Source: Escherichia phage vB_EcoM_EC001. Taken from it: 64,000 nt of DNA. Below the pieces are notes generated by a model, which was not told the origin of the DNA, did no database searches, and saw nothing but the letters and a program-made list of their open reading frames with translations. The stretch is taken from sequence record MN445185.1. The stretch is one strand, 5' to 3'. Positions 1 through 64,000 of this stretch are shown one piece after another. The translations under genes and the position numbers were made by a program. How positions within the stretch are numbered: position 1 is the stretch's first letter; the number at the start of each line of letters is the position of its first letter.

Positions 1-260
1 AAATCTTTGTTACCCTCGGTATCGAACGTCCAAAATCAACAGCTTATCCGGTATCGGTTGCCAGTGTGATTCAGGAACTGGGCAAAATGCAGGAGCAGAC
101 TGTCGAAGTGAAAATCGACGAAGAGCAAATGCAGATTGTTGCGCAGGTACAGAAAACTCTGAACCTGGATAAACTGTACGCTGAAATCCGCAAGCTGCCG
201 AAAAAGAAACGTACTGCTGCCACAATCAAAGCAATGGTCCGCGACATCATCGGCAAATAA
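1..260 (+). CDS. hypothetical protein, 5'-truncated by window edge (frame open from position 3; track ORF starts at GTG 66)
   Basis: No in-frame stop between position 3 and 260; followed by strong terminator hairpin. Confidence 0.45.
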   Translation, partial: IFVTLGIERPKSTAYPVSVASVIQELGKMQEQTVEVKIDEEQMQIVAQVQKTLNLDKLYAEIRKLPKKKRTAATIKAMVRDIIGK

Positions 261-280
261 TGCGATAAAAAATAAAAGCC

Positions 281-318
281 TACCTACTCCCTTGGGAGTA
301 GGTAGTTCTTTTTTTCTT
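281..318. terminator. bidirectional rho-independent terminator
   Basis: Perfect 12-bp stem CTACCTACTCCC/GGGAGTAGGTAG, TT loop, T-tract downstream and A-tract upstream; between convergent genes. Confidence 0.8.
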
Positions 319-941
319 TAATTTGTTAACCCGTTATCTTTCAGGATTTTCAACATCGCATCATTCAACGCCTGCAGTTCTTGATTCTGCTTAGTGAGTG
401 TTGCAACTTGTTCTGTCAGAGGAACCTGCTCACGGATTTTGGCTTTACGCACCGCTTCCATTTGCAAGTGTTCTTCTTCCGTCACCGTCCCTTCGTAATC
501 CATCGATGTGATGTCCACACGTGCATCGATTCCTAAACCGCGTTCTAAGATGCTTTTCAGGTCGTTCGTTAGCAGTGTGACATCGACGTATTCGGGTATT
601 AATGCCAGGTCAATAACCACCACATTGCGTCTATAATTTAACCCGTTCAGTCCAGGATACGTCTCAATGTACGTATCAGGCAACTCGTAGACTTGACCGT
701 CCCTCGACTTTAATGTTACAATCGAGGCTTCGACATTAGCGTCGCTGATATAGTCGTCACGAGTTAGGCCGACAGGTTTATAATACTTGTTATAAACGTC
801 AATATTATTACGTTGGAGTTTCGGAAAGTTCTGTACCGCGTCAACACGGTAAATCACTTTATCTGGCAACGTATAAGGTGCCTTAACCTTGAACAACCCC
901 TCAAGGTTAACCTGAGGCGTGTTAGGCAACAGTTGTGCCAT
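318..941 (-). CDS. hypothetical protein (207 aa)
   Basis: Long ORF co-oriented and adjacent to 952..2331; no recognisable motif. Confidence 0.6.
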   Translation of the reverse strand: MAQLLPNTPQVNLEGLFKVKAPYTLPDKVIYRVDAVQNFPKLQRNNIDVYNKYYKPVGLTRDDYISDANVEASIVTLKSRDGQVYELPDTYIETYPGLNGLNYRRNVVVIDLALIPEYVDVTLLTNDLKSILERGLGIDARVDITSMDYEGTVTEEEHLQMEAVRKAKIREQVPLTEQVATLTKQNQELQALNDAMLKILKDNGLTN

Positions 942-951
942 TTAACCCTCC

Positions 952-2331
952 TTAGGCTTTTGGCTCTGCCGCAGGAACATCCCAAATGGCCTTACGGGCC
1001 AAGACACGATATTCCACGTTATCGAATTCGAAGACGTAGAAGTAAACGTTAGGATCAACGTCGTCTACGAGCTTCACGATATCCAACGGGGTGGAGTGCG
1101 GATGGTACTCTTCGGCTGCAATTAACGCCTGGAAGAACAGATCCAACCACTCGGTGGTTTTCTTCGACATTCTCGCAATATCCGCATTATTAGTGCCGAT
1201 TAATGCGTAGTCAGGAATTGTGTCATGCAGGGTCGTTTTGCGTGAATCGTTTTCAGGGCCAGCGATAACCACGGCGTTCAACGATTTATAGATGGACGGT
1301 AAATCCGTTACATCGGTAGTTGGAATCGAGATCGCTCCACTATTTTTTTCCGTAATGGTTTGAACAGTCCACTCCCCAAATCGGGAGATTGCTTTGACCC
1401 AGAAATCATATGGGAGAATCGGCGAGTATAATGCCGCAACATCTTCCTCATTTGGAATCCCACGAATTGACCAACCGGGAACAATTGTGAACTTGGTGGT
1501 CGTAAAGATTTCTGGGAACACTTTGACACCCAACGCCACAGTAAAACTGGAGTTTGCCAAAATGTAATCACGTAACGCTTGTTTAATCCTGCTCGGGTTA
1601 CGACCCGCGCGTCCGTAGATGATAGCCGACATCGGTATCGGTAAGGTGGAGTCAAAGTCTTCCTGGTCGTGCCAAGTATAGATGTTAGTAATCAGGCTAG
1701 TGTACGGATAACCGTCAGCTAATTCGTTAATCTTATTATGGTGATCCGGAAGGTTGAACCCTTCCATTGCCTTTTCGACTACAGATTTCACAGCCAAGAA
1801 AGTATCAACCGGTAATATCGGCATTTGGACTTCAATTTCAAATCCAGTATAGTCCTGATTGAAATCTTCATCAGCAAACCAGAGAATAATCTGGTTATTT
1901 ACATCAGACGGGTCTTCGACTTTATCTGCTGTGGTTTCAAGTTTCCAACTGACCCAACGTGGGAACCAGTTACTGTTAGTCTGAATCATCGCGCCAGACT
2001 GAACACCGCTGATGACACTATTAAATTGCCCCAACAGCAAACGCTGGAATTCAACTTCGTCGTTTCTTAAGTTGCCCAGGATAGACTGTTGGTAGATCCA
2101 TTGGGAAACAGTAAGAACGTGGTCGCTAAAGACGGCCGGGGTCTTAATAGGCAACTCGTCACGTTTAGAAGTAAAAGCAACCAGTTCCACCTGCAGATTT
2201 TCTTTAGTAAAATACTGCTTGCTTTTAGCGAACGAATATGACAGCTCAGACAACTCACCTACCGGAGCGGTGTTGCCAGGGCCATTATCAATCAGAGCCG
2301 CTATTTGAATAAAGCCTTGTAAATCATACAT
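952..2331 (-). CDS. hypothetical protein (459 aa)
   Basis: Long ORF, ATG start; no recognisable catalytic motif. Confidence 0.65.
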   Translation of the reverse strand: MYDLQGFIQIAALIDNGPGNTAPVGELSELSYSFAKSKQYFTKENLQVELVAFTSKRDELPIKTPAVFSDHVLTVSQWIYQQSILGNLRNDEVEFQRLLLGQFNSVISGVQSGAMIQTNSNWFPRWVSWKLETTADKVEDPSDVNNQIILWFADEDFNQDYTGFEIEVQMPILPVDTFLAVKSVVEKAMEGFNLPDHHNKINELADGYPYTSLITNIYTWHDQEDFDSTLPIPMSAIIYGRAGRNPSRIKQALRDYILANSSFTVALGVKVFPEIFTTTKFTIVPGWSIRGIPNEEDVAALYSPILPYDFWVKAISRFGEWTVQTITEKNSGAISIPTTDVTDLPSIYKSLNAVVIAGPENDSRKTTLHDTIPDYALIGTNNADIARMSKKTTEWLDLFFQALIAAEEYHPHSTPLDIVKLVDDVDPNVYFYVFEFDNVEYRVLARKAIWDVPAAEPKA

Positions 2332-2349
2332 AATTAAAAACTCTCCGAG

Positions 2350-2865
2350 GTGAGCATGATAGCATCAGTTTTCAAACTGCTTCCATTCTTACAGATGCTG
2401 TGGGAAGCATTTAAACCGGGCGAGGGGGAGAAAGTAACACGAGCCGGGAAGATAGTGACACTAGTGATAGTGGCACTGGTCGCGTTCTCTGCATTTGTCT
2501 CATATGCCTATATTGTTCAATACCACACACTGGTTAGCGTCCAATCGCGTACTCAGTATCTGGAGATATCCTATAAGGAGCTAAAAGAGAAGTCCGATCA
2601 TGGCGAAGTGGAGAACAATAAGCTGTACGATCGTCTCTTCACATGCCTGGGTTCTCGATCGCCATATGATGGTACCAAATCTCCAACAGGGACAGGCACT
2701 GGGGCCGCGGTTCCGCCTGAAGAACTCAAGCCGGTAACACCACAGGCACCGTTAAATCCGTCTAGCCCGCCTGCCAAGAAACACCAGGCGGCTTCTCGCC
2801 CAGTGGGGTCGCAGGCGGCAAACGATTTCCGACAGGAGATTATCAAGACGCTTAATAATCCATGA
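2350..2865 (+). CDS. membrane-anchored protein (one TM helix, coiled-coil-like segment, Pro-rich C-terminus); possible i-spanin
   Basis: Hydrophobic segment KIVTLVIVALVAFSAFVSYAYIV; GTG at 2350 or ATG at 2356; SD-like site upstream; function is inference. Confidence 0.5.
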   Translation: MSMIASVFKLLPFLQMLWEAFKPGEGEKVTRAGKIVTLVIVALVAFSAFVSYAYIVQYHTLVSVQSRTQYLEISYKELKEKSDHGEVENNKLYDRLFTCLGSRSPYDGTKSPTGTGTGAAVPPEELKPVTPQAPLNPSSPPAKKHQAASRPVGSQAANDFRQEIIKTLNNP

Positions 2866-2874
2866 GGAGCATAC

Positions 2875-3354
2875 ATGAAGTTATTTTTGGTGGCGATACT
2901 GGTGCTATTGTTGACAGGATGCCCTGGGGTCATCCGTCACGTAGACCCAGATTACTCCTCAACCGGAGATTGGCCTTTTCGTCCTTTAGAACACCCACCA
3001 GTATATAACGGTGGGAACAGTCCTGAGGCGAAAAAGCTGGCAGGGAAAATGTTTGTTGCGGATGTGAACGCTTATGCTTATTACGTTTATCTGTACGCTA
3101 AGTCAGTAAACAACTATGCAGAAGCTAAAGGGTGGCACACCCCGATGACCGCACCGCTTTGTGAAGAGTTTATTCGCCCCACTCTTCATGGTATACCCTC
3201 CGGGATATATCTCGACCCTGGTTCTCGTAGCCCTCAAGACATTAGTCGTGATTTGTCACGACAGATTAAGTCTCTCATTCGCAGCTATCGCGAAGACAGA
3301 GAGTCTTTTAATCGTGCCTACGAACGGCACAAAAGTAGTTGCCTTGTGCAATGA
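2875..3354 (+). CDS. lipoprotein (159 aa); possible o-spanin or superinfection-exclusion lipoprotein
   Basis: N-terminus MKLFLVAILVLLLTGC is a signal peptide with lipobox L-T-G-C; GAGGAG SD 8 nt upstream. Confidence 0.6.
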   Translation: MKLFLVAILVLLLTGCPGVIRHVDPDYSSTGDWPFRPLEHPPVYNGGNSPEAKKLAGKMFVADVNAYAYYVYLYAKSVNNYAEAKGWHTPMTAPLCEEFIRPTLHGIPSGIYLDPGSRSPQDISRDLSRQIKSLIRSYREDRESFNRAYERHKSSCLVQ

Positions 3355-3358
3355 AAAC

Positions 3359-3397
3359 TCCCTCTTACCTTCGGGTAAGAGGGGATTTCCTTTTTTA
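3359..3397 (+). terminator. rho-independent terminator
   Basis: Stem TCCCTCTTACC/GGTAAGAGGGGA with TTCG loop followed by T-tract. Confidence 0.75.
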
Positions 3398-3442
3398 CGT
3401 TAATAGTCAATAGTGTGATATATAATCTCGTGGAGAGTTGAA

Positions 3443-4162
3443 ATGACCTATCCTAAAATTCTGCCTGTTTTAACGCCCACCGTTGTTGTTGGGACGGACT
3501 TAGAGACCCTGGCTTTACGTCCAGATGCCTACATCTTAACGTTGGCAAACGTGGCATTCGATGTTCCGACAATGAAAATGATCGGTTCATGTTACCACAA
3601 AATCGACCCCAATGATGCAAAAGCAAAAGAAATCTTCTACATCGATCCACAAACGGTCGGTTATTGGGAAGGTAAAGGCGACCCCGAATACGCACCGAGC
3701 GAGAAAGCACGTATTGAAGCGTTTTCTGGGACCACACCACTGCCAGAAGCACTGTGGGCGGCCAAAAAATGGTTGGATGATCTGGGCAACGTGAAAATGG
3801 TTATCACCATGCGCGGTCCCGATTTCGATGCTCCAATTCTGATGAACGCATTTGCACAGTGCGATATCCCGCCGGGCAAGTACCGCAAGTTTTCTATTTT
3901 GGACTCTGACCGGACTGCAGAACGTATTGCATATGCGTTTGGCTTGGAACCTAACTGGCACGCAGAAGCCCACCACTGGACCCGTGGCAAAGAAGCGTAC
4001 GAGCATAACGCTAACTTTGATGCTGCGAAGGAAGCGTATTCTACGGCACGCATCTATCATTTGGCCCTGGTCGCGCGTACGTACGGCTTCGAACGCATGT
4101 TAGAAGCCCACCGCGAAATGTGCACAGGTGAATACATTCCACCGCAGTTGCGAGGAGAATAA
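3443..4162 (+). CDS. DEDDh-family 3'-5' exonuclease (DnaQ-like), putative
   Basis: Exo I-like VVVGTDLETLAL, Exo II-like GPDFDAPIL, Exo III-like HNANFDAAKEAY; motif-level only. Confidence 0.5.
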   Translation: MTYPKILPVLTPTVVVGTDLETLALRPDAYILTLANVAFDVPTMKMIGSCYHKIDPNDAKAKEIFYIDPQTVGYWEGKGDPEYAPSEKARIEAFSGTTPLPEALWAAKKWLDDLGNVKMVITMRGPDFDAPILMNAFAQCDIPPGKYRKFSILDSDRTAERIAYAFGLEPNWHAEAHHWTRGKEAYEHNANFDAAKEAYSTARIYHLALVARTYGFERMLEAHREMCTGEYIPPQLRGE

Positions 4163-5676
4163 TGAAAGACGTCGACGTAGCGGTTATTTATACCGATGGT
4201 AGTCATACTGAGTCCCCGAAAGGTTCGGGGGCTGGTATTCATGGTTATTTATTCAACAACGGAGATTTGGAAGACAGTCAGGCTTATAGCCATCCGGGTG
4301 TTTCAGAACGGATTACCACTGTTGGATACAAAAAAGTGCCGCAGGATGTGAAGTGTCCGGAGTTGCCGGACACCGTTCAATTTGTCGACGCCGTTATTCC
4401 CGTTCCGAAAGAGTTCTACTCAGATGTGGGCGAGTTAATCGCCTTCATCACGTTGTTTGAGAACGCACCCTTCCGCGCGAAGAACTATATTATCTACGTG
4501 GATGCCAGTTATGTTGTAAACACTTTTAACGAGTGGATAGACGGCTGGCATAAACGTGGTTGGGTTCGTGCTGACGGTACTCCGCTGGCGAACAAAGAAC
4601 TTATTGTTCGTATCTGGGAAATCAAACAGCAGATGAAAAAAGAAGGACGGGGTGTTAAGGTTATCAAAATCAAAGGACACTCCGGCCACTACGGTAACGA
4701 CCGGGCGGACGAATTGGCTAGAAAAGGTTCAGCTATCACAGCGACCAACGACGGCGTTCCATATCAGCCGTACTGGTCGAAGGATGAGTTGCCTGCATCC
4801 GCGGAACCCGAGCCCATCGCCGCTGGGATGAACCTTGCGGCATATCCGCCGATTTGTACGGTTAAATATTGCTATCCGTTGGTGAACGAGGACCATCCTA
4901 CTGTAAAAGTGAAAGATGAAACTTTCTATTACATGTTTGGTGGCAACCATGCAAAGAACAAGGACGACTTGGTGTTTATTGGGAAAATGATTCCTGATGC
5001 ACACTTTTCCGTAATGTTCACTAAACAACCGTGGGATAACATCTACACGATTGTAAACAACCACGCCGCCCTGGCATGGAAAGATACACCGAAGATGCGG
5101 CAGTATGATCCAATCGGCGTTGTTAACAATGAGTTCGTTAAACGTAAGAAGTTCGTTGACGTGGCAGGTGATGGATTACCAGCAGACAAGATGCATTTCA
5201 GTGGAGAAGATTCCAACGTCTGGTTCTTTGAAGACCTGGCCATCTCCAGAATGCTTCGCCCACCCTTATTGTCGTACCGTGCGCTGGATATTCGTGACGA
5301 ACTCGCTACAACGTTGCGTGATGTTCTGCATCAGGAAAAGGGTTATGTCTTAAACGATATTACCGACTTGCTATTCGACGACAAAGGTAAACCTGTCAAG
5401 GAATACTACCGCAGCGTCGATAAGTCAATAACGTTAAAGATTGACTTTCCGATGGGTAAACGACCTGTCTCGGTTATTTTGACGCGTGGTATCGATATTC
5501 CATCGCGTACGGAAATCAACCGTATTAAAGAACCGGAAGGCCGTTATTACATCGCGGTGTGTCGTCCTGAAAAATACTACATCCGTTACTTCTTAATCTA
5601 TATCGGTAAAGAGTATCATGGGTTGTGGTGTGCGTATTACGCAAACCGTCGCATACTGCGAGAAGAAGAGGTGTAA
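4162..5676 (+). CDS. RNase HI-like domain fused to ~280-aa C-terminal domain of unknown function
   Basis: TDGS, GELIAFI, DASYVV, WIDGWHKRGW and KGHSGHYGNDRADELARKG match the E. coli RNase HI catalytic motifs (from memory); start overlaps upstream stop (TAATG). Confidence 0.7.
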   Translation: MKDVDVAVIYTDGSHTESPKGSGAGIHGYLFNNGDLEDSQAYSHPGVSERITTVGYKKVPQDVKCPELPDTVQFVDAVIPVPKEFYSDVGELIAFITLFENAPFRAKNYIIYVDASYVVNTFNEWIDGWHKRGWVRADGTPLANKELIVRIWEIKQQMKKEGRGVKVIKIKGHSGHYGNDRADELARKGSAITATNDGVPYQPYWSKDELPASAEPEPIAAGMNLAAYPPICTVKYCYPLVNEDHPTVKVKDETFYYMFGGNHAKNKDDLVFIGKMIPDAHFSVMFTKQPWDNIYTIVNNHAALAWKDTPKMRQYDPIGVVNNEFVKRKKFVDVAGDGLPADKMHFSGEDSNVWFFEDLAISRMLRPPLLSYRALDIRDELATTLRDVLHQEKGYVLNDITDLLFDDKGKPVKEYYRSVDKSITLKIDFPMGKRPVSVILTRGIDIPSRTEINRIKEPEGRYYIAVCRPEKYYIRYFLIYIGKEYHGLWCAYYANRRILREEEV

Positions 5677-5677
5677 C

Positions 5678-6418
5678 ATGTTGCGAGTCGTGAGTGAATC
5701 GCTCACGCTCCACACACAAAGTCTGATTAACTGTGTGGAGCAATACGGATGGATGTCATGGATGGCAACGAACCGTGAGTTCGGTGCTGCGCCCATGGAA
5801 GATTACGACGTGTTGTACAAGTGGGGATTTGAAGCGGCTTGTGATGTTGTGGCAGAGCTGGTTACTGAAACAATTGCGCGTTACAATGCAAGATGTGATG
5901 AACCGATGCCTAAACAAGTCCCGCCGCAAATACCTCCGCTACCGACAATCGATCGTGAGCAGTGTCGAATCTGGACAATGGAAGAGTTGTACGACGAACA
6001 CGTTAGAATGCTGAAACCGAACGAGCTAATAACCGGTGCGTTGAACTGGTTCTTACATCGTTTCTGGACAGAGTTGGTCGATGTGGCGGGTGACGAAGAT
6101 AATTGTTCTCAGGTTATTTGGTACGATCGAGCGATGTTTCATCGCAGTCTTAAAGATCGCAGTCTCTGCAACCTGTATATTGTTGACCCGTGTGAAGACA
6201 TTGTAAGGGTGGCAGAAGGTAACTCTTATTCGGACTTGGTGATGCCTGTGGTAGAAAAACCGATGGGTATTTTCCTGCAGGGAGACGCTTGGGTTTTAAC
6301 GGATGATATCTCGGGCTACCTGCTGGACCCGGATGACATTCACTCGGACGAACCTGACACCATCGAGTATTTTCACTTTACAGAACAGGCAGCACGCTTC
6401 TTGCATCTCTTAAAGTAA
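5678..6418 (+). CDS. hypothetical protein (246 aa)
   Basis: ATG at 5678 with SD GAAGAGG, 1 nt after upstream stop; track ORF from 5618 overlaps the preceding gene. Confidence 0.6.
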   Translation: MLRVVSESLTLHTQSLINCVEQYGWMSWMATNREFGAAPMEDYDVLYKWGFEAACDVVAELVTETIARYNARCDEPMPKQVPPQIPPLPTIDREQCRIWTMEELYDEHVRMLKPNELITGALNWFLHRFWTELVDVAGDEDNCSQVIWYDRAMFHRSLKDRSLCNLYIVDPCEDIVRVAEGNSYSDLVMPVVEKPMGIFLQGDAWVLTDDISGYLLDPDDIHSDEPDTIEYFHFTEQAARFLHLLK

Positions 6419-6420
6419 TC

Positions 6421-6442
6421 TGAGATAGATATTATCTACAGG
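6421..6442 (+). promoter_or_regulatory. candidate phage promoter, AT-rich motif family A (TGAGATAGATATTATCTACAGG)
   Basis: Intergenic, ~30 nt upstream of the 6472 start; shares CTSAGAYAKATATTAYCT core with sites at 14950 and 46607. Confidence 0.4.
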
Positions 6443-6471
6443 GACGTAACCTTAAGGAGAATTTATTCACG

Positions 6472-7206
6472 ATGCTTAAAGTCGAAGTGCCAGTGCTTTT
6501 AAACCTCACGCCCCAGTTCTTTGAAGCGTTGTTCGAAAAGCATTGGCCCGCGTTCGCGAAGAACGAACTAAAGGATAACCCACAGTGGTATCCTCTGCGC
6601 GATGAATTCAAGTATACAGCCATCAACGTCTGTATAGAAGTCTTCACTGCGTGGTTACAAGAGATGTACGACTGCATCAACACCGAACGGCTGTTCACGC
6701 TAGAACATGTAGAGATTAATGTTGTTGACGTCTACGAAGGTTACTCCTACGAAGAAGGCATTACTGCCACGGGGTTAAGCCAGCAAGACGTTGAAGAACA
6801 AATCTTTGCGTGGATCGAGTGGTTCACGGAAAAGTTGATGCTGGCTGATTTTGTCACGCAGGTGGAAGATGTATTCATCCCAATGTACGAGCGGTTAGCT
6901 GAGATACGTCGTAACCATCGACTGCTCGGTTACTGGTATGACACTTATACCACCTCCTCAACACTGTGGTCTTCCGCTACTGCCGCTTTTGGCATAACTG
7001 AAGGCGATTACGATGTCGTTCATTCTGGCCCTTGGCAGTACGGTTTCGGCACACTGTGGCACGAACTGACCGATGTCATGTGTCTGGACTTTTATCTCTG
7101 TGAAGGTAAGTTTTACACGGATAACTGCGTGAGCCAAATTCCGAATGGTGCGACGGTGGTGATGTGTCGCATCCGTAAAGAAGTCTCTAAGAAACTAAAC
7201 TACTGA
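6472..7206 (+). CDS. hypothetical acidic protein (244 aa)
   Basis: Long ORF with SD AAGGAGA upstream. Confidence 0.6.
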   Translation: MLKVEVPVLLNLTPQFFEALFEKHWPAFAKNELKDNPQWYPLRDEFKYTAINVCIEVFTAWLQEMYDCINTERLFTLEHVEINVVDVYEGYSYEEGITATGLSQQDVEEQIFAWIEWFTEKLMLADFVTQVEDVFIPMYERLAEIRRNHRLLGYWYDTYTTSSTLWSSATAAFGITEGDYDVVHSGPWQYGFGTLWHELTDVMCLDFYLCEGKFYTDNCVSQIPNGATVVMCRIRKEVSKKLNY

Positions 7207-7219
7207 AGGAGTATTTAAC

Positions 7220-7591
7220 ATGACGCAAGACGAATTTGAAACACTGGTTAAACAATACTTTAAAGAAGGGACTATTCTGTACATAGTCGCACCCGAGAGC
7301 GAAAACTGGTTGACGTTATCGTCGCGGGTAACCACCCTACGCGGCCCAGTTTCTCAAGAAATAAGACAGATGGCTCGTATAGTTCGAGATACCGCCATCC
7401 AGGGCGGTAAAGTCGTCAGCTTCTCCCACCTCTCTCCGATCGGCCACTCTAACTTAGAAACCGAAGTTGATGTGGTTGCAACCGTCGGTTTCGATTTAGA
7501 CGGCTCCCCAGGCACTAGCCTTGTTGCCATTAAGAAATGGCGTGGATACGATGCGATTCCATCGCCGGGGGTTTGGCCAGCTACCAGCTAA
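7220..7591 (+). CDS. hypothetical protein (123 aa)
   Basis: ORF with SD AAGGAG and TATTTAAC spacer before ATG. Confidence 0.55.
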   Translation: MTQDEFETLVKQYFKEGTILYIVAPESENWLTLSSRVTTLRGPVSQEIRQMARIVRDTAIQGGKVVSFSHLSPIGHSNLETEVDVVATVGFDLDGSPGTSLVAIKKWRGYDAIPSPGVWPATS

Positions 7592-7601
7592 TGGGGGCGG
7601 T

Positions 7602-8009
7602 ATGTTAAAGGTGTATAGCGAGTCATTGATGGACTTGCAAGAGTATCTAAAGCATGTGGAAATTAACGGCAACCGAGGAATGATATACTCCATGGTTGTC
7701 GAGATTTTAATTAAAATCGTGCTTGTTTCATTCCACGTGGCAGAAAATGGCACTGCTGTACCAGGCGATGTTTATAAAGGTGTTATTAAACATCTTAGCG
7801 ACCGCTACAGTTGTTTACGTGAACCGGATATCTTTAATGAGGTGCAACGTGTTGTGTTGCTTATCCTCGACAACCGTGGAGACTTGGCGTTCAAGCTTGC
7901 GCGTGAATTGGCAGACACGTCACAGCACGGTGGACAACTGAAATATAACGTTGTGGATCTCGTAGCGTGCAGATACTGGTATACGCAGCCCGAGTTAAGT
8001 AACTTTTAA
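7602..8009 (+). CDS. hypothetical protein (136 aa)
   Basis: ATG at 7602 just after upstream stop; track ORF from 7521 overlaps the preceding gene. Confidence 0.5.
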   Translation: MLKVYSESLMDLQEYLKHVEINGNRGMIYSMVVEILIKIVLVSFHVAENGTAVPGDVYKGVIKHLSDRYSCLREPDIFNEVQRVVLLILDNRGDLAFKLARELADTSQHGGQLKYNVVDLVACRYWYTQPELSNF

Positions 8010-8019
8010 GGAGCATTAG

Positions 8020-8559
8020 ATGCAAATCGTAATTGACTTCGCTCTGTCGGAGTCGAGACGTCAGCTAGATGAAATTCTGTTAGGATTAAAACGTGACGTG
8101 GAATTTGAACTTCACGATGCGTTGGCCGTCCACGAAAATCGTTTGTCTGACGAAATAGGTTCGGGTGTAGATGTGACTATCTGTGACACTGGGGATATGG
8201 TAAATCAGCTTATTGAACGTATGTTCACGCGGCTGCGTAACATTCTGAACTATCCCCATCGTTTTGAACTGGTAGAAGGGACGGACCAAATCACCGACTT
8301 ATTGAGTGAAGCCTTTGATAAGGTCGGTGAGTCTCTGGCGGGGTTACATCAAGAGAACCTGGGCGAGACATACGTTGCTGTGGTCATTAACGGGCAATCA
8401 TCGAACGTCACGGACACGGTAACATGGTCTGATATCGTTGACCAGCCAATCATTGACAAAATCACCAAGTTGTATCGTGATGCGGAAATGAAGGTGCTGG
8501 CTATCTGTCGTCGTGAACTACTGTATCTCGGCGAGAAATATGGGAAACCTGCTGAATGA
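8020..8559 (+). CDS. hypothetical protein (179 aa)
   Basis: ORF with SD AAGGAG upstream. Confidence 0.6.
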   Translation: MQIVIDFALSESRRQLDEILLGLKRDVEFELHDALAVHENRLSDEIGSGVDVTICDTGDMVNQLIERMFTRLRNILNYPHRFELVEGTDQITDLLSEAFDKVGESLAGLHQENLGETYVAVVINGQSSNVTDTVTWSDIVDQPIIDKITKLYRDAEMKVLAICRRELLYLGEKYGKPAE

Positions 8560-9098
8560 AAATATTCATTGATTTACTCGATGACGAATTTCGCGAAATA
8601 TTTCCAGCGGCGTTGTTCGAGTTTAAACGCAAGTGTGAAGACTATCTAATACCGAAGAATATCGATCGTCAGCACCTCGCCGGGCTTATCTCTGCGGCGT
8701 ACGTCAACATCGCGGTAAATGAAGTTCATCAACTCGCCCAGCGTATTGCGTGTTTCGAATACAACGACGAAGACATTGAAGACGGCTTCCTGCAGTCTAA
8801 GATGGGTCGCTTCTCACTCGAACTCAAGACCGATGAAGTTATTGATAAGGTCGGTAAAGCGTTTGATGAAATGAAAGACATCGAAATGATGATTAAAATG
8901 TCTGGACCGGAAGCTGGGCCGTTGAAAGAAGCGTGGGAAAATCTCAACCGCGAAGGGTATAAAAAGATGTATATGGAGGAGTTCACCACTATGCTACGTC
9001 ATCTCGAAGCGCAGATCTGGGAGCATATCGTTTCACGTCTGAAAGAAATACTGATTGTGGTCGAACCAATGCAGCCCATCACTATTGGCAATTTCTAG
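8556..9098 (+). CDS. hypothetical protein (180 aa)
   Basis: ATGA start/stop overlap with upstream gene (translational coupling). Confidence 0.6.
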   Translation: MKIFIDLLDDEFREIFPAALFEFKRKCEDYLIPKNIDRQHLAGLISAAYVNIAVNEVHQLAQRIACFEYNDEDIEDGFLQSKMGRFSLELKTDEVIDKVGKAFDEMKDIEMMIKMSGPEAGPLKEAWENLNREGYKKMYMEEFTTMLRHLEAQIWEHIVSRLKEILIVVEPMQPITIGNF

Positions 9099-9102
9099 TT
9101 AA

Positions 9103-9135
9103 ACGGACACTCTTCGGGGTGTCCGTAGTTTTATT
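9103..9135 (+). terminator. rho-independent terminator
   Basis: Hairpin ACGGACAC..GTGTCCGT followed by T-rich tract. Confidence 0.65.
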
Positions 9136-9149
9136 TTAATCGACCATTA
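9136..9149 (+). promoter_or_regulatory. conserved 14-mer TTAATCGACCATTA (motif family B), candidate phage promoter or 5' leader element
   Basis: Exact 14-mer 17 nt upstream of ATG 9167; identical copies at 46667 and 47536, each 17-19 nt before a start codon. Confidence 0.45.
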
Positions 9150-9166
9150 ATCTAAAGGAGTATTAA

Positions 9167-10090
9167 ATGGACAGCTTTCTTTTTGATTTGGCAGAATCGG
9201 TAAATGTAGATGTAATCGGTATGCGCGAATCCCCGAGTAATTTCTTAAACGGTCTTACTAAAATCGACGAACGTGTGAAATCCAGAAGTGGAGATCCCGC
9301 CATCATCGAGCAATACGCAATAGCCCATTGTGGCGAGATAGGCCAGCACTTTATACCGATTGAGGCGTTCCTAAAGAACTGCTTCGCCGAAGAATGCACC
9401 GCAGACTTCCTGTCTCTTGCCTACGGCTGGCGATACGGGGGTATCCAAATGGAATTTGATCTTAATATTTTTGAACAAGTTCTACTTGGCGACGTTCTCA
9501 CTGAGATACCACGCAGCTGGATAGACAAGATTCCCGGTTGGGCCGTCTCCTTTTCAGTGTGCTATCGCGCTAAAGATATCGGTATCCAAGAAAAGACTTA
9601 CGTTTTCGGTCGGCGAATGTTTAAAGGGAAAGATTGTTTAACAATGATGATTTTTGGAAAACGTATCGAGGGGGAAACCTTTGAAATCGTGGACGTGGGT
9701 GACGGCTTTGTATCCTTGCGTGTGGCGGAAACTGGTACGCCGGCCAATGAGAAAACGTTACGCATTGTCGGCGCTACCATGTTTACATTCTCACTGATCC
9801 CGCACAACCCTACACCCGTCAAACTGAGACAATTAACTGGAAAGAAACGTATCGCCAATTACCACATTGAACCAAAATCTAAACCGACTGTCCTCTCCAC
9901 CGTAAAAGCACAAAGCGAGTATCTTGAAGAATTTGATACTGATACGGAGAAAAGAACACAAGGTAGCAGATGTGCGCATATGCGTCGTGCACACTGGTGT
10001 ACTTACTGGCTCGGTCCACGTGACGGGAATCGGACAAAGATTTTGAAATGGATACCGCCGACATTTGTCAACGGTTCTAAATGCAAATAA
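9167..10090 (+). CDS. hypothetical protein (307 aa)
   Basis: Long ORF with SD AAAGGAG upstream. Confidence 0.65.
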   Translation: MDSFLFDLAESVNVDVIGMRESPSNFLNGLTKIDERVKSRSGDPAIIEQYAIAHCGEIGQHFIPIEAFLKNCFAEECTADFLSLAYGWRYGGIQMEFDLNIFEQVLLGDVLTEIPRSWIDKIPGWAVSFSVCYRAKDIGIQEKTYVFGRRMFKGKDCLTMMIFGKRIEGETFEIVDVGDGFVSLRVAETGTPANEKTLRIVGATMFTFSLIPHNPTPVKLRQLTGKKRIANYHIEPKSKPTVLSTVKAQSEYLEEFDTDTEKRTQGSRCAHMRRAHWCTYWLGPRDGNRTKILKWIPPTFVNGSKCK

Positions 10091-10099
10091 AATAAAGCC

Positions 10100-10150
10100 T
10101 ACCCACTCCCCTTATGGGAGTGGGTAATGCTTATTTTTTTTTTATTTTTT
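10100..10150. terminator. bidirectional rho-independent terminator
   Basis: Stem TACCCACTCCC/GGGAGTGGGTA with long T-tract and upstream A-tract; stem nearly identical to the terminator at 281-318. Confidence 0.8.
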
Positions 10151-10897
10151 GTTTGCTTTCAGGGTCTTGAGGCGATCACCGGTTACGTTCAGGCATTCTG
10201 TCAGTTCATTAATCTGTTTCATAAACAGTCCGAACAGCTCAACCCAGTCAGCACCCATGTCAGCCATTTTCACTAACTCTGCCGCCACATTAGGATGGAC
10301 TTGTGAATTAGAGATAATGTCTACAGAGACGTTGATGCTTTCAACTGTACGGTCAATACTTTTCTGAAGTTTCTTAGTCACTTCCAGGTTCAGCGCTTTG
10401 GCACGATTAAATGCAACATCGATCTCGCCCGCGCTGTGGTAGGTCTTTTCAATCGGACGCTGGTCAATGACGTTGTTGGTATACGACTTCGCCAGTTTCT
10501 CAACCAGATCTTTTGGATTGATATTTTTCAGCGGGTAGTTCAGGTCTTTGAACTTAAACCCAATCGGCAGAGTTAACATGCCCAGGTCATGGGTCATCGC
10601 ACCGAAACGTTTATCGATGGGTGTTAAAACCCCTTCCTGAATCTTCTGGAGCACAGCCCATACAGATTCCAACCGTTCTATGTGGTCCATCACATACGTG
10701 TTGAAGCCCGGAGGTACGGGTACAAGCATTCCGGTAAAGTTTAAAAACTTCTCTTGCTGCATCCACTTGGACACATCAGACATGTCGTCATAGGTGGTCA
10801 GCGCGAGTTCCTGTTGAGAGCCGCTAAAGGCTTTAGGCAGAATCGTGGATGCTTTGGCAACAAAGCCCGACAACGCTGCAAGTGGATTAACATTCAT
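10142..10897 (-). CDS. hypothetical protein (251 aa), isolated reverse-strand gene
   Basis: Long ORF antisense to flanking + operons, with its own upstream intergenic region 10898-10995. Confidence 0.6.
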   Translation of the reverse strand: MNVNPLAALSGFVAKASTILPKAFSGSQQELALTTYDDMSDVSKWMQQEKFLNFTGMLVPVPPGFNTYVMDHIERLESVWAVLQKIQEGVLTPIDKRFGAMTHDLGMLTLPIGFKFKDLNYPLKNINPKDLVEKLAKSYTNNVIDQRPIEKTYHSAGEIDVAFNRAKALNLEVTKKLQKSIDRTVESINVSVDIISNSQVHPNVAAELVKMADMGADWVELFGLFMKQINELTECLNVTGDRLKTLKANKK

Positions 10898-10995
10898 TCT
10901 ATCAACCTCGAATATATAAGGGATTGGGCTACATAGTAAGTCTTTTACGTATCACCCAAACCTTATGTACGAGAACTGCATAAAGGTAACATCTG

Positions 10996-11295
10996 ATGAG
11001 AATCAAATTACTGACTCGCGCTTTAACCTCTCGTATCGAACCTGAGATTTACACCACCCCGACGAAGAAGAATACCGATGGTAGTCCGATCGTGGTTGGT
11101 AAAATCCTGAACGTGACCACTCGTGCTGATGGTCAGCGCGTTCTTGAAATCGAAATCGACGAACGTAACCGTAACCGCTTCAAAAGCATTTCTAACATCA
11201 ATCCTAAGGATGACAACCAAGTCACCGAGTGGGCAGAAGTGCATTTCGAAGTTTGGCATAAACGTCGTCTGTTACTCCCACTGAAAAAACGCTAA
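10996..11295 (+). CDS. hypothetical protein (99 aa)
   Basis: ORF immediately upstream of and co-oriented with the recombinase-like gene. Confidence 0.5.
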   Translation: MRIKLLTRALTSRIEPEIYTTPTKKNTDGSPIVVGKILNVTTRADGQRVLEIEIDERNRNRFKSISNINPKDDNQVTEWAEVHFEVWHKRRLLLPLKKR

Positions 11296-11310
11296 TTGAC
11301 GGAGCGCTAA

Positions 11311-12804
11311 ATGGCAGGTCCAGCTAAACAAGTCATGGGTGAAGTGATTCGCCCTCGTTTTAACGTATATACCATCATGGACCACGCTCTCGGTAACTAC
11401 GAGCGCGGGGAAGATGGTTTGTACTACCTCAACGGTGGTTTTGCCCACATCATGGGCTTCGCAGGTCGTGGGAACACCTTTAAGTCTACCTTATTAGACT
11501 TCTGCATTTTCATGATTCTGCAACGTTATAATGCGGCCTGGGGATCGAAATACGATACCGAAGTTACGGCAGCATTAAGTCGTCTGGAAACGGGGTATAT
11601 CTCCGCTGCGAAAGCAAACGGATTAGAAGTATCACCAACAGGCGGCGTGCTGGACCTGATCCACGAAGGTCGTTACAACATGGTTGGCTCGGATATCATG
11701 GCGGGTGAGGAGTATTACTCTGCTTATATCCGTGACGAAGTCGAAAAACGTTTCAAAGAGTACATGGCTGGTAAGGCACGCGAAACACCGTTCCCGGACC
11801 CAATCCGTCGCTCTGCGAAAAAGATTCTCGACCCGTGGTTGTACTCGATTGACTCCCTGTCCGAATGGCACACCTCTTCTCTGGAAGAGAAACATGCCAA
11901 ATCAGAAGTCGGTGATTCTGAACAGAACATCCTGAACGCCCACGATGCGTTGCAGAAATCGAACATGATGAGCCGTTGGCCGTCTGCGTTTGCGCGTGGT
12001 GGTTTCTATATGGGCTTCGTTGCTCAGTTGGCCGACGATGCGGGTAAAGCAATGGCGGCAGGTGGCCGTGGTGGACCGAAGGCGAACGGTAAACTGTTGG
12101 ACGATGCAGGCGATGATCTGAAGTTTGCGGGTATCCCGCGCCGTCAGTTGTCGTTCTTAACTAACTCCCTGCTGGTTGCAACCAAGTCTGGTGAGTTGAA
12201 GCAGGATCAGACTTACAACGCGAAGACCGGTGTAAACGAAGAGAAATACCCGACTGCGCGTTCGAAAGCAATGAATGCTTCGGTGAACGACCTGAAAGAA
12301 ATTGTTTTCACGCAGTACCGTGCGAAGGGTGGTCACACAGGCGTTAAGTTCAAAATGGTCTTCTCGCAGGAGATGGGTCTGCTTTATCACCTCTCTCTGT
12401 GGCATTACCTGAGCGACACACTGAAAGATGAATGGGGCTACAAACGTAGTGGTGCTAACTATACCCTCGATTTGCTACCTGGTACATCTTTCATGCGTAC
12501 CACGATTCGCGACATGTGTGACAGCAACCCGCGTTTGCGCCGTGCGTTGGAAATCACCGCCGCATTAGCGTACATGCAGAATAACTACCACCGACTGGAA
12601 ATGAAATACCATCTCTCACCGGCGGAGCTTTATAAAGTTATCGACGAAAAGTGGGACTGGAATGAAATTCTGGACAATACAGTGGAATACTGGATGTTCA
12701 AGGATCAGGAAGTCAAAGGTGGTAAGCGTTGCTTAACAGCAATGTCATTACTGGCGATGGCCGTGGATGGTCTGGAACCTAAGTTCTTGACTAAGAAGAA
12801 ATAA
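11311..12804 (+). CDS. putative RecA/UvsX-like recombinase ATPase (497 aa)
   Basis: GGFAHIMGFAGRGNTFKSTLLDFCIFMILQRY resembles the T4 UvsX P-loop region GGMQSGLLILAGPSKSFKSNFGLT..YMRQY (from memory), followed by KYDTE versus YDSE; no canonical GK[ST] and no clear Walker B. Confidence 0.35.
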   Translation: MAGPAKQVMGEVIRPRFNVYTIMDHALGNYERGEDGLYYLNGGFAHIMGFAGRGNTFKSTLLDFCIFMILQRYNAAWGSKYDTEVTAALSRLETGYISAAKANGLEVSPTGGVLDLIHEGRYNMVGSDIMAGEEYYSAYIRDEVEKRFKEYMAGKARETPFPDPIRRSAKKILDPWLYSIDSLSEWHTSSLEEKHAKSEVGDSEQNILNAHDALQKSNMMSRWPSAFARGGFYMGFVAQLADDAGKAMAAGGRGGPKANGKLLDDAGDDLKFAGIPRRQLSFLTNSLLVATKSGELKQDQTYNAKTGVNEEKYPTARSKAMNASVNDLKEIVFTQYRAKGGHTGVKFKMVFSQEMGLLYHLSLWHYLSDTLKDEWGYKRSGANYTLDLLPGTSFMRTTIRDMCDSNPRLRRALEITAALAYMQNNYHRLEMKYHLSPAELYKVIDEKWDWNEILDNTVEYWMFKDQEVKGGKRCLTAMSLLAMAVDGLEPKFLTKKK

Positions 12805-12807
12805 GCA

Positions 12808-12834
12808 TGGGCGGGGCAACCCGCCTGTTTTTTC
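12808..12834 (+). terminator. rho-independent terminator
   Basis: GGCGGGG-CAA-CCCGCC hairpin followed by TGTTTTTT. Confidence 0.7.
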
Positions 12835-12849
12835 CCCTGAGGATTAGCG

Positions 12850-13125
12850 ATGCGTTATCAGAAAGATATTGTAGAGCGTCTGTGTCTGGGTCTCGCTGGT
12901 ATTAGCCAGGAACTTAGCACCGCGTTCCATAACGAGTTCTCAGCACCGCGACATGCACTGTCTGAATTTAGTCATCAGGTAAATGCCCATTACGGCAACC
13001 TGATTAATGATAAACCGAAGGTTGATGCGGTCGGTGTGCCTGAACACAATGAAGATATCCCGTACTGGATTGAAGACCTGGAACGTGTGGTTCTTCCAGT
13101 GCTCCGTGAGAGGATGAAAAAATGA
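12850..13125 (+). CDS. hypothetical protein (91 aa)
   Basis: ORF with SD GAGGA upstream; coupled to next gene. Confidence 0.5.
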   Translation: MRYQKDIVERLCLGLAGISQELSTAFHNEFSAPRHALSEFSHQVNAHYGNLINDKPKVDAVGVPEHNEDIPYWIEDLERVVLPVLRERMKK

Positions 13126-13790
13126 GATTAGACCCGGCACGGCGAAAAAAAGCAGAAGCTTATGCTTTACAGTTACTGAACTTAGTTGACCCGACCGGGA
13201 TTAACGCGGAAGCTGCCAAGCGCGCTTTCTCACGAATGTCTGACGAAGAGTTCAATCGTCTGCGCGAAGGGTTGCCTGTTTACAACCCAACTGGCGGCAA
13301 GGTCAAAATTGACCATATGCGCAATATTAAAATTTGCGAAGCGATGGGACTGAGCTTGTGTCAGCGCCTGTGGCTCACGGAACCGAAAACCGGTATCCTA
13401 CAACGTACCCGTTACCCCCATTTAGTCTTCCGCCTGCCTGCACGTCGCCAGACGCAGATGCAAGAGAAGAAAATGGCGGTGGCGAAGAACGATAAAGTCC
13501 GCGATAAACTCTCAGGTCAGGTAGTAGGTCCTTCCAAAGCTTCGGGTGTTTCGTTTCCAGAAGCCTACATCATGTACTCGGATGGACACGACTCAACGCT
13601 CCAGGAGTTCCTGTGGGCGCGTGGTGGTAACGATACGTTACAACGTGCGTTCTATCAATCGCTACGGCAAACCGGTAAAGGTCGCATCAACCTGGAAGGG
13701 GCTGAGCGTACCAGTTCAAAAGCGCCGCGTACATGGTCTTCGTACTTTAAAGCAATGCACATCGGTAACAACTTAGGACGCCCGGAATGA
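13122..13790 (+). CDS. hypothetical protein (222 aa)
   Basis: ATGA overlap with upstream stop. Confidence 0.55.
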   Translation: MRLDPARRKKAEAYALQLLNLVDPTGINAEAAKRAFSRMSDEEFNRLREGLPVYNPTGGKVKIDHMRNIKICEAMGLSLCQRLWLTEPKTGILQRTRYPHLVFRLPARRQTQMQEKKMAVAKNDKVRDKLSGQVVGPSKASGVSFPEAYIMYSDGHDSTLQEFLWARGGNDTLQRAFYQSLRQTGKGRINLEGAERTSSKAPRTWSSYFKAMHIGNNLGRPE

Positions 13791-14515
13791 GATTAGGACG
13801 CCGTTTCTTAGTCGATATCGACACAATCTTCGATACACGAATTGGTTGGGCGAAAGTGTTGCAGCCTGATGTATTAGAGAAGCTTGATTTAGAAGTGTAT
13901 CGGATGCGGTTCACAGATGCGTGGGCCGAAGTGGTAGGAATTCAGGACTGGAATAAAAAGTTCGCGGAGCGTGATAAACGCGCGTTGCAGAACGCGCAGC
14001 CAACAGAAATGTTGCTTACGCTAAAGAACGAAGTACAGGCAATGTTAATGACGATACAGATGCACGCTCCTATCGAGCGACCTGTCTTAACGTTTAACCT
14101 GTGGCCATACGCTGATCTCGATGATGAAGAACGTCATGCGTTTTTGGAAGAACTGCGTTACTACTATAACGAAGTGCAAGTAGACGTCGTTGTTATTCCT
14201 CACAGCGATCTTACACCAGGGCGACTTGCTTCGGCGTGGGACGGTTGGATAATGTACGATTGGTATCCGTGGATAGAACAACACGCGAACCATTTCCAGA
14301 AACCGATTCCGGATTTTACGATTACCCGACCGAGTATGCTGACCAGCGAATTAACGGAAGAAGCAATCGCGCAAATAAAAAGAGATAAGGTGAACCCCTT
14401 TAAGGAGTCCACCCGTTTTCTTGCTCAATACGTCGGTACTGACGTAAAGGACACTGCGCTGTTTAGTCTTCGTCGTCATCAGCAGGACGACGACTCGCAA
14501 ACGCAGACGCCATGA
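13787..14515 (+). CDS. hypothetical protein (242 aa)
   Basis: ATGA overlap with upstream stop; 3' end overlaps the convergent ORF 14463..14933. Confidence 0.55.
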   Translation: MRLGRRFLVDIDTIFDTRIGWAKVLQPDVLEKLDLEVYRMRFTDAWAEVVGIQDWNKKFAERDKRALQNAQPTEMLLTLKNEVQAMLMTIQMHAPIERPVLTFNLWPYADLDDEERHAFLEELRYYYNEVQVDVVVIPHSDLTPGRLASAWDGWIMYDWYPWIEQHANHFQKPIPDFTITRPSMLTSELTEEAIAQIKRDKVNPFKESTRFLAQYVGTDVKDTALFSLRRHQQDDDSQTQTP

Positions 14516-14933
14516 TCTGGTCAACGTCAATCTTTTCGCCTACTGGTGCCAACTCACCTTCTTTCGGAGGCCGTACTGCGGCAATCTGTGGGACGGTGGG
14601 TTGGTATCCGTTATTTAAATCTTCTTCATCGTCGTGACGTTTGATACCAACGCCTGCACGAGTCATTAAGAAGCCGTTTAAACTGTTGGCCAAATCTTGA
14701 GTCGCCTCAGCGCCTTTCTCAGCAGCTTTAATTTTCCGCTTCGTCATGACCTGTTTGTCGATGCCGTTGATTAGGCGTTCGATTCGGTCGACGGCTTTTA
14801 AGTCTTTGTGTACTTCACCGTCGTTCACCATATCTGTGACGAGCTTAACGCGTAGCTGTTGTGTTTGGCGGAGAAGCGAATCTTCGTTGTCCACATCTCC
14901 GTCGAACGCTTGGTATTTCACTTCTTCGCTCAT
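14463..14933 (-). CDS. hypothetical acidic protein (156 aa) with acidic C-terminal tail (ADDDED)
   Basis: ORF on minus strand; overlaps the 3' end of the + gene by ~50 nt, so one of the two ends may be mis-set. Confidence 0.45.
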   Translation of the reverse strand: MSEEVKYQAFDGDVDNEDSLLRQTQQLRVKLVTDMVNDGEVHKDLKAVDRIERLINGIDKQVMTKRKIKAAEKGAEATQDLANSLNGFLMTRAGVGIKRHDDEEDLNNGYQPTVPQIAAVRPPKEGELAPVGEKIDVDQIMASAFASRRPADDDED

Positions 14934-14949
14934 GGGATAACCTCATCTC

Positions 14950-14979
14950 AAAAAGAACTCAGACAGATATTATCTATCC
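14950..14979 (+). promoter_or_regulatory. candidate phage promoter, AT-rich motif family A (AAAAAGAACTCAGACAGATATTATCTATCC)
   Basis: In divergent intergenic region, ~30 nt upstream of the 15010 start; near-identical to the 46607 site. Confidence 0.45.
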
Positions 14980-15009
14980 GAGACAACATCTCATAATAGG
15001 ATAACACCT

Positions 15010-15540
15010 ATGCTTTTTAAATGGCTTTCAACACTCCTGCGTCGTAAGGCTGTAGAAGCTCGCAGACGCTCTTTGGAGGCTGAGTTTCATAAGAATACCC
15101 ATAACACCCTGCACAGAGTGATGGTGGGCTTAGAACTCATTACAGAGCCTCTGGAATATAATGGGAAAGAATACCTTCCTTTTTCATTACGTGGACAACT
15201 CGAATTACGTATTCGAGATTTTGACACGTTGGTGGAGCGATTGGAATTCTTCATTTCTGAGTATAACCGTGTATCCAGTAGCAACATTCCCAATCAACGT
15301 TGGTTAGAGTTGCCTGAGGCAATCGATAGAAAAGGAGAGAGTTCAGAACCACGATGGCTTGATCATTATTTCGGTGCATCCGATCCTGAAGTCGCGCGCG
15401 ATAAACTGCGCACAGTCTTCGCTATGTTAGAACTGTATCAGCGTGCATTTGATAAACAAACACCCGAACAGGATACGCTGTTTAATCAAACCGCACATAT
15501 CTTCCGCGAGTTAGAAGTGATAGTGGAACACTATCTCTAA
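15010..15540 (+). CDS. hypothetical protein (176 aa)
   Basis: First gene of a 5-gene + operon. Confidence 0.55.
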   Translation: MLFKWLSTLLRRKAVEARRRSLEAEFHKNTHNTLHRVMVGLELITEPLEYNGKEYLPFSLRGQLELRIRDFDTLVERLEFFISEYNRVSSSNIPNQRWLELPEAIDRKGESSEPRWLDHYFGASDPEVARDKLRTVFAMLELYQRAFDKQTPEQDTLFNQTAHIFRELEVIVEHYL

Positions 15541-15573
15541 CTTTTAATCTATTCCCTTGTAACAAGGTGATGT

Positions 15574-16452
15574 ATGGATGATGAGAAAAAGCCGCCGCTG
15601 AATAGCACACGCGAGCAAATTTGGCACGGTACGCCACCGGCGTCAGATTCCAGCTACCCGTTAAGGAAAGCTTATTGGAATCTGGTTAAGTTGATGGGTA
15701 TTAGCGACGGGATATGGAAAGACCTTATCCGTCAACATGTCAACGACCCGGAGTATCTGAAACAGTTTCGTGACAGCAAACTGACCACGATGACCGACCG
15801 CGTTAACCGGCTGAACACCTCACTTACGGGTGGTTCGGTACGTAACCTGACAGTCGATTTTACGTGGAAACGTTTCATCGAGGGATTAGTTATCCTGGAG
15901 ATGCAAACGCTAACAGTCACCCTGCTGACTAAGCGGGGAAGCTTTGACACGAAGTGTTTTGTATTCGACAGTACGTTTGTGCGTGAGGACTTCATTAAGA
16001 ACTTACGTAATGAGAACAGGAAGAAGCGTAAAGAGCGTTTCGAGCATCCCGCATCTTACGACGTTAACGAGTATGTCGCGAACATCGACCACACTATCGA
16101 ACATGTGATGAAGCACATTCTCCTGCGTTTAATCTACAAAGTTATTCGTGGGTATAAAATCGATGGTGATAAACTGGAACGGTGGACGACGAACTACGTC
16201 AACAACCCTAAGTTGTGCCCAGGCACATCATCCAAACGTGGGGACAGACGAAACAACATGAAACAGGCGATGCGTCACACCGAGGCAATCACCTGGCGTT
16301 GGTTTCTAATAATCTTACAAGCGCTGGACGTACGTGAGTTCGAAATCACTTTCAAAGTTCGCCATCGTAGTGGTAGAGAATATGAGGTCAGCGACAACGT
16401 TCCGTTAGCGACGTATAGATTCTGGAGTTCCAATGAAACTGAACAACCTTGA
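15574..16452 (+). CDS. hypothetical protein (292 aa)
   Basis: Long ORF. Confidence 0.6.
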   Translation: MDDEKKPPLNSTREQIWHGTPPASDSSYPLRKAYWNLVKLMGISDGIWKDLIRQHVNDPEYLKQFRDSKLTTMTDRVNRLNTSLTGGSVRNLTVDFTWKRFIEGLVILEMQTLTVTLLTKRGSFDTKCFVFDSTFVREDFIKNLRNENRKKRKERFEHPASYDVNEYVANIDHTIEHVMKHILLRLIYKVIRGYKIDGDKLERWTTNYVNNPKLCPGTSSKRGDRRNNMKQAMRHTEAITWRWFLIILQALDVREFEITFKVRHRSGREYEVSDNVPLATYRFWSSNETEQP

Positions 16453-17707
16453 TGGGATTACCAACCAGATAAGCAACACAACGGGCGCAATAGAGAACAA
16501 AGTTAACGATGTTCAAAACCGTGTCCAGTCAACGATTGGTAATGCCGAGCGCGGTATTGAAAGTGCTCAAAATTTGTACAATAACGTAACCGCCAAAGCA
16601 GGGGAAACTTTCGACAAGATCTCCAACATTGGCAACACGATAAGTGAGAAATTTGGTAACGTGTTCGGGGGTGGCGACCAAGTCACGGTAGGTGGTAAAA
16701 AGGCAGCAGGTTCAGCGGCTTCCGGAGTATCGCCGCCACAACGTGTGCCTACTTTTGCTTCCAACACGAAAGAAGCGCTGCCAGTTATCGATCCACAGAA
16801 GCGCGATGTGTCCGAACCCTTTCAGAAGGTAAACCAGGAAGGGAAAACTGCACTGAGCTATCTCTCACCGGGCGGCGCAGGTAGTCTGTTAAGTAAGGGA
16901 TGGGATACACTGACTGATCTTCGCGATAGCGCTTTAAGCGCGGTCGGGACAGATTATGCGTCAGTGAAAGCTCGCCTGGAGTCCACGATGAACATCGCGG
17001 GACAGCTTGCCAAACTGCCGGGTGAGGTACAGCGTGAAATCGGTAACTACGTCGATATGGCCAATAGCGCCAAGTGGCAAGTCACCGCACTGATTGACGA
17101 TGTTACGCACACGTTTGATAGCTTTAAGGACCTGGACGACTTCTTGTCTATCGACGGGATCATTGATAGCTTTACGGGCGGGAGTGGGAATTTCTCCTCG
17201 CTGGATATCAACACCTCGTCTGCATTGATATACGGTATGTCCACAAAGCTCAATCAATACGGTCTGCCGAATCGCATCGATCCGATGATTCAGGCTATCA
17301 CCGATCCTATTGCACAACAAGCGTTGTACGGCGAACTGATGATACAGGCTGCGGCGTCGGGTAATCTCAATTCTGTTGAGTATTACTTGCCTAAACTACA
17401 GCCAGGCCAAGGTGCTGAGATTGCAGATACTGTTATTCAGAATCTTCTGATGAACCTTAACGTTGAGCCGGGGGTGGGTTACAGCACCTACGGTCAGCGA
17501 CTGCTGACGTTGTTTAAAGCGCTTAATCCAAACTGGGATATCTCTAAAACGAATCCTGGAATGGTTGAGCTTAAGCTTTACACATACGCCAACAGTAATG
17601 CGATTCAAGCACTCCTGACCACCGAGAAACGTCCGTACGTTATCGCCGGTGGTAGTGTCCAATATCAGTCTGCCAGTACGCTGGTGCAGAGCTATTTCGC
17701 CTTGTAA
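16433..17707 (+). CDS. hypothetical Asn/Gly/Ser-rich protein (424 aa)
   Basis: Long ORF; 20-nt overlap with upstream gene, SD TGGAG. Confidence 0.6.
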   Translation: MKLNNLDGITNQISNTTGAIENKVNDVQNRVQSTIGNAERGIESAQNLYNNVTAKAGETFDKISNIGNTISEKFGNVFGGGDQVTVGGKKAAGSAASGVSPPQRVPTFASNTKEALPVIDPQKRDVSEPFQKVNQEGKTALSYLSPGGAGSLLSKGWDTLTDLRDSALSAVGTDYASVKARLESTMNIAGQLAKLPGEVQREIGNYVDMANSAKWQVTALIDDVTHTFDSFKDLDDFLSIDGIIDSFTGGSGNFSSLDINTSSALIYGMSTKLNQYGLPNRIDPMIQAITDPIAQQALYGELMIQAAASGNLNSVEYYLPKLQPGQGAEIADTVIQNLLMNLNVEPGVGYSTYGQRLLTLFKALNPNWDISKTNPGMVELKLYTYANSNAIQALLTTEKRPYVIAGGSVQYQSASTLVQSYFAL

Positions 17708-17716
17708 GGTACCTCT

Positions 17717-18568
17717 ATGTCGAAAGATGAAGGTAAGTTTTTGCGTAGTGCGTTGGAACGTCTACGTGTCGATGGTGCATCGGTGGATGCTTTGGCGGCT
17801 GCTTTTGGGTTTACGTTGCCCGCCTCGGTAGAAGCCACATATCCTGTTTTACGTCCCATCCTACCACCAGAAGAAAAGGAAGCCTTTGTACGCTATTTAC
17901 TGCGTATGGGTTACCAGAGTACCTTGGTGGATATCACGCCGTCTACAGACGGTCTGAATCACTTCAACATCTATTCGCAGGGGCGAACTGAGATAGGTCG
18001 GATGGCGAGTAACTTCTATGCTCGCCCTGGTGAGTATTTTGTTACCCCCCACGGACCTTTCCGGACGCTCGAAGGTTATTATCATTACCTGCGTATTCTG
18101 GATTACTTAATGCGTGAAATTGATAACCGCACTTTGGTGATGGAATTTGATATCATGCGACAGGCAGTGAACACCTGGCCTGATATTGAGAAGTTGCGTG
18201 CACTAGATGGCACCGACTGTATCCGGCTAGGTCGTAATCTGAAAGCGGAAATCTACGGAGGAACCAGTTATAAGCCCGGTTCATTTACCCCGGTTACAGA
18301 AAGCCGTTTTATCCATGCGCTGGTAAATAAACTCTTTATACTGTCGGTCGACGGGACATCGTTAGGTAATGTATTTGCAGAGATTCTGCGAGCACGTATC
18401 CCGCTTAAGCATTATTACATGATGCAAGGGCGTAAGATATTCCCAGCACACTGGGACTGGCTACCAAATCTGATTGAGATGATAGCTGAACATATCGATC
18501 CTGAGGACAGTACGTTTGATCGAACCGAACTTTTGAAGAAACTAGGAATCGATGATGGGACTATTTGA
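17717..18568 (+). CDS. hypothetical protein (283 aa)
   Basis: Long ORF. Confidence 0.6.
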   Translation: MSKDEGKFLRSALERLRVDGASVDALAAAFGFTLPASVEATYPVLRPILPPEEKEAFVRYLLRMGYQSTLVDITPSTDGLNHFNIYSQGRTEIGRMASNFYARPGEYFVTPHGPFRTLEGYYHYLRILDYLMREIDNRTLVMEFDIMRQAVNTWPDIEKLRALDGTDCIRLGRNLKAEIYGGTSYKPGSFTPVTESRFIHALVNKLFILSVDGTSLGNVFAEILRARIPLKHYYMMQGRKIFPAHWDWLPNLIEMIAEHIDPEDSTFDRTELLKKLGIDDGTI

Positions 18569-19214
18569 TATTCTCAAAAACTTAGACGAGCAGCAGGAAA
18601 AAGAAGTCATTACTGTTGCGCGTGAGTCCATCTCTACGGAGAAGGAACGTGAGTATTGCATGTGGGTTAAGCCCACTGAAGAAGGTTGGCAATGGCTGTT
18701 TGGTCAGACAGGCGAAACCTTCCTGGATGTCATTATGCCGGTCCTTAACGGCAAACGTCGTGTGCGGTTGTCCACCGATAAAACTGCGGTCTTAACGTTA
18801 AAACGACAAGCATCTGATGGTCGTATCGAAGAGAACTCGGATATCGGGTTTGCCTCGGGTCTGACCTTCTACGAAGATGGCAATCTTGCACATCTCGTGC
18901 GTCGTATCAAACTCGAACCAGGTGAACTGGCAGAGCAAGGTGCGAAGCATTGGGATATCGACTTGTTCTTTAAACTGGCAGGTCACCCAGTTATCGAATC
19001 GCAGGCAGGTTTCGAAGACCTTGTCAACGAACTGCGCGACTCCACGACATTCGGCGAGTGGGTAAAAGTCGAACTGGAAGTTGAGCGATTTGAGCTGACG
19101 TCTATCAAGGACGTATTGCCGTTTGCAGTAGAAGACGCTATTCCAGGCAACCCGTCGGATGCGGAGTCCCAGTTAGTTATTTCGAACTACTGGGATAATG
19201 AAACCCGCATCTAA
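18552..19214 (+). CDS. hypothetical protein (220 aa)
   Basis: Long ORF overlapping upstream stop. Confidence 0.6.
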   Translation: MMGLFDILKNLDEQQEKEVITVARESISTEKEREYCMWVKPTEEGWQWLFGQTGETFLDVIMPVLNGKRRVRLSTDKTAVLTLKRQASDGRIEENSDIGFASGLTFYEDGNLAHLVRRIKLEPGELAEQGAKHWDIDLFFKLAGHPVIESQAGFEDLVNELRDSTTFGEWVKVELEVERFELTSIKDVLPFAVEDAIPGNPSDAESQLVISNYWDNETRI

Positions 19215-19218
19215 GTCG

Positions 19219-19255
19219 TGCCCTCTCCTTCGGGAGAGGGTATCTTTATTTTTTA
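19219..19255 (+). terminator. rho-independent terminator
   Basis: CCCTCTCC-TTCG-GGAGAGGG hairpin plus T-tract. Confidence 0.8.
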
Positions 19256-19272
19256 TCTTAAGGAGTATGTAA

Positions 19273-19635
19273 ATGCAAATCGGCTTCTTCTTTAATCGTC
19301 ACGGAATCGTGTTTGTTTGTGGTGTTCCGGATAGTGACGGGAGACGTGTACGCACGTTAGAACTCGACGAAACATCTATGGTCGAGTGGAAAGAGAAACT
19401 TGCTCCCTTCGCAGAAGGTAAGTTTCAACTGCTGCAGCTCTACACGCAAGCTGCATCACCACGCGTTGCTTTCTCCCGACTTGGAGACGGCGAAGACACC
19501 ACACATCTGGTTATCTTCAGTGGGCAGCCTGGTCGTGTATTGAGCGAATTATTGATGGGATTCAATCCGCCTAGCAAGCCCAGGATGAATACGTACAATG
19601 TGCACGACAGTAGCCAAATTCTTATTCTTCGATAA
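19273..19635 (+). CDS. hypothetical protein (120 aa)
   Basis: ORF with SD AAGGAG upstream. Confidence 0.5.
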   Translation: MQIGFFFNRHGIVFVCGVPDSDGRRVRTLELDETSMVEWKEKLAPFAEGKFQLLQLYTQAASPRVAFSRLGDGEDTTHLVIFSGQPGRVLSELLMGFNPPSKPRMNTYNVHDSSQILILR

Positions 19636-19683
19636 TTTACGGCCACGGCTGTACGTATGTAAAAGACCTCAAGGAGAACTATA

Positions 19684-20103
19684 ATGAACAATATCGCGTT
19701 TGAAAAAGGCGTTGGGTTACTTCTGAACAACACCATCGTCGCTGGCACTAATAACGCTAACTGGGAAGCGTTAGCGCAACGTCTCAAAGACAAGCCTGTG
19801 AAGATTGTGGTAACGAGCGAGCTGCCGTTAAACGGCACGATGGCGGACTGTGGTCCAATGTTTGCGGCGTTTAACATCGACTATGATTGCGGTTCCGCTT
19901 TCTTACAAAACGCCGCGTTACGTAGCCGTCTGTACAGCTGGCGTTTGCTGGGTCCGGTAAGTAAAGCCGCAGGTCAAATGGTTAACCAGGGCACACCGAT
20001 GTCGGGTGTAGAAGACCAGACTATCGCCGTTGTCGTTTCTCGCGCAACCGGCCAGCTTAACTTTGCAATCTGCTACGCGTATCAGGAGGAAGAGTATGCT
20101 TAG
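19684..20103 (+). CDS. hypothetical protein (139 aa)
   Basis: ORF with SD AAGGAGA upstream. Confidence 0.5.
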   Translation: MNNIAFEKGVGLLLNNTIVAGTNNANWEALAQRLKDKPVKIVVTSELPLNGTMADCGPMFAAFNIDYDCGSAFLQNAALRSRLYSWRLLGPVSKAAGQMVNQGTPMSGVEDQTIAVVVSRATGQLNFAICYAYQEEEYA

Positions 20104-20956
20104 TATTATTCAGCAGACTCAGGCGGTTGATGATTGGTACCGGCAAGCGAAGATTTACCAATACGGGACACGCGAGCAGCAGCTAGCCAAGTTCTATCGC
20201 ACATTAGGCGACGTCGCTGAAGGTGTGCAGAAGATGGACAACTTGAAAGTGGCGGCGGCCATGGGTCGCTCTCTTTGGGCGTTCGTTGGTCTGTTGCACT
20301 TCGGCAAGCACACGAACGTGGGAGATTTCGTTATTCCACTGGATGCAGCTATAAAAGACCGCACCACGGGAAACACCAAAGAGTTCCGTCTTCATAACCT
20401 TTTTGTTGTTGCCACCGAAGTGGTTGGACTCATATTGCAAGATGAGCACGAGCCCCACAGCTACGTTACCGAGCTGCATAGTTTGGCGCGACAATACCGA
20501 ATGTTGGCGCGTATCTGCGGCCTGGAATTCGGCCGTGTAATATACAACGGACATCGTGTGCTAATCAACACGAAAGGTGAAATGAACGGCATCGGGTTGT
20601 TTGTTCCCGCGTCTGATGATTTTACTGGCGATAAATTGCCTGGTTCTAGACAGATGTCTGGGCCAGCCATCTGTCTGATGTTCCAGACTGTCCTGGACAG
20701 TTGTGTCGCTACGCACCTTGCGCCCTATTGCCACCGGCCGTTTAAACGCGACGAGTTGCCGACAATCAATGCTGCACTCGCAACTACGTTAAACGAACTG
20801 CTGGACAAATATGTTCGTGACTCAGTGCGCTGGAATCGTATCCTGTTCGAACGTGTACCTGAAATAACCGCAGCCTACACAGATGGCGGTGTGAATGTGG
20901 TGATGAATGATGATCTACTTTACTTATTTGAAAGCTTAAAGAGGGATAGTATCTAA
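20096..20956 (+). CDS. hypothetical protein (286 aa), coupled to thymidylate synthase
   Basis: ATG at 20096 with SD AGGAGGA; stop overlaps the thymidylate synthase start (TAATG); MazG-like pyrophosphatase considered but motif match is weak. Confidence 0.5.
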
Positions 20957-21987
20957 TGAAGCAATACCTTGAAACGATGCAGAATATTCTGGATGAAGGG
21001 CATGTTAAAGGCGACCGTACTGGAACAGGGACGCTCTCCGTCTTTGGTCGCCAAATGCGTTTTGATTTGCGCAAAGGTTTCCCGCTAGTCACGACTAAAA
21101 AACTCCACCTGCGTTCTATTATTCACGAACTGCTGTGGTTCCTTAGTGGCGATACCAACACCAAATATCTGGAAGATAACGGCGTTACCATTTGGCGGGA
21201 GTGGCAAGATGAAAATGGGAACCTTGGCCCCCTGTATGGGGAACAGTGGAGACGTTGGAAAGATGTGAAACTGGTGCCTAAGAAAAATGCAGCTTTACTC
21301 GAGAAACTGCAAGATGCAGGATACGTGGATTATGGCGACGCGGACGACGGTTCACAAATGTTCGATGCGCGTGTACTTCTGAAAGAGCACGACCAAATCT
21401 CTAAGGTGATTGACCAACTGCGTAACGATCCTGACAGTCGCCGTATTATTGTCAGCGCATGGAATGTGGGTGAGTTGGATCAAATGGCGTTAGCTCCGTG
21501 TCATGCGTTCTTTCAGTTCTACACTCGTGAGCTGTCTATCGACGAGCGGGTGAATTGGGCAGAAGATAACGATAACGAACTCTGGTCTGATTATGTCCAC
21601 AGCACGTACGTACCCGCACCTAAGCGATTAGAGTGGTTGGATAAAGCCAACGTGCCAACCCGTATGTTGTCTTGTCAGCTGTATGCACGTTCCCAAGACT
21701 TCTTCCTGGGAACACCGTTCAACATCGCGTCTTACGCATTACTCGTGCACATGGTAGCTCAACAAGTTAACATGGTGCCAGGCGATTTCGTTTGGAGCGG
21801 CGGTGACGTGCATCTGTACTCCAACCATCTGGAGCAGGCCAAGCTGCAGCTGACGCGTGAACCTTTACCTTTGCCGAAACTGGTCATCAAACGTAAACCG
21901 GAATCTATCTTCGGTTATAAGTTCGATGATTTTGAGATCCAGGATTACGTATCACACGACCCAATTAAAGCGCCTGTCGCTATCTAA
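20956..21987 (+). CDS. thyA: thymidylate synthase (ThyA family) with two insertions relative to E. coli ThyA
   Basis: N-terminus [31 protein letters not shown], active-site [12 protein letters not shown]-terminus [25 protein letters not shown] all near-identical to E. coli ThyA (from memory). Confidence 0.92.
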
Positions 21988-21999
21988 ATAGGAGCGTTT

Positions 22000-22536
22000 A
22001 TGGTTGACAACGTCGTTCCATTCAAACCTAAAGTGGTGGTTGCTACGGACGAACCGCCGTTTATTCCTGTCAATGGACAGAAGATCATCGAGTTTCCAGA
22101 CGAGCATCGTGGGCAATTGCACGTTCCACAACCGGACGGGACGATGAAAGCTATCGGTTTCCCGATAGCTGAACAAGAATGGTGGACGCTTCTGGCCATC
22201 CAGATGATGTCGCGTGGTCTGGGTGTGTCTACGGAACCTGTCGTTCGCATTAATACCGACCCGTATATCCACGAACAAGGCAGTTGGATGGAACGACGTC
22301 GGACAATGGAGATGCAGATTAGCAAAGAAACGCTTTTGCAAATCGCCGAGTCCACGCCCTTTATCCTGACCTCATCTTTTAACGGGGATATGGATGAAGA
22401 CCTCTACATGCACCTTTCAGGCTTAGCAGCTGAACACCGCATTGCAGAAGAAGAGCCTATCTATACCGAAGCGATGATTATCCATCCGACTGGCTTAGAA
22501 GGTGATACCTTTAAACTGATTTGGGTGGAGCTATGA
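22000..22536 (+). CDS. hypothetical protein (178 aa)
   Basis: ORF with SD AGGAG upstream. Confidence 0.55.
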   Translation: MVDNVVPFKPKVVVATDEPPFIPVNGQKIIEFPDEHRGQLHVPQPDGTMKAIGFPIAEQEWWTLLAIQMMSRGLGVSTEPVVRINTDPYIHEQGSWMERRRTMEMQISKETLLQIAESTPFILTSSFNGDMDEDLYMHLSGLAAEHRIAEEEPIYTEAMIIHPTGLEGDTFKLIWVEL

Positions 22537-22784
22537 CTGACCGACTCAGTAAAACAATTCGACTACCACAACAGCGTAATGTTCGCAAAGGCGATGTTTT
22601 CACGGCGGAAGAATGGGTTGCATTAAAGGCCCTGTTCCCGGACGAAACCGATTCACATGTCGTCCAAATGGCATTGAAAGAGTTTGCAAAGAACGCTCCT
22701 GAAATGCTGCTGCGTAAGAAAGAAGAAGAACTGAATATGCTCCGTAACAGCGTAGACGTTCTCTTTAAAACAATGGAGAAATAA
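22533..22784 (+). CDS. hypothetical small protein (83 aa)
   Basis: ATGA overlap with upstream stop. Confidence 0.45.
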   Translation: MTDRLSKTIRLPQQRNVRKGDVFTAEEWVALKALFPDETDSHVVQMALKEFAKNAPEMLLRKKEEELNMLRNSVDVLFKTMEK

Positions 22785-22785
22785 G

Positions 22786-23553
22786 ATGATGAAACTCTTT
22801 GCGTTCTCCGATGAATTCTACACAGTGGAATTCGACGACTACGAATACGGGTTATTAGGGGCCGTCGACATGGAGGACGCTAAACGGCAGCTTCCTACTA
22901 GCGAAATAGAAATCATTGAGATTGGGGAAACTAATCTTAGTGAGATTTTGATGCTGGGGCGGCGACCACGACCTGCGGAACCTGAGCAGGAAAGAGAGCA
23001 AGCGCAAGCGATTTGTCTGGTTTATGAGCCGATAGACCCTGCAGCGATAGCGAAGGTAGTCGATACGTTACGGCCACAGATTGGCGTCGCGATTGAAAAT
23101 TATCGCTGGGCTCGTTTCTCGGGCGACACGCCGATATTTTCGAATAAGCACTGGTTGTTATGTATCAACGACGACACGATAATGGTACCGTTAACAGGGG
23201 AGAAGAATTTTGAAGATAACTTCGTCCCTGGCGAAGAGTCTGTTATCTTCGAGTATAGCCATGTCATCGGAAAGCCGAGCTTCTACCAAGTTCTGATTGA
23301 TGTCTTGACTCACGTCGGTCGAACCATCGAATACCACTACTGGGCACGCCAGGCGCGTTCTAAATGGTTCTCGTTGACGTACGTCGAAGGTTGGGAACGT
23401 GTTGTTGAAAAGATTGACGGGCGCTATGAGCAGATATGGTTCCTGAACCCGGCATTCCGTGAAGAATTACCCGCATGGGTAAAAGAAGAGGCGAGCAAGC
23501 TGACGGTTGGCTTTACTAAGCAGGGCGCGCCGTATATGGTTAACTACAAATAA
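22786..23553 (+). CDS. hypothetical protein (255 aa)
   Basis: Long ORF immediately after upstream stop. Confidence 0.6.
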   Translation: MMKLFAFSDEFYTVEFDDYEYGLLGAVDMEDAKRQLPTSEIEIIEIGETNLSEILMLGRRPRPAEPEQEREQAQAICLVYEPIDPAAIAKVVDTLRPQIGVAIENYRWARFSGDTPIFSNKHWLLCINDDTIMVPLTGEKNFEDNFVPGEESVIFEYSHVIGKPSFYQVLIDVLTHVGRTIEYHYWARQARSKWFSLTYVEGWERVVEKIDGRYEQIWFLNPAFREELPAWVKEEASKLTVGFTKQGAPYMVNYK

Positions 23554-23564
23554 GGTGAAAACAG

Positions 23565-24044
23565 ATGTCTATAACTCGGATCGATTATCGTGCCGTGGTA
23601 AAAGAACTGTCCAAAGGTCTTATCGAACTGGACTCCGATGAAGCCCGTAGCTGTGGCTTTTTACCGCATATTGCACTGAGTGAGTTCCGCACTATCCGCT
23701 ATGGAGCTGGTCGTCAGAAAGGCGTTACAACACACGCTGTTGATATGTCAGCAAAGTTCCACGGCAGCGTTCTGTATCTGGTTCACAACGAAGCATTACG
23801 GAGCGAAGTGGTGGAGAAATTCCATGAAAAAGCCGCTGGGAACGGTTGGTTGACCGTACACTGTAACTACTTGCCCGAGGGTTGGAAACGCGCGACGGGT
23901 GCTGGTATATCCGGCTACGAGAAATTCGGCTTGGTTATTGTCGACGAAGCGGGTTTCTTCTTCAACAAGTTCAGTTACGATAAAATCTATCGCAGTCTGG
24001 TCGACGTAGTAACGCCAGACGTTGTGATACACCTGATTAATTAA
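23565..24044 (+). CDS. hypothetical protein (159 aa) with Walker-B-like LVIVDEAG
   Basis: Contains GAGRQKGVTT (non-canonical P-loop-like) and LVIVDEAG; too degenerate to assign. Confidence 0.45.
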   Translation: MSITRIDYRAVVKELSKGLIELDSDEARSCGFLPHIALSEFRTIRYGAGRQKGVTTHAVDMSAKFHGSVLYLVHNEALRSEVVEKFHEKAAGNGWLTVHCNYLPEGWKRATGAGISGYEKFGLVIVDEAGFFFNKFSYDKIYRSLVDVVTPDVVIHLIN

Positions 24045-24056
24045 GTAGAGGAAAAT

Positions 24057-24245
24057 ATGGCTGGAGAACTCGGTCGTGGGCAAGCCACAACGTTCATGTA
24101 TCGTGATGGGTTAGGTGCGGATGTAAACATGTCTCCGGATGACGAGATGGTTATCCCTGGACTTGACCCGGACGCAGGTGTGGAAGGTGGCGTCGACCCG
24201 TCGAAAGACGACGACAACTGCACCGGTGGTGCGTGCAAGATTTAA
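24057..24245 (+). CDS. hypothetical small acidic protein (62 aa)
   Basis: Short ORF with SD GAGGA upstream, directly before a terminator. Confidence 0.35.
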   Translation: MAGELGRGQATTFMYRDGLGADVNMSPDDEMVIPGLDPDAGVEGGVDPSKDDDNCTGGACKI

Positions 24246-24253
24246 AATACGTA

Positions 24254-24290
24254 TTAGGGTGTCCATATGGACACCCTACTTATTTTTTTG
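24254..24290 (+). terminator. rho-independent terminator
   Basis: AGGGTGTCC-ATAT-GGACACCCT hairpin plus T-tract. Confidence 0.8.
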
Positions 24291-24307
24291 TTTAAGGAGC
24301 TATCAAA

Positions 24308-25249
24308 ATGGGCGAACGTTTCATTATCCAGATTCCGTATAACGTTATTGTTGAACCTAACCAGTACCTGGCACAGATTAATGAGCTTCTGGCTGGATTC
24401 TGCCAACGTCAGTTTGTTAAACCGTGGTCCTTTGAGAAACTGTACACCCTGTGCGTGAACAGTGAAACCGGTCACACTTACGTCGAAGGTAAAGTCTTCA
24501 CAGGCGACCAGCGTTTGGAAATAAATGATTTCGAAATGCCGTGGACGTTGGAAGGTGTCGAGTATCGTGGTACGGTTGATCGTCCGCGTTACGTACCTTT
24601 GTACACCATCCCACAATGTATTACTAACGTTATGGGTTGGTCTAAAGCGCGTGGTATTCTGGATAACGGCGTCTGGTATAGCCAAGCCACCAAACTCTAC
24701 GAAGAAGACGGTGAAGCGGCAACCGGTATCAGTAAAAACAAACGCCGTTACATCATGGACGGTATCGGTGATGCTCTGGTCGTGCTGGTTAACTTGATGG
24801 AACTCATTAAGTTTGACTCAACCGATATCACCACATACGTCAACGACGCACGTTCAAAGAAACCACACGCCGGGAACAGTCATTACCTGTTCCACAAAAT
24901 GCGTTTCCATCTTACTTGTGCAGTTGATTATATCTGGGATCAGGCAGGCATCGACTCAGCTAAGCAACTCGAATATAAACACTTCGAGAACAGCGACGCG
25001 GTAATGATCGAATGTCACTTCGCGCAGATGGTCGAATACGCCAATGCGCTGGCTAATGCGTACGATATGACTCTGGAACAGTGCTTCTCCTTGGCGTGGG
25101 ATGAAATCAAAGACCGTAAGGGTTTCCTGAATGCGGACGGTATCTTCGTTAAAGAAGCAGACATGACTGCTGCTGAAATCGAAGTAAACGGTTCCCTTAC
25201 TGTAAAAGATGAGGCGTTTACCGATGGCGAAGAAACTGTTCACGGTTGA
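24308..25249 (+). CDS. hypothetical protein (313 aa)
   Basis: Long ORF with SD AAGGAG upstream. Confidence 0.6.
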   Translation: MGERFIIQIPYNVIVEPNQYLAQINELLAGFCQRQFVKPWSFEKLYTLCVNSETGHTYVEGKVFTGDQRLEINDFEMPWTLEGVEYRGTVDRPRYVPLYTIPQCITNVMGWSKARGILDNGVWYSQATKLYEEDGEAATGISKNKRRYIMDGIGDALVVLVNLMELIKFDSTDITTYVNDARSKKPHAGNSHYLFHKMRFHLTCAVDYIWDQAGIDSAKQLEYKHFENSDAVMIECHFAQMVEYANALANAYDMTLEQCFSLAWDEIKDRKGFLNADGIFVKEADMTAAEIEVNGSLTVKDEAFTDGEETVHG

Positions 25250-25646
25250 TTACGATGAATACGCTGATCGTTTACTGGTCAACAATATCGTCTGGGAAGA
25301 CCACGGTCTAATGCCATGGCATCTGAAATTCCTAGCGGAGCGTTCAGAACAATGCGGTGGTTTGGAGTTCGTACTTACCGACACACCAATTCCGGTACCT
25401 CACATTGCGCCGGTAGAAAATTTGTACTTCTTCGATGCTAATGTGAAGTTATTACAGCAGGTACTCTATACGCATGATTGGCGTGGCGGTTGTCAGTTCC
25501 CAGAGAACGTTTTAAAGCTCTCTGAACGCTTCGGCACCGACATTGCGTACTGTCAAACGTTCCCAAAAGACTTGGGACGAAACAGCGTGGTGCTGTGGTA
25601 TTACCCTCCGGTAGAAGATATCGTAAAAGTGATTATCGAACGCTAA
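25224..25646 (+). CDS. hypothetical protein (140 aa)
   Basis: ORF overlapping the upstream gene end; ATG at 25209 or 25224. Confidence 0.5.
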   Translation: MAKKLFTVDYDEYADRLLVNNIVWEDHGLMPWHLKFLAERSEQCGGLEFVLTDTPIPVPHIAPVENLYFFDANVKLLQQVLYTHDWRGGCQFPENVLKLSERFGTDIAYCQTFPKDLGRNSVVLWYYPPVEDIVKVIIER

Positions 25647-25702
25647 AAAATAAAAGCAAACGAGTACCCCGTTAGGGGTACTCGCATTACTTATTTTTTT
25701 TG
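25645..25702. terminator. bidirectional rho-independent terminator
   Basis: GAGTACCCC-GTTA-GGGGTACTC hairpin flanked by A-tract and T-tract, between convergent operons. Confidence 0.8.
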
Positions 25703-26254
25703 TTACGCTTGAGCCATGTCGGAAATGTCATAAACCAGACCATTCAACTCAGTAACGGTAATCAGTTTACTGATATCGACACCATCGCTCGGAACTTCGG
25801 TCAAATAAACCTCAACCGTACCTGTCCACGCCAGCGACTTTCCATTGAAACGCAGATTGTGTTTCGTGGAGGAAGTCATTGATTCTGTCGCGTAAATCTC
25901 GGTTGCGTCGATTAACCAATTGTATTTGGTTCGCAGCAAGGGAACAAGATCGGCAGCAGTCGACACGCCGGTGCCATCGACAGACAACACGACGTTCTCA
26001 AACAAATGAGCTACGTCCAATCGACGATAAGTAAGACCCATCTTACCGAACGTACCCTTCTCAATGATACCAGAAACATCAAGGTTGGTGTTCAGTCTGG
26101 TGTATTGCTCTGGGTCAGGATCGGCTGCGGTGATGTGTGCCGGGTTACCGAACGACAATTTATCGATGGTCACGCCCTTACCAGTCAGTCCAGGATTCTG
26201 AGACATGATGAGATCGTAAACCAACTCTTTTGCGGTTTTTCCAAATAAACTCAT
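25703..26254 (-). CDS. hypothetical protein (183 aa), last gene of the giant-protein operon
   Basis: ORF co-oriented and downstream of 26277..28538. Confidence 0.55.
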   Translation of the reverse strand: MSLFGKTAKELVYDLIMSQNPGLTGKGVTIDKLSFGNPAHITAADPDPEQYTRLNTNLDVSGIIEKGTFGKMGLTYRRLDVAHLFENVVLSVDGTGVSTAADLVPLLRTKYNWLIDATEIYATESMTSSTKHNLRFNGKSLAWTGTVEVYLTEVPSDGVDISKLITVTELNGLVYDISDMAQA

Positions 26255-26276
26255 AATGCGCTACCTCTGTGGTGTA

Positions 26277-28538
26277 CTATCGCGCTTGTGGTAGGAAAAT
26301 GTTCGCGATTTGTCGTGCTGGTATGATATCTAACGCGGCGTTGACGATGCTGCCCTGTGACCAGGCACTTGCCCAGTTCTGCGCCCAGATAGACGCGTTG
26401 ATTTTAGCCTGCGCGATGCCGTTGGTACGCTCGTAAAGCGTGGCAGCGCCCAACACAGACATAAATTCACTGAACTTGTTATCATCATCAAACACACCAA
26501 TATCAGTTACAATCGGCATGTACATAACACGCGACAGGTCACGAATAGTTACCTGTATATCACACGACAACGGCAGACCGTCAGCACGCCAACCTAAACC
26601 ACCTGTACCGAACTGGAGACTCAGGTTAGTTACCATGGCGTTACGCATGGAATAACGACCGCGAGAATAGCACTCCAGATAGAACGGGTGTGTAAACGAT
26701 TGTTTACCGGTTGCTAACGGACAAACTGCCGCTAACCAGAACGACAACGGGACAATCAGATCCTGGAACACATCTAAGTCGTTACCCGACCAACAGCGAA
26801 GGGGAATGCTTAGCGAGATATCGTCACCTGAGGTGTCTGAGGAGTCCCACACTTCCGGGAAGTCAATCACTGACGAGTTGTACAGCGACATAATCCCTGA
26901 TAAATGCAAGAAATCGAGTGCGCCTGTAAAGGCGGACTTCAACCCAGTAATGAGACCATCGACTGCGTCGAAACCAGTCTTACCACCAGAGAGGTTTACT
27001 TCCAAAGAACGTGCTTTCTGTGTGGCGGAGTTAACCGTGCCAGAGATTTCAGGTTCTTTGGTGGTGTTGGAGAACGAACGCCCTACGGTATCACGTCCAT
27101 CAACACGCCAAGTAATCCACTGCGAACCATTGCGTATCTCCGAAGCGATGTTCGAAGTTAACCCATCCATAGCGCCTTCTAAAATATCGATATAGTCTTT
27201 GAAGACGCTACCGACAGATTCTTTCTGGCCTTGGTCCATCCAGTTTTCAATCTTCCCAATGTCGAGATTATTCTCATCCATTGAGTTTGCTTCGGTCTGA
27301 CTTTTAGCAACCTGAGCCTGGTTCTTTTCAACCTGTGCCATACGCTCGGCAAGCTTTTTACGTTGCGCATCACCTTCGTTTTCGAAGTTTTCAGCCTTAC
27401 CCCCTTGTGACTGAGCATCCTGAATGCTGCCGTTCATCCCTGCTACCAGTTCGTCTTCTTTGTTGTCGACGTTTTCAAAACCAGCATCGTACCCTTTACC
27501 GGCTTTGGCTACGTATTCAAGGTTACGTAAAGAAACCTCGTACTGCGCAGCTTTCTCCAAATGGGTTGTTGAGTACGTCGCTTCCAGATAGAAGTTTCGC
27601 AAACGACGAGCCATGTCCTCTTCGTTACTCGACTCTTTACGAATTTTATCGATGGTTTTCGCCTGGTAGTTGGCTAATGTTTGGTAGCGGTTAATCATTC
27701 GATAGATATCGAACTCACCATCAGCTGTCCAGATTTCTGGCAGCATGGAGTACCACTCTTTGCGGTCGCCGTTGTACTTATTAGCAGTACCGCCTTTCTC
27801 AGACCCATCTACAGCATTAGCAAGCTGGAAAGTCCCTAACACACCCGTTGGCACCAATCGGCGATAAACTAACTGGGTGTTGACCATATTCTGCACAGCG
27901 CGCAGATACAAGTGCATTGTCGGTTTCACGTAGTAGTAGCGAGAAGTCTGCTTGTTCAGCACCATCTTCAACATACGTGGTGTAATTAGAATAACCGCAA
28001 AGGCAACCGTACCTACTGCGGCCCATATTGCTGCGGCGGCAACATACGTCCCCATCGCACGTAACATACCTGGGTAGTCACCTGTGCGTGCCAGATACGC
28101 TAGGTTGGAATCGTACATATTCGCGAAGAATGCAGCTACCCCGATATATCGAGGTTTACCGAAACGACAATGAAGATAAAAACTGTTTTGGTTAATAGCT
28201 TCGTAATAGAAAGTCCCTAGACGATAGGAACCACGTTGGTCTTGACCTTTAACGTACTTTGAGTACGAGCCACGACCTGCATCGGGTTGTGCAAAAGCAC
28301 CTGTTGAACTCGGATCAGCAAACATCGTAAACTGCGGCGGCGCATTTAACGCTTGCGAACCACCCATCGTGGTATCTTCAAACGAGAGCATCGCGTTAGA
28401 GTAACGACGCAAACCCAGGAAGCGCTCATCGCGCTGTGCGGTTGTACCGCCAAACAGGCCGGTTACCCATCCTGAATCTTTTAGTTGTCTTGCTTCCACG
28501 TAAAACCTCTCTGTAAGATGATTAGGGGGTGTTGCCAC
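26277..28538 (-). CDS. putative virion internal/ejection protein (753 aa) with one TM segment
   Basis: Long ORF directly downstream of the SLT giant gene; hydrophobic segment TYVAAAAIWAAVGTVAFAVILITP; function is inference from context. Confidence 0.5.
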   Translation of the reverse strand: MATPPNHLTERFYVEARQLKDSGWVTGLFGGTTAQRDERFLGLRRYSNAMLSFEDTTMGGSQALNAPPQFTMFADPSSTGAFAQPDAGRGSYSKYVKGQDQRGSYRLGTFYYEAINQNSFYLHCRFGKPRYIGVAAFFANMYDSNLAYLARTGDYPGMLRAMGTYVAAAAIWAAVGTVAFAVILITPRMLKMVLNKQTSRYYYVKPTMHLYLRAVQNMVNTQLVYRRLVPTGVLGTFQLANAVDGSEKGGTANKYNGDRKEWYSMLPEIWTADGEFDIYRMINRYQTLANYQAKTIDKIRKESSNEEDMARRLRNFYLEATYSTTHLEKAAQYEVSLRNLEYVAKAGKGYDAGFENVDNKEDELVAGMNGSIQDAQSQGGKAENFENEGDAQRKKLAERMAQVEKNQAQVAKSQTEANSMDENNLDIGKIENWMDQGQKESVGSVFKDYIDILEGAMDGLTSNIASEIRNGSQWITWRVDGRDTVGRSFSNTTKEPEISGTVNSATQKARSLEVNLSGGKTGFDAVDGLITGLKSAFTGALDFLHLSGIMSLYNSSVIDFPEVWDSSDTSGDDISLSIPLRCWSGNDLDVFQDLIVPLSFWLAAVCPLATGKQSFTHPFYLECYSRGRYSMRNAMVTNLSLQFGTGGLGWRADGLPLSCDIQVTIRDLSRVMYMPIVTDIGVFDDDNKFSEFMSVLGAATLYERTNGIAQAKINASIWAQNWASAWSQGSIVNAALDIIPARQIANIFLPQAR

Positions 28539-28547
28539 CCCCTACGA

Positions 28548-31500
28548 TTAGCTTGCTTTCCGACTTACGTTTAACGACGGTGTCGGTTGGGTTATTTCCT
28601 GCCTGCGTGCAGCTGAGCCCGGAGGAGCCACATTTGCCGCTTGCTGGATACTACCACCCCGTGTGTCGTTTGCCGCTCTCGGATTTGATTTCAAAATATC
28701 ACGAATCTCTTTCAAGTAATCGCGAGACTGAATCAGTACCTTGAGCTGCTGAACATCTATCGGGTCACCATTCAGCGTTGGCGTCGATGCTGTAGCATCA
28801 GAAGTTGGGGCGGCAACTGGACGAGCTGCTGCGTTAACCTGCGCTTCCGCGCCTGCTTTCACTTTAGCAACATCCGTTGCAGACAATCCTTCTGCTGCAG
28901 CTTGCGACGCTACGGTTTCGGCTGTTGTTGAGGCATCGGATGTTCCGGAACCACCTGTAGTTGGTGTAGGTGCTGCTGGTCCTACATTACCTGCGGCGGT
29001 AGCCATTGCATCTTGTGCCGCCATGGCCCCTTTCTGCGTCAATGCGTCATCACGACGATTAGCATTATCTGCCGGCAGGTTATCTGCTGGCGACAGACTC
29101 GGATCATTAGCGGCCGGTGCACCCATTGCTGCTGCCGGGTTGGTTGGTGAATTAGGCGACAAGCCTGCAACCATATCCTTCGTCTTACTCGGATCGGCAG
29201 CGACTTCGTTGGCAGAAATTGCGCCCATACGGCGGTTCAGTTCCTGAATAACCCCATCCACGCTACGTATACGACCGTTGCTGTAGAAGACGTTGGCATT
29301 CCCTCTCAATATTGCGGATGTAATCCCAGGAGCACTCGATGCCGCCATATTCGGATTACGCTTCCATGCTTCCAGGAATTTCTTACCGCCGCCCGCACCC
29401 AGGAAGTGATACAGATAAGCCACGGCTGGAGGTGGTGCTTTACCACCCAGGTCACGCTGTGCTTGTTGGATGTTGTCACGAATGAACTGTACACCCAATA
29501 TAGCATTCGCCCACGGGTCCATCTGGTTAACACGCGGAATACCGAACTTCCGCGAATACCCCTTCATCATCCCGTCCCACGTACCGTCAATAAACTGGAA
29601 CAACCCAGACGCCGAAGCATACGGGTTTTTAGCGGTGTAGTTAAATCCGGACTCCGCCTTAGCCATTGCTAACGCCACTGCAGGTGGCACGCCCATCATG
29701 TTCGCCGCATCGGTAATCAATGCTTTGATATTCGGAACGTTCAACGCACCCTTTCTACCCAACATTTCTATCGGGTATTTTTCAGCCAGTGACTTATAAT
29801 CACCGTCTTTCACATCACTCAGGTTAATCGAAGACGAACCAGTGGTCATTGCAGCGTAGTTCCGCACACCACCAACCGCATCGACGACTTGACCCAAGTT
29901 ACCCGGCACACCACCACTCGTACCCGATGGAATGTAGCCTGAGGCGCGAGCACCGTCAGATGACAAAGAATCTCCCGAACTGATGTTCGAGTCTTCTTCA
30001 TCTTCATCGGTGACTTCCAGAGAACTGCGGTTCTTGTTACGATCCTTCCAGCGCGCACGCTTGCCATTATTTCTAATGGCTTTAATCATGTTACGCACGG
30101 CAAGGTCAGCTTCTTTTGACAACAGCTTCAGCGTTTCCAGCTCGGCTTTAATAGACGATGGGTTCGTGTTAGCCTCACCCCCTAATGGGTTGATATTCAC
30201 TTCCCACACCGACTGTCTTATACCACCTTTCAAGCTGTAGGCTGTTGACATCATCAAGCTGATTTCGTACAGGTAACCACCAGTCAGCTTCAAGTTCAGC
30301 GGATCGGCTGTTGGCAGGTAACGCTTCACCCCAACCAAATACGTCATGAATACCGGTAAGAAACGGTCAAAGAACCACCGCTTCAAACGATCTTCTTTCG
30401 GTGTACCGATAGCGTCTGGAACCATCGAGGCGATTGCTTTCTTCCAATCTCCTTTGTAGCTTGCGGTTTTCACGTCAATGTCTTTGATGACGTTCTTCTC
30501 GAATACCGTGATCAACGTGCGGGTGGCGTTATCGATGGTGGTAAAGCCGTAAGTCTTCCAACGCACCGATTCCATCGCATTCATGTCTTTCTGGTCGAGC
30601 ACCGCATTCCAGTCTACCTGAATCTGAACCTGCTCTGTTCCGTCTTCCCAACCCTCTACCTTCGCCAGATTTTTATTACGTTCGTTATCCAACTGTCCAA
30701 GTTTGTTGATAGCTTCATCAACGCCCGCGGACTTAATCCCCTCCACGGCCGGTGCCATTCCGTACTTACGTGCTTTCTTATCGTCCATTCTGGACTTGAT
30801 TGCACGCTCGACTTCATTCTGCACTTCCATAACCTCTTCACCGCTCAAGAACTCCTTCGGTGTAAAGGTTACAACGTCCCAAGCTTTCGAGAAGAAACCT
30901 TGGTTGACTTTGCGTGGGTCTGTTAACGAAGAGAACGCTTTTGCATCCTTAGTCATCTTCATTTTGTTGAAGAGAGTCAGCATGTCCTCTTTCGATACTT
31001 TCTTCGCATCGCCGACGTCAGCCAACTGGATACTGTTCGGCATTGACTTCAGTGCCGTAATCCAGCGGAGATAAATCGGAATAAAGCGCTGAAGCATAAA
31101 CGCTTGGAAGGCCAACATCTCGCCTTTTTCCTCAACGTTAATACCGAACCCTTCAGCTAGCTTCTGAACGTCTTTTCCACTTAGCCCGCGGAGACTGGCT
31201 TGGCCATCTTCCGCGTAAGACACATACTCACGCAATGCGTCTTCTAAGTAACGCGCTTTCGCCCCGTCGTCCGACGACCACTTATCGTAATCACGGAAAC
31301 CGTACTGAGCTAAACGCATCTTATCCAGGTACTGGGTATAGGTAGTCGTTGCAATCCTGTACGCGGCGTAACCAGCCGCAGCGATCGCACCACCGATAAG
31401 AATTGCCGGCCAACCCACCGCAGTCACGACGGCAGATGCCGCAGTTGCCACAGCGGACACCGCGGGTGCCGCCAAACGGGTTACTGCGAACTTACCGACA

Positions 31501-34500
31501 TTCCACGCAGCCTTACCTAAAAGACCTACTGGTTTTAACACGCCCCATTTCGTGATAGAACCGAGTATATTACCCACAGTTCCCAAGATACTGACGATGG
31601 GACCGATGATAGGTAAGCTTTTCACCATATCCCACAGACCGCCAGATTTCCCTTTGGAGCCCTGCGCTTTCTCTTTCTTCTCCTTACGTTTCTCACGCCA
31701 ACGTTTGAAGAAGTTAAGGTAATCGCGTTTTTCATCACCTTCAGGCGGCTTGTTACGTTTACCGAACTTCGCAAACATGGTGCGAATAATGCCATCGTCA
31801 CCACCTGCACGGGATACTGATTCGCGCATGGTGTTAAACCATGACATCTCTTGCAAGCCAATCATTCGGTCCAAGCGTTCGAATAACCTTGCGCCTGCAG
31901 ACTTGGCGGCATTCTTCCCTTTGTTAATAACCCTCCCTGCTGCATCACGGGCGGTCTCAAGGTCTTCCTTCGCATCGCCGTAGACTTTACGGCCAGAAAG
32001 GCCACCTTTCGCGTTCAAATGGCTGCGATAAAACTCAGCAACATCATCGTCGCGTCCAGCCAACCGACGTTCAACTTCGTAACGTGTAGCAATGTCGTGT
32101 CGTGCTCCACGATATCCATCGAGCATATCCCCAGCCCGGCCTCGGAAACCACTGAACCAACCACGCAGGCGGTCACGTCCACGACCAAAGAACGCTTTTG
32201 TTCTTGACCAACGTCCACCAAAACGTTCAGACAGTGACGCTTTCGCGCGATCATACGCCCCGCGTACTGCACGACCGATCGTACTACCGCCACCCCCGAC
32301 GCCCTTCTCCATTTCCTCTGTCCAACTTTCGTCTTCCGGATCTCCCGGTAAACGTTGGTTCAACAGTTTATAGATACGGATAAGGATGTGGTTGGTTTTC
32401 TTGCCGGTTGATGAGAAGAGACTGAAACCACCGCCCCCACCATCTTTACGGCCTTTCCACCAACGCGTCAGTGGGTTGTCGGTAATCATGTCTTTCAGAC
32501 GATCGACACCACGTTTCGCAAAACCGAGCACTTTACCCGGTAAGCTCGTTACACGGTTGAACGCTTTCTGGAGACGTGTCTTTTCTTCGCCTTCCGGAAT
32601 CTCGTTCAGCCAGTCCTTAATCTTACCAACGATGCTGCCCGCTTTCGGTGACAGGAAATCCAGGAACCTTTTCGGTAGCTTAGCCACCTTATTAAAGCCT
32701 AAGCCAATCTTACTGGCCAGACCTTGGGTCAGTGCTTGGATTTTCCCGCCTTTATAGTAGCGGAGTTTACCCGCAGCGGCTAAGTCAGCGGCTGCTAATA
32801 TCAGATTACCTGCGGAGTCAACAATATCACTCCCCAGCTTGATGTCGTCCAGCGTTTTCAGCTGAACCATTTTACCATCAATGACCTGATAGTATTCTCC
32901 AGCTTCCAGACGTGCACCTTGCAGAACAACATTACCGTGGTCATCGTAAACGTCACGGATACCCAGTAGTCCTTTACCGAAAGAGCTTACCGCTTCAAAG
33001 CCACCACGGACACTACCGCTGATAAGGCCACGCATCCGGGTTAAGAAACCAGGACCTTCTCCGCCACCCATTCCTGCGACTTTACCGCGTGCCCAGCCAC
33101 CGAACTGGTTCAGTTTATTCCAGGCACCCTTAACACCACGTTTCGCAAAGCCACCGATTCCTGCTGCGGTGTCGAACAACACACCACCCCAACGACGAAT
33201 AAGCCCATCTTCACCGATGATAATACGACGGCGTTTACCGCCACCGCTACCACCACCAGGACGAGGTGGTCCCATCTCTTCGTCACCAGAACCAGCACCC
33301 CCTGCTAACGAAGCCAGGAGAACCCCTTCTTCGTCCATACTTCTGACGTGTTCCAGAATTTTCTGGAGGGTGTCACTGTTGTTATTACCCCGAATCGCTT
33401 CGATGATGCCGTCAAAGTTATTCCGTGGCGCTTCTTCGCCGCGGTTACGTTGACTCAACAATTCAACAAAGTTAGTCGAGGTTTCACCGTAGAGAACTGC
33501 GGCTAACTGCCGAGGCGACATTCCGCGGCCTTTACCACCGCCACGTAAAGCCGGCGGCAACGACGTGTCATCGGCACCACCATTTACCCCTTGGTTCATT
33601 CGGCGCAGATAGTCGCCTAACGCCGAACCGTTTTGCAGCTTACGTTGAATCTCCTGCTCACGAGTCAACGCACGACCGCTGCGTGTCTTACCCATTGCCA
33701 AGTCATTAAACAAGGTATAGGGATCGGACAGGTCTTTATCCACGCCGAAAGTGTCACTCTTCGCGTCGTAGTTAAAGATACCCGCATCGCGCAATGCTCG
33801 CTCACCGTAAATATTCACCGCCTCGTCGATAATTGCCTGACGTTGGGTGATAGATGACTGCACTGTGGAGATTTTGCGGGCCAGCTCGTTACTTAATTCG
33901 TTGCTACCGCCGACCAAGCTATCAGAATGCCCCTGTAACGCTTCCTTAATGCGTTCTGCGGCGTTTCCTGGCATATACCGATGAAGATGCATCGGGTCTT
34001 TCAGAATCGCTTCTACGTCGAATGCGCGGCCCTGCGAGGCTCGCGACTCGATATAGTCGGCGAGATGCTGTCGATCCTTCTGCGAGAGCGTTTTGCCGCG
34101 GTCAACAAAATCCACAGTGCTGTTAATGGAATTTTGGAGACGCAGGCGTTGTTCATCGTTTGCAACCGCCTTGCGTACGCGGTTACCGACCACTTTGCGG
34201 TCTACGAAACCACGGCTGGTGATGTCATATTCCAGGTCGGCATGTTCGCCATAGCCACGACGGACAGATTTGTTAATCTCTGCCAGCCAGGCAGGAATAA
34301 CTTCAACCAGGCTAAGATATGCTTTACGGTCAAACTTCGCCGAACGGCTTAACGTTTCGCCATTACGCTCGTCAAGGAAGGCTTTCTCGCGGTTTAGCGG
34401 TTGGACAATACCGAGTTCATTCAATACCCGGAACAAATCCGCCAACGGCCCTTGCGTTTCGCCTGCGATAGCTGAGTTCGAGATAGAGGAAAGATTACCA

Positions 34501-35669
34501 AAGGTGAACGCGCCTTTCTGCAGGCGTTTCATGACCTCTGGATTTTTCTCCATCTCCTCACGAGTCCATTTCTGGAGTTTCTCGATTTGTGGGCCGAGTA
34601 GTTTCTTCGCAAGGAATCCGCTACCCCACGCAGTTGCTTTATCACGAGCATTTGTTTTGCGACGTTCAGCAGTCAACGAAGAGCTGTCGCTCATGCCGAA
34701 ATCGTCTTCAACACCCATGCCGAGAACAGACTCTAACAAACCACGACCTTCGCCAAATATACCAGAAATCTTCTTCTTGGTATTTTCGCGAATCATGTCC
34801 ATAAACCCGTCAGCATAACGCAACGGGTTCATCCATTCCGCAGCCTGGCGTTTAACGTTCGCCCAACGGACTTCTGAGAAATCTTCCTTCGCGTAATCCG
34901 GCAATGCCGTGTTCTTCACGATGGCTTCTAAAGCAGGCGTATTACGATCGAACTCCGACTGCTTCATCTTCACGATGTCTTGGATGGCAAACAGGGTACG
35001 GTATTGCAGTTCGAGTTTCTTACGCTCGATGTTTAAGAATACCCCACGGCTTAACCCGGTTAGCAGGTTAATGTCTTTCGCCATCCCAATCATGGTTTGG
35101 TGCATTGCATCCGCACGCATCTCTTTGATGCTGTCGCGGAGCTTATCCTCTACCATGCGGTCCTGCAGCTGACGTTGTTCATCGGCATCCTTTGGCACAC
35201 CTGAGAATACGTCGCCCAGTTCACGATCCATCAATGCCTGATTCGGATCGTAGTTCTGGTAATCTAACTGGTCAGATTTTGACCACTTGTCGATGCGCTT
35301 AGTAACTGCATCCGGCAAGTATTTCTTCATCGTCGGACCGAGTTGGCGCGCTTGCATCTTCAGCGTGCGCTCGGTCTTCACAAGCTCCCCTTTCGTATGG
35401 GCGTAAATGTCCTTTGCTGCAGCTGCCGCTGACTGATAGCCCTCGTATGCATCAGCTGCCGGCTTAGGCATCCCCTTGAGGATAACTTGGTCGCGTTTCC
35501 CTTCTGGCCAGATAGTTGACAACGCCGACTTCCTGGCAACATTCAGGGTACTGAGTATCGGGCTTCGTTTTTTCTCGTCTTTGGGACGGGGTGGTTCACC
35601 GAAATCATCCCAGTCGTCGAGTCTATCTAAATCGATATCATCGAAACCGTCTTTGCCTCTTTTTGCCAT
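28548..35669 (-). CDS. giant virion protein (2373 aa) with lytic transglycosylase (SLT) domain near the C-terminus, internal TM/Ala-rich segment and Gly-rich tracts
   Basis: Uninterrupted 7.1-kb ORF; SLT signature AMAKAESGFNYTAKNPYASASGLFQFIDGTWDGM encoded around 29280-29680; hydrophobic AVSAVATAASAVVTAVGWPAILIGGAIAAAGYAAY. Confidence 0.85.
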   Translation of the reverse strand: MAKRGKDGFDDIDLDRLDDWDDFGEPPRPKDEKKRSPILSTLNVARKSALSTIWPEGKRDQVILKGMPKPAADAYEGYQSAAAAAKDIYAHTKGELVKTERTLKMQARQLGPTMKKYLPDAVTKRIDKWSKSDQLDYQNYDPNQALMDRELGDVFSGVPKDADEQRQLQDRMVEDKLRDSIKEMRADAMHQTMIGMAKDINLLTGLSRGVFLNIERKKLELQYRTLFAIQDIVKMKQSEFDRNTPALEAIVKNTALPDYAKEDFSEVRWANVKRQAAEWMNPLRYADGFMDMIRENTKKKISGIFGEGRGLLESVLGMGVEDDFGMSDSSSLTAERRKTNARDKATAWGSGFLAKKLLGPQIEKLQKWTREEMEKNPEVMKRLQKGAFTFGNLSSISNSAIAGETQGPLADLFRVLNELGIVQPLNREKAFLDERNGETLSRSAKFDRKAYLSLVEVIPAWLAEINKSVRRGYGEHADLEYDITSRGFVDRKVVGNRVRKAVANDEQRLRLQNSINSTVDFVDRGKTLSQKDRQHLADYIESRASQGRAFDVEAILKDPMHLHRYMPGNAAERIKEALQGHSDSLVGGSNELSNELARKISTVQSSITQRQAIIDEAVNIYGERALRDAGIFNYDAKSDTFGVDKDLSDPYTLFNDLAMGKTRSGRALTREQEIQRKLQNGSALGDYLRRMNQGVNGGADDTSLPPALRGGGKGRGMSPRQLAAVLYGETSTNFVELLSQRNRGEEAPRNNFDGIIEAIRGNNNSDTLQKILEHVRSMDEEGVLLASLAGGAGSGDEEMGPPRPGGGSGGGKRRRIIIGEDGLIRRWGGVLFDTAAGIGGFAKRGVKGAWNKLNQFGGWARGKVAGMGGGEGPGFLTRMRGLISGSVRGGFEAVSSFGKGLLGIRDVYDDHGNVVLQGARLEAGEYYQVIDGKMVQLKTLDDIKLGSDIVDSAGNLILAAADLAAAGKLRYYKGGKIQALTQGLASKIGLGFNKVAKLPKRFLDFLSPKAGSIVGKIKDWLNEIPEGEEKTRLQKAFNRVTSLPGKVLGFAKRGVDRLKDMITDNPLTRWWKGRKDGGGGGFSLFSSTGKKTNHILIRIYKLLNQRLPGDPEDESWTEEMEKGVGGGGSTIGRAVRGAYDRAKASLSERFGGRWSRTKAFFGRGRDRLRGWFSGFRGRAGDMLDGYRGARHDIATRYEVERRLAGRDDDVAEFYRSHLNAKGGLSGRKVYGDAKEDLETARDAAGRVINKGKNAAKSAGARLFERLDRMIGLQEMSWFNTMRESVSRAGGDDGIIRTMFAKFGKRNKPPEGDEKRDYLNFFKRWREKRKEKKEKAQGSKGKSGGLWDMVKSLPIIGPIVSILGTVGNILGSITKWGVLKPVGLLGKAAWNVGKFAVTRLAAPAVSAVATAASAVVTAVGWPAILIGGAIAAAGYAAYRIATTTYTQYLDKMRLAQYGFRDYDKWSSDDGAKARYLEDALREYVSYAEDGQASLRGLSGKDVQKLAEGFGINVEEKGEMLAFQAFMLQRFIPIYLRWITALKSMPNSIQLADVGDAKKVSKEDMLTLFNKMKMTKDAKAFSSLTDPRKVNQGFFSKAWDVVTFTPKEFLSGEEVMEVQNEVERAIKSRMDDKKARKYGMAPAVEGIKSAGVDEAINKLGQLDNERNKNLAKVEGWEDGTEQVQIQVDWNAVLDQKDMNAMESVRWKTYGFTTIDNATRTLITVFEKNVIKDIDVKTASYKGDWKKAIASMVPDAIGTPKEDRLKRWFFDRFLPVFMTYLVGVKRYLPTADPLNLKLTGGYLYEISLMMSTAYSLKGGIRQSVWEVNINPLGGEANTNPSSIKAELETLKLLSKEADLAVRNMIKAIRNNGKRARWKDRNKNRSSLEVTDEDEEDSNISSGDSLSSDGARASGYIPSGTSGGVPGNLGQVVDAVGGVRNYAAMTTGSSSINLSDVKDGDYKSLAEKYPIEMLGRKGALNVPNIKALITDAANMMGVPPAVALAMAKAESGFNYTAKNPYASASGLFQFIDGTWDGMMKGYSRKFGIPRVNQMDPWANAILGVQFIRDNIQQAQRDLGGKAPPPAVAYLYHFLGAGGGKKFLEAWKRNPNMAASSAPGITSAILRGNANVFYSNGRIRSVDGVIQELNRRMGAISANEVAADPSKTKDMVAGLSPNSPTNPAAAMGAPAANDPSLSPADNLPADNANRRDDALTQKGAMAAQDAMATAAGNVGPAAPTPTTGGSGTSDASTTAETVASQAAAEGLSATDVAKVKAGAEAQVNAAARPVAAPTSDATASTPTLNGDPIDVQQLKVLIQSRDYLKEIRDILKSNPRAANDTRGGSIQQAANVAPPGSAARRQEITQPTPSLNVSRKAS

Positions 35670-35698
35670 AATGTTTCTTCCAATTCAGGAGCTTAAAA

Positions 35699-37312
35699 GT
35701 GAGAAAGCTAAACTGGGTTGACTTTTACTTGTTAAACGTCAACAAGTCCCTGGTGTCGCATTTAAAACCAGTTACAACAACAGACACCTTTCAGGGACTG
35801 ACGAAAAACTTTCACCCTGAAGGACTGTATTCAACCGAAATTTTTGGCCTCACAGGGAGCGAAGCACGAGACTCAACGTTCTCGTACATTGATATCAAAC
35901 TGGATATCATTTCGCCGACCGTTTGTTTGGCATTGTTCCAGCTGAAACAGCTGTACGAAGAAATCTGTTCCGGGAAGCGATTCGCTATCTGGAATGAGAA
36001 AGAAAAAGATTTCGAGCCGGCTCTGCCCAGTGATAAAGGTGCAGACACCGGCTTCAACTTCTTCCTACGCTACTACGAACAACTGACGCCAGGACGCAAC
36101 GAATCAATGCGTCGCGACGAGACAGTCGATTTCTTCAATAAGTTCCGTCCGGTCAGTCTCAGCCGCTATGTGCTGGTTCTACCTGCGGGATTACGTGATT
36201 TGGTCATTCGTCAGGATGGCCGCGACCAAGAAGAAGAGATTGGCGGACTCTACCGCCGTCTGATTTCTCTGGCACGTGCAGTCCCCGACCGCAGTACGCG
36301 AACGGAACTGACTGACCCGGTTCGCTGGAAGCTCCAACAAACCTTTAATGACATCTGGATGTACTTCTTCAACATCCAAGACGGTAAAGGTGGTTTTGCG
36401 CGTCGTAAAGTGACGTCACGTAAGTTAATGAACGGTACGCGTAACGTACTGTCTTCATTCTCAACCGGTTCCAAGGTCATGGGTCGCGAAGATGCGATTC
36501 GTCCAACGGATACCCGTATCGGTTTGTACCAAACCCTGAAGGCGTTACTGCCTGTGGCTCAATACCACATCCGTGAACGTTACCTCAGTAACATCCGGGC
36601 AGGGGATGGCAACTTATACGGCGTTAACACCAAAACACTCAAGCGTGAGTTCCTGGAAGTCTCCGGGCGGGTGTATGACCTTTTCACTACCGACGATGGC
36701 ATCGAAACACTCATCAACAGAATGGAAGCGCGCGAGCTTCGACATAAACCGCTGATGATTGATCCGGACCATTACGTGGCATTAATCTACCAAGACAAAC
36801 GCAGCTTCAAAATCTTTTACGATATTGAAGACCTGCCGGAAGGACGTGACCGTAAGCTTGTCCGCGGACTGAGCTTAGCGGAACTCCTCTATTTGTCAGG
36901 TTACGATATTTGGAATGACTACTTCTCGTTCATCACGCGTTATCCGGTTACGGGACGCGGTTCGACTTACTCCTCGACCATAAGATTGGAGACCACCACT
37001 TCTTCCCTCTATTTGCATGAACTGGAAGACGATTGGGTCACGTTAAAAGAGAAGGGTGCAATTAGCTTCCCTGATCGTACCGTGAAAACCTTTGTGGAAT
37101 CCATGGCACCACATCCATCCCGATTAGGTGGATTGGGTGGTGACTACGATGGTGACACCGGCTCAGCAAACTGCCCGATGTCAACCGAAGCGCTCGAGGA
37201 AAATCGGAAGTGGGTCAGTTCGAAAAACTACTGGTTTGCAACAGACGGCAGTTTCAAAATCAATCCGGTTAACAACGTGATTAAAAGAACGACTGCTGCG
37301 CTGTTGAAATGA
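35699..37312 (+). CDS. multisubunit RNA polymerase beta-prime-like subunit, N-terminal catalytic fragment (537 aa)
   Basis: GGDYDGDTGSANCPMSTEALEE aligns residue-for-residue with the beta-prime catalytic loop [22 protein letters not shown] (three Asp, P+12, E+16, A+17, E+20), E. coli sequence from memory; GTG start with SD AGGAGC. Confidence 0.6.
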   Translation: MRKLNWVDFYLLNVNKSLVSHLKPVTTTDTFQGLTKNFHPEGLYSTEIFGLTGSEARDSTFSYIDIKLDIISPTVCLALFQLKQLYEEICSGKRFAIWNEKEKDFEPALPSDKGADTGFNFFLRYYEQLTPGRNESMRRDETVDFFNKFRPVSLSRYVLVLPAGLRDLVIRQDGRDQEEEIGGLYRRLISLARAVPDRSTRTELTDPVRWKLQQTFNDIWMYFFNIQDGKGGFARRKVTSRKLMNGTRNVLSSFSTGSKVMGREDAIRPTDTRIGLYQTLKALLPVAQYHIRERYLSNIRAGDGNLYGVNTKTLKREFLEVSGRVYDLFTTDDGIETLINRMEARELRHKPLMIDPDHYVALIYQDKRSFKIFYDIEDLPEGRDRKLVRGLSLAELLYLSGYDIWNDYFSFITRYPVTGRGSTYSSTIRLETTTSSLYLHELEDDWVTLKEKGAISFPDRTVKTFVESMAPHPSRLGGLGGDYDGDTGSANCPMSTEALEENRKWVSSKNYWFATDGSFKINPVNNVIKRTTAALLK

Positions 37313-37330
37313 TACCCATAAGGCACATGT

Positions 37331-40300
37331 ATGATTTTTCTGAAACAGTTTAACCAGCGCTTTACCGTGCGCAAGACCGATGAGTTCGGTCGTCCGCGTA
37401 TTATCCCGCTGGAGAAGCTCCAGCTCCCACGTGGTTCTATCTACCACACCATCGATTTAGACCAGGTGGTTTTAGCGCCGCCGTTAACCACACCGTGTTT
37501 TGGCCAGCTGGAAAAACCGGCGATGATTCGCCACCACTTCCAGCTGCCTGAAGACGGCATTATTGGCCACCCGCGTAAGAAACCGGTTGTTGGCCAAGAA
37601 CGTCAAATCTTCCAGTACCATCGTAACAACCGTCGTATTCGTCGCATGATTGAAGACGGCGTGGTACGTTCAGATCCGAAAGTGCTGCTCATCGAAAACT
37701 ACACCCCGATGCTGCCGCATTATTTCTACCCTGATACTCTGATGTCCTGGTACGAACGTCTGCACAACATTCAGCTGCTGATAACTAACCAGATGAAAAC
37801 TGACTCACGTGAGTACATGCGTCAGAACTACTACATCATCGAACTGGGTAACGTACTGCCTTCTTTCGATCGTTTTAAAATGACGTATAACGATCGTGTT
37901 AAAACCAAACTGGAGCGCTTTAAGGACTTTAATCTCCTGTGGTTACTGGAACTGTTCGGTTGGGCTTACGGCGATCAGCAAGCAACACTGTTTGACGGCA
38001 TGGACATGAACCAGCTGTCACGTGTGAACTTTATCTTCACGCACAACGGTGGTTTTACATCCATGAACATGGGTGTAATTGAAAGAATGCGTAAGTCTGC
38101 CGGCGGTCGTTTGACTGACGTGCAGATGGGCAGAATGTTCTACCGTACACTGACTACGGTGATGACCACACCGCCGTCTACCGACTACGAAGATGACGAG
38201 TTCGTTACACCGGAAGGGGACGAACGCGTACATCTGGGAGAGGACGACGATGTTGTTGAAGCCGTTGCCAGTAAACCGGAAGAAACCCTCGATATCGTCG
38301 ACGATGAAGCAACACAAAGCGACAACGTTGACGATATATTGAACGATCATGAGTTCGATGAGAAAGAAGATCTGGTCATCGAAGCGCCGAAAGAAGATGT
38401 CAAACCAACCACCATCGTCGTAGAACGCACCATCCCACACGATGCTGTGATTAAACAGGAAGTTGAGCGCCTGGCAGAAGCGGGCCGCGTCACCGCCAAA
38501 GCGTATCAGTTCCTGAACGAATCTTCTAAACGTTTCGTAAACTTACCCAACCCGTACAATCCTAAAGAGACGTACGGCGAAGGTCTGACCATCGATCCGA
38601 AGAAACTCGAAGTTAAAGCCGAGCCTAAGAAGATTGAACGCTTAGTTACGGATGAAGCCTGGGCGGAAAATACCACCGACCAAATCATTCGTCAGTACAA
38701 CCAGGAAATCTTCCCGAAAGATATTCTGGGGGCAGTAGCGTCATCTCAGCGTCTCGGTTTGGCGATTCACAATCACACTGTTGAGAAAGAGATTTCCGTT
38801 ACCGGGAATATCGAACACCACACGTTGCGTATTCAGCCGATTGGCGGAGAACCAACCACGGTACGTTTCTCAATTCCTGCATTAACCGAAGACGGTACTT
38901 GGGTTGCAAATGGTGTGGAATATACAATGCGTCGTCAGCGTGTTGATCTTCCTATCCGTAAAGTGTCCCACGATACTGTAGCGTTAACCACTGCCTACGG
39001 GAAGAACTTTGTCCGTCGCAGTGATAAAGTCGTCAATGATTACGGACGTTGGCTCACTAACGCGATTATTACTCGCGCGGTCGATCCAAAGAACACCGAA
39101 ATCACTGATGCAAAACTGGCGAATGTGTTCGATCCGCTGTCTAAACTGCCGCGTCAATATACCGAAGTGGCGCGTCGTGTAGCAGCGTTCAACGCAATTG
39201 GGTACCAATGGAGCTTTGACATTAAACAGAAAGCGGCATTCTTTAACGAAGGGCAACTGGCAGACGCGGACCGTGTCGAGCTGGTACCTGTGGCGAAGAA
39301 ACCGCGGAGTCATGTCATCGTCGGTATGGATAAAAACTCCCAGCTTTATCGAGTGGATAAGGATAAGACCGAACCACTGGGTACACTCGCCGAGGTCTTT
39401 GGCGTGGACACCTCTAAGGCTCCACGAGAAATGACCGAACTGTCACTGATGGGCAAATCAATCTCGCTGGGCTTTGTGTTTTCGTACTATCTCGGGTTAA
39501 CCGGGATGTTGAAACACTTTGGTATCAGTTACGAGGTTCTCTCTGTCGGACAACGTATCGATAAAGGTCAGTTCGACTCCATCATTCGTCTCCAGGATGC
39601 GAAAATTGCAATTGTCTGCGAGAACGATCAACAGAGGATGATTGTCAACGGCTTAGACCGTTACATCAAACACTTTACCACGTATACCGAGTCGGAAGTT
39701 GACCGGGAAGACATTTATCTGAACCTGTTACGCGATGCAGATGGGCTAACACCACGCTACATCAAAGAGCTGAAACTGATGCGAACCGCATTTGTTGATG
39801 ACATGCACGCGCGTATCCTCAGGAAAATGGGCGAGCCGGAAACCTTTATCGGCTTACTGGAGCGTTCTAACGAACTGCTGCAGACGGACCACACGTTACC
39901 GGAAATTAACGGTGACGAAATGATGTTCATCGGGAACCAACGTATTTCGTATCACATCTACACCGCGATGGTGCGGGCGATGCGTAACTACAACAACGCG
40001 CCTAACTCGAATCGTAAGTTTGAGTTGACGCAGGACATGGTGTGGGGTGCGATTAACTCCGACCCGTCTGTTCTGCTGGCTCCTGGCGCAAACCCGGTAC
40101 AGAACATCAAAGAAAAAGATGTTGTTACCATGGGCGGTACAGGCGGTCGTAACCGCAAAACCATGGTATACAGTACCCGTGAATTCCAACCGAGCGACCT
40201 GGGGATTATCTCCGGTAACACGGTCGATAACGGCGACGTAGGTATCACCGCCTTTGCAACAAACAATCCGCGTTACGACACCGTGGACGGCACGACCTTT

Positions 40301-41536
40301 AAAAAGGACCTCGATAAACTGAAGCCAGGTGAGGCACTGTCATTTATTGATGGCTTGGTGCCGGATACCCTGATGGACGATGCTAAGCGTCAGAACTTCG
40401 TTGGGATTCAATTCGGTTCTGCGACCAGTTGTGTTGGCGCAACCACCACACCGTATCGTACCGAGCAAGAAAAGTTCGTGGCACACCGTACTTCTGTGAA
40501 GCACGCACGCGTAATCGATAAACCAGGCAAGATTGTGGAGGTTCTTAACGACCACGTTAAAATCAAATACGACGACGGAGAGGAAGAAGCTTTCCCACTG
40601 GGCCGTTGGTTCGGTCCACACGAAGGGACTTACTACCCACACACCCTGGTAACGAAATGGAAGCGCGGAGATAAACTCCCTGCCGGTGCCGTTATCACGT
40701 ACAACGAACAACACTTTGAACCAGACATCTACGATCCAACGCAGGTCAGCTTTAAAAACGGGATACTGGCAACTGTCGCTTTGATTGAAGGGGAAGAAGT
40801 AATTGAGGACTCCAACGCCATTAGTGAGCGGTTCGCTGCTAAGGCTGAAGCCGATGTTACCAAACTCAAAGAAGTCACAATGACGTTTACCCAGAACCTG
40901 TTGGAGATGGTAAAAGAAGGGGACCACGTAGACGTGGATTCAATTCTATGCACCTTCACCGACAACCTGACCGGCGATATGAGCGGGTTCAGTAAAGAAG
41001 CAGCGGAAACGCTGCGTGAGTTAAGCTCCTTTGCACCACGCTCTGGTGTTCGTGGGTTTATCGACAAAATCGAAGTGGTTTACCACGGCGAGGTGGAAGA
41101 TATGACCCCGTCTTTGGCGGAGATGGTTCGTAAATACGACCGTATACGTCGGAAGACTGCGCTGGCTCTCAAACGTGACGAGCCGAAGGACGGTCGAGTC
41201 AACGGTGATTTTCGTGTTGAGGGGGTGCCGTTAGCGTACAATAGCCTGTGTGTCCGATTCTACATCACACACCGGGTAGAGATGGCAGCAGCGGATAAGA
41301 TGGTTATTGCTAACCAGCTGAAAACGACGGTTCAGGAAGTGATGTATGGAACCAACAAAACGGAAGACGGGCAGGAACTCGACATTATCTTTGGTCGTGA
41401 TTCCGTCGACGCACGTATCGTGGGTTCTATCATGCGCATCGGAACCACCAACGCTGTCGGGTATCGTGGTGGGGAGAATATCGGACGCATCTTAGATGGT
41501 GAAGACGTCCCAGCCTTGCCGGCTAAAATCAACTAA
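37331..41536 (+). CDS. multisubunit RNA polymerase beta-like subunit (1401 aa), divergent
   Basis: C-terminal AADKMVIANQLKTTVQ..EDGQELDIIFGRDSVDARIVGSIMRIG resembles E. coli beta [39 protein letters not shown] (from memory); adjacent to the beta-prime-like gene. Confidence 0.5.
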   Translation: MIFLKQFNQRFTVRKTDEFGRPRIIPLEKLQLPRGSIYHTIDLDQVVLAPPLTTPCFGQLEKPAMIRHHFQLPEDGIIGHPRKKPVVGQERQIFQYHRNNRRIRRMIEDGVVRSDPKVLLIENYTPMLPHYFYPDTLMSWYERLHNIQLLITNQMKTDSREYMRQNYYIIELGNVLPSFDRFKMTYNDRVKTKLERFKDFNLLWLLELFGWAYGDQQATLFDGMDMNQLSRVNFIFTHNGGFTSMNMGVIERMRKSAGGRLTDVQMGRMFYRTLTTVMTTPPSTDYEDDEFVTPEGDERVHLGEDDDVVEAVASKPEETLDIVDDEATQSDNVDDILNDHEFDEKEDLVIEAPKEDVKPTTIVVERTIPHDAVIKQEVERLAEAGRVTAKAYQFLNESSKRFVNLPNPYNPKETYGEGLTIDPKKLEVKAEPKKIERLVTDEAWAENTTDQIIRQYNQEIFPKDILGAVASSQRLGLAIHNHTVEKEISVTGNIEHHTLRIQPIGGEPTTVRFSIPALTEDGTWVANGVEYTMRRQRVDLPIRKVSHDTVALTTAYGKNFVRRSDKVVNDYGRWLTNAIITRAVDPKNTEITDAKLANVFDPLSKLPRQYTEVARRVAAFNAIGYQWSFDIKQKAAFFNEGQLADADRVELVPVAKKPRSHVIVGMDKNSQLYRVDKDKTEPLGTLAEVFGVDTSKAPREMTELSLMGKSISLGFVFSYYLGLTGMLKHFGISYEVLSVGQRIDKGQFDSIIRLQDAKIAIVCENDQQRMIVNGLDRYIKHFTTYTESEVDREDIYLNLLRDADGLTPRYIKELKLMRTAFVDDMHARILRKMGEPETFIGLLERSNELLQTDHTLPEINGDEMMFIGNQRISYHIYTAMVRAMRNYNNAPNSNRKFELTQDMVWGAINSDPSVLLAPGANPVQNIKEKDVVTMGGTGGRNRKTMVYSTREFQPSDLGIISGNTVDNGDVGITAFATNNPRYDTVDGTTFKKDLDKLKPGEALSFIDGLVPDTLMDDAKRQNFVGIQFGSATSCVGATTTPYRTEQEKFVAHRTSVKHARVIDKPGKIVEVLNDHVKIKYDDGEEEAFPLGRWFGPHEGTYYPHTLVTKWKRGDKLPAGAVITYNEQHFEPDIYDPTQVSFKNGILATVALIEGEEVIEDSNAISERFAAKAEADVTKLKEVTMTFTQNLLEMVKEGDHVDVDSILCTFTDNLTGDMSGFSKEAAETLRELSSFAPRSGVRGFIDKIEVVYHGEVEDMTPSLAEMVRKYDRIRRKTALALKRDEPKDGRVNGDFRVEGVPLAYNSLCVRFYITHRVEMAAADKMVIANQLKTTVQEVMYGTNKTEDGQELDIIFGRDSVDARIVGSIMRIGTTNAVGYRGGENIGRILDGEDVPALPAKIN

Positions 41537-41538
41537 TG

Positions 41539-41562
41539 TAGGGCGGGTCGCTCCCGCCCGGT
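41539..41562 (+). terminator. GC hairpin, possible terminator or RNA stability element
   Basis: GGGCGGG-TCGCTC-CCGCCC hairpin after the 1401-aa gene; weak T-tract. Confidence 0.35.
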
Positions 41563-41583
41563 AAATAAACTCCGGAGTTAATA

Positions 41584-41877
41584 ATGGGAATTTTAGATAC
41601 GCTCAAGCAGCAGCATGGGATTCCGGTGGGCCGTAATAGCACGAATCCGGAAACGGAAGGTTATTCCCCACAGCAACGCATGAACTTTGTTGTTCTGGGC
41701 AATGCGGTTGAATTGGCCACCGAAATTATTCACGGACTGCTGAAGGGCAGCAATGGCCTGTCTGACCGCATGGGCGATCAGCGTTTGCTGAAACGAGACA
41801 TCGCTGATATGGTGGGTGCGCGCATTACTGGTCGCATCCAGGATTCCATCAGCACCAAAAACGGGGGTCAGGCATGA
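41584..41877 (+). CDS. hypothetical protein (97 aa)
   Basis: ORF with SD GGAG upstream; coupled to next gene. Confidence 0.5.
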   Translation: MGILDTLKQQHGIPVGRNSTNPETEGYSPQQRMNFVVLGNAVELATEIIHGLLKGSNGLSDRMGDQRLLKRDIADMVGARITGRIQDSISTKNGGQA

Positions 41878-43349
41878 TCAACTTATATTCACTTAATGCT
41901 GTCACCAACGCAATGAAACTGGCGAAACAACACCAGATTCGTTTGGATGCTGACGTTGACAGTCCTGTTGGTCTACTGACAAAAGCGACTACGCAGCAGA
42001 GCGTTTTCGATACACAGATAACTGACGAAGAGTTCTTCCAGTCTCTGCCGGATATCACTGCACTGAAAACGCCGCAGTCCGGAACAGGCGAAGCGTCTGT
42101 AATCGCAGACACCGCAGCGGGTCCAGAAACGCTGAACGTCGAAGACCACGAACCAACGCTGTTTGAACTGAAGCGTATGGCTATCCAGCGTTGTCAGGGT
42201 ATGCTTGACTTTGCCCGTAACGTTATTCAGCCGTTTGTTCAACTGGTTATCCAAAACAACCAGGGTATTGAAAACCAGGCAGTTAGCGAAGAGTGGGCAC
42301 TCGTACCTGCAGGTATGGACCCGGCGCTGAACTCCCCGGTGGTACAGGCGTTAATTGATTCGGTAGAAAACCCGCTGGGTAATGGTACTACGCATCCCGC
42401 AGTTAAAGCCAACGTCCCTGCCGATATCGAACTGCCAGAAACTGGCAGCAAAGCATACGACGATCTGGTTAAAGAACTGTTGAATGCGCTGGGTTGGAAT
42501 ATCAACGAAGCCGTTCGCAACATGCTCGAAGGGAACATGCTCTCTCCGGTAAGCGACCAGGCACCACACAACCTGAAACGCAACATTCTGTTTATGCTGC
42601 TTTCTGGCTACTACCTGGAAATGCCGTGGAAAGACTCTGGTCTGAATAGCGGGCAGTGGAAAGCACAGATGCTGCCATTGCATTACAGCTATATCGGGTG
42701 GGTTTACGCCTACACCCAGAACATCGTTACCCGCATCAAGACCGGTAACATTGTCTTCGGATACGACAACGTTGAGAAGAAAGTGTATATCTGCCAGGAA
42801 GTTATGGATGACTATCTGGAAAAAGGCGGTAGCGTTGAAGCGTTACTGGGCGCTATTTACCAACTGGACGAAGGTGACACCAATGTCTCCACGCGTGTAG
42901 CTTCACTGTTGGAAAAACAGAAAGACTACATCGCTGCCTGGAGCCACCGTTCCGCGATTCAGCGTGCTAAGCTCGATAGCAATTGGGTAACACGCAATCG
43001 CCAGTCACTGAAACAAGCGTTTAACGTGGCTATCGATGCGACCGATCCTGAACTGTTCTGGCGTGGACAGGACGGTCAGGTAGCAACGCCGGAGTTCGTT
43101 AAGAAATCAACGGCAAGCTTCATCGATTCGTTCTTCACAACCGACACCACAGACATCACTGAGTTCGTTATCAAGGTCTCCGCGACTGAGGTCTTCGGTG
43201 AATACGAACTGTCCAAGCTGATGCTGGATATTCATCGTGGTATGATTGCTAACCGTCAGCCTGACGAGGTGGCGACCGACTGGATGATTAACTACGTCCT
43301 GGATTGGATTTGTGGCGGTGTGGTTATTTCTGTACCGAGCAAAGTTTAA
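41874..43349 (+). CDS. hypothetical protein (491 aa)
   Basis: Long ORF, ATGA overlap with upstream stop. Confidence 0.6.
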   Translation: MINLYSLNAVTNAMKLAKQHQIRLDADVDSPVGLLTKATTQQSVFDTQITDEEFFQSLPDITALKTPQSGTGEASVIADTAAGPETLNVEDHEPTLFELKRMAIQRCQGMLDFARNVIQPFVQLVIQNNQGIENQAVSEEWALVPAGMDPALNSPVVQALIDSVENPLGNGTTHPAVKANVPADIELPETGSKAYDDLVKELLNALGWNINEAVRNMLEGNMLSPVSDQAPHNLKRNILFMLLSGYYLEMPWKDSGLNSGQWKAQMLPLHYSYIGWVYAYTQNIVTRIKTGNIVFGYDNVEKKVYICQEVMDDYLEKGGSVEALLGAIYQLDEGDTNVSTRVASLLEKQKDYIAAWSHRSAIQRAKLDSNWVTRNRQSLKQAFNVAIDATDPELFWRGQDGQVATPEFVKKSTASFIDSFFTTDTTDITEFVIKVSATEVFGEYELSKLMLDIHRGMIANRQPDEVATDWMINYVLDWICGGVVISVPSKV

Positions 43350-43358
43350 TAAAGAGAG

Positions 43359-44087
43359 GTGGTCGTGAGCGCCATTGAAACAGCACGTCGTGACGCGACG
43401 AAAATTCATGCAGATTTAGTGGACCAAGGCACGGCCACCATCACCAAAGGGGGATGTTACATTTACATCCCTGTTGGCTTCGTGGCTAAAGAGCTGGCGG
43501 TAATTTCTTCGCAAGTCGAAATCGTCGGCATTTTCGCTATCTCCACTGACCGCAAAACCTACGGGGTATCGAACGTCACGACGTTCATTGAAATTACCCC
43601 GTCGGCGTTTGAGGAAATTGATGTTCAGGGTGTGCCGTATTACGAGTTCCGTTTTGACCCCGGCACGGTGGTGTTCCCCAACCGAATGCTGCAAGTGCTC
43701 TCCTCGCCAGTCTACAACATCGCTTCGTACATCTACGACTTCGGAAACCGGCCTTTCTGGTACACCGCAGTAGATGACGCTGAGCTATTGTCTGACACTA
43801 AGACGTGGAACGGCTTTACGGTCTTTAACGACCAGATCACCGCTGACTGTTATGCTGCCCACACACAGCGTAAGGTTGGCGACCCGCGGACGTATTTCCG
43901 CTACACCCTGAAAAAAGACAGCGATTTGATGAATCGGGTGCAGTTTATTCCGCTGCGTTCAGGTTCATTGAACAAAACTTCCCGGTTGGCCAAGATTGCA
44001 GATGTGGAACTGAAACAGGGTATCCGTTCTGCACTCCAGGTCGATCCGGTACGTGCAGAGCCACTCGAGGATTTGTATATGAGGTAA
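43359..44087 (+). CDS. hypothetical protein (242 aa)
   Basis: Long ORF. Confidence 0.55.
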   Translation: MVVSAIETARRDATKIHADLVDQGTATITKGGCYIYIPVGFVAKELAVISSQVEIVGIFAISTDRKTYGVSNVTTFIEITPSAFEEIDVQGVPYYEFRFDPGTVVFPNRMLQVLSSPVYNIASYIYDFGNRPFWYTAVDDAELLSDTKTWNGFTVFNDQITADCYAAHTQRKVGDPRTYFRYTLKKDSDLMNRVQFIPLRSGSLNKTSRLAKIADVELKQGIRSALQVDPVRAEPLEDLYMR

Positions 44088-44149
44088 CTGAGGTAGGGTT
44101 ATTGTACGTCCCCAATAACCCGCTTCGGTAATAACAACTGGGGAAACCA

Positions 44150-44953
44150 ATGGAAAACTTGTCACTACGTTATAACTGCGTGGCACTCGCTGGGGTCAAT
44201 AAAGGGGCAACGCTAAAGAAAGATGCGGACGGATATTACTACGTCCTGTTAGGTGCATTGAATATTTTCAACTCTGAGAATATTTACTACGCCTATAACG
44301 AGTCAAAACATGTCTTCGAGCGCTCTAACGTTTTCATGCGTAAAGTTTTAGCGGGGAATCTCTTCGGTGAAGAAGACCATCCGCAATACGAACAAGGCAT
44401 GAGCGAAGCCCAGTGGATCGAACGTAACGAATGGATCGAAACGCGTAACGTGTGTATGCACATTCGCGAAGTAGAAGTGAAGCCGACTGACCAGATGTGT
44501 AACGGTCTGCCGGTGATGGAAATCTGGGGTTGGATTAAACCTAACCGTGAACGTGGTCCGCTTCTGGCGGAAGCACTAGAGAACCCACATCAGAACGTGT
44601 GTTTCTCACTGCGTGCTATCGTTCGTGAAGGTCGTCTGGGTACGACAATCGTACGCCGCATCGATAAACTGGTCACCTTTGACTGGGTTATTGAAGATGG
44701 CCTGCAAATCTGTAACAAATACTCTGCGATTCAACGCGGTAGTAAAGTGGCACAGGAATCTACTCGCACTTACGTCGACCGCCCTATCAGTCGTCAAGTG
44801 TTGGAAGACATCCTGTACAATCCGACAACGACCAGCGCTGTTGCCACTGAGTCCCGTCGTGGCGCTCTCCAGCAACTCGCGCAGGAATACCTGCAGCTGG
44901 CTCCGAAAGTGTCCAATCTGCGGGTAATGGGCATGGGTGTAAGGAGCTGGTAA
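44150..44953 (+). CDS. hypothetical protein (267 aa)
   Basis: Long ORF. Confidence 0.6.
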   Translation: MENLSLRYNCVALAGVNKGATLKKDADGYYYVLLGALNIFNSENIYYAYNESKHVFERSNVFMRKVLAGNLFGEEDHPQYEQGMSEAQWIERNEWIETRNVCMHIREVEVKPTDQMCNGLPVMEIWGWIKPNRERGPLLAEALENPHQNVCFSLRAIVREGRLGTTIVRRIDKLVTFDWVIEDGLQICNKYSAIQRGSKVAQESTRTYVDRPISRQVLEDILYNPTTTSAVATESRRGALQQLAQEYLQLAPKVSNLRVMGMGVRSW

Positions 44954-44956
44954 AAA

Positions 44957-45586
44957 ATGGCAGAACATATCGACCCGTCATTAGAGCGGTGGTGTGAACG
45001 CCAGATGCCGCACGTCGCCAAAAAGTTGACGTTACGTAAACTGACTGAACAGCCGCTGCATTTAAGCAAGTGTAAGATACCGACGTTTTCGCCGCGTATC
45101 CCACTTTCGTGCGCGCCAGATGAAGACAAGACCGTGCCCAGAATTTGCTGCTCGGTAGATTTAGAGCGAGCGATTAAGGGTGCACGTCACAACTTCTCTG
45201 CAATCGAAATACCCACACGATTGTATCTTTACGGTTTTGATGAGCGTGATGTAGCGCAGCCTTCGGTCAACCTGACGCAGGAACCGAATCGGGCGGGTGA
45301 AGTATGGATTGTACCACACCGCATGTCGAACTGGGATATCAAACCGACTTACCTGGGCGAGATGCGGTTGTCAGAACTTCGCAACGGCGGCCATGTTTTT
45401 GTCTATCACTTAAGTTTCGGACAAGATGTGCGCCTGTCTACCAGTCAACTGCTGAAAGCCGGCGAATTTTATCGACTGATTATCAGCGTCAACTGGGAGC
45501 GCGGTGAAGTTAAGGTCTCGGAGGCGGTCGCCACTGCGCGTACTGCTTTTGATAACGCACTGAACGAATACGTCGTTTCACCGTAG
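44957..45586 (+). CDS. hypothetical protein (209 aa)
   Basis: Long ORF immediately after upstream stop. Confidence 0.55.
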   Translation: MAEHIDPSLERWCERQMPHVAKKLTLRKLTEQPLHLSKCKIPTFSPRIPLSCAPDEDKTVPRICCSVDLERAIKGARHNFSAIEIPTRLYLYGFDERDVAQPSVNLTQEPNRAGEVWIVPHRMSNWDIKPTYLGEMRLSELRNGGHVFVYHLSFGQDVRLSTSQLLKAGEFYRLIISVNWERGEVKVSEAVATARTAFDNALNEYVVSP

Positions 45587-45641
45587 TGCTTAGTTCGTGG
45601 TCTGCAAATCACAACTAAAAACCACTACAGTAGGGGGACGC

Positions 45642-45941
45642 ATGAAGGTCGTTAACATCGCAATACCTCCGACCCTTCGTTGTTTGACGCCGGAAGAACT
45701 GAAAGCGTTAGCGATCTACGCTATCCAAGGAAAGGCTGGTAAAGAAGTGCTTGCCGAAATCTTATCGGAACGTTTTGATACAAAACGCAAGATTAATAAC
45801 ATCATCTCCGGAATCGCGTCGCTAGATATCATGGCACTCTATTGCGACATTAAAGAGGCTGGAGTGACAATCGACTATCGCCGTACTTACTTTCTACTCA
45901 CTGAGCCGTATCGTTCGAATATGGCAATAAAGCAGATGTAA
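45642..45941 (+). CDS. hypothetical protein (99 aa)
   Basis: ATG at 45642 with SD AGGGGGA; track ORF from 45597. Confidence 0.45.
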   Translation: MKVVNIAIPPTLRCLTPEELKALAIYAIQGKAGKEVLAEILSERFDTKRKINNIISGIASLDIMALYCDIKEAGVTIDYRRTYFLLTEPYRSNMAIKQM

Positions 45942-45994
45942 TTTTTTACATGACGTTGGTTTCATGTGTTGGGGAACAAAATAAGGACAAGAAG

Positions 45995-46543
45995 ATGTTT
46001 TATCTGGATAGCGATGGCGTTTTTGCACGCTGGCGTAAATACGTTTTATCCACACATTTTCCCGGAATGACGATTAAAGAGTTTAACGCACTACCTGAAC
46101 TCCGTCGCCGTAGTTTGGTTCGTTCGATGTATCAGAACGATCCTGACTTGTTTTACAAACTCGAACCAATTGAGGGTGTAGAGCGAATCCTGGAAACGGT
46201 AGATAGACTTTGCGACAGTTGGGCAATACTCACCTCTGGGTCAGAAGATCACTACGACCACCAATTGGTCGTGGATTCAAAACAACGGTGGTTCATGAAG
46301 CACTTTGGGGTACCAGCTGACAAAGTCATCGTCACCGAAAGTTCAGGGCAGAAGAAAGCTTACGCCTCGCGAGGTAATTTGCTTGTCGACGATTATGGTC
46401 GTAACTGTCGAGAATGGATTTTGCAAGGTGGCGCGGCGATATGGTCGCGAACTGAAGAACCGAACATTGATGGCATTTGCCTCCAGTGTGAAGCGTTCTA
46501 CAATGACCCGATTAGTCACTCGGGGACACTACTGCAAGTCTAA
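45995..46543 (+). CDS. HAD-superfamily phosphatase, likely 5'(3')-deoxyribonucleotidase-type
   Basis: N-terminal FYLDSDGVFA (HAD motif I DxDG), ILTSGS (motif II), LLVDDYGRN (motif IV-like). Confidence 0.5.
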   Translation: MFYLDSDGVFARWRKYVLSTHFPGMTIKEFNALPELRRRSLVRSMYQNDPDLFYKLEPIEGVERILETVDRLCDSWAILTSGSEDHYDHQLVVDSKQRWFMKHFGVPADKVIVTESSGQKKAYASRGNLLVDDYGRNCREWILQGGAAIWSRTEEPNIDGICLQCEAFYNDPISHSGTLLQV

Positions 46544-46553
46544 GCTCCACTAG

Positions 46554-46596
46554 GCTCATCCTATCTTCGGATACGGGTGAGTCTTTTTATTTTATT
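46554..46596 (+). terminator. rho-independent terminator
   Basis: CTCATCCTATC-TTCG-GATACGGGTGAG hairpin (one G-U pair) followed by T-tract. Confidence 0.7.
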
Positions 46597-46606
46597 AATT
46601 GCATTC

Positions 46607-46635
46607 AAAAAGAACTGAGATATATATTACTTAGG
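46607..46635 (+). promoter_or_regulatory. candidate phage promoter, AT-rich motif family A (AAAAAGAACTGAGATATATATTACTTAGG)
   Basis: Intergenic; contains TATATTAC; same architecture as the 14950 site. Confidence 0.45.
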
Positions 46636-46666
46636 TGAGCGTTACACGTTAACGCTTTAATCGACC

Positions 46667-46680
46667 ATTACCCAGAAGGA
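46667..46680 (+). promoter_or_regulatory. conserved 14-mer TTAATCGACCATTA (motif family B)
   Basis: Exact copy 19 nt upstream of ATG 46690 (via SD AGAAGGAG). Confidence 0.45.
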
Positions 46681-46689
46681 GTATTTACA

Positions 46690-47088
46690 ATGACTAACCA
46701 ACTACGCCAAGACCCGTTTGTTGCCATGATGCTTTGTGCTAAAGCCGAGAGCAACGAAGCCGATTTAATTCGTCTGTTGACTGATGACGAATACCTTATC
46801 GCTGAGCGCGATAAACGTTTAAAAGAACTCTACAAGCCAGAAACCGGTGAATCGCTCGACAATCAAGACGCCTGGAAGTTTCTTATTCTCATTGCTGATG
46901 AAAAGTGGCGAGCAGAAAATCCCATCGTCTGTGATATTACAGACCTACCGTACAAATACGGCGGACTCATCACCAGCGACCTGCATCTTAAAGCGTACTT
47001 TGATGGCGAAGCAATACAAGAGCTGCAAGATGTTCTTATTACAGCAACGAACACTTTGAGACGTTTGCGCGCTGAGCAGCTGATCTGA
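46690..47088 (+). CDS. hypothetical protein (132 aa)
   Basis: ORF with strong SD; preceded by the family B motif. Confidence 0.55.
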   Translation: MTNQLRQDPFVAMMLCAKAESNEADLIRLLTDDEYLIAERDKRLKELYKPETGESLDNQDAWKFLILIADEKWRAENPIVCDITDLPYKYGGLITSDLHLKAYFDGEAIQELQDVLITATNTLRRLRAEQLI

Positions 47089-47142
47089 TCTCTCAAAAAT
47101 AACGAATCGTACAAATCCTTTGACTGTGTAGGAAGGAATAAA

Positions 47143-47532
47143 ATGAAAATCGCAGAGGGGTTAGTAGATGCGTGCAGAGATCCATTTACGCTATGGGTTC
47201 TTTGTGGCTTGCGCCGAGACGATCGTTTCGGTGAGTTTGTTCGAAATCCAGATGCTTTACTAAGCTTCGTAGAAAGCGAGGAGAAGCGTTTAGAGGAGAT
47301 TAAGGAGGAAAGTAGTACCCTTACACCAGATATGGTGGTTTATAGCCGTATGACGTCACACAGGTGGCGTACGACCCATCGGCTGAAGGGAACCTCAATG
47401 AAGGAATTGATTGAAGGGTTATCAAAGGCGCTTTCGTCTGATAACATTATCTGGCCGGTGATGTATACCAACGAAGACCACTCTGATAACGTGAAGGTTA
47501 CACTGACACGTTGTTATCACACATTCTCGTAG
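47143..47532 (+). CDS. hypothetical protein (129 aa)
   Basis: ORF with SD AGGAAGGA upstream. Confidence 0.5.
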   Translation: MKIAEGLVDACRDPFTLWVLCGLRRDDRFGEFVRNPDALLSFVESEEKRLEEIKEESSTLTPDMVVYSRMTSHRWRTTHRLKGTSMKELIEGLSKALSSDNIIWPVMYTNEDHSDNVKVTLTRCYHTFS

Positions 47533-47535
47533 TAG

Positions 47536-47549
47536 TTAATCGACCATTA
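47536..47549 (+). promoter_or_regulatory. conserved 14-mer TTAATCGACCATTA (motif family B)
   Basis: Exact copy 17 nt upstream of ATG 47567. Confidence 0.45.
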
Positions 47550-47566
47550 TCGTAAGGAATATTTAC

Positions 47567-48238
47567 ATGCAGGGCACTGAACTCAACAAACTTTGGGAAA
47601 AACTGGTTCGTCAATTCCGCGACTTCTATCGTTATACCGATAGTGCGCATCGCATGGATCACATCAACTCAGTTAAATCAAATGCAATTCGTATCGCGTA
47701 TATGCTTGGGCAAACCGAACACCTGAAGCTGATACTGATTGCGGTGGCAGCTCATGATATCTTCTCTACCAAAGAAGACCGTGCGTCTCACCACATCAAA
47801 GGGTATAGCTGGATACTGGATAACAAACCAGTGCTCAAACGTAAGTATAAACTTACCGATGATGAATGTTTGACGATTGCCCATGCAGTCTTAGAACACC
47901 GCAGTTCTCACAAAGGGAACTACAACGGGATTGTCTCTGAGATAGTTGCCGCAGCTGACCGTGGTATACCGTCTGTAGATGACGTGAGCAATTACATGCA
48001 CCGTTCTTATCTGTTTGCCCGTGAGCAGGGTAAAAGTAAAGGTGATGCAAAATTCCATGCCGTTGGTCATGTCCAACAGAAGTTCGGACGCAACGGTGTT
48101 AGTAATGTCCCTAGTTGGTACGGTACGCTCTTCGCAGAGCGCATTCTGGAACGCAGGGATTTCGTGGAGCAGCTAGATATTAGCTATTTCACAGATACCA
48201 TTATCGACGACCTCGAAGCTCGTCTTTCACACGATTAA
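47567..48238 (+). CDS. HD-domain phosphohydrolase, putative
   Basis: AHRMDH..(30 aa)..IAVAAHDIFS fits the H..HD metal-binding signature. Confidence 0.5.
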   Translation: MQGTELNKLWEKLVRQFRDFYRYTDSAHRMDHINSVKSNAIRIAYMLGQTEHLKLILIAVAAHDIFSTKEDRASHHIKGYSWILDNKPVLKRKYKLTDDECLTIAHAVLEHRSSHKGNYNGIVSEIVAAADRGIPSVDDVSNYMHRSYLFAREQGKSKGDAKFHAVGHVQQKFGRNGVSNVPSWYGTLFAERILERRDFVEQLDISYFTDTIIDDLEARLSHD

Positions 48239-48264
48239 TCACACTGACCTTAAGGAATATTAAG

Positions 48265-48753
48265 ATGGCTGAAGTAACTTCAATGAAAGCACTGCACAAA
48301 CTGATCGCTGAACTGGACACGCCGGCAGCAACCCTGTCCGAAGACCTGGCGCTGAACGCTGACCCGCTGGTTAAGATTTACGAAGAAACACTCCCCGTAA
48401 CGAAAGTTGGGGATGTGGACTATCGCTTCACACTGGAAGACGCTGACGCTCTGCGACAGCACGACGCAAACTTCACTGAACTGTTCGGTGGCGTTGCCGG
48501 TGGTCTGATTGCTGACCGTGCAAAAGCGGATAGCGAAATCGGTGCACTGGACTTAACGCTCGATATCGGCAACGCAGCATTCTCTACCGTGTTCTCTCGC
48601 CCGGTTACTGAAAACCCAACTCAGAAAGAATGGGCAGCGTCCATCTCTTACGGTTTCGGTTCTCCGAAGTCTAAAGCGTTGGAAGGCAAGCTGCGTAAAG
48701 AGTTTGCCAAGTCCATGATGGCAACCGATGAAGAAGACGAAGACGACGAATAA
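48265..48753 (+). CDS. hypothetical protein (162 aa) with strongly acidic C-terminal tail (TDEEDEDDE)
   Basis: ORF with SD AAGGAATA upstream. Confidence 0.55.
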   Translation: MAEVTSMKALHKLIAELDTPAATLSEDLALNADPLVKIYEETLPVTKVGDVDYRFTLEDADALRQHDANFTELFGGVAGGLIADRAKADSEIGALDLTLDIGNAAFSTVFSRPVTENPTQKEWAASISYGFGSPKSKALEGKLRKEFAKSMMATDEEDEDDE

Positions 48754-48956
48754 TGATTCCGTCCAGCCCAAAGGAACTCGCTGAGCTACTCGGGGCTAAA
48801 GCGGAATGTCATCCTAATGTGAATCCCGCTACTGGGTTACGTTGGGATGGCACCCTTGCGTCACACGAGGAAATCGGTCTCACCGTCACCTTCCCTAAAC
48901 CTATGCCGAAGCCGCTGCAGTTAGAAGGGCTTGCTTCGCTATACGGTCGGAAGTAG
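48753..48956 (+). CDS. hypothetical small protein (67 aa)
   Basis: TAATG overlap with upstream stop. Confidence 0.4.
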   Translation: MIPSSPKELAELLGAKAECHPNVNPATGLRWDGTLASHEEIGLTVTFPKPMPKPLQLEGLASLYGRK

Positions 48957-48963
48957 TAAACAA

Positions 48964-48998
48964 TGGGGTGGTCTTATGACTGCCCTATTTTTTTTTTG
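48964..48998 (+). terminator. rho-independent terminator (stem with G-U pairs)
   Basis: GGGTGGTC-TTAT-GACTGCCC hairpin followed by a T-tract of ten. Confidence 0.55.
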
Positions 48999-49012
48999 AT
49001 TTTGGAGCTACA

Positions 49013-49555
49013 ATGAAGCAACTTAATACTCTCGGTCAGGACGATATCAAACCGATTCCATCTGATATGAAACGTGAAGACATTATCCGCCACATCAATC
49101 AGATCGGCGACGTGTTTACGTTGTCCATGAAAGCTATACTGGAAGATGCTTTCGAAACCATTGCCGAATATCCGGTTGAGATTATTCCGCACACCATCAA
49201 CGGCTACCAGCGTTTTCTCGACACGATCACCAAAGGTAGTAGCGGTCGTATTATCGCAGGTTTTATCATCCGCTTTAAGTGCCTGTTGCAAGTAGAGCTG
49301 GGCGACGATGTACTCCGTCGGCTGGAACACGAACTCATTAGCATGTCCGCCAACGACATTCTCGCGGCAGAATCAGGGCAAGGTTATAAAGACGGGATGT
49401 CTCTCTGGAAGATTGCCCACCCTGACTTGGGCGATGTTCAACCACCGTCTGAATTCGATGTGCTCGTAACCTATCTGTTATTGCTGCAAATCAAGAACTT
49501 GCTGATTCGTGCCAATGCGCAGCGTGAAATCGATGCTGGCCAACCGAAAAAATAA
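49013..49555 (+). CDS. hypothetical protein (180 aa)
   Basis: ORF with SD GGAGC upstream. Confidence 0.55.
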   Translation: MKQLNTLGQDDIKPIPSDMKREDIIRHINQIGDVFTLSMKAILEDAFETIAEYPVEIIPHTINGYQRFLDTITKGSSGRIIAGFIIRFKCLLQVELGDDVLRRLEHELISMSANDILAAESGQGYKDGMSLWKIAHPDLGDVQPPSEFDVLVTYLLLLQIKNLLIRANAQREIDAGQPKK

Positions 49556-49604
49556 AACGTACCTCTCTCCAAATGGAGAGAGGTAACGCTTGTTTTTTTT
49601 TTGT
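49546..49604. terminator. bidirectional rho-independent terminator
   Basis: CCTCTCTCC-AAAT-GGAGAGAGG hairpin with long T-tract and upstream A-tract, between convergent genes. Confidence 0.8.
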
Positions 49605-49605
49605 C

Positions 49606-50481
49606 TTAGCGCATCTGGTTGGCCATCTGCTCGTCGGAGACAGAGTTGTAACCACCTGGGGTTGCGTTGACGTCCGGGTTGATACCGTCGGTCTGCTGAG
49701 ACGGAGTAAGCCACAGTTTGCGTTCGTAAGGACGCAGACCGTACAGCTTCATACGATCCAGCTCTTTCGCAGCGGCCTGCATCGGACCCCAACCTGTCCA
49801 TTGCTGGGAGGTAAAGGCGATTGACAGTTCGTTAATCTGCGGACCAGTGTTGGTTTCACGCTCACCGATATCCTGACCGGCGGTTTCCGGAATCATGTTC
49901 GTTAACCACCACGCATTCTGCGGTTTACGCTGATATGCATCCGGTTCGATGAACAGCACGGTCATGCTGTACATATCCGGCAGGTGGTCAGGAACGTTCG
50001 GGTTGATTGCGGCCAGGCCTGGGTGACCAGTCTGGGGATCGCAAACACCGTAAACCAGCCACGCCCACAGCATGTTCTGGTACACCTTCCCGAGTTTATC
50101 CGGGGTGGTGAAGGTAACAGAGGACAGTGCTTCCGTTACCAGACCAGCTTCATACTGGGTGCGGTTGTTACGGCCCTGCTGAGTTTCAACAGCCGCATGG
50201 CTCAGGGTTTTATCCAGGCCAGTAATCTCGGAGTGAACCTCGATAAAGGACTTGATAGCCTGACGCCACATCTGCGGGTTCGGCATGTAATCCACCCAAC
50301 GAGGGAATTCCATGACGCGCGCAATGACATTACGACGCAGACGAGAGGCGTTAGTAACGAACTTGCCAACCTGTCCAACCGGGCCGTTTTGGCCCGAGGA
50401 GAACGCGTTGACCATATCGTACTGGCCGCCGTCGACGTGCAGACCCTGATCAGGCAAAATGAGACGATCTTTGATTGCCAT
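49606..50481 (-). CDS. hypothetical structural protein (291 aa), possible tail tube
   Basis: ORF directly downstream of the 681-aa gene; function inferred only from size and order. Confidence 0.3.
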   Translation of the reverse strand: MAIKDRLILPDQGLHVDGGQYDMVNAFSSGQNGPVGQVGKFVTNASRLRRNVIARVMEFPRWVDYMPNPQMWRQAIKSFIEVHSEITGLDKTLSHAAVETQQGRNNRTQYEAGLVTEALSSVTFTTPDKLGKVYQNMLWAWLVYGVCDPQTGHPGLAAINPNVPDHLPDMYSMTVLFIEPDAYQRKPQNAWWLTNMIPETAGQDIGERETNTGPQINELSIAFTSQQWTGWGPMQAAAKELDRMKLYGLRPYERKLWLTPSQQTDGINPDVNATPGGYNSVSDEQMANQMR

Positions 50482-50484
50482 CTA

Positions 50485-52530
50485 TTAGCTCTCCCGACGG
50501 TAAACTTTGATAGTGGTGTTGAACTGGGTGAGCAGCACACCGCCTTCAGCGATCAGGTCCAGCGTCACAGAGTAACCATTGGATTTATCGTCTGCAGTGA
50601 AGTACGCCTTCGGAGTGACGACAGCAACGTTATCGAGACGGCCTTCCAGACGTTCGATAATTTTGTTCTCAATCATCTTCGCACGTTCATCATCCGTCAT
50701 GGCCGCTTCGCCAGACATGTCCGCCCATACACGGTCGGAAACACGATAGACGTAGGTCATCATGAAGTTGAACAGGGCGTTGTTCAGTACAGAACGATCT
50801 TCGCTGTAGATTGACTGAATCGCCGGAATGAACAAGCGATAGTAGTCGTAGGAACGGGCAGTGATCAGCGACACATCCCAGTCAGACGCATACACTTCGT
50901 TGCCTTTCCACGGCATACTCAGGTCAGTCAGATCTTCGATAATCGTCAGTTCGCCACGGCTGAAACGATAAGCCGGTTTTGCACGACCGTCGCCTGCACC
51001 CAGGTACTTCGAGAAGAAGTTCGCCAGGGAGTAGTTCATCGGAACAGGCTTCTTGTAGGAAGAGTTCTTGATGAACGCCGATTGGCCGGTGACCATACCA
51101 CGTGCAGCCGGAGTGCCGTAATAGGCAGATTCCGGTACCGCTGTGATCAATTCGATCAGGGCGATTTTTGCACTTTCTTCTGTCTGCTCATCGTTACGGC
51201 CTTGGCTGTAAACGTGAGTCGCCAGCGTCAAGAAGGTGTTACGTGAACGACCGATGAAGTTCACGAGCGCAGCTTTAGTATCGAAGCTAAAGCCAGAGTC
51301 CCAGAAACAACCCAGCGAGTATTTCAGCTCGTTGTCGTAACGGACTTTACCGCCATCCGGGAACAGCAGCATTTCACGGCGAACGAGTTCGTCGTAAACG
51401 TCGTTGTTCATGGTACCATCGCTACCACCTTGCAGGTAGTGGATGTTGGATGCGGAGAACACAACTTTACCGGTTTCAGTAGCCGGGTTTACCTGAAGAC
51501 CATCGTAAGGCTGGCCCAGTAAATCATAGCCGCCAAAGATGTCAACCATATACGGGTCAGCAGGCGCATCAGTTGTGATAGCGGCCTGAGCCAAGCCCAG
51601 TACAGTTTCCAGGTTCTCGCGATACAGATAGAACTGCTCGAAAGGACCATAATCTGGCAGCTCGCCAATGTCAGGCATCGTCTGACGATATGCATCCGCA
51701 ACAACAACTTCGAAGTCGAGTTGCGTTCTCATCGGCTGATAGTATGCATCGGGCTTAAAGCTAAAATTGATGCTACTCATGCCAGTGAGAGTTTTCCACA
51801 CTACCGGAGAAGTCACGCCTGCCAGGGTTTCGAACCATTGCAGGGTGTAAACACGACCACCGACTTCATTTTGATAGGAGGAGGTCAGAGCCGGGCTGGA
51901 TTTCTCGCTGAGTGGGATCATTTTGAAACCGAAACCGTTGACGTCAGCACCCGCATACGGGCCTGCGATATCGAACAACGGATACAGCTTCGATTTCGTG
52001 CCGCCTTCGCCAGTCATCGTCCCGTCGATAACCACACCTGCGCCGATGGCCGGGGTAGTTTCGTCGATTACGACAGAACGGAAGACGATTACCAAACCGT
52101 CAACTTGTTCTTTGATCTTGGGCTTGCCCGAGTTGTCGTACTGAACGATCCCGTTGCTGTCGCGTTCGTAGGACGGAACTTTCGTTTCGAGTACGTCGGC
52201 GAATACGCGAACACTTGCGGTTTTCGCATCTTCAGGGATCAAGCGCTGATACATACACTCGTTTGCGTTAGCGTTCAACATCGCCTGATAGGGCGTGTTG
52301 AACGTCGCGTAGGGGCCTCGCAAGTCAAAGACATTGCGACCAAGCAGAGACAGTGCATTATCCCCGGTTAACGGGAACGCCTCGTTGTCTACCCCGCGCG
52401 CGGCAAAGGTGAAGATCAGCGGCTTATGAATTGCGTCACCCGTAGGGGTACGCACAAGCTCGGGGACAGAGTTATCCTGCCAACCTTGCTTGTTATTCAA
52501 CGGCGCGCCGTTTCGTGGAATAAAAGTCAT
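50485..52530 (-). CDS. hypothetical structural protein (681 aa), possible tail sheath or large capsid protein
   Basis: Long ORF adjacent to the terminase-side structural block; no diagnostic motif, assignment by size and context. Confidence 0.3.
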   Translation of the reverse strand: MTFIPRNGAPLNNKQGWQDNSVPELVRTPTGDAIHKPLIFTFAARGVDNEAFPLTGDNALSLLGRNVFDLRGPYATFNTPYQAMLNANANECMYQRLIPEDAKTASVRVFADVLETKVPSYERDSNGIVQYDNSGKPKIKEQVDGLVIVFRSVVIDETTPAIGAGVVIDGTMTGEGGTKSKLYPLFDIAGPYAGADVNGFGFKMIPLSEKSSPALTSSYQNEVGGRVYTLQWFETLAGVTSPVVWKTLTGMSSINFSFKPDAYYQPMRTQLDFEVVVADAYRQTMPDIGELPDYGPFEQFYLYRENLETVLGLAQAAITTDAPADPYMVDIFGGYDLLGQPYDGLQVNPATETGKVVFSASNIHYLQGGSDGTMNNDVYDELVRREMLLFPDGGKVRYDNELKYSLGCFWDSGFSFDTKAALVNFIGRSRNTFLTLATHVYSQGRNDEQTEESAKIALIELITAVPESAYYGTPAARGMVTGQSAFIKNSSYKKPVPMNYSLANFFSKYLGAGDGRAKPAYRFSRGELTIIEDLTDLSMPWKGNEVYASDWDVSLITARSYDYYRLFIPAIQSIYSEDRSVLNNALFNFMMTYVYRVSDRVWADMSGEAAMTDDERAKMIENKIIERLEGRLDNVAVVTPKAYFTADDKSNGYSVTLDLIAEGGVLLTQFNTTIKVYRRES

Positions 52531-52587
52531 GGAACGTCTCCATATATTCGTCTTAAAGACCTGATGGTCATACTAAGGATCATACTC

Positions 52588-53493
52588 ATGGCACTCGAAA
52601 ACGCTTACAGCGGTAATCCCTTTAATGCACTTGACCTTACTCGCACCAAGGCAGACCTGGAATTAGCCCGTAAACTTAACCAAACTGTCTCACAGTCCGA
52701 TGAAGTTCATTACGTTGTTGAGACCGCTGATGTAAAACCGTTTCCTTTGCCGATTGTTATCGGCGACGACGTTTATGTATACGCAGCCACGTTTACCACG
52801 CTGGATAAGACCAACGAGCTAAAAATACGAAACCCAGTCGAACACGCATTGCGTCTCGACCAGGCTCGCTGGGAATTGGTGTGGAAACGGAGTAATGGTA
52901 AGCTTGCTGCACTGATGGCACAGATGCCCTACCACCATGAGATTTTCAGCAAATGGGTGTCGGATGCGATTACCCACACGTTTGCACTTGCTCCATATCA
53001 AAGTGGGCAAATCAAAGCGTTGGCTGCATTGTTCTCTGTGGGACAGTTCTATAATCACGTCGAAGATGATGTGAAAGCTTTACGTTTGCAGCAGATGCTG
53101 GAGCAACAATTAGGCTTACCTGCGGAACTGTTTGAATCAGTGACAGGCCACACAGAATATCTTTTCCCGCGTAATATCGCAGAATTCGTCGAAATGGTGC
53201 AGGCTGCAGATATCACTCCGCGGGTGCGTGACCTGAGCATTCTGTCTCTGCAGCAGATGTTGAATACCAGCTTCTTCGGGGTGAGTTATGAAAAACAACT
53301 CGCTACCAGCGCCATCGAATATCCGCCTAGTCTCTTCGTTATGATTAAGGCTTGTCTGGATAATAACATGTTTAACCGCAGTCGGTTAGGTGGGATTGTG
53401 AAGAAGTCAGACACCGCTAAGAAACGCGATAAGTTTGAATTCACCTACAACCTTCTGATGAATCAAAACACCAAACCACTGAACATCAAGTAA
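52588..53493 (+). CDS. hypothetical protein (301 aa)
   Basis: ATG at 52588 with SD TAAGGA; track ORF from 52426 would overlap the divergent gene start. Confidence 0.55.
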   Translation: MALENAYSGNPFNALDLTRTKADLELARKLNQTVSQSDEVHYVVETADVKPFPLPIVIGDDVYVYAATFTTLDKTNELKIRNPVEHALRLDQARWELVWKRSNGKLAALMAQMPYHHEIFSKWVSDAITHTFALAPYQSGQIKALAALFSVGQFYNHVEDDVKALRLQQMLEQQLGLPAELFESVTGHTEYLFPRNIAEFVEMVQAADITPRVRDLSILSLQQMLNTSFFGVSYEKQLATSAIEYPPSLFVMIKACLDNNMFNRSRLGGIVKKSDTAKKRDKFEFTYNLLMNQNTKPLNIK

Positions 53494-53503
53494 GAGGCCC
53501 ACT

Positions 53504-56017
53504 ATGGAGAACTGGCTGGTCGCTCACGCCGTTAAAAATGCGTGGCAGCGTCCGTACCTCGATGGGGTGTTGAACATTGCGCCTTTTCGATTAACTGAAA
53601 AGACCGGAGCGATCGGGTTTTTCAAGCACGGGCGTAATCCGATTCCTTTACCGGGCGAGGGGTGGTGGCACGCGTTTGTAATTGACAAGCTCCACCTCAA
53701 CTACGGCAACTTGAGTATCCCTCCTGAGCGCTGGAAGAAACTTACTACGTGTGTAAATAACTTCCATGCGTGGATGCAGGTGTACAACGAAGATGGGACA
53801 ATTATCCCGTCGAACTCTGTGTATTTCTGGCGGACACTCTCTGGTCAGATTTACATGGCGATTCCGCAAACGGAACGCTACAAGTGGTTAGACGACACAC
53901 CATGTTATCTACGCATTTATGCCGGTAATGATGGCGGCGAAAACGCTCCTGTTGTTAAACCGACATTCATCGAACCGTATAATCCGCCGAACCCACAACA
54001 GATCCAGATCGTCTTAGACCGTTATAATCTGTTGAAAGGCCAGAAAATCGGCTATGTCGATTTCTGGGTAAACGGAAAGATGATTGCTAATCCTAAGCCC
54101 GCGGATATCAAAGCATGGGATGATGTTGAAATTCGTGTCGACGGCCGCATTCGTCGTGTAATTGAATACCGTTGTGGGGATTTGCAAACGTTCTACTCAA
54201 CGCTTGACCAAACACGAAAATACCTGCTGCACATTCCAAAAGGGGATGGCATTTGGATTTTCAACAACGACTGTGAAATTCAGTTGTTGTGGAAAGGCGA
54301 AGGGCGTTACTACCACCGCCACCGTCATCAGGCCGTGCGTCAATTGACGTGGAACGATATATCGATTCCGTCGATGCGGATTTCGAAATACCGCACCGCT
54401 TTCACTAACCCAATGAATGATATCGACGAACTAACGATTCGTTTATTGATACGTGACGATTTCCTTGACCTGAAGCCACTGTATAACTCCACCCACACGC
54501 ACGACCTCTATCGTCTTAGTGACGAGCAGATCATCGGTGCGATGGTGGGGGCAAACTCCAACGTACCAGAGTGGACCGCAGCAGCGCTCGAGGAATCGGC
54601 AGCGAATCGGTTAGCGGCAGCCAAACTCCGGAACATCACACGCGATCTCTGCACTGATGCGTACGGCTACAATGCCGCCGCACGTTACAGTGCCGACACT
54701 CCACAGCGTCTGGAACTTACATCCGGTGGCTATCGCGGTACCTTGCCCGACTTACTGGCAACGCTGTCAACTGTATACGAGTACGATGCCGATGGGTTGC
54801 TGTTAGAACATCACCGTAATGCAGGCTACGATGTTTACATCCCTCGCAATCCAGAAGCACGAATCATCGAGGCTATTGCGGGTGAAGTCTCGGATGCGGT
54901 GAAGATTGTTGACAACGCTCCTGACTTTGAAATTGAGCCAGGTTCAAACGTTGGGCTGTGGATTCGAATGGTCATCGGGGAAGTTCCAACCAACGACTAC
55001 TACAAAGCCGAGGAAGGAACGGATTATACTCGCGACGGAAATAAAATCACCTGGACCGTAGATCGGACACGACGTCACCCGACAGTGATTTACGACGACT
55101 TCCATCTGTTCTTCGAAGTGGATGTTAAGGTGTCGGAAGGCCAGATACGTATTCCGATTGTAGCACGCAACCAAGACGGGCAGCAGCGCACGCTGTGGCT
55201 ACCGATGGAAACGGTTGAAGTATGGTTGAACAACCACCCACTGGTGCACGGTATCGATTACCACACCCGCTGGCCGGAAATTGTGGTGGTTTGTAAAGCG
55301 TGGATGGCGGACGGGGATACAAATAAAGTCTCGGTGCGTTGTCGTGGTGTGACCGGTGAACTCCGTATTCCTAAACATGGTTTCGTGTCAAGCGGACTGC
55401 TGTCTAATAACAGCCAGTTTGATTGCCGTGACGACAAAGTGATTCGTGTCGTGGGTGGCGGTTCACTGCTATTGCGTGACGAAGTCGTGTTCCGTGAAGA
55501 CAACACTGTAGGTGTTGACATCGTGCAAGACGGGTTCCCATACTCGGTCGACGATCCGACTATTCCGTTGCGGACGCTGGTAAGCGGCGATACGTACGAC
55601 TTGCGCGACACTGCCCGTGATTTGGACACACGCGTCGAGGCTTACCTGTCTAACTGGTTCCCGACACCTCCGCCGGTTAACCCGGTACCGTTGCCGTATC
55701 TGTATCACCTCTATTCGCCAACCCTGAACAAAATCTTGTGGGACTACTTGCAAGGTATTCTGATTCTGCGGGAAGACGATCCAGAGTATCGTATCTCGAC
55801 GTCACAGCTGGATGACATCATGGAGCGTTATAAAGACCTCCTCCCGTTTGACCCGGCCTACATCGGTTACGATAAAGCGTTTGTGAAACTGCATCCGCAC
55901 GTGAAGTACGAAACGGTAGAAATCAACGAACTTGGCTTTGCCTTCTTAGACCGCGTCAATGAACGTTATCTGAATGGCGAAGTGCAGCTTAATCAGTATC
56001 TGATAATCAAGGGTTAA
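53504..56017 (+). CDS. hypothetical large protein (837 aa), possibly virion-associated
   Basis: Long ORF in the block upstream of the terminase. Confidence 0.6.
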   Translation: MENWLVAHAVKNAWQRPYLDGVLNIAPFRLTEKTGAIGFFKHGRNPIPLPGEGWWHAFVIDKLHLNYGNLSIPPERWKKLTTCVNNFHAWMQVYNEDGTIIPSNSVYFWRTLSGQIYMAIPQTERYKWLDDTPCYLRIYAGNDGGENAPVVKPTFIEPYNPPNPQQIQIVLDRYNLLKGQKIGYVDFWVNGKMIANPKPADIKAWDDVEIRVDGRIRRVIEYRCGDLQTFYSTLDQTRKYLLHIPKGDGIWIFNNDCEIQLLWKGEGRYYHRHRHQAVRQLTWNDISIPSMRISKYRTAFTNPMNDIDELTIRLLIRDDFLDLKPLYNSTHTHDLYRLSDEQIIGAMVGANSNVPEWTAAALEESAANRLAAAKLRNITRDLCTDAYGYNAAARYSADTPQRLELTSGGYRGTLPDLLATLSTVYEYDADGLLLEHHRNAGYDVYIPRNPEARIIEAIAGEVSDAVKIVDNAPDFEIEPGSNVGLWIRMVIGEVPTNDYYKAEEGTDYTRDGNKITWTVDRTRRHPTVIYDDFHLFFEVDVKVSEGQIRIPIVARNQDGQQRTLWLPMETVEVWLNNHPLVHGIDYHTRWPEIVVVCKAWMADGDTNKVSVRCRGVTGELRIPKHGFVSSGLLSNNSQFDCRDDKVIRVVGGGSLLLRDEVVFREDNTVGVDIVQDGFPYSVDDPTIPLRTLVSGDTYDLRDTARDLDTRVEAYLSNWFPTPPPVNPVPLPYLYHLYSPTLNKILWDYLQGILILREDDPEYRISTSQLDDIMERYKDLLPFDPAYIGYDKAFVKLHPHVKYETVEINELGFAFLDRVNERYLNGEVQLNQYLIIKG

Positions 56018-56019
56018 TC

Positions 56020-57663
56020 ATGGCGAAGATTGCGTCCAAATTAATCGACAAGGATCGCGGGTTCGAAGTCTGGGACCCGAGTGAATTGTACGAACCAAAC
56101 AAACCAACAGGTTACGTACCTAACCCACGCGACCTCATCGTGAACGACATGACCTCCGGATTTGACCGTGTGGTTAGCGTAAACTATTCGGTACCGTCGT
56201 GGGAAACAGAACCGTTCGGCGGCGTTGGTGTGGCAAACCAAGACGGGCGTCTTAATGGCCACTACCCATTACGCTCTGACAGATATCGCGTCTACGTGGA
56301 CAGCACCAAACTTCCACCGACGATGGTTATCGATGATGCCGTCACTTTCAACGGTCCCGATATCGACGGTGTGCGTATCTTGCGTGGGTCATCTGTAAAC
56401 GATGATGCGGAAATCCTGTCTGGTTATTACAAAGACGGGGTTCTGAAAAAGAACTATCTGCCGGTGCAGACTATCAGTGCGGCTGACGCAGAAACTGTGG
56501 TGAAGCAAGCGATTCCTGGGAGCTGTCTGGCTGAAGTCAGTAACGGCGAAGAGTGTACCTTCCTGGTTTACTCTGACACCGGTAACGTTGTTCAGATCGC
56601 TCACGGTCACATCATCAAGACCAATCTGGTGATGGCGCAAGAGACTCCGTCTCGCACTGTGCTAGGTATTAAACTGGTTTCACCGTTCCTGGTAGACGAC
56701 AATGGTACTACGCTGACGCTGCCGATTAACATCCCGCTGGAATCTATTCCGCTGTGGTGTGACATCCAGTACAGCGACGGAACCAAACGCCTACCTATCG
56801 ATGGTTCGCGTGTGAAGTTTAACGGTCTGCGTAACTCTGGTGCTCACGACACATTCTACATTGCGTCAAACGCCGGTAATGAGTTACCTTGCCAGTTAAG
56901 CTATCAGTTGGCTCGCGGTGAAACCTACGGTGGTACTGACATTGTTAAAGATACAATTGTCAAAGACTACACCGCTGTAACCGAAACAGTCGATGGTGCT
57001 TATTCCATGAAGCTGTTTGTGGTTCCGCGTTGGTTGGATGCGAACCGTGGCTATCGTCTGTCGTTCCTGTTGTACAACCTGACTCGCGGCCAAGTCTACG
57101 ACGCGACCGCAAACATCCAGTACACCACAGGGACTACTTTCGACCCACTATTGATGGGTGTGAAACAGCGTCTGAATGTGCAGGTGGATATCAGCAAAGT
57201 AAATCCACAATTCCGCGCATTCATCCAGGCGCAGTCTTTCGCCATCACGTTAGTGAACCCAGGTAACGAGTTGAATACCAACTTCCTTATCGAATACCTG
57301 CCTGATGGGCTGGTCTACGGTAATGAAATTTGGGCGGAGTTCAAATACTCTAACGTCAACTACTCCACGCTGAACCTTCGTTGTGGTTGTGCCTCTAAAG
57401 CCGAGTGGCTTAAAGCGTTGTACGAGCCGGTTTATCCACTCTACGATCGTCGTAATGAATCTGAGGCTCCCGAGCCTACACACTTTGAGGTGCATGTCGG
57501 TGGTAAGGTTTACACCCACAGCATCGATGAGTGGTTAAATGAGCAAACGGTAGATTATCGTATCGCTCTGGACGATTCGTTAGTTATTCGCTGGATTCGT
57601 CGCACTCCTACGGATACGCTTAACCTCGCGGCTACGCCAATGCTGGCGCACCACATCGAGTAA
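56020..57663 (+). CDS. hypothetical protein (547 aa), possibly virion-associated
   Basis: Long ORF immediately after upstream stop. Confidence 0.6.
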   Translation: MAKIASKLIDKDRGFEVWDPSELYEPNKPTGYVPNPRDLIVNDMTSGFDRVVSVNYSVPSWETEPFGGVGVANQDGRLNGHYPLRSDRYRVYVDSTKLPPTMVIDDAVTFNGPDIDGVRILRGSSVNDDAEILSGYYKDGVLKKNYLPVQTISAADAETVVKQAIPGSCLAEVSNGEECTFLVYSDTGNVVQIAHGHIIKTNLVMAQETPSRTVLGIKLVSPFLVDDNGTTLTLPINIPLESIPLWCDIQYSDGTKRLPIDGSRVKFNGLRNSGAHDTFYIASNAGNELPCQLSYQLARGETYGGTDIVKDTIVKDYTAVTETVDGAYSMKLFVVPRWLDANRGYRLSFLLYNLTRGQVYDATANIQYTTGTTFDPLLMGVKQRLNVQVDISKVNPQFRAFIQAQSFAITLVNPGNELNTNFLIEYLPDGLVYGNEIWAEFKYSNVNYSTLNLRCGCASKAEWLKALYEPVYPLYDRRNESEAPEPTHFEVHVGGKVYTHSIDEWLNEQTVDYRIALDDSLVIRWIRRTPTDTLNLAATPMLAHHIE

Positions 57664-57671
57664 CAAACCTT

Positions 57672-57695
57672 CCTCCACCCCTTCGGGGGTGGAGG
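57672..57695 (+). terminator. stable GC hairpin without U-tract (attenuator or processing/stability element)
   Basis: CCTCCACCCC-TTCG-GGGGTGGAGG perfect 10-bp stem; right arm overlaps the terminase SD region. Confidence 0.4.
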
Positions 57696-57707
57696 TATGG
57701 AGATTGT

Positions 57708-59819
57708 ATGATACTGCGAAAAAACGATTGGCGACACTATCCGGGGGCGATTGTTGACGATGTCACACCAAACGTGCACTTCCTTCAGTTCGCCACAACA
57801 CTACAAGGATTAGGTGTCCAGCATTGGTACGTCCACCTGGCATTACACAATCCCGAACTCCGTGGTGTTGATCCATTTAGCCCGGATTTAACACTCGAAC
57901 AAAAAGCGATGATTGTTACGGAGTGTGCGGAAAACCCATGGTACTTCTTCCGTGAGTGTGTCCGGGTCCCTGCGGATGGTGTAAAGAACGGGATGCCGTT
58001 TCGTCTAGACCGCGGTAACTTTTCGATGTATTGGATTTTCTTCAACAACATCGACGCCGCTATCGAGTTTCTCCGTCAGCATGGTAAAACTGTCGGGATG
58101 TCCGCATTGCTATTGTGGCTGATGCGCTTCCTGGAGAACTCACGTACGATTCTTATCACGAAGGGTCCTGCCCTGCGTGAAGAAACTATCAACAAAATGA
58201 AACAACTGCGTAACGCGTTACCGGATTATCTCTGGCCTCATCACCCAGACGATCCTGATAACCGTGAGACATTTGCATGTCTAGCGCAGGGTAACAAACT
58301 TATCACCGGCATCGGTCAAAACGATAAGGAAGCTGCGAACGGGGTAGGCCGTGGACTCACAGCCGGACGCCTGTTCTCGGATGAAGGACCGTTTACCAAC
58401 AACATCCACCATATCCTCCCTGCTGCACTAGCATCGGGTACCGCGGCGCGTCGTATTAACGAAGCCGAAGGTGTTCCATACGGCAACGTCTTCGCAACAA
58501 CGCCTGGGGATTTGGCGACAGAAGAAGGCGAGTACATGTACAGCCTGATGACGTCGGGGATTTCGTGGGATGAACGGTATATCGACATTCCGACTCGTGC
58601 ACAACTGATTGACATGATTCGCAAAGGCTCTACTGCGAAGATTCCACGTATCATGTTCTACGTGAAATACAACCACCGCCAACTCGGTACCACGGACGAA
58701 GAACTCGCAGATATGATTGCGAACGCCCCAGGTACACTAGACCAAATCCGCCGTGACTTCGGTGGTGAATGGACAACCGGTGGTTACAACAAACCGTTCT
58801 CAGGCGATGATGCAAGACGTATGAACGACTCGCGTGTTCGTGCGGCGCAGAAAATTATCTCTGCTTCCAACTACGTAACGGATTGGTATTACACTGAAGA
58901 ACAGATGCTGGTTAAAATGCAAGACCGCCACATCATCGGTTTGGATACTTCCGAAGCCGTTGGACGTGACGCCATTGCCATGTCAATCGTCAACTCTGTC
59001 ACTGCCGAATATGCCGGCAAGCTCACCGTGAACGAAACAAACGTCATCGGGTTTGCGATTCACTTAGCAGACTTCATGATCGAATATCCGAACACGGTAC
59101 TCATTCTGGAACGACGGTCTACCGGCTCCTCGGTAGCAGATGCCATCATACTGCAGCTGCAATCTAAGGTTCGCGATTTGCATCGTCGTTTGTACGTGAA
59201 AGTGACCCAGGATTACTCAAGGAACGATGAACTTTACAAAGAGTTCCATCGTGGCCCTGTGGGCAGTCCAGAGCGCTTCTGGGACAAATTCCGTAAATAC
59301 ATCGGTTTCTCAACCGACCAGGATAAACGCCGTAAGTTGTATGGTGAAGTATTTACCACGGCGTTGCGTCTTTCTGCGGACTTACTGCGGTCAGGCGAAT
59401 TGATCGACCAAATCCTCGGTCTCGTCGAACGAAACGGGCGCATAGACCACCGTGCATCCGGTCACGATGACCTGGTAATATCCTGGCTTCTGGCAATGTG
59501 GTTACTTCTGTTCGGCAACAACTTAGGCCACTACGGTATAAGTAACAGCCGACTGATGATGCGCAACCGCAATATGCTCGGGGGCATGGCAGGTGAATTC
59601 GATGAAGAGGCTGCAGTCGAGGAAGAAGAAAAGCAACAACAACTGATGGGGCAAATTGAAACGATGATTAGACAGAGTCAAGTTGTAGCCGACCCGGTAC
59701 AACAGCTCATGTACAAGAATCGTATTCAAGCGCTCGTCTCTCAACTCAACACTGACGTTCGTAACGTCGCATCGATGGAAAGCTTGAAAGAGCTAATCCA
59801 ACGACAGAGGATGAAGTGA
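57708..59819 (+). CDS. terL: terminase large subunit
   Basis: Walker A-like LRQHGKTVGMS, then a C-terminal Asp-containing segment HIIGLDTSEAVGRDAIAMSIVN consistent with a terminase nuclease domain; size 703 aa. Confidence 0.7.
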   Translation: MILRKNDWRHYPGAIVDDVTPNVHFLQFATTLQGLGVQHWYVHLALHNPELRGVDPFSPDLTLEQKAMIVTECAENPWYFFRECVRVPADGVKNGMPFRLDRGNFSMYWIFFNNIDAAIEFLRQHGKTVGMSALLLWLMRFLENSRTILITKGPALREETINKMKQLRNALPDYLWPHHPDDPDNRETFACLAQGNKLITGIGQNDKEAANGVGRGLTAGRLFSDEGPFTNNIHHILPAALASGTAARRINEAEGVPYGNVFATTPGDLATEEGEYMYSLMTSGISWDERYIDIPTRAQLIDMIRKGSTAKIPRIMFYVKYNHRQLGTTDEELADMIANAPGTLDQIRRDFGGEWTTGGYNKPFSGDDARRMNDSRVRAAQKIISASNYVTDWYYTEEQMLVKMQDRHIIGLDTSEAVGRDAIAMSIVNSVTAEYAGKLTVNETNVIGFAIHLADFMIEYPNTVLILERRSTGSSVADAIILQLQSKVRDLHRRLYVKVTQDYSRNDELYKEFHRGPVGSPERFWDKFRKYIGFSTDQDKRRKLYGEVFTTALRLSADLLRSGELIDQILGLVERNGRIDHRASGHDDLVISWLLAMWLLLFGNNLGHYGISNSRLMMRNRNMLGGMAGEFDEEAAVEEEEKQQQLMGQIETMIRQSQVVADPVQQLMYKNRIQALVSQLNTDVRNVASMESLKELIQRQRMK

Positions 59820-60058
59820 TGACTCAACTCTACTATGCAATCGTGATGGTAATGTGGATTTGTCTGTACTTTGGCTTACGCCACACCATCGAAGTAATAC
59901 GCATACACGCACAAAGTCACGATGTCTGCACACGCACAATGCGGCTCGGACAGATTATCTGTAGCTTTGGCGTATTGCTTATCGGTGGACTATCGACCGC
60001 GGGGCTACACGTTGTGTATACCCTACATCAAGTTGCCGTATCGGGAGCACTCGCCTGA
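59819..60058 (+). CDS. small membrane protein (about 2 TM helices)
   Basis: Hydrophobic segments YYAIVMVMWICLYFGL and ICSFGVLLIGGLSTAGL; start overlaps the terminase stop. Confidence 0.45.
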   Translation: MTQLYYAIVMVMWICLYFGLRHTIEVIRIHAQSHDVCTRTMRLGQIICSFGVLLIGGLSTAGLHVVYTLHQVAVSGALA

Positions 60059-60073
60059 ATCAACTTTAACTCG

Positions 60074-60131
60074 AAAAAATACGACGTTGCCACCTCTCCG
60101 AAACTGGAGAGGTGGCACTTTATTTTATTTC
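60074..60131. terminator. bidirectional rho-independent terminator
   Basis: GCCACCTCTCC-GAAACT-GGAGAGGTGGC hairpin with A-tract upstream and T-tract downstream. Confidence 0.8.
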
Positions 60132-61501
60132 TGCAAAGAGCGGATCAAGAAGTACAACAACAACGCATTACGCAAAGCGGCCAACGCGGCTTCATGGCGG
60201 ATATGTGTTTCACGTGCAGCCAGTTTCTCAATACGTTCACGTAACGATAACACGTACGGGTTGGGGGACTTCGAAGCCTGGTACAACGAACGCATACGCA
60301 GTAGAACCGTACTCGCATCGTTAAAGTTCAGACGAGAAGTAACAATTTCGTCGAACGCGTGCGATAGCGTGTCCTCCATGATAGCGTTAATCTCATCACG
60401 CTTTTTGCCAAGTGGTAGACTTGCAATATACGCCAGCAAAGTTTTCAGTGCCGCGGGAGATGCTTTGGGTACTAGCTCCAACACCACTTTTGCTAATTGC
60501 TCTTTGTAAAGATTGTTGATATCGTAAGACGCATCAAACAGATTCTGCTTAGCGATATCCAGTGCACCCACTTTGTCACGGATAATCGACTCGCCATCTA
60601 ACTCAATTCGGGTTGACTGCGTAATCACACGACTGTTATCACGACGCACTTTGTCCAGCACCGCGTAATAATCCTTCACGGTTTGTTTGGTACGGGTGTT
60701 CAGGTCGGTGATAAAACGCAATACCAGGTCTGGCGTATCAAAACGTTTAACCGCGTCGTAGTTTGGGTACTCCGGAGAACAGAAGTATTCTGAACGCTCC
60801 TGCATGTGCAGACCCCAGTTGCCTAAACGACGGATATCGAACTTTAACGACAACATCGAGTATGCGGCGTCGGCAGCGGCCATGTCGACCGGCTTGGGGA
60901 AGAAGTGATAATATATACTGGAGTAGAATTTGAATTGCAGAAGCGTTACTAACGATACCGCCGCGGCGTGGATTTCACGATCGGCGAATTTCGACATCAT
61001 TCGATGTAGAGTATACACCGTAGAGAGGTTATACGGATCACCCGCCACTGCCCAGTCGGTGTTAATCGTACCCGATTCTTTAATCATCTCGAACAGATAA
61101 TCTTCATCCACTTTCAAGACATCTTCAAAAAAGCGGTTACGGTCAGAATCGTAGAAACGAATGGTGTGGACGCCTAATAGATTAGACCCTAGCCACTCCA
61201 CATTGCCTTCACGTTTAAGAATGTTATCCACGTGAAGTTGAATTTGCTTTGCAAAACGACGATCGATAACGACGTGTTTAAAACATTCGTCAAACACTTT
61301 ACGTAATCGGTCATTCTTCATGGCTTCTGCAGCAACTACCAGCCCCATCGGAACGTAGCCGCCAAAACCGTAGTCGTAATACAAGCCCGTAGAATACGTG
61401 TCATCGTCGAAGAATGGGTCACGTCCGAATGATTCGACGGCAACCTTCACTCCGGTATCACGATAACAACCGGCACTGAAATCATAAACCAATTCAGACA
61501 T
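60125..61501 (-). CDS. hypothetical protein (458 aa), isolated reverse-strand gene
   Basis: Long ORF antisense to neighbours, SD upstream on minus strand. Confidence 0.6.
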   Translation of the reverse strand: MSELVYDFSAGCYRDTGVKVAVESFGRDPFFDDDTYSTGLYYDYGFGGYVPMGLVVAAEAMKNDRLRKVFDECFKHVVIDRRFAKQIQLHVDNILKREGNVEWLGSNLLGVHTIRFYDSDRNRFFEDVLKVDEDYLFEMIKESGTINTDWAVAGDPYNLSTVYTLHRMMSKFADREIHAAAVSLVTLLQFKFYSSIYYHFFPKPVDMAAADAAYSMLSLKFDIRRLGNWGLHMQERSEYFCSPEYPNYDAVKRFDTPDLVLRFITDLNTRTKQTVKDYYAVLDKVRRDNSRVITQSTRIELDGESIIRDKVGALDIAKQNLFDASYDINNLYKEQLAKVVLELVPKASPAALKTLLAYIASLPLGKKRDEINAIMEDTLSHAFDEIVTSRLNFNDASTVLLRMRSLYQASKSPNPYVLSLRERIEKLAARETHIRHEAALAALRNALLLYFLIRSLQK

Positions 61502-61525
61502 GGCGCTAAACCTCTAAAAATTTAC

Positions 61526-61549
61526 GGATATATGTTATCATACTGAGAG
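61526..61549 (-). promoter_or_regulatory. candidate promoter for the minus-strand gene (inverted family A-like AT-rich motif)
   Basis: Minus-strand reading CTCAGTATGATAACATATATCC resembles CTCAGACAGATATTATCTATCC at 14950; lies upstream of the 61501 start. Confidence 0.3.
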
Positions 61550-61573
61550 TATACCTGAAGGAGATTTTACCCA

Positions 61574-62707
61574 ATGATGAACTATGAACGTAAGCACGCG
61601 TGGCAAGAAAAGCTACGCACGGGGCAGATACATTCTGCCCAACAAGTGAAGATGTGGGTGCTGCCGCACGGCGTCATCTGCGAAACAGTCCAGGTCGGAG
61701 GATTACCTATTCTTCGAAATGGTAAATACGATTCGATGAACACGGTACTCGCACGCTTGCTGGCCGATGCAGGCATAATGGGTACCGTGATTTTATATTC
61801 AACCGCAACGATTCCTCAGAACCTTTCTCGCTGGTTAACACATTGGCTTTCCAATGACCCTAGCGAGGACGATCCTTGGCTACGTTCGATGACAGTGACA
61901 ACAATGGGTCAACGGCCGACGAAACCCCTCCCATTCCAGGTCAATGTAATTGAACCAGCTATTCTGGAAGCGGGTGAAGTGTTTGAAGCAATCAAACATC
62001 GATCTCGCGATGTTAGCATCAGTCAGTTTCTTATCGAAGCGAATGATGTGACTTACCGGCTGGAGCCTGTACGACGTATGGACGCTCGTATCGTCGACTG
62101 CACAGAGTTTGGGTATGTCTTGCGCACACAGGGCAACCACACGTTCCTGGCATCGATGCTTTCTCGCCGCGTGCAGGGACAATTAGCACACTACAAAGTG
62201 TCCCCTGCTGACCTCGTCGGTACCGACGTTAAGGTCGAATACACAATGTTTACCGAAGGGAATAGACTGTGTAATTTTAAGTCTCCGGTAGTCTATCGGA
62301 GTAAGGCACTTGATGCCTTAGGCGACCAGAATGTCCCGACATACGATGGCCCCTATCCGTTTAAATCGCAAGCATCTGCAAACCGTGCGCTCCTTACGGT
62401 AACTCGGTGTAAACGCGCAGCGATCACACTGACCGACGGGGAAATCTATGGTAAGGACACTGAGTCTGACGCAAAACTCTTTTCGTTCCGGCGTGGTGTA
62501 AAACCTGGATTGTATGCCGCAACGTTTGAAAAGGGGGATGACGTCGAGTTCTGGCAGTTCGACAGTGATTTTGCGGTAGATGCAATAGACCCAGAAGCGT
62601 TAGTGAGTGTCATCACAGACCAAATCTTTTACGCGACGGGTATGAGCCTGCTGGAAATCTTTTTAATGTACGATGCCAGATTACCTTCACAGTCAGTCAA
62701 AACGTAA
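61574..62707 (+). CDS. hypothetical protein (377 aa)
   Basis: Long ORF with SD GAAGGAG upstream. Confidence 0.6.
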   Translation: MMNYERKHAWQEKLRTGQIHSAQQVKMWVLPHGVICETVQVGGLPILRNGKYDSMNTVLARLLADAGIMGTVILYSTATIPQNLSRWLTHWLSNDPSEDDPWLRSMTVTTMGQRPTKPLPFQVNVIEPAILEAGEVFEAIKHRSRDVSISQFLIEANDVTYRLEPVRRMDARIVDCTEFGYVLRTQGNHTFLASMLSRRVQGQLAHYKVSPADLVGTDVKVEYTMFTEGNRLCNFKSPVVYRSKALDALGDQNVPTYDGPYPFKSQASANRALLTVTRCKRAAITLTDGEIYGKDTESDAKLFSFRRGVKPGLYAATFEKGDDVEFWQFDSDFAVDAIDPEALVSVITDQIFYATGMSLLEIFLMYDARLPSQSVKT

Positions 62708-62717
62708 GGAGCCTCCT

Positions 62718-63227
62718 ATGTTTACTGCGCCAACCGTGCAGGTGGGGCAAGGTCTTAACCTGGCGGTACACGACCAGCGGTTAATCGACCTCTGCGACAC
62801 AAGCATAATTACTGCGATGATGGACCATAACCCTTTAGGTGACTACGGAAATACCAGCGAGATTTTGGCTGTTGCTGCCGTCCTCCGTCGTATTTACGGT
62901 CAAATAACCATCGTAGATCTCTGTAACTTCATTGACAACCACAGAGATTTAACTAAAGGGTTGGTCGCACTTACTCAAGATGGTGTGTCAAGTTTTGACA
63001 GTTCTCTTGGTAATTTCCTAGACATCGGTTCCGGGTTCGACTCCGGGCTAATGTTCATCACTCGTGAACGCTACGTCGCCGTCTGGGAATTTCTGCAACG
63101 CATGGGTGTGCATGTTCCTGCAAAGATCATGCATTACCAAACTTACGACCTGAATATTTTCGGGGAGCCAGGGTTATGGATAAAACCAGTACACCTTGGC
63201 CTTGATGGCTATACCATCAAGTGTTAA
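62718..63227 (+). CDS. hypothetical protein (169 aa)
   Basis: ATG at 62718 with SD AAGGAGC; track ORF from 62673 overlaps upstream gene. Confidence 0.55.
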   Translation: MFTAPTVQVGQGLNLAVHDQRLIDLCDTSIITAMMDHNPLGDYGNTSEILAVAAVLRRIYGQITIVDLCNFIDNHRDLTKGLVALTQDGVSSFDSSLGNFLDIGSGFDSGLMFITRERYVAVWEFLQRMGVHVPAKIMHYQTYDLNIFGEPGLWIKPVHLGLDGYTIKC

Positions 63228-63233
63228 GTCACT

Positions 63234-63285
63234 AGGCGTACTCTCTTCGGGGAGTACGCCAATCTTATTTTTTTTGTTTTTTTAA
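63234..63285 (+). terminator. rho-independent terminator
   Basis: GGCGTACTC-TCTTCGG-GGAGTACGCC hairpin followed by long T-tract. Confidence 0.8.
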
Positions 63286-63289
63286 CCAT

Positions 63290-64000
63290 CTGATTAAAGA
63301 GGTCTAGGAAACACCAGAAAACGATTAAGTGGTCTGGATGTAGGGTAGCTCATTTTTGATAGTTTATCGTTTTCTAGGGTCAATTACGTGCGTTTTAGAG
63401 GGGGTCTTGCATCGAGTCGGTGAATTTATTTTTGTCGGGGCGAGGAAATTCAGGGAATGGGGATTCAGGATTGTATGTTTTTTAACCAGTTATTAAAAAC
63501 GCTCTAGAAAGCGCTAGAACGAGATTTATACCTGACCCAGTACACTTGGGTTCCCCCTACCGGAAAATCGCGCCAGCGGGCCGCTGAGAGCGCGAGAGAG
63601 CCATTCCCGTTTCGGTTCCGGGACGACGGTCGCGGCCGGCGACGACGATCACACGTTGGGTAGCACTTCGTGCCATGTCTGGGTGAAAACTGGATCGTTC
63701 TGTAACCGACACACACTGTCGGTTACTTACGAGTTCTTTGGGTTGTTTAACTCACTCTAAAATCCCCCTTAGGGGATAATTTAATCTAATTCTCAAAATT
63801 TCTTTTTAAAACAATCACTTAGATTGTTTTTTAGATCGATCCTGTGGATCGGGTCGAAGACCCTTTCCTTATACGCGTGCGCGTGCGCACACCCGTATCC
63901 TCCAGGATCTTTTAAAATATATAATAATATTAAATATAATAATACCTTTAGGTATTATATTTAATTATTATAATTATTTATATAAATAAATATATTAATA
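63290..64000. other. ~710-bp structured non-coding region: hairpins with ACAC loops, GC-rich island, alternating CG tract, terminal AT-rich block
   Basis: No credible ORF; perfect inverted repeat GTAACCGACA-CACAC-TGTCGGTTAC near 63700; CGATCC-TGT-GGATCG; ACGCGTGCGCGTGCGCACAC; final ~100 bp almost pure A/T with ATAATACC-TTTA-GGTATTAT. Confidence 0.6.

Follow-up and report, generated by a model that had tools for sequence, protein, structure and literature searches.

The DNA analysed here, a stretch of 64,000 nucleotides from Escherichia phage vB_EcoM_EC001 (MN445185.1) that we call the window, makes up the last ~64 kb of a jumbo-phage genome of the SPN3US-like type (Seoulvirus), with 98.6% identity to Salmonella phage JN03 and 97.5% identity to SPN3US (window's first 12 kb); it shows only four structural differences of at least 6 bp from SPN3US. 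The annotations of JN03, SPN3US and Erwinia phage Asesino include genes for the beta/beta' subunits of RNA polymerase, so that these phages share with phiKZ the possession of an RNA polymerase of their own; the genomes of phiKZ-type phages are transcribed by their own multisubunit RNA polymerases. JN03, the closest relative, stood in for this phage in genome-wide tests and contains 50 terminator-like hairpins, and all mapped terminators of JN03 and Asesino are collinear. A search of the entire window against Rfam at gathering thresholds returned no families. The features of the window are collected in Table 1.

Table 1. Predicted terminators and the accessory ORF in the window.
Feature	Position	Strand	Remarks
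Bidirectional intrinsic terminator	266..318	.	Convergent genes (+ CDS end 260, - CDS end 319; JN03-based coordinates); stem-loop 280-305, CTACCTACTCC/CTTG/GGAGTAGGTAG; A-tract upstream, T-tract downstream
Terminator	3359..3384	+	CCCTCTTACC/TTCG; identical to two further copies in the genome, at JN03 69671 and 96747
Terminator	9103..9126	+	ACGGACACTC/TTCG/GGGTGTCCGT; left edge of accessory-gene cassette
Accessory ORF	9167..10090	+	307 aa; PHROG 6160 (unknown function); between the 9103 and 10100 terminators
Bidirectional intrinsic terminator	10086..10140	.	Convergent genes (+ ORF end 10090, - ORF end 10142); stem-loop 10100-10126, TACCCACTCCC/CTTAT/GGGAGTGGGTA
Terminator	12807..12828	+	GGCGGG/GCAA/CCCGCC; after UvsX-like gene; not C-rich-first; conserved to Asesino
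Unidirectional intrinsic terminator	19218..19256	+	Between two + genes; core stem 19221-19240, CCCTCTCC/TTCG/GGAGAGGG
Terminator	24255..24278	.	TAGGGTGTCC/ATAT; Asesino ortholog TGGTGTGTCC/ATAT, two compensated pairs
Bidirectional terminator	25661..25684	.	CGAGTACCCC/GTTA; Asesino ortholog with one compensated pair
Bidirectional intrinsic terminator	49548..49604	.	Convergent genes; stem-loop 49560-49585, TACCTCTCTCC/AAAT/GGAGAGAGGTA
Minus-strand terminator	57672..57695	-	CCTCCACCCC/CGAA(TTCG)/GGGGTGGAGG
Terminator	60088..60117	+	TGCCACCTCTCC/GAAACT; arm includes CCTCTCC
Terminator	63235..63260	+	GGCGTACTC(TC)/TTCG

The sequence-only reading had named four terminator hairpins, referred to below by the starts of their stems (280, 10100, 19221 and 49560), and all four were found where it had placed them. 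Each has a perfect stem of 8–11 bp with five to seven G-C pairs, is placed intergenically, 5–21 nt past a stop codon, and is followed, 0–3 nt from the stem, by at least five T in 8 nt. Folding energies range from -20 to -28 kcal/mol, with z from -4.3 to -8.7: the values for the two strands were -20.2 and -24.6 kcal/mol (z -4.3 and -5.9) at 280, -25.3 and -28.3 kcal/mol at 10100, and -23.8 and -24.9 kcal/mol at 49560, compared with -20.2 kcal/mol (z -5.0) at 19221. The 280, 10100 and 49560 hairpins also have an A-run upstream and a T-run downstream, and fold on both strands. A GC-rich stem with a T-run behind it, an intergenic position after a stop codon and strong folding agree with the name given to these hairpins, and we infer from this anatomy that they are factor-independent transcription terminators. 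The GC-rich hairpin would form in the nascent RNA, the U-run would then release the transcript and, at 280, 10100 and 49560, a single palindrome with its A-run and T-run would halt transcription from both sides. Bidirectional intrinsic terminators of bacteria are likewise GC-rich palindromes with A-run and T-run flanks, situated between convergent genes; the phage hairpins would work by the same mechanism and fold equally on both strands, but differ in their stereotyped arm composition and high density.

The 280 stem is invariant in seven genomes, including Asesino, and the 10100 stem is kept in SPN3US, Lh1B, SPLA1a, phiEaH2 and Asesino, while SPAsTU has a replacement. Of six relatives examined, five, Asesino among them, have an identical core stem and TTCG loop at 19221, and SPN3US carries a single substitution in the 3' arm (GGGGAGGG instead of GGAGAGGG). 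The Asesino ortholog of 49560 (CCTCACTCC/CGTAAA) shows a compensated change, as do those of 24255, 25661 and 60088, and these paired substitutions point to selection at the level of structure.

The terminators of JN03 and Asesino mostly follow one style, which may be described as a 5' arm of 8–13 nt, rich in C, poor in G, ending in CC and optionally preceded by an A-run, then a short loop with TTCG favoured, a purine-rich complementary arm starting with GG(G)AG, and a T-run. The 5' arms are C-rich and G-poor in 29 of 50 JN03 hairpins and 24 of 40 in Asesino, against six of the opposite kind in each (binomial P=1e-4 and 1e-3, respectively); the loop-closing position is C in 84–93% of arms in these two phages, TTCG or CGAA loops number 19/50 and 17/40, and GG(G)AG repeatedly opens the 3' arm. 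The preference for closure of UUCG loops by C-G is accounted for by thermodynamics. As raw counts, not set against what T-rich tails would give by themselves, 21/44 JN03 and 13/36 Asesino terminators have a TTAT no more than 14 nt from the stem. The detector found about one such hairpin per 4.8 kb of phage; applied to 150 kb of E. coli K-12 it found one per 13.6 kb, and these 11 hairpins comprised four C-rich-first and none of the opposite kind (Fisher P=0.32), a baseline too small to speak for phage-specificity of the C-rich-first asymmetry.

Such a C-rich/purine-rich style is already known from phiKZ and 201phi2-1, and this phage is another case. In phiKZ, 61 intrinsic terminators mapped by ONT-cappable-seq share the motif 5'-BCCYCCCCHWWDGGGRRGGBYTTATKYYGT-3' (PMC10914365), and 59 terminators of 201phi2-1 have a similar motif (motif A) by the same method (PMC11512511). 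Like our phage, they belong to the same broad jumbo lineage, have their own RNA polymerases and many terminators per genome, and place bidirectional terminators at convergent genes; in their terminators, too, a short loop separates a 5' arm rich in C from a 3' arm rich in purines, and a T-rich tail follows, in which TTAT is a candidate common element. However, our phage has longer stems that include A and T and fall into several sub-cores, with TTCG the dominant loop, and whereas the phiKZ and 201phi2-1 terminators were mapped from transcripts, those described here are predicted from sequence anatomy. The best match to the phiKZ consensus in the window was 24/30, at 10104, and one such match compares with 0–1 in shuffles; the consensus is thus unmatched, and what connects these terminators with the published motif is their style rather than their sequence.

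Two resemblances among the four stems had been singled out as reuse. The 280 and 10100 arms are, as claimed, one base apart (T vs C at one aligned position, with a compensating A vs G), AAAGCC precedes both stems, and GCCTACCYACTCCC occurs exactly at both sites, with three matches at up to two mismatches vs 0.32 expected. The CCTCTCC supposedly common to 19221 and 49560 lies instead in the arms of 19221 and 60088 and is no exact substring of the 49560 arm, the longest word in common being 6 nt. When each arm of the window's 12 terminator-like perfect hairpins was shuffled with its composition kept, a pair of 280/10100 grade arose in 7% of shuffles (P=0.07) and a 6-nt common word in 16% (P=0.16); neither pair stands out by itself within the window. 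The 280/10100 flanks (10 nt per side) agree at 15/20 positions, compared with 11.6 +/- 1.8 in other bidirectional pairs. We also considered extended flank homology around similar stems, but the local-alignment scores reflected downstream promoter-like boxes and T-runs held in common, and gave no such homology for this pair. As CTACCTACTCC and TACCCACTCC are each unchanged at the orthologous Asesino sites, with the T/C difference preserved, the pair is ancient and is not undergoing homogenisation: 280 and 10100 are best read as two old, separately maintained members, neither recent duplicates nor recombination partners.

Similarity no greater than expectation, which describes both pairs within the window, does not describe the genome-wide comparison. 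All-versus-all alignment of the 50 JN03 hairpins gave 19, 10, 5 and 1 arm pairs with at least 8, 9, 10 and 11 matches, respectively, although one triple supplies three of the five best pairs, so that pairs are not independent. The corresponding expectations, from 500 replicates of each null, were 3.7, 1.0, 0.12 and 0 for arm shuffling, 4.4, 1.0, 0.09 and 0.002 for a Markov model, and 1.0, 0.2, 0.006 and 0 for column permutation; no replicate of any null matched the observed counts at the first three thresholds, and one of 500 Markov replicates did so at the last. Flanks were also more alike in bidirectional pairs with similar stems, at 15.0 vs 11.6 of 20 positions in JN03 (P=0.0004; site 187129 takes part in three of the four pairs, which are thus not independent) and 14.9 vs 11.3 in Asesino (P<1e-4). 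Occasional copying is suggested by other sites whose stem, at times along with loop and flanks, is identical to that of a non-orthologous terminator in the genome concerned and unlike that of the ortholog. At Asesino 47555 the stem and 19/20 flank positions are those of Asesino 179909, whereas the JN03 ortholog has CTACCCTCTCC; Asesino 42137 and 137918 have a common stem and an unusual TTTGCG loop, where the JN03 ortholog of 42137 is CCTCTCTACC/CTAG; and window 3360 (JN03 180390) is identical to JN03 96747, whereas SPAsTU and Asesino carry other stems at the 3360 site, the 96747-type stem being retained at Asesino 96754. These cases suggest that a few terminators were copied from site to site within a genome, but convergence on a few optimal stems may also explain such short identities. 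The proposed duplication of regulatory cassettes accordingly finds support among other members genome-wide, not as a recent event at 280/10100.

We consider it probable that the hairpins are the intrinsic terminators of an SPN3US-like, phiKZ-related phage, built in one prevailing style, with a minority copied between sites. Similar stems would recur because this style narrows the usable sequence space, and most of the resemblance is expected because the terminators mostly follow it; a minority would have arisen from another terminator in the genome, by overwriting or by seeding, probably through short-patch recombination in which stem and A/T-run flanks supply the homology. It is very improbable, in our judgement, that chance alone is at work, any similarly biased GC-rich stems of 8–12 bp looking alike with nothing linking the sites. 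The window shuffles agree with chance, as does the roughly one pair with at least nine matches expected genome-wide, but the genome-wide counts lie 5- to 50-fold above all three nulls, the likeness extends to the flanks, three 24-nt terminator units are identical, and non-canonical loops are held in common (TTTGCG, and CTTAC/CTTAT at JN03 136976/187129). Chance is refuted for the whole population and survives only for the 19221/49560 pair. We are equally disinclined to accept that ACYCC ... GGRGT cores are bound by a phage protein (a termination, processing, stability or export factor) or RNA polymerase element, with selection keeping them alike. The primary sequence of 280/10100 is kept, with no compensated changes, across flanks ~70% identical, and GG(G)AG is a recurrent opening of the 3' arm, as recognition would have it; against it, the C-G closure of UUCG loops has its thermodynamic explanation, unrelated cores stand side by side (ACCCACTCC, CCTCTCTCC, CCCTCTTACC, GGGTGTCC, GAGTACCCC and GGCGGG), other orthologous stems vary by compensated substitution or outright replacement, and the lineage preference for ACTCC vs TCTCC is not significant (Fisher P=0.22, with a loose regex). 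The shared protein recognition feature proposed in the sequence-only reading finds no support here: the genome mixes several cores, and what the stems share is a compositional style.

A possible, though still minority, reading is that dispersed-repeat dynamics are the main driver, with modules resembling the PeSL (promoter-early stem-loop) cassettes of T4-type phages, which combine a terminator stem-loop and an early promoter and yield mini-circles when they recombine (PMC2839356, PMC4122927), spreading, homogenising and acting as crossover points for accessory genes. It draws on the lineage-specific identities described above, on the UvsX-like recombinase annotated in relatives and on the 1-kb accessory ORF with its flanking terminators. 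This ORF, in which a Pfam scan found no family, has 44% amino acid identity to Asesino gp235; together with the 9103 terminator it is absent from SPN3US, SPLA1a and SPAsTU, and in Asesino it is flanked by two TACCCACTCC(C) hairpins, of which relatives lacking the ORF retain one. Short terminator units repeated across intergenic gaps, and an accessory gene between them that is present or absent among close relatives, recall PeSL, as do six of the ten conserved early-promoter-like boxes in JN03, which sit 25–62 nt past a terminator. In contrast, none of the four focal hairpins has such a box beside it (the window's sole box is at 46618), the box is phage-specific and not sigma-70-like, and these genomes are largely collinear, whereas PeSL phages are hyperplastic. 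A crossover inside the hairpin repeats was considered for the accessory indel, which abuts 10100, but alignments put its breakpoint in the A-tract upstream, not demonstrably within the stem. Of the four structural differences from SPN3US, two fall no further than 40 nt from the centre of a terminator, as does 2.2% of the window, but the sample is four events, and the survival of intergenic indels only is enough to put breakpoints near terminators. The 280 and 10100 stems, moreover, have been distinct since before the Seoulvirus/Erskinevirus split. The intragenomic recombination earlier envisaged is not supported by these comparisons: structural differences are few, JN03 and Asesino are collinear, no rearrangement joins the focal hairpins, and the one accessory indel, beside 10100, has its breakpoint in the A-tract.

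Read as terminators of one prevailing style, the hairpins bring the enterobacterial SPN3US/Erskinevirus branch under the style reported for phiKZ and 201phi2-1. The relevance is mainly to annotation and synthetic biology: a C-rich, G-poor arm, CC-TTCG-GG closure and a T-run make a simple rule for finding terminators, and primary-sequence likeness of terminators in these genomes is not to be taken as a sign that they were duplicated recently. Should a full survey bear out the signals of copying and loop flipping, terminators would become a tractable marker of short-patch recombination in nucleus-forming phages. A bolder proposal, which we regard as rather unlikely, is that the terminators are a dispersed repeat family evolving partly in concert, with entire units of stem-loop and tracts now and then pasted over non-orthologous sites, loops flipping by recombination or template switching between perfect arms, and short homologies bracketing accessory cassettes; the terminators would then also serve as a recombination grammar for a giant genome that is collinear in other respects.

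A 10-bp difference in T-tract length from SPN3US lies beside the 63235 terminator. A scan of IMG/VR for loop variants of the 280 hairpin matched SPN3US alone. Among the seven genomes examined, loops of 4–5 nt are found as their exact reverse complement in very close relatives, as at 25661, where the loop is inverted in JN03 (TAAC vs GTTA). Minute inversions of hairpin loops are known from the non-coding DNA of plastids (cited, for example, in PMC9653739 and PMC6005162); there too the loop between perfect inverted arms flips, in organelle genomes rather than in phage terminators.

We located in the window all four of the hairpins claimed by the sequence-only reading, and here name them, like the other window terminators, by their start positions. 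Each lies in an intergenic gap, a few bases past a stop codon, and folds at -20 to -28 kcal/mol (z -4.3 to -8.7); those at the convergent-gene sites 280, 10100 and 49560 have an A-run 5' and a T-run 3' of the stem and fold strongly on either strand. An Rfam scan of the whole window matched zero families. Orthologous terminators were mapped in JN03 (a Salmonella phage, the nearest relative), Lh1B, SPN3US, SPLA1a, SPAsTU and Erwinia phage Asesino, of another genus (Erskinevirus), and compensated substitutions in the orthologs of 24255, 25661, 49560 and 60088, through which the G-poor arm is preserved, confirmed selection on pairing. The four are real, functional-looking putative intrinsic terminators of the stereotyped type known from phiKZ-like jumbo phages.

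Hairpins, accessory ORF and candidate copied units, with their settings
Feature	Position	Strand	5' arm or shared unit	Loop	Setting
Hairpin	280-305		CTACCTACTCC	CTTG	convergent genes either side
Hairpin	10100-10126		TACCCACTCCC	CTTAT	convergent genes either side
Hairpin	19221-19240		CCCTCTCC	TTCG	+ strand gene on each side
Hairpin	49560-49585		TACCTCTCTCC	AAAT	convergent genes either side
Accessory ORF	9167-10090	+			307 aa, PHROG 6160; terminators 9103 and 10100 either side
Candidate copy	Asesino 47555		stem + 19/20 flank positions		matches Asesino 179909; JN03 ortholog CTACCCTCTCC
Candidate copy	Asesino 42137		TACCCACTCC stem	TTTGCG (unusual)	matches Asesino 137918; JN03 ortholog CCTCTCTACC/CTAG
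Candidate copy	window 3360		CCCTCTTACC stem	TTCG	matches JN03 96747 (kept at Asesino 96754); SPAsTU and Asesino each have another stem

Over its first 12 kb the window is 98.6% identical to JN03, 97.5% to SPN3US and 60-80% to Erwinia jumbo phages, and its position 1 corresponds approximately to JN03 177029, which makes it the final ~64 kb of a genome of SPN3US-like (Seoulvirus) type. Several genes for RNA polymerase beta/beta' subunits are found in phages of this kind, and in phiKZ-like phages it is the phage's own enzymes that do the transcribing. The terminators have a common style: arms are C-rich and G-poor in 29/50 JN03 and 24/40 Asesino hairpins (the opposite kind numbering six in each), C is the loop-closing base in 84-93% of arms in the two phages, and the loop is TTCG or its complement in 19/50 and 17/40, respectively. 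The same detector gave 11 hairpins per 150 kb in E. coli, 4 of them C-rich-first, a number too small to call the asymmetry phage-specific. One style shared across many terminators of a genome is likewise seen in phiKZ, where 5'-BCCYCCCCHWWDGGGRRGGBYTTATKYYGT-3' is common to 61 experimentally mapped intrinsic terminators (PMC10914365), and in 201phi2-1, with a similar motif at 59 (PMC11512511). The likeness is one of style, not sequence; the phiKZ consensus had no match in the window (best 24/30, equal to shuffles). Shared protein recognition had been proposed as a cause of stem reuse, but sequence-specific recognition is not indicated, because the terminators use several different cores side by side and core usage showed no significant preference by lineage (P=0.22).

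The arms of 280 and 10100 do differ at a single aligned position, as had been stated, and AAAGCC lies upstream of both. The CCTCTCC said to be shared by 19221 and 49560 occurs within the 19221 arm, and also within that of 60088, but has no exact occurrence in the 49560 arm, the longest word common to 19221 and 49560 being 6 nt. When each arm of the 12 terminator-like perfect hairpins of the window was shuffled, pairs matching 280/10100 in similarity arose in 7% of trials and a 6-nt common word for 19221/49560 in 16%, so that, on window data only, the similarity is almost no greater than expected. These specific resemblances are largely foreseen by terminator style. For a genome-wide set we compared, all-versus-all, the 50 perfect JN03 hairpins of at least 8 bp with a T- or A-run, and here reuse in the wider terminator population exceeds chance. 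Arm pairs with at least 8, 9, 10 and 11 matches numbered 19, 10, 5 and 1, as against 3.7, 1.0, 0.12 and 0 for arm shuffles, 4.4, 1.0, 0.09 and 0.002 for a first-order Markov null and 1.0, 0.2, 0.006 and 0 for column permutation. At the first three thresholds the observed counts were matched by 0/500 replicates of every null; the single pair with at least 11 matches was equalled in 1/500 Markov replicates. The strongest reuse in JN03 lies outside the pair originally noted: three identical CCCTCTTACC-TTCG units occur at window 3360, JN03 69671 and JN03 96747, and JN03 136976 (CTTACCCACTCCC/CTTAC) has in common with window 10100 the stem, a near-identical loop and an upstream AAATAAAGCC.

Such reuse might arise by copying between sites or by convergence. 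The 280 stem is identical in 7/7 genomes (the window phage and six relatives) and the 10100 stem in 6/7, SPAsTU having TGCCTACCCC instead; both genera retain the T/C difference that separates these stems, and the pair is therefore ancient, without ongoing homogenisation, which argues against a recent duplication of the kind suggested. At three other sites (the candidate copies of the table) a terminator unit has an exact counterpart at a non-orthologous position of its own genome, whereas the orthologous unit of the other lineage is different. The 10-nt flanks of bidirectional pairs with similar stems are also more alike than those of other pairs: of 20 positions, 15.0 vs 11.6 agree in JN03 (P=0.0004), and for Asesino the values are 14.9 vs 11.3 (P<1e-4), the pairs being non-independent. 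A ACCCACTC core recurs in seven Asesino and three JN03 terminators. Units this short may become identical by convergence, yet a single copying event each time is a simpler account than six substitutions in concert, and we regard the evidence for occasional terminator copying within a genome as moderate. Separately, the ACCCTACTCC(C) terminators at JN03 116840 and 159411 (L004:16840 and L005:9411 by segment) have a common stretch, TTTTTTTGCCT..CCGATTAC, downstream of the T-run, which on sequence grounds suggests a duplicated unit longer than the hairpin.

The closest described system is the PeSL cassette of T4-type phages, defined by a composite of terminator and early promoter (PMC2839356, PMC4122927). 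Unlike PeSL cassettes, the four hairpins have no such composite, but the genome does carry it at six other sites. The probable early promoter of the phage is a conserved 23-nt box, AGATATATATTACYTAGGTGAG, which lies at window 46618-46640 (+) and at JN03 4796, 58071, 67740, 74564, 96832, 116902, 165090 and others (segments L002-L006). It occurs ten times in JN03, ten in Asesino and zero in a shuffle; 6/10 boxes in JN03 and 5/10 in Asesino follow a terminator stem at a distance of 25-62 nt, giving PeSL-like terminator-promoter units.

Intragenomic recombination had also been envisaged. JN03 and Asesino are collinear over all mapped terminators, and the window has only four structural changes of at least 6 bp relative to SPN3US in 64 kb. 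One is a 1-kb cassette comprising terminator 9103 and the accessory ORF, and ending at the A-run of terminator 10100. A crossover within the 10100 stem is not supported, since junction alignments place the breakpoint outside it, in the A-run immediately upstream; as surviving indels are, in addition, necessarily intergenic, a role for the hairpins in recombination is unproven. The ORF, without annotation in JN03, has no Pfam match, and its product is 44% identical in amino acids to Asesino gp235. The window phage, JN03, Lh1B and Asesino have the ORF and SPN3US, SPLA1a, SPAsTU and phiEaH2 lack it, a pattern that implies repeated gain or loss in both genera; in Asesino it lies between two TACCCACTCC(C) hairpins, of which phiEaH2 retains one. 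Window 20161-20957 and 21548-21715 (795 vs 807 bp and 166 vs 172 bp in SPN3US) have no megablast similarity to SPN3US within surrounding DNA that is 97-98% identical, as if part of a gene had been replaced by another allele. At 63276, a 10-bp difference from SPN3US falls in the T-run right after the 63235 terminator; homopolymer tracts beside terminators thus differ in length.

A further, imperfect hairpin at window 14388-14414 (AGGTGAACCCC TTTAA GGAGTCCACCC) is terminator-like and lies at the overlap of two convergent CDSs; its core, GAACCCCTTTAAGGAG, is retained out to Asesino, and the hairpin may reflect coding constraint instead of termination. Finally, in genomes more than 96% identical, the loops of three bidirectional terminators (window 292-295, 10111-10115 and 25671-25674) are seen reverse-complemented, exactly or nearly so, the stems being unaltered. 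The 280 loop is CTTG in the window, JN03 and SPLA1a and CAAG in Lh1B and SPN3US; the 25661 loop is GTTA in the window, SPN3US and SPLA1a and TAAC in JN03; and at 10100 CTTAT vs GTAAG amounts to an inversion and one substitution. Loop orientation does not follow accessory ORF presence, and the reverse-complemented loops resemble the 'minute inversions' of plastid hairpins.

Follow-up and report, generated by a model that had tools for sequence, protein, structure and literature searches.

The window analysed here, 64,000 nucleotides of Escherichia phage vB_EcoM_EC001 (MN445185.1), contains a gene for a membrane-anchored protein followed directly by a gene for a lipoprotein. This arrangement raises the question of whether the two products form a spanin pair, as a preliminary description proposed, or act elsewhere in the envelope, for example in superinfection exclusion or receptor blocking, which it gave as the alternative. 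The genes lie on the + strand and are homologues of SPN3US gp204 (protein A, 2356–2865) and gp205 (protein B, 2875–3354), both annotated as 'hypothetical' in all records, and no literature was found on SPN3US gp204/gp205 or on phiKZ gp156. In the SPN3US clade, gp204/gp205 represent a module of two envelope proteins that occurs across the nucleus-forming jumbo phages (Chimalliviridae).

Gene calls and protein anatomy

Both ORFs that had been described between 2350 and 3354 were present. The reading frame of A is open from GTG 2350, which gives the 171 aa reported earlier, but the likely start is ATG 2356, giving a protein of 169 aa. This start was preferred because a Shine–Dalgarno-like GAGG (2347–2350) lies 5 nt upstream, the JN03 annotation uses it and position 1 of the PHROG profile falls on it. 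Protein A is identical to the JN03 protein (100 %) and shares 95.9 % identity with that of SPN3US, where the annotated gp204 starts 13 codons later and loses the conserved N-terminal motif. ORF analysis, PHROG matching, transmembrane (TM) prediction and AlphaFold2 (AF2) describe A as a bitopic inner-membrane protein of phrog_8719 (E=3.6e-73), and B (159 aa) is a predicted outer-membrane lipoprotein of phrog_8165 (E=9.5e-60); both PHROGs are of unknown function. A Shine–Dalgarno sequence for B, GAGGAG (2864–2869), overlaps the stop codon of A (TGA, 2863–2865) and lies 5 nt before ATG 2875. The intergenic gap is 9 nt, which suggests translational coupling, and a strong intrinsic-terminator-like hairpin (3359–3394; 11-bp stem with six G–C pairs, followed by a T-run) begins 5 nt past the stop codon of B and closes A and B as a two-gene unit. 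Chance ORFs were rejected as an explanation, as both frames persist between clades at identities as low as ~25–30 %, and their alignments contain invariant Cys and Pro columns. That both are real genes follows from their adjacent co-occurrence in 72 of 72 phage records with at least one of them (Seoulvirus, Erwinia and Cronobacter jumbo phages) and from the size of the B family, with 274 cluster representatives at E≤1e-3 in a profile search of 1.84 billion proteins.

Protein A starts with a conserved hydrophobic/amphipathic helical segment (residues 2–18, IASVFKLLPFLQMLWEAF; 2359–2409), modelled by AF2 as helices 2–7 and 9–18 and probably located on the cytoplasmic side. The motif at this N-terminus, hhKxLLP(F/L)L, is common to phiKZ gp156.1, RSL2, Xoo-sp14, RAY and PCH45. 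TM prediction and a Kyte–Doolittle 19-residue window mean of 2.46 bore out the single TM helix of the preliminary description, at residues ~31–56 (2446–2523). In the AF2 model, residues 29–100 form one continuous helix (pLDDT ~90) consisting of the TM segment and ~44 periplasmic residues, and the periplasmic part (residues 57–100; 2524–2655) corresponds to the coiled-coil-like stretch noticed earlier. Cys97, near the end of this helix, is invariant within the enterobacterial clade. A flexible Pro/Thr/Gly-rich linker follows (residues 101–151; 2656–2808; pLDDT <50), which differs in length and sequence between phages. The Pro-rich stretch reported as the C-terminus of A thus exists and is disordered, but A actually ends in a short conserved helix (residues 152–167, ANDFRQEIIKTLNN; 2809–2856; pLDDT 64–69) with counterparts elsewhere (..RRLNDLLK in phiKZ, ..ARLIDLIND in L046), proposed from the model as a docking site for B. 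With its N-terminal TM domain, type-II topology and helix-dominated periplasmic domain, A has the features of an i-spanin; it departs from a typical one in the conserved segment of ~28 residues ahead of the TM helix.

Protein B begins with a lipoprotein signal peptide (residues 1–16, MKLFLVAILVLLLTGC; 2875–2922) that ends in the lipobox LTGC, with Cys16 at 2920–2922; the clear lipobox described earlier passed the lipobox scan. Residue +2 is Pro and not Asp. In a six-frame lipoprotein-signal scan, B was the sole ORF to pass in the 64-kb window, and three annotated genes passed, gp205 included, across all 240,413 bp of SPN3US. A canonical lipobox was found in 133 of 144 B-family representatives and a [GS]C variant in 10 more, leaving one (P0021) whose signal does not end in Cys. 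The Pro-rich part of mature B is limited to a 33-residue unstructured tether (residues 17–49; 2923–3021), for which AF2 gave no secondary structure and a dip in pLDDT to ~59–85. Beyond it lies a folded domain (residues 50–154; 3022–3336) made up of helix 50–84, loop 85–119 and helix 120–154, in a model with a mean pLDDT of 90.1 (74-sequence alignment). The loop carries Cys96, Pro102 and Pro108, and these residues are nearly invariant among 74 family members, as is the C-terminal Cys156 (3340–3342), the probable disulfide partner of Cys96; a Cys occurs within the last 13 residues in 137 of 144 representatives. The gene has the position, lipobox and outer-membrane sorting signal of an o-spanin gene (9-nt gap, LTGC, Pro at +2). 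Typical o-spanins are small, Pro-rich and unstructured, whereas mature B has 143 aa and two 35-residue helices. The earlier objection that 159 aa is large for an o-spanin carries little weight, since the validated phiKZ o-spanin gp141.1 has 120 codons (PMC12894885).

Relatives and genomic setting of the pair

Neither gp204 nor gp205 matched a spanin family in Pfam or PHROG scans. The 74 B-family members matched only phrog_8165 (46/74) and phrog_15897 (58/74), both of unknown function, so that at least 30 members match both; none matched a spanin PHROG or Pfam family. Two members of the A family, RAY gp146 and SA002_136, and no others, matched the 'Rz-like spanin' profiles phrog_214/phrog_739 (E 3e-4 to 3e-3). 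As a control, validated phiKZ gp141 reached only 5.3e-4 on phrog_214 and matched nothing in Pfam; as the validated protein is detected equally weakly, the negative spanin-profile result for A is weak evidence. Pfam matches to FtsH_ext and TatC were rejected as sub-threshold, and scanning 15 A and 74 B members against Pfam and PHROG gave no holin or antiholin family. Searches of solved-structure sequences with both family profiles yielded signal-peptide or coiled-coil noise only. The B model had no fold match in the PDB (best E=7), and a BFVD fold search with it returned family members only, with annotated o-spanins at E>2. An AF2 model of fused A and B, made to probe their docking, was weak (pTM 0.32), with the C-terminal helix of A at pLDDT 64–69. 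A word-indexed protein search with gp205 found close relatives only, while an exhaustive profile search reached further, and clade-specific B alignments were used for an IMG/VR pattern search.

In all 72 records the pair is flanked by a tail-associated virion gene on one side and RNase H on the other, and B directly follows A in every locus examined (26 extracted pairs). The same slot holds gp156.1/gp156 in phiKZ, anchored by KZ157 (against gp203, 1e-53) and KZ155 (against gp207, 5e-35), so that this family also lies between a gp157/gp203-like opposite-strand virion gene and RNase H. The arrangement recurs in PhiPA3 (gp180/gp179), 201phi2-1 (gp242/gp241), Phabio, Noxifer, RSL2 and metagenomic contigs; the phiKZ (phrog_14813/phrog_15897), PhiPA3 and 201phi2-1 pairs share both slot and architecture with gp204/gp205 and are all uncharacterised. 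Homology of the B C-terminal domain to the phiKZ gp156 family was detected by hhalign (probability 93.8 %, E=1.7e-7, 63 columns) and by a cross-hit of gp156 to phrog_8165 (1.8e-6). The Cys, Pro, Ala and Cys columns are invariant, and gp205 carries the domain pattern C-x2-[FY]-x-[LMI]-P, amphipathic helix and A-x7-C after the lipobox. For A and gp156.1, homology was not statistically established by hhalign (E=0.034; N-terminal 40 columns, E=0.0016, probability 16 %), and the N-terminal motif is common to the two by eye; their position and homologous B partners suggest that they are orthologous. The Pseudomonas phage proteins differ in that A has ~95 aa, with ~40 periplasmic residues and no Pro-rich linker, and in B the first helix (VADVNAYAYYVYLYAKS...) is missing, its place being taken by a Thr/Ser-rich tether.

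All Chimalliviridae lineages examined have kept A at the conserved slot. Inspection of this slot alone found no B gene beside A in RAY, SA002, EL, pTD1, Xoo-sp14 and PCH45, and no embedded or unannotated lipoprotein ORF next to A in RAY, EL, pTD1, SA002 and Xoo-sp14. Spanin subunits are expected to be always encoded together, and these six lineages have A without B at the slot. Four metagenomic relatives of one subclade (L037–L040) encode a B with an ordinary signal peptide from which the lipid-anchor Cys is absent. In PCH45, a gene with an N-terminal TM domain and an embedded lipoprotein ORF was found at a separate locus. It is probably gp54, the 'Rz/spanin' gene reported as essential in a Tn-seq study of PCH45; the PCH45 record has no gp numbers.

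The preliminary description had noted that no holin or endolysin is adjacent to the pair. This holds inside the window but is an artefact of its edge, as two candidate lysis genes of SPN3US have positions just left of window position 1: a transglycosylase (SLT) endolysin with a signal peptide, gp198, ~4.2 kb upstream of A–B, and a holin-like protein of 86 aa with two TM helices, gp200, ~3.3 kb upstream. The interval from these genes to A–B contains nothing but small ORFs and two tail-associated genes on the opposite strand. The scan of 240,413 bp identified gp204/gp205 as the sole pair in SPN3US of a TM-protein gene followed by a lipoprotein gene, and no other spanin candidate was found in SPN3US with the lipobox scan or by tblastn with phiKZ lysis proteins. 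No homologues of phiKZ gp141, gp141.1, gp142 or gp143 were found below E=0.39 by tblastn in the whole SPN3US genome. That gp204/gp205 are themselves homologues of the phiKZ spanins, holin or regulator was rejected, as hhalign aligned only the signal peptide of B and nothing of A.

The spanins of phiKZ, gp141 and gp141.1, have been validated by complementation of lambda Rz/Rz1 (Manohar et al. 2026, PMC12894885). They resemble gp204/gp205 in phage family, two-gene logic and the possession of a large o-spanin with a helical C-terminal part, but their genes overlap and share a cassette with those for the holin, the regulator and the endolysin, and gp141.1 is a member of an established o-spanin PHROG (phrog_456, 1.6e-11), outside which gp205 falls. 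They are confined to Pseudomonas phages (69 records) and coexist with gp156.1/gp156 in ~66–70 Pseudomonas phage records, essentially the same set. Almost no transposon insertions were recorded in phiKZ gp141 and gp141.1 (one site, three reads each), which indicates that gp156.1/gp156 are no substitute for them. There were zero filtered insertions in gp156 and gp156.1, which may result from polarity onto RNase H downstream.

Possible roles in the envelope

The topology of the two proteins suggests that they form a spanin-like bridge from the inner to the outer membrane; their family is new and Chimalliviridae-wide. Protein A would sit in the inner membrane with its N-terminal helix in the cytoplasm, its TM helix leading into a periplasmic helix of ~44 residues, a Pro-rich linker of ~50 residues and the C-terminal helix. 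Protein B would be lipid-anchored to the outer membrane at Cys16 and carry, on its Pro-rich tether of ~33 residues, a domain built as a helical hairpin, in which two cysteines are conserved. Docking of the C-terminal helix of A on this domain would complete a bridge threaded through the peptidoglycan, and once the gp198 transglycosylase had degraded the wall, A–B would disrupt the outer membrane. The pair would then be a new spanin family with no sequence kinship to Rz/Rz1 or to phiKZ gp141/gp141.1.

That A–B is the spanin of SPN3US-like phages is the likeliest single role, and it is put forward tentatively, the non-spanin envelope roles combined being more likely. A type-II protein whose long periplasmic helix is followed by a hinge, and a lipoprotein gene 9 nt further on, correspond to the definition of a two-component spanin, and the same sequence of helix, hinge and second helix with a lipoprotein gene directly downstream is seen in lambda Rz/Rz1 and T4 PseT.3/PseT.2. 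The 'separated' gene architecture is also that of two-component spanins, as are the periplasmic cysteines conserved in both partners, and Rz/Rz1 complexes are disulfide-linked. A distance from the other lysis genes has a precedent in T4, where the spanin genes pseT.3/pseT.2 are unlinked to holin and endolysin and lie beside nucleic-acid enzymes. Further support comes from the closed two-gene unit, which is unique in SPN3US as a TM–lipoprotein pair, from the lack of tblastn homologues of the phiKZ spanins, holin and regulator in that genome, from the SLT endolysin and the 2-TM holin-like gene 3–4 kb upstream in the SPN3US clade, from the RAY and SA002 proteins, which reach phrog_214/phrog_739 at the same weak level as validated gp141, and from the precedent of gp141.1 as a large helical o-spanin. 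The preliminary proposal of a spanin pair therefore stands for architecture, gene order and topology. It is weakened by phiKZ, where gp156.1/gp156, with a homologous B domain, coexist with proven spanins and do not replace them, by the six lineages with A and no adjacent B gene, by the subclade that lacks the lipobox Cys and by the separate TM-domain/embedded-lipoprotein gene of PCH45. The A of phiKZ, moreover, has only ~40 periplasmic residues. Unlike Rz/Rz1 and PseT.3/PseT.2, the pair belongs to no spanin family: B matches no spanin PHROG or Pfam profile, whereas gp141.1 is found by phrog_456, and it is a confidently folded 143-residue protein with a helical hairpin (pLDDT 90), in contrast to the typical short, Pro-rich and unstructured o-spanins. 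Protein A also differs from these i-spanins in its conserved cytoplasmic N-terminal helix and in its occurrence without an adjacent lipoprotein gene, and to our knowledge a conserved cytoplasmic N-terminal motif is not a typical spanin feature.

The pattern of A kept and B dispensable is what would be expected if A were a core membrane actor and B an accessory regulator. It fits a lysis-timing module, in which A would be a bitopic regulator or sensor with the topology of T4 holin T and B its outer-membrane-tethered periplasmic partner; such a module would tune the triggering of the holin or bring about lysis inhibition, and the outer membrane would not be disrupted by A–B. This role is rather unlikely, although A is found in all lineages examined while B is absent from the slot in six and anchor-less in one, and although the conserved cytoplasmic helix would be free for cytoplasmic partners. 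In topology, A resembles T, a class III holin of T4, in its cytoplasmic amphipathic N-terminus, single TM helix and periplasmic C-terminal part, and the combination resembles T with RI/RIII in having a secreted or anchored periplasmic partner with cysteines. However, neither sequence nor profile comparison links the pair to T4 T, RI or RIII or to any holin/antiholin family, and the periplasmic part of A, a helix with a disordered linker, contains no globular sensor domain, unlike that of T. Lysis of phiKZ is delayed at high multiplicity in a manner that resembles lysis inhibition, and no periplasmic sensor is known for it (PMC12894885). Coexistence with the validated phiKZ spanins and the zero filtered insertions in gp156/gp156.1 are likewise consistent with a timing role, but the latter may be polarity on RNase H, and phiKZ already has an identified holin (gp142) and regulator (gp143), which suffice for timed lysis in E. 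coli. The lineages with A and no adjacent B would also be accounted for if the function centred on A, which might mimic or interfere with host divisome or envelope bitopic coiled-coil proteins (FtsB/FtsL/DivIC-like) or connect phage structures inside the cell with the envelope, B being a clade-specific add-on. The conserved cytoplasmic motif agrees with this, as do weak sub-threshold Pfam matches to DivIC, ZapB, DivIVA, LapA and FtsH_ext, which are attributable to the bitopic coiled-coil inner-membrane architecture. Such a function is unlikely, since all of these matches fall below curated cut-offs, as is typical of a TM-plus-coiled-coil composition, and the strong conservation of B, where present, would be left unexplained.

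The envelope location, the separation of the module from the validated phiKZ lysis genes and its conservation across hosts, for which a target intrinsic to the phage family, such as its injection machinery, is a better match than a host receptor, would also be compatible with an A–B complex in the periplasm that blocks penetration or DNA delivery by a second jumbo phage, with a purpose analogous to that of T4 Imm/Sp and distinct from receptor masking. Exclusion genes, however, are usually dispensable and fast-evolving, whereas the slot is conserved in all Chimalliviridae lineages examined and gp156/gp156.1 are without filtered insertions; no similarity to known exclusion proteins was found, and this block to injection is considered quite unlikely. 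Receptor masking by B alone, of the T5 Llp/Cor type and with gp204 unrelated or merely co-transcribed, is very improbable, and the receptor blocking of the preliminary description is not supported. B is, like T5 Llp and phi80 Cor, an outer-membrane-targeted lipoprotein encoded by a phage, here a lytic one. In contrast to these, gp205 is paired with an inner-membrane partner, in fixed order at every locus examined, and its C-terminal domain is conserved in phages of Salmonella, Erwinia, Cronobacter, Pseudomonas and Ralstonia, five host genera that presumably have no common receptor, which disfavours masking. The solved T5 Llp chain (8a60_B) matched the signal peptide only (E=0.073), PDB and BFVD searches found no Llp-like fold, and SPN3US gp159 and gp180, as lone lipoproteins, are better candidates for a masking role. 

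It comes close to being probable that A–B is an envelope-spanning, Chimalliviridae-wide module which is separate from spanins and required in addition to them. Protein A, as the core bitopic protein with its conserved cytoplasmic helix, would in several clades be coupled via the periplasmic helix to the outer-membrane lipoprotein. Such a module may link the cytoplasm of the infected cell to the outer membrane for a purpose new to phages, for example to sense secondary infection and delay lysis or to exclude competing jumbo phages.

Implications for nucleus-forming jumbo phages

Within the SPN3US genome, the gp204/gp205 pair is the sole candidate for the breach of the outer membrane by SPN3US-like jumbo phages, and the amber-mutant genetic system of SPN3US makes this question directly testable. 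The phiKZ counterparts gp156.1/gp156 were not taken into account when the lysis cassette of that phage was defined. Whichever role is correct, a testable annotation becomes available for ~270 protein clusters that now bear the label 'hypothetical' or 'lipoprotein', and several deposited start codons are in need of correction. If the pair is a spanin, phiKZ-like phages would hold two unrelated spanin systems and a new fold would enter the spanin repertoire. If it is not, nucleus-forming phages would encode a conserved bridge from the inner to the outer membrane that is possibly essential.

Identity and architecture of the gp204–gp205 pair

The first 8 kb of the window were 98.8 % identical to Salmonella jumbo phage JN03 and 97.7 % identical to SPN3US (genus Seoulvirus, phiKZ-related), with window position 1 corresponding to SPN3US ~177,623. 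Both ORFs of the preliminary description were confirmed in the sequence and are SPN3US gp204 (window 2356–2865, plus strand) and gp205 (2875–3354, plus strand). These genes are already deposited but unannotated, being labelled 'hypothetical protein' in all records inspected. They belong to phrog_8719 and phrog_8165, respectively, neither with an assigned function, and match no Pfam family. SPN3US gp204/gp205 and phiKZ gp156 were not mentioned in the literature searched.

The best start for gp204 is the ATG at 2356, which has GAGG 5 nt before it, agrees with the JN03 annotation and aligns with position 1 of the PHROG profile. The annotated SPN3US start lies 13 codons downstream (window 2395), with loss of 13 residues and truncation of a conserved motif. 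Deposited starts of several related genes also appear too far downstream: those of RSL2 ORF056, RAY gp146 and SA002_136 cut the conserved N-terminal motif, and RSL2 ORF055 as annotated lacks the signal peptide and lipobox, an extended start giving MKKFTTGVLFVFLAAC....

The single transmembrane (TM) helix previously noticed in gp204 was found at approximately residues 31–56. In an AlphaFold2 model made from a fused, paired alignment, N-terminal helices (residues 2–18) are followed by one unbroken helix (29–100, pLDDT ~90) comprising the TM segment and ~44 periplasmic residues, a Pro-rich, disordered segment (101–151) and a C-terminal helix (152–167). The Pro-rich segment described earlier is real, but the protein ends in a helix.

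The gap between gp204 and gp205 is 9 nt, and a GAGGAG before gp205 overlaps the gp204 stop codon. As first described, the second gene has a lipobox (LTGC, Cys16, Pro at +2). In a scan for lipoprotein signals gp205 was the only such ORF in the window, and only two other annotated genes of the 240-kb SPN3US genome passed. The AlphaFold2 prediction for gp205 was confident (pLDDT 90.1, 74-sequence alignment), with a 33-residue tether, a helix (50–84), a loop containing Cys96, Pro102 and Pro108, and a second helix (120–154) followed immediately by Cys156. A strong terminator-like hairpin (3359–3384) closes the two-gene unit. This hairpin, after gp205, and one at 280–305, after gp201 and before the convergent gp202, are near perfect, have 11-bp stems and score as terminators on both strands; they flank the opposite-strand gp202–gp203 and the gp204/gp205 pair. 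The other two SPN3US genes passing the scan, both outside the window, are gp159 (137623–138114, minus strand; 163 aa, lipobox LAGC), which stands alone without a TM-protein gene beside it, and gp180 (165783–166184; 133 aa, LAAC), which precedes two genes for signal-peptide proteins, gp181 and gp182. For a part in receptor masking or exclusion, both make stronger candidates than gp205 does.

Conservation of the locus among jumbo phages

The gp204-type (A) and gp205-type (B) genes were adjacent and in constant order in an identical set of 72 phage records, comprising Seoulvirus, many Erwinia jumbo phages and Cronobacter CR5/Derbicusvirus, at identities down to ~28–33 %. The surrounding order was also constant: a macro-domain gene, an SLT endolysin, two to four small genes, gp202 (DUF7194) and gp203 (opposite-strand and virion-associated), A, B, an exonuclease and RNase H. 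The SPN3US transglycosylase endolysin gp198 (3436–4158 of comparison record L003) is encoded 4.2 kb upstream of gp204/gp205. Its N-terminus resembles a signal peptide or SAR segment (MFRTILFLLVAVTTFNSNAS...), whereas the phiKZ endolysin gp144 is soluble. Near gp198, ~3.3 kb upstream of the pair, the 86-aa gp200 (L003 4806–5066) is a candidate holin or pinholin because it has two TM segments and no PHROG match. The earlier remark that no holin or endolysin adjoins the pair holds inside the window, but these two genes lie just outside it. A metagenomic relative (L046) has a compact form, in which a signal-peptide SLT gene (1–885) is followed by a gene for an 84-aa two-TM protein (869–1123), with the pair 2.7 kb downstream.

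The flanking genes have orthologues in phiKZ (gp157 versus gp203, 1e-53; gp155 RNase H versus gp207, 5e-35), and between them lie gp156.1 and gp156. The phiKZ gp156 protein is a lipoprotein (lipobox ISGC) that matches the SPN3US-type phrog_8165 at 1.8e-6. By profile alignment, its C-terminal domain is homologous to that of gp205 (hhalign probability 93.8 %, E=1.7e-7, 63 columns), and the B domain has invariant Cys, Pro, Ala and Cys columns. The 96-aa gp156.1 has an amphipathic N-terminus, a single TM helix and a charged tail. Profile scores between gp204 and gp156.1 were weak (E=0.034 and 0.0016), and orthology is argued from the N-terminal motif, architecture, position and homologous partner.

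The position between the gp203-like virion gene and RNase H was marked by that virion gene in 287 records across Chimalliviridae, and was kept in every sampled metagenomic context of adequate length (L044, L046, L048, L049 and L050); contigs L045 and L047 end too soon to judge. RSL2 holds both A and B there after start correction. RAY, SA002, EL, pTD1, Xoo-sp14 and PCH45 have A without B at this position; in them the coiled coil of A is longer, and a C-terminal Cys is often present. In Xanthomonas phage Xoo-sp14, the 183-aa A-type product of gene 153 (L018 4001–4552; N-terminal motif, TM helix, long coiled coil and Pro-rich tail) occupies the entire interval, and no lipoprotein ORF was found there in any forward frame.

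An exhaustive profile search gave 274 B representatives at E≤1e-3, and a lipobox-type Cys was present in 143 of the 144 having a signal sequence. The exception represents a subclade of four IMG/VR jumbo-phage contigs (L037 3004–3459; L039 2860–3318; also L038 and L040; protein P0021), in which the signal peptide of B is of the ordinary type (…VGLVSNGYG|EPG…) and lacks a lipobox Cys, so that B would be a soluble periplasmic protein; a gp204 homologue is still encoded immediately upstream. PHROG matches of the B family were limited to phrog_8165 and phrog_15897, and no spanin family, solved fold or annotated viral o-spanin model was matched.

Relative to the papers searched, it is new that the pair is part of a family extending across Chimalliviridae, that phiKZ gp156.1/gp156 are its homologues and that the validated phiKZ spanins fall outside this family.

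Possible spanin and alternative roles

The conserved genes encode a protein of the inner membrane and a lipoprotein of the outer membrane, whose periplasmic parts are complementary. A would contribute helices of 44 and 16 residues joined by a 50-residue linker, and B the 33-residue tether and a helical hairpin; their combined lengths could plausibly span the Gram-negative periplasm. This matches the design of a spanin, and A and B would link the two membranes. Spanin function is the most likely single role for gp204/gp205 in SPN3US-like phages, though at low confidence. The pair is the sole spanin candidate in the SPN3US genome (also new relative to the papers searched), lies near a secreted endolysin and a holin-like gene, and has conserved Cys in both partners. 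Large helical o-spanins are already known, and the earlier doubt that 159 aa is too big is answered by phiKZ gp141.1, of 120 codons (PMC12894885). Generic spanin-profile matches were equally weak for validated gp141 and for A-family members. Against this role, A is kept in phages without an adjoining B gene and carries a conserved motif on its cytoplasmic side, the lipid anchor is lost in one subclade, B contains a folded domain, and no spanin family was matched.

The pair also coexists with proven spanins in phiKZ-like phages and with a separate spanin candidate in PCH45, which is among the reasons for our low confidence in a spanin role. In the 2026 experiments the phiKZ lysis cassette comprised gp141 (i-spanin), gp141.1 (o-spanin), gp142 (holin), gp143 (regulator) and gp144 (endolysin), and gp141/141.1 complemented lambda RzamRz1am (PMC12894885). 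The likeness of the A and B families to gp141/gp141.1 stops at the signal peptide, and no homologues of gp141, 141.1, 142 or 143 were detectable in SPN3US. The gp156.1/gp156 genes occurred in 66–70 Pseudomonas phage records and the gp141.1 family in 69, all Pseudomonas phages, indicating that both systems coexist throughout this clade. The PCH45 candidate is a 178-aa protein with an N-terminal TM domain (L051 20186–20722; record 55185–55721, minus strand), whose gene contains, in another frame, an unannotated lipobox ORF (..MMLIACLTMVSLVGC..) with a Pro-rich mature part, an arrangement of the embedded Rz/Rz1 type. This gene is probably gp54, equated by inference as the record has no gp numbers; gp54, predicted as 'Rz/spanin', was reported to be essential by a Tn-seq study. 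The PCH45 A-type gene is separate and adjoins RNase H (L052 4634–5158).

In a phiKZ transposon screen, gp141 and gp141.1 each had one site with three reads, and gp156, gp156.1, 154, 155 and 157 had zero filtered insertions; the authors cautioned about polar effects, and orf157 was deletable though insertion-free (PMC12676376). With all reads counted, orf156.1 had 4,631 reads at six sites (PMC12676376, Tables S2 and S3). At least one abundant, viable insertion therefore probably lies at an extreme end of the gene, so that orf156.1 and orf156, despite their apparent essentiality, may or may not be essential.

Receptor masking by B, the alternative raised in the preliminary description, is unlikely: phages of five host genera share the conserved family, B directly follows A at every locus examined, and the match of B to T5 Llp is confined to the signal peptide. 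Other envelope roles, namely a sensor for lysis timing or lysis inhibition, exclusion of secondary infection or a role centred on A, together outweigh the spanin role. That the pair is a functionally new module is a real possibility, falling a little short of an even chance. The pair may be filed under spanin-like trans-envelope pairs.

Follow-up and report, generated by a model that had tools for sequence, protein, structure and literature searches.

A conserved tail-to-tail overlap of the gp219 and gp220 genes in SPN3US-like jumbo phages, with a probable nested-gene transcription model

Regulation by convergent transcription is exemplified by the pR-pL interference of coliphage 186 and by the Listeria 'excludon'. 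Overlaps between convergent genes account for about 7% of prokaryotic gene overlaps; it is in the convergent orientation only that long overlaps are sometimes real, and most of them are conserved in close species only (PMC2478687). The codon arrangement termed 'phase 1' is reported to be the commonest one for convergent overlaps outside the 4-nt type (bioRxiv 10.1101/2025.11.07.687268). The present study compares with such systems a 53-nt overlap between the 3' ends of two jumbo phage genes, gp219 and gp220.

The window, which is the whole stretch of 64,000 nucleotides analysed from Escherichia phage vB_EcoM_EC001 (MN445185.1), belongs to an SPN3US-like jumbo phage, and over the gp219/gp220 region it shares 99% identity with Salmonella phage SPN3US and about 30 other Seoulvirus genomes. 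The forward gene, the gp219 homologue, is an ORF of 242 aa on the plus strand (13787..14515) with its TGA stop at 14513-14515. The reverse gene, the gp220 homologue, is an ORF of 156 aa on the minus strand (14463..14933), and its TAA stop runs from 14465 down to 14463. These two convergent ORFs have their 3'-terminal coding sequence in common. An earlier note on this DNA had reported that the convergent genes overlap by about 50 nt at 14463-14515; the ORF list confirms the coordinates exactly and sets the length of the dual-coding overlap on both strands at 53 nt, both stops included. It holds residues F226-P242 of the forward protein, which ends in ...HQQDDDSQTQTP (longer form ...LRRHQQDDDSQTQTP), and residues I140-D156 of the reverse protein, which ends in ...ASRRPADDDED. 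The overlap is already in public annotation and is ordinary biology: the SPN3US record has both CDSs with the identical overlap (NC_027402 gp047/gp046; JN641803 SPN3US_0219/SPN3US_0220; ACQ60_gp047/ACQ60_gp046), the SPFM4 record also annotates both with the 53-nt overlap, and in the phiEaH2 record the reverse gene is left without annotation. The upstream neighbour (13122..13790; phrog_3233) is the C-terminal beta fragment of the virion RNA polymerase, named gp218 in PMC5105663. Roughly mapped, the window comprises 60 genes; most lie on the plus strand, interspersed with lone minus-strand genes, of which gp220 is one, set in a plus-strand block.

The forward protein matches phrog_3328 (E 3e-85), and tblastn found homologues of its gene in 165 phage records, out to phiKZ gp147. 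SPN3US gp219 is listed as the homologue of phiKZ ORF147 and is essential, as seen with the amber mutant am30, Q91stop (PMC5105663). In phiKZ, phiKZ147 is an uncharacterised core gene and its knock-down lowers the levels of ChmA (bioRxiv 10.1101/2024.07.31.605949). The forward gene is the homologue of this essential Chimalliviridae core gene. The presumed operon around gp220 includes the core gene as well as a virion RNA polymerase subunit. The AlphaFold2 model of the forward protein (pLDDT 85.6, pTM 0.85) is confident up to about residue 228, and residues 232-242 fall below 50. The conserved core of the family ends at (L/Y)F(S/C/N), and because phiKZ gp147, Moabite and the Vibrio phage reach their stop 4-7 residues past this motif, the tail of 15-18 residues in the SPN3US clade was inferred to be a lineage-specific extension. 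Within Seoulvirus itself the position of the forward stop shifts, giving overlaps of 53, 47 and 35 nt, so that the extreme forward tail is weakly constrained; SNUABM29 is without the last 6 forward residues. The invariants of the forward family are D16 and R18. Assignment of the forward protein to the HAD-superfamily phosphatases was considered and rejected: Foldseek against the PDB gave only a weak resemblance (best E 4.5e-3, TM 0.36-0.46), and within HAD motif I, DxDx(T/V), which reads DIDT in the window, Caitlin-type phages and Moabite have C or S for the first Asp and CR5/Phobos have S for the second, so the nucleophile Asp is not invariant. A Pfam search with six neighbouring proteins, the forward protein included, gave no match, and sequence searches of the PDB with profiles of the forward and reverse families gave nothing meaningful.

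The reverse protein matches phrog_5894 (E 7e-61). Its gene has tblastn homologues in 72 records from Seoul-, Erskine-, Machina-, Wellington- and Derbicusvirus at 39-87% identity, which places homologues in at least 5 genera with E down to 1e-25; in the Serratia Moabite group tblastn matched the N-terminal half only. Small convergent genes at the equivalent position in the Vibrio phage and in Ralstonia RP12 have 21-22% identity to the reverse gene, and phiKZ is without a small reverse gene. The AlphaFold2 model has a helical hairpin over residues 17-93, followed after a disordered linker by a short helix (137-146) and a tail (148-156) that is acidic and disordered. A literature search found no mention of gp220, no transcript or C-terminal peptide data for gp219/gp220 and no SPN3US transcriptome, and the supplements of two SPN3US proteomics papers had no gp219/gp220 entries. 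By its homologues gp220 is a real gene, and it is its conservation that speaks for its expression. Upstream of the reverse gene are a conserved RBS and a promoter-like motif. The latter is the conserved non-coding motif AGATAATATCTGTCTGAGTTCTTTTT on the minus strand at 14950..14975 (read 14975->14950), 17-42 nt upstream of the reverse ATG, which is a candidate promoter or leader element and is near-invariant across genera in which the proteins are about 50% identical. A related motif, GATAAYATMTRTCYG, has 6 matches in the window against 0.97 expected. Another sequence, GATATNNNNTATC, was rejected as a promoter motif as its 2 matches are too few. The late promoters of phiKZ-type phages consist of a TATG motif only, and their early promoters are phage-specific AT-rich elements (PMC7598289).

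The earlier note had proposed a comparison with related genomes. The search for related loci was run with a 10-sequence alignment, and overlaps were measured from stop to stop on annotated or tblastn-anchored coordinates. An overlap of 35-56 nt was found in 25 related genomes, always with a length of 2 mod 3. It is 53 nt in the window/SPN3US, SNUABM11, ChrisDB and SNUABM9, 47 nt in STsAS and the uncultivated contigs L027-L029 and L035, 35 nt in SNUABM29, 56 nt in Asesino, Stratton, phiEaH2, L026, Caitlin, SNUABM4 and L032, and 50 nt in Huxley, SNUABM6, SNUABM10, L030 and Wellington. Three further genomes have an overlap of 20-23 nt with the codon phase unchanged (23 nt in CR5 and Phobos, 20 nt in Vibrio pVp-JHP1101). 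In Ralstonia RP12 the overlap is 4 nt, and in Moabite there is a gap of 35 nt with a perfect 9-bp hairpin inside. Every overlap of at least 20 nt is 2 mod 3 in length, so that codon positions pair 1:1, 2:3 and 3:2, which is phase 1. The overlap and its codon phase are kept across at least 4 genera. In the long-overlap clade the forward stop (TGA/TAA) is formed by conserved Ile-Met codons of the reverse gene (ATC/ATT ATG), and the reverse stop (TTA/CTA on the plus strand) lies within the conserved LFS/YSI codons of the forward gene. Among the 6 convergent junctions of the window, gp219/gp220 is the only overlapping one, and the overlap recurs in orthologous pairs; it is more than chance.

It is quite probable that the locus represents a genuine, old tail-to-tail overlap of two real jumbo-phage genes, to which a nested-gene transcription model applies. 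The structured cores of the two proteins would be encoded about 31 nt apart, and each gene would therefore read across the spacer into the tail of the other. The run-on tail of the forward gene would end at the TGA or TAA supplied by the Ile-Met codons of the reverse gene. After both tails had arisen, the arrangement would have been locked by dual coding, and no dedicated function of the overlap would be needed.

The transcription side of this reading comes from the distribution of terminators. At the other 5 convergent junctions of the window the genes are separated by gaps of 50-66 nt, and of 225 nt in one case, and each of these junctions has a bidirectional intrinsic terminator made of an A-tract, a perfect GC hairpin of 8-12 bp and 8-10 T (about 10100-10127, 19218-19243, 25660-25685, 49560-49585 and 60088-60117). 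Two of the five have z values of -5.8 and -6.4. A strict scan for a hairpin plus U-tract, covering the whole 64 kb on both strands, gave 21 strand-sites at 13 loci, and no bidirectional terminator (GC hairpin with A-tract and T-tract) was found by it at 14463-14515. Of the convergent junctions of the window, that of gp219/gp220 alone has no bidirectional terminator between its genes. The sites of the strict scan are intergenic and nearly all of them lie just past a gene end, with the exception of two on the minus strand, one at 14388-14414, the sole match inside a CDS, and the other at 14958-14982 in the leader of the reverse gene. A canonical hairpin with T-tract at 12807..12828 bounds the plus-strand block upstream, the next canonical plus-strand terminator downstream is the one at 19218..19243, and the scan of the window found no strict plus-strand terminator between 12828 and 19218. 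Similarly, in 27/27 relatives a plus-strand terminator was absent within 1.5-2.2 kb after the forward stop. An Rfam search of 12700-15200 at E<=1 gave two sub-threshold chance matches elsewhere and none in the overlap or the hairpins.

The strict-scan match inside gp219 is a 12-bp hairpin on the minus strand (14388..14414, read 14414->14388), a candidate terminator or 3'-end structure of the reverse mRNA. It lies 49 nt beyond the gp220 stop, over the forward codons K201-R210, and is directly followed by the U-rich tract UAUCUCUUUUUAUUU (14373..14387, minus strand). A stable hairpin with an immediate U-tract downstream of the gp220 stop has the sequence features of an intrinsic terminator. The hairpin folds with -17.9 kcal/mol (z -4.18) on the minus strand and with -10.2 kcal/mol (z -2.15) on the plus strand, where it is weaker because several pairs are G-U. 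A hairpin at the matching position was observed in STsAS/SNUABM29, Asesino, Caitlin-type Machinavirus, L032, Wellington and SNUABM11, two of its pairs switching between CG and GC. In Huxley-type phages, Stratton and L027-29 this hairpin is degraded, and only Seoulvirus, L032 and Wellingtonvirus have the U-tract, which Erskine- and Machinavirus lack. Over the alignment, 69% of the hairpin cells are paired against 63% in shuffles (0/500), and slid controls reach 30-48%; the covariation score is 0.236 against 0.165 in shuffles (0/500). Double-change pairs number 5 against 4.3 in shuffles (198/500) and a second conservative measure gives 186/500, neither being significant, and RNAalifold returned no consensus structure for this alignment. 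It is credible that the embedded hairpin serves gp220 of Seoulvirus as a terminator or 3'-end structure, which is short of a proven conserved RNA.

The transcription model as a whole is deduced from the sequence. It would place gp220, inverted and on its own, inside a plus-strand transcription unit of about 12.85-19.24 kb. The gene has a conserved promoter-like motif of its own, AGATAATATCTGTCTGAGTTCTTTTT, and its transcript probably starts downstream of it; in Seoulvirus the mRNA probably ends at the hairpin and U-tract within forward codons 197-210. Plus-strand transcripts probably read antisense through all of gp220, and if so, the resulting RNAs would be complementary over at least about 140 nt and not just 53. 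Since there is no terminator at the junction and the candidate minus-strand terminator lies within gp219, the gp219 and gp220 transcripts probably overlap far beyond 53 nt. The suggestion of the earlier note that transcripts are antisense to each other here thus holds as probable. It understated the extent, since the plus strand is free of terminators from 12828 to 19218 and the only candidate on the minus strand is about 50-90 nt past the reverse stop.

As a rival explanation, the overlap could have been kept for mutual control of the two convergent transcripts, through antisense pairing or transcriptional interference; plus-strand read-through could, for instance, silence gp220, or transcription of gp220 could attenuate gp219 and the vRNAP beta gene. 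The junction has no bidirectional terminator, unlike the 5 other junctions, and this absence is kept in 27 relatives. Moreover, gp220 is a lone inverted gene with a highly conserved promoter-like motif of its own, and mRNA duplexes are documented for convergent genes of yeast with short spacing (PMC6993858). Against this, the gene pair of Moabite is parted with a strong hairpin and phiKZ is without the reverse gene, so the core gene can function without this arrangement; further, an embedded minus-strand terminator in Seoulvirus would limit antisense transcription and not exploit it. Maintenance of the overlap for mutual regulation is, on this evidence, rather unlikely. A bolder version, which we hold to be unlikely, would make gp220 a deliberately nested antisense gene that is gated by read-through of the surrounding plus-strand operon, the missing junction terminator being essential to the design; in Seoulvirus the embedded terminator would shield the operon genes from gp220 transcription. 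If true, gp220 would give nucleus-forming jumbo phages a conserved antisense timing switch.

An RNA structure within the overlap itself could be another explanation. The overlap contains the dyad TCGTCGTC-N8-GACGACGA (14470..14493, both strands), over which both protein tails read RR..DDD. In most relatives its core is CGTCC-N3..12-GGACG, giving Arg-Pro...Asp on either strand, and Erskinevirus has other short hairpins at this position (CGAAG-TCTG-CTTCG; CTTCGGCGT...ACGCCGAAG). The GC-rich dyad could be a conserved bidirectional RNA hairpin, acting as a terminator without U-tract or as a 3' stabiliser, with the peptide tails as its by-product. That most long-overlap genomes have the dyad, its spacer being 3-12 nt long, and that Erskinevirus has different hairpins at the equivalent place, would fit such a role; a single dyad would also account for the conserved Arg-Pro and Asp of both tails, and in Moabite it is a strong hairpin without U-tracts that stands between the two homologous genes. 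However, the window dyad folds with -16.6/-18.0 kcal/mol at a z of about -1.8/-1.9, which is only marginally better than shuffles, in several relatives it ranks unremarkably among local windows, and the MFE folds vary from phage to phage. The core pairs are invariant, hence they give no covariation evidence. The dyad is generated automatically by the Asp runs of both tails because in this phase GAC (Asp) reads CGT (Arg) on the opposite strand. There is no U-tract beside it on either side, and the genome's real terminators look quite different. The forward stop lies 20 nt downstream of the hairpin, so termination there would leave the forward mRNA without a stop. As the main explanation, a terminator at the overlap dyad was rejected on these grounds (weak z, missing U-tract, differing folds and the lost stop), and the wider proposal of a conserved RNA hairpin with the tails as by-product, retained as a minor rival, is decidedly unlikely.

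Constraint within the overlap was examined by aligning 19 genomes of the long-overlap clade codon by codon. The synonymous test asks how often genome pairs that share an amino acid also share its codon, compared with an amino-acid-specific baseline, for which the stretches of both genes outside the overlap were used. In the overlap, synonymous-codon identity is 0.77 against 0.47 expected for the forward gene (ratio 1.66) and 0.75 against 0.48 for the reverse gene (ratio 1.58). Equal-length contiguous blocks outside the overlap matched these ratios in 0/210 forward and 0/132 reverse cases, the maxima being 1.04 and 1.32. All 19 genomes (19/19) encode reverse Ala156 as GCG, for which the baseline is 0.38. 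In the codon before it, the residue varies among S/T/A/V and the third base is G in 17/19 genomes, by which the forward Pro is kept. Selection in the overlap acts on both frames or on a nucleic-acid signal that coincides with them; part of the excess synonymous conservation could stem from such an element and not from the forward tail being selected. As AlphaFold2 predicts both tails to be unstructured, dual coding would be largely confined to disordered C-terminal regions of both proteins. The earlier note had also raised the possibility that one stop is mis-set by an alternative frame. This was rejected, as both ORFs are real genes with both frames conserved at synonymous sites, stop codons are not a choice of annotation, gp219 is essential and gp220 has homologues down to about 39% identity. 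That one ORF, or its last ~17 codons, is untranslated and the coding overlap an annotation or frame artefact is hardly believable: many long convergent overlaps are indeed 3'-extension artefacts (Pallejà et al. 2008, PMC2478687), the sequence of the forward tail is poorly kept, the tail being predicted as disordered and shorter in SNUABM29 and STsAS, and phiEaH2 lacks the reverse annotation, but both genes are conserved across genera, one being essential, both frames are open in one phase in about 30 independently sequenced genomes, and the reverse-gene synonymous sites, the Ala156 GCG and the preceding third-base G, are specifically conserved within the overlap.

As a long convergent overlap that is real and deeply conserved, the gp219/gp220 pair can serve as a positive control where annotation rules treat long overlaps as errors. 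Dual coding is tolerated in it within disordered tails, in the commonest phase and with one stop made by conserved codons of the other gene. For those working on SPN3US, the junction gives a place to seek antisense transcription beside an essential core gene of the phiKZ147 family.

When set beside known convergent overlaps, the pair has every defining feature of the conserved ones, and its conservation is unusually deep. Like the conserved convergent overlapping pairs of Rogozin et al. 2002 (as cited in PMC2478687) and of Pallejà et al. 2008, these are real genes on opposite strands with common 3' ends in several species, and an origin by 3'-end extension, the standard model for convergent overlapping pairs (PMC2478687), would apply here likewise. 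The difference is that this overlap spans at least 4 genera at about 50% protein identity and lies in a genome which has a terminator at every other convergent junction of the window. In common with the bidirectional-terminator junctions, a plus-strand gene meets a lone minus-strand gene and a GC-rich dyad is found at the meeting point; unlike them, gp219/gp220 has no intergenic gap and no A- or T-tracts, its stem is weaker with an 8-nt loop, and a one-directional hairpin plus U-tract is displaced into the forward CDS. As in coliphage 186 pR-pL, the Listeria excludon and the yeast duplexes (PMC6993858), the RNAs are predicted to be complementary over at least 100 nt, and the likeness to these cis-antisense systems is architectural only. 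What is distinctive of gp219/gp220 is the conserved absence of a terminator at the junction, together with a terminator-like hairpin displaced into the coding sequence of an essential gene.

A dyad at window positions 14470-14493 is read in equivalent frames from either strand, and because of this gp219 and the lone minus-strand gene gp220 (14463-14933), which overlap tail to tail, carry mirror-image motifs at the ends of two unrelated proteins, ...RRHQQDDD... in the gp219 tail and ...RRPADDDED in that of gp220. Relatives have Arg-Pro...Asp in the tails of both proteins. In the phiEaH2 record (JX316028; L005 2180-3248) the reverse gene was left unannotated and a 5'-extended plus-strand CDS (locus 2355..3248) was instead placed antisense across it, while in Caitlin (L013 1669-2091) an extra annotated ORF, CAITLIN_234, lies antisense to this same gene. 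The two cases are probably annotation errors. In Serratia phage Moabite 35 nt lie between the two orthologous genes (L015, between locus 2983 and 3019), and this spacer contains a perfect hairpin, GGTGGAGGG-aagtta-CCCTCCACC, which is in the top 0.1% among local folding energies and has no U-tract on either side. SPFM6/10/14 and others (LR535905, LR535908 and LR535912 among them) are near-identical genomes. They matched the region only in about 40 short pieces (81% coverage) and their proteins gave only fragmentary matches, and such piecemeal matching of both DNA and protein suggests low-quality, indel-rich assemblies.

The forward gene, gp219 (13787-14515), is an essential core gene. In a Foldseek comparison the AF2 model of its product (pLDDT 85.6) resembled HAD-type 5'(3')-deoxyribonucleotidases only weakly (E 4.5e-3, TM 0.36-0.46). 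Its N-terminus, DIDT, resembles HAD motif I; neither of these Asp residues is conserved across the gp219 family, in which the invariant residues are D16 and R18.

Upstream of gp220 lies a non-coding motif, AGATAATATCTGTCTGAGTTCTTTTT (14950-14982, minus strand), which is near-invariant between genera whose proteins share about 50% identity. A near-palindrome related to it, GATAAYATMTRTCYG, occurs 6 times in the 64-kb window against 0.97 expected, and one of these matches is upstream of a second lone minus-strand gene; besides 14950-14982, motif sites are at 61525-61539 (minus strand), 6422-6436, 5035-5049 and 48170-48184. This type of motif may represent a phage promoter class; it also folds into a hairpin of 11 bp, and a U-tract follows.

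At 19215-19439 convergent genes stand 225 nt apart with a terminator at the left end of the gap, which may contain a small unannotated gene or other element. Bidirectional intrinsic terminators (about 10099-10127, 19218-19243, 25660-25685, 49560-49585 and 60088-60117) occur in the window at essentially all convergent junctions except gp219/gp220 and at several operon ends, and more of the same textbook form are at 280-305, 3359-3384 and 24255-24278. Each consists of an A-tract, a perfectly paired GC hairpin of 10-13 bp capped by a tetraloop, and T8-10. Their presence at these junctions and operon ends suggests that canonical hairpin and U-tract termination is in use throughout this jumbo phage.

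Follow-up and report, generated by a model that had tools for sequence, protein, structure and literature searches.

The AT-rich sequence at 14950-14979 of the DNA of Escherichia phage vB_EcoM_EC001 (record MN445185.1) lies in an intergenic region, and sequences resembling it occur elsewhere in the same 64,000-nucleotide stretch, the whole of which is here called the window. This locus raises the question of whether such sequences form a family of early promoters and, if so, which RNA polymerase (RNAP) would read them. The initial annotation had placed related copies at 14950, 46607 and 6421, and all three were confirmed in place: the 16-nt pattern GAGAYAKATATTAYYT, with two or fewer mismatches allowed, matched the window three times (at 6422, 14960 and 46617), always on the plus strand, against 0.27 matches expected, and none of 100 shuffles reached three matches.

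Megablast of window positions 14000-20000 gave full-length matches of 97.6-98.5% identity to the Salmonella phage SPN3US and its close relatives (SPLA3, the SPFM phages, SEGD1 and Lh1B), so that, to judge from this identity, the window is approximately the last 64 kb of an SPN3US-like Seoulvirus jumbo phage genome. The complete annotated SPN3US record was used for genome-wide counts. Its protein accessions supplied the gp numbers, and for gp218, gp240, gp241 and gp244 the lengths are consistent with Thomas et al. 2016 (PMC5105663). We also observed that the window carries a 307-aa ORF (9167-10090, about 980 bp of extra sequence) between the gp214 and gp215 homologues; it is absent from SPN3US and present in Erwinia phage Asesino (gp235), and a terminator (9103-9126) and a copy of the TCGACYATTA box described below lie upstream of it.

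The window was then scanned with a held-out matrix, for which only the 19 SPN3US sites lying outside the corresponding region had been used. The four best matches began at 61515, 46607, 6412 and 14950, all on the plus strand and scoring 32.1-36.5 bits; after these came the reverse complement of the 14950 site at 19.2 bits, and the next match reached 4.9 bits. The best of 200 windows simulated with a first-order Markov model scored 16.2 bits with the same matrix. In matrix scans of the window, none of the genes for the virion polymerase, sheath, terminase or tail fibres was preceded by the motif. The sites at 14950, 46607, 6412 and 61515 are referred to below as sites 1 to 4.

Site 1 (14950..14985 on the plus strand, a frame from -30 to +6, with the invariant G of the profile taken as +1) has the core AGACAGATATTATCT at 14961-14975; transcription is predicted to start at G 14980, which would give a 30-nt leader before the ATG at 15010, and the held-out score was 32.1 bits. 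Site 2 (46607..46642, plus strand) contains the exact phiKZ-type core TATATTAC at 46623-46630, with a predicted start at G 46637, a 53-nt leader, an ATG at 46690 and a held-out score of 35.2 bits. In site 3 (6412..6447, plus strand), the core AGATAGATATTATCT occupies 6423-6437, and a 30-nt leader would run from the predicted start at G 6442 to the ATG at 6472 (34.5 bits with the held-out matrix). Site 4 (61515..61550) is a weaker yet clear member in direct orientation on the plus strand, with the core GGATATATGTTATCA at 61526-61540, a predicted start at G 61545 and an ATG at 61574 after a 29-nt leader; it scored 36.5 bits with the held-out matrix and 42.1 bits with the SPN3US matrix. Sites 1 and 3 read GATATTAT, site 4 reads TATGTTAT, and site 2 is TATATTAC exactly. 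The +1 positions were placed from the TATATTAC-N5-TG spacing common to phiKZ and from reviews that put the centre of the motif at about -10. On the SPN3US genome, the predicted starts of sites 1 to 4 correspond to 191621, 223296, 184063 and 238200, respectively.

All four sites are followed by plus-strand genes of unknown function. The first gene after site 1 (15010..15540) encodes a gp221 homologue (phrog_8650) and heads a plus-strand array that includes thymidylate synthase and MazG; the gp249 homologue after site 2 (46690..47088; phrog_27024) belongs to an array including an HD-domain protein; and sites 3 and 4 precede the homologues of gp209 (6472..7206; phrog_8219) and gp263 (61574..62707; phrog_8136), respectively. 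Pfam gave no match for these four genes or for the two divergent genes, and only PHROG families of unknown function were recorded.

The initial annotation had put the motif about 30-60 nt upstream of the genes, in good agreement with the 30-55 nt that separate the motif end from the start codon. It had also read 61526-61549 as an inverted copy serving a minus-strand gene. That site, however, aligns directly with the others, column for column; the held-out matrix scan of the window found no minus-strand match at site 4, and the gene it would serve is not the minus-strand gene but the plus-strand gene 61574-62707, the predicted +1 lying 29 nt upstream of its ATG. The further proposal that the downstream genes are operon-initial held for sites 1 and 4, which sit in divergent gaps, and for site 2, which is preceded by a terminator-like hairpin; it may or may not hold for site 3, which begins 4 nt past the stop of the co-directional gene before it, where no terminator was seen. 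Likewise, the proposed 5' consensus AAAAAGAACT fits sites 1 and 2 only and not the family, which reads A-W-n-W-n-n-TTT-C. As a separate observation, site 1 (14955-14990) is a near-perfect 25-bp palindrome whose reverse complement scored 19-27 bits, keeps the GATAATAT-N5-TGAG spacing on the minus strand and is located 27 nt ahead of the ATG with which the divergent gene 14463-14933 (minus strand) begins; the minus strand of site 1 could be a candidate weak divergent promoter.

The SPN3US genome carries 23 such sites, scoring 35-57 bits, all on the plus strand and each co-oriented with the next gene. The intergenic enrichment anticipated by the initial annotation was borne out by this genome-wide matrix scan: the 15-nt core is fully intergenic in 21 of the 23 sites, against a background of 6.4% intergenic DNA in the genome (binomial P = 1.7e-23), and two sites overlap annotated coding sequence. 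Sorted by gap type, the sites occupy 14 of 92 '++' gaps and five of 15 divergent '-+' gaps, and none is found in convergent or '--' gaps; for 21 sites the distance from the predicted +1 to the ATG is 26-135 nt. The consensus is A(-29)W..TTTCAGATAKATATTAYYT..GTG(+1)A. Its 5' part consists of an A at -29 (23/23), a T-rich stretch from -23 to -21, C at -20 and AGATA from -19 to -15; the core has K at -14, ATATTA at -13 to -8, invariant or nearly so among the 23 SPN3US sites, and YYT at -7 to -5; and the 3' part comprises G/T at -2/-1, G at +1 (23/23) and A at +2. The information content of the family is about 40 bits over 35 bp, compared with the roughly 14 bits needed to specify 23 sites, a value typical of the promoters of a dedicated phage polymerase. 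Two subclasses can be distinguished, GATATTATCT (sites 1 and 3) and TATATTACYT (site 2). A dyad with a 6-bp stem and a 3-nt loop, starting at -19, is present in the GATATTATCT subclass at eight of the 23 sites; neither the TATATTAC subclass, to which site 2 belongs, nor the phiKZ sites have it.

Conservation was followed at sites 1-3, the region covered by the cross-genus comparison, in the syntenic 50 kb of Asesino and phiEaH2 (Erskinevirus), Huxley (Machinavirus), Kwan (Wellingtonvirus) and SPAsTU (a divergent Seoulvirus); around site 1, their identity to the window is about 70-82%. In these five phages, of four other genera or lineages, the motif is kept at all 15 orthologous positions, with scores of 25.8-40.6 bits. 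The majority fraction in the alignments of sites 1-3 is 0.85-0.95 for core columns versus 0.57-0.61 for distant flanks, and at site 3 the coding sequence before the motif has diverged among the genera, but the core has not changed. In passing, we noticed that the phiEaH2 CDS G173_gp142 (12984-13877 of the compared segment) spans both the conserved promoter (13293) and the region where the relatives carry a divergent minus-strand gene; its start is probably mis-annotated, with the true start near 13350.

As far as sequence comparison can tell, the motif is the SPN3US-group version of the known phiKZ-type (Chimalliviridae) early promoter and thus an element of a known kind. Predicted early promoters of Klebsiella phage N1M2, Pseudomonas phage OBP, 201phi2-1, EL and phiKZ have been tabulated together, with the phiKZ promoter given as TATATTAC and long, near-identical consensuses listed for OBP, N1M2 and 201phi2-1 (PMC7058600). 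The SPN3US profile aligned without gaps over about 35 nt with the consensuses of N1M2 (TBYAWWWWWTTTCARRYAKATATTATYWAAGTGWA) and OBP (BSHAWWWWWTTTYARRYAKATATTATYWWADTG) from that table (PMC7058600), and agreed with them at every conserved position. The 31 N1M2 sites likewise include sites upstream of an RNAP subunit gene and of a transglycosylase gene (PMC7058600); OBP and N1M2 differ in genus and host, and their sites, too, are bioinformatic predictions. No other source in the phage literature was found to contain the SPN3US-type core string, and no SPN3US-group sites were found in print in the open literature, a search that did not extend to Lavysh 2016, the paper likeliest to show them.

A comparison with phiKZ itself led to the same assignment. 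In the first 50 kb of phiKZ, all seven copies of TATATTAC are on the plus strand, each just upstream of an annotated plus-strand gene start, and their shared flanks consist of an A-tract, TTT, RAGAT and TATATTAC-N5-TG. The resemblance to phiKZ-like early promoters that the initial annotation had proposed for the window sequences is therefore well founded, given the TATATTAC entry in the PMC7058600 table, its exact occurrence at site 2 and the flanks common to phiKZ; the N5-TG spacing, the T-run, the A-tract, the plus-strand location and the intergenic placement are the same in both groups. They differ in that most SPN3US-group sites are GATATTATCT and that the upstream CAGATA is more strongly conserved in the SPN3US group. 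Start sites have been measured in phiKZ, where 28-32 early promoters of the TATATTAC class were mapped by primer extension, dRNA-seq and ONT-cappable-seq, whereas those of the SPN3US group are only predicted. One of the seven phiKZ copies lies upstream of PHIKZ054; the SPN3US matrix gave this promoter 28.7 bits, and dRNA-seq located the early-promoter motif at a primary start site of the gene (PMC8244752). The early motif has been described as having further conserved T-rich and A-rich elements near -20 and -30 (PMC8244752, PMC11512511), which are matched in the SPN3US sites by the T-run from -23 to -21 and the invariant A at -29. According to reviews, the motif is centred at about -10 and proved to be an early promoter wherever transcripts were profiled (PMC7598289, PMC11512511, PMC13282480), and such a motif can be found in every RNAP-encoding jumbo phage (PMC7598289, PMC13282480).

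Other systems show partial likeness. The early promoters of AR9 and 201phi2-1, which belong to the virion RNAP class, are also AT-rich and highly conserved, lie about 10 bp upstream of the start, and were found by over-representation and confirmed by transcript mapping; the AR9 consensus is, however, a different sequence in a genome that contains uracil, and only six sites were recovered experimentally in 201phi2-1. As would be the case in the SPN3US group, the early promoters of phage N4 are read by an injected polymerase, and some members of the SPN3US family could, as single-stranded DNA, fold into a 6-bp stem closed by a 3-nt loop; the N4 enzyme, however, is a single-subunit, T7-like polymerase, and the hairpin is not class-wide in the SPN3US/phiKZ family.

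The window encodes homologues of four of the five virion RNAP subunits. The SPN3US enzyme, which is packaged in the head, consists of five pieces, gp240, gp241, gp218, gp42 and gp244, and mass spectrometry placed gp218, gp240, gp241 and gp244 in the virion (PMC5105663). In the window, the gene for gp218, the C-terminal part of the beta subunit, is at 13122..13790, and those for gp240 and gp241 are at 35699-37312 and 37331-41536, with no motif upstream of the latter pair; these assignments, all on the plus strand, follow annotation and PMC5105663. A small protein annotated as a virion structural protein, gp244 (43359..44087, plus strand), has been proposed to be the C-terminal beta' piece of the virion RNAP (PMC5105663, PMC7598289). 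Outside the window, an SPN3US motif copy precedes the genes of the non-virion polymerase at gp34/gp35, where gp35 is the non-virion beta' subunit (PMC5105663), and two copies lie upstream of gp22-gp23. The non-virion polymerase subunit gp55 of phiKZ has a homologue in SPN3US gp23 (E = 8e-43), and this homology makes gp22-gp23 syntenic with phiKZ gp54-gp55, in which the gp54 promoter is an experimentally supported early promoter. Any link of gp22 to phiKZ gp54 would be only through the synteny of gp23 with gp55. We considered gp22 as a nuclear-shell protein but do not propose it: BLASTP against phiKZ gp54 gave E = 0.67, and there was neither a Pfam match nor a PDB relative.

Given this kinship and gene content, the four sites are very probably phiKZ-type early promoters read by the injected virion RNAP. 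We infer the start points, the early timing and the identity of the polymerase from motif homology and gene context. The five-piece virion polymerase is presumed, by comparison with related phages, to be injected with the DNA, and would recognise the asymmetric element of about 35 bp with neither host polymerase nor a sigma factor, through the invariant A at -29, the T-run from -23 to -21, the core CAGATAKATATTAYYT at -20 to -5 and the G at +1. Rightward transcription would then proceed from the G residues at 14980, 46637, 6442 and 61545 into operons whose functions are mostly unknown or in nucleotide metabolism. The same element upstream of the genes of the second, non-virion polymerase may allow expression of that enzyme, which would take over later.

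The core contains TATTAT positioned like a bacterial -10 element, and one could envisage that host RNAP transcribes from these sites as sigma-70 promoters, with TATTAT or TATTAC as the -10 hexamer and the A-tract as an UP-like element. TATTAY at -12 to -7 does agree with TATAAT at five of six positions in 16 of the 23 sites; such a -10-like element would, however, be expected of either reader, the phage RNAP being distantly related to the bacterial enzyme. A sigma-70 scan called none of the four plus-strand sites, a -35 match is absent, with no TTGACA pattern at -35 to -30, and sigma-70-like matches fell below the shuffle expectation both in window 1-20000 (22 vs 26.1) and in 44001-64000 (14 vs 23.4). 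Moreover, the conservation amounts to some 40 bits across 35 bp and extends to positions that sigma-70 does not read, and the same motif is present in phages of Salmonella, Erwinia, Klebsiella and Pseudomonas; the long conserved span and the spread across hosts favour a phage-intrinsic reader. Early transcription in phiKZ and AR9 is, in addition, independent of host RNAP (PMC7598289, PMC13282480), and we consider transcription of these sites by the host enzyme very unlikely.

The symmetry of some sites brings up another reading, in which the outer arms AGATA-N5-TATCT would be an operator bound by a dimeric phage regulator that switches operons on or off, one example being gp101, an HTH protein with the motif at its own gene. 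The dyad in eight sites of the GATATTATCT subclass, the near-perfect 25-bp palindrome at site 1 and the 19-27 bits still scored by the reverse complement of that site are what one would expect of such an operator. Yet the dyad is lacking in the TATATTAC subclass (including site 2) and in all phiKZ sites, the flanks are strongly asymmetric, with A-29 and the T-run upstream and G+1/A+2 downstream, and each of the 23 sites points the same way with respect to the gene that follows. We give this explanation little credence; an overlapping repressor may exist, but it would complement the promoter reading, not supersede it.

A third possibility is that the sites are middle or late promoters of the non-virion polymerase rather than promoters of the injected enzyme. 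The early timing in SPN3US-like phages is a prediction, and some downstream arrays hold a virion protein gene: the gp214 homologue downstream of site 3 encodes a head protein (PMC5105663), so the downstream arrays are not purely early in function. Nevertheless, the motif precedes the genes of the non-virion polymerase itself, and something already present at injection must transcribe these; the motif is also an exact match to the phiKZ early class, and unlike both the late promoters of phiKZ, which have only TATG at the start, and its middle promoters, which have a weak AT-rich/TACT element near -22 to -24. A middle or late role for the sites is accordingly improbable in our judgement. DNA-hairpin promoters of the N4 type, with their obligatory stem of 5-7 bp and 3-nt loop, were rejected as an explanation for the whole class, the dyad being present in only 8/23 sites and absent from the TATATTAC subclass and from phiKZ.

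With the sites taken as early promoters of the phiKZ type, the leaders that they would produce were examined for structure by folding each sequence separately and by counting stem starts. Just before site 2, a GC-rich hairpin followed by a T-run (46552..46595, plus strand; -18.3 kcal/mol, z = -4.3) was more stable than any of 200 shuffles, and its stem sequence varies between genera with the pairing kept; this terminator-like hairpin may end the upstream transcription unit. At site 2 itself, the hairpin GAGCGTTA-cacgt-TAACGCTT (46637..46657, plus strand) has an 8-bp stem beginning at the base predicted to be transcribed first. The site 1 transcript would carry at its 5' end a small, weakly supported hairpin, GAGA-caaca-TCTC (14980..14992, plus strand; leader -7.1 kcal/mol, z = -4.1), whose GAGA...TCTC is kept in four of five relatives, that of Kwan being divergent, with no covariation. 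Among the 23 SPN3US leaders, the first 30 nt or so of 12 fold more stably than shuffles (z < -1.5), and about 9-10 have an uninterrupted stem of 6 bp or more that begins no more than a few bases from the predicted +1; leaders of this kind include those at SPN3US 4446, 56313, 65432, 92559, 94258, 114005, 161938, 165706 and 223296. The stem sequences differ from site to site, and the feature looks like a 5'-terminal stem-loop on early mRNAs. RNAalifold predicted no structure for ten leaders, which is explained by loop lengths that push the 3' arms out of register, and no Rfam family was detected in the window. That hairpins begin at or near the predicted +1 in roughly ten leaders provides a further basis for the placement of +1.

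The leader of site 2 also contains AATCGACCAT (46659..46668, plus strand, 31 nt before the ATG), a member of a recurrent TCGACYATTA box. The box has the pattern [AT][ATC][TC]CGAC[CT]AT(TA), usually followed by TAAYCTWAAGGAGTATT and ATG; at least 14 plus-strand start codons have it 20-41 nt before them, in most cases at 28-31 nt, and a matrix of the box gave 18 plus-strand matches versus one on the minus strand. Copies are found at 9138-9147, 46659-46668 and 47538-47547 of the window and at 57146, 65455, 94280, 114030, 167592, 224197 and other positions of SPN3US. Half of the boxes are inside early-promoter leaders, in many of which the box comes after the stem-loop that starts at the predicted transcript 5' end, and the others stand alone, some of them right after a terminator (window 9138 and 47538). 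The box upstream of the HD-domain gene is kept in three relatives. We suggest, only tentatively, that the box may be an undescribed second cis-element, either a promoter for another polymerase or a translation or RNA-handling signal of nucleus-forming phages.

Several other elements were observed alongside. A terminator hairpin, the T-run TTTTTT(C)ACG, N16-19 and then TATG or TATA form a recurrent pattern, seen in the window at 3391-3442 (SPN3US 181012; also 5493, 11491, 72635, 95793 and 168841); 16 of the 20 plus-strand matches to TTTTT[CT]?ACG are intergenic, and three matches are on the minus strand. This pattern is a candidate class of middle or late promoters like those of phiKZ. AGTATGA occurs twice upstream of the tail-sheath gene (52531-52640, minus strand) and once upstream of the minus-strand gene 60125-61501 (within 61502-61573), where it overlaps site 4, which lies on the other strand. 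AGTATGA is reminiscent of the TATG start motif of phiKZ late promoters, a 4-mer too short to assess. Terminator-like hairpins are enriched in window 1-20000 (33 vs 19.0 expected), and several are bidirectional, e.g., those at 10100-10127 and 49560-49585.

These results leave the current understanding unchanged, since reviews already expect a motif of this kind in every RNAP-encoding jumbo phage. What the motif offers is a map of the likely early regulon, comprising 23 SPN3US transcription units, four of them in the window, in a phage that serves as a genetic model for nucleus-forming jumbo phages and most of whose early genes have no assigned function. The motif is nearly identical in phiKZ, in OBP and in the phages of Salmonella and Erwinia, which points to strongly conserved promoter recognition by the injected polymerase, and with recognition so conserved, one matrix can predict early genes family-wide.
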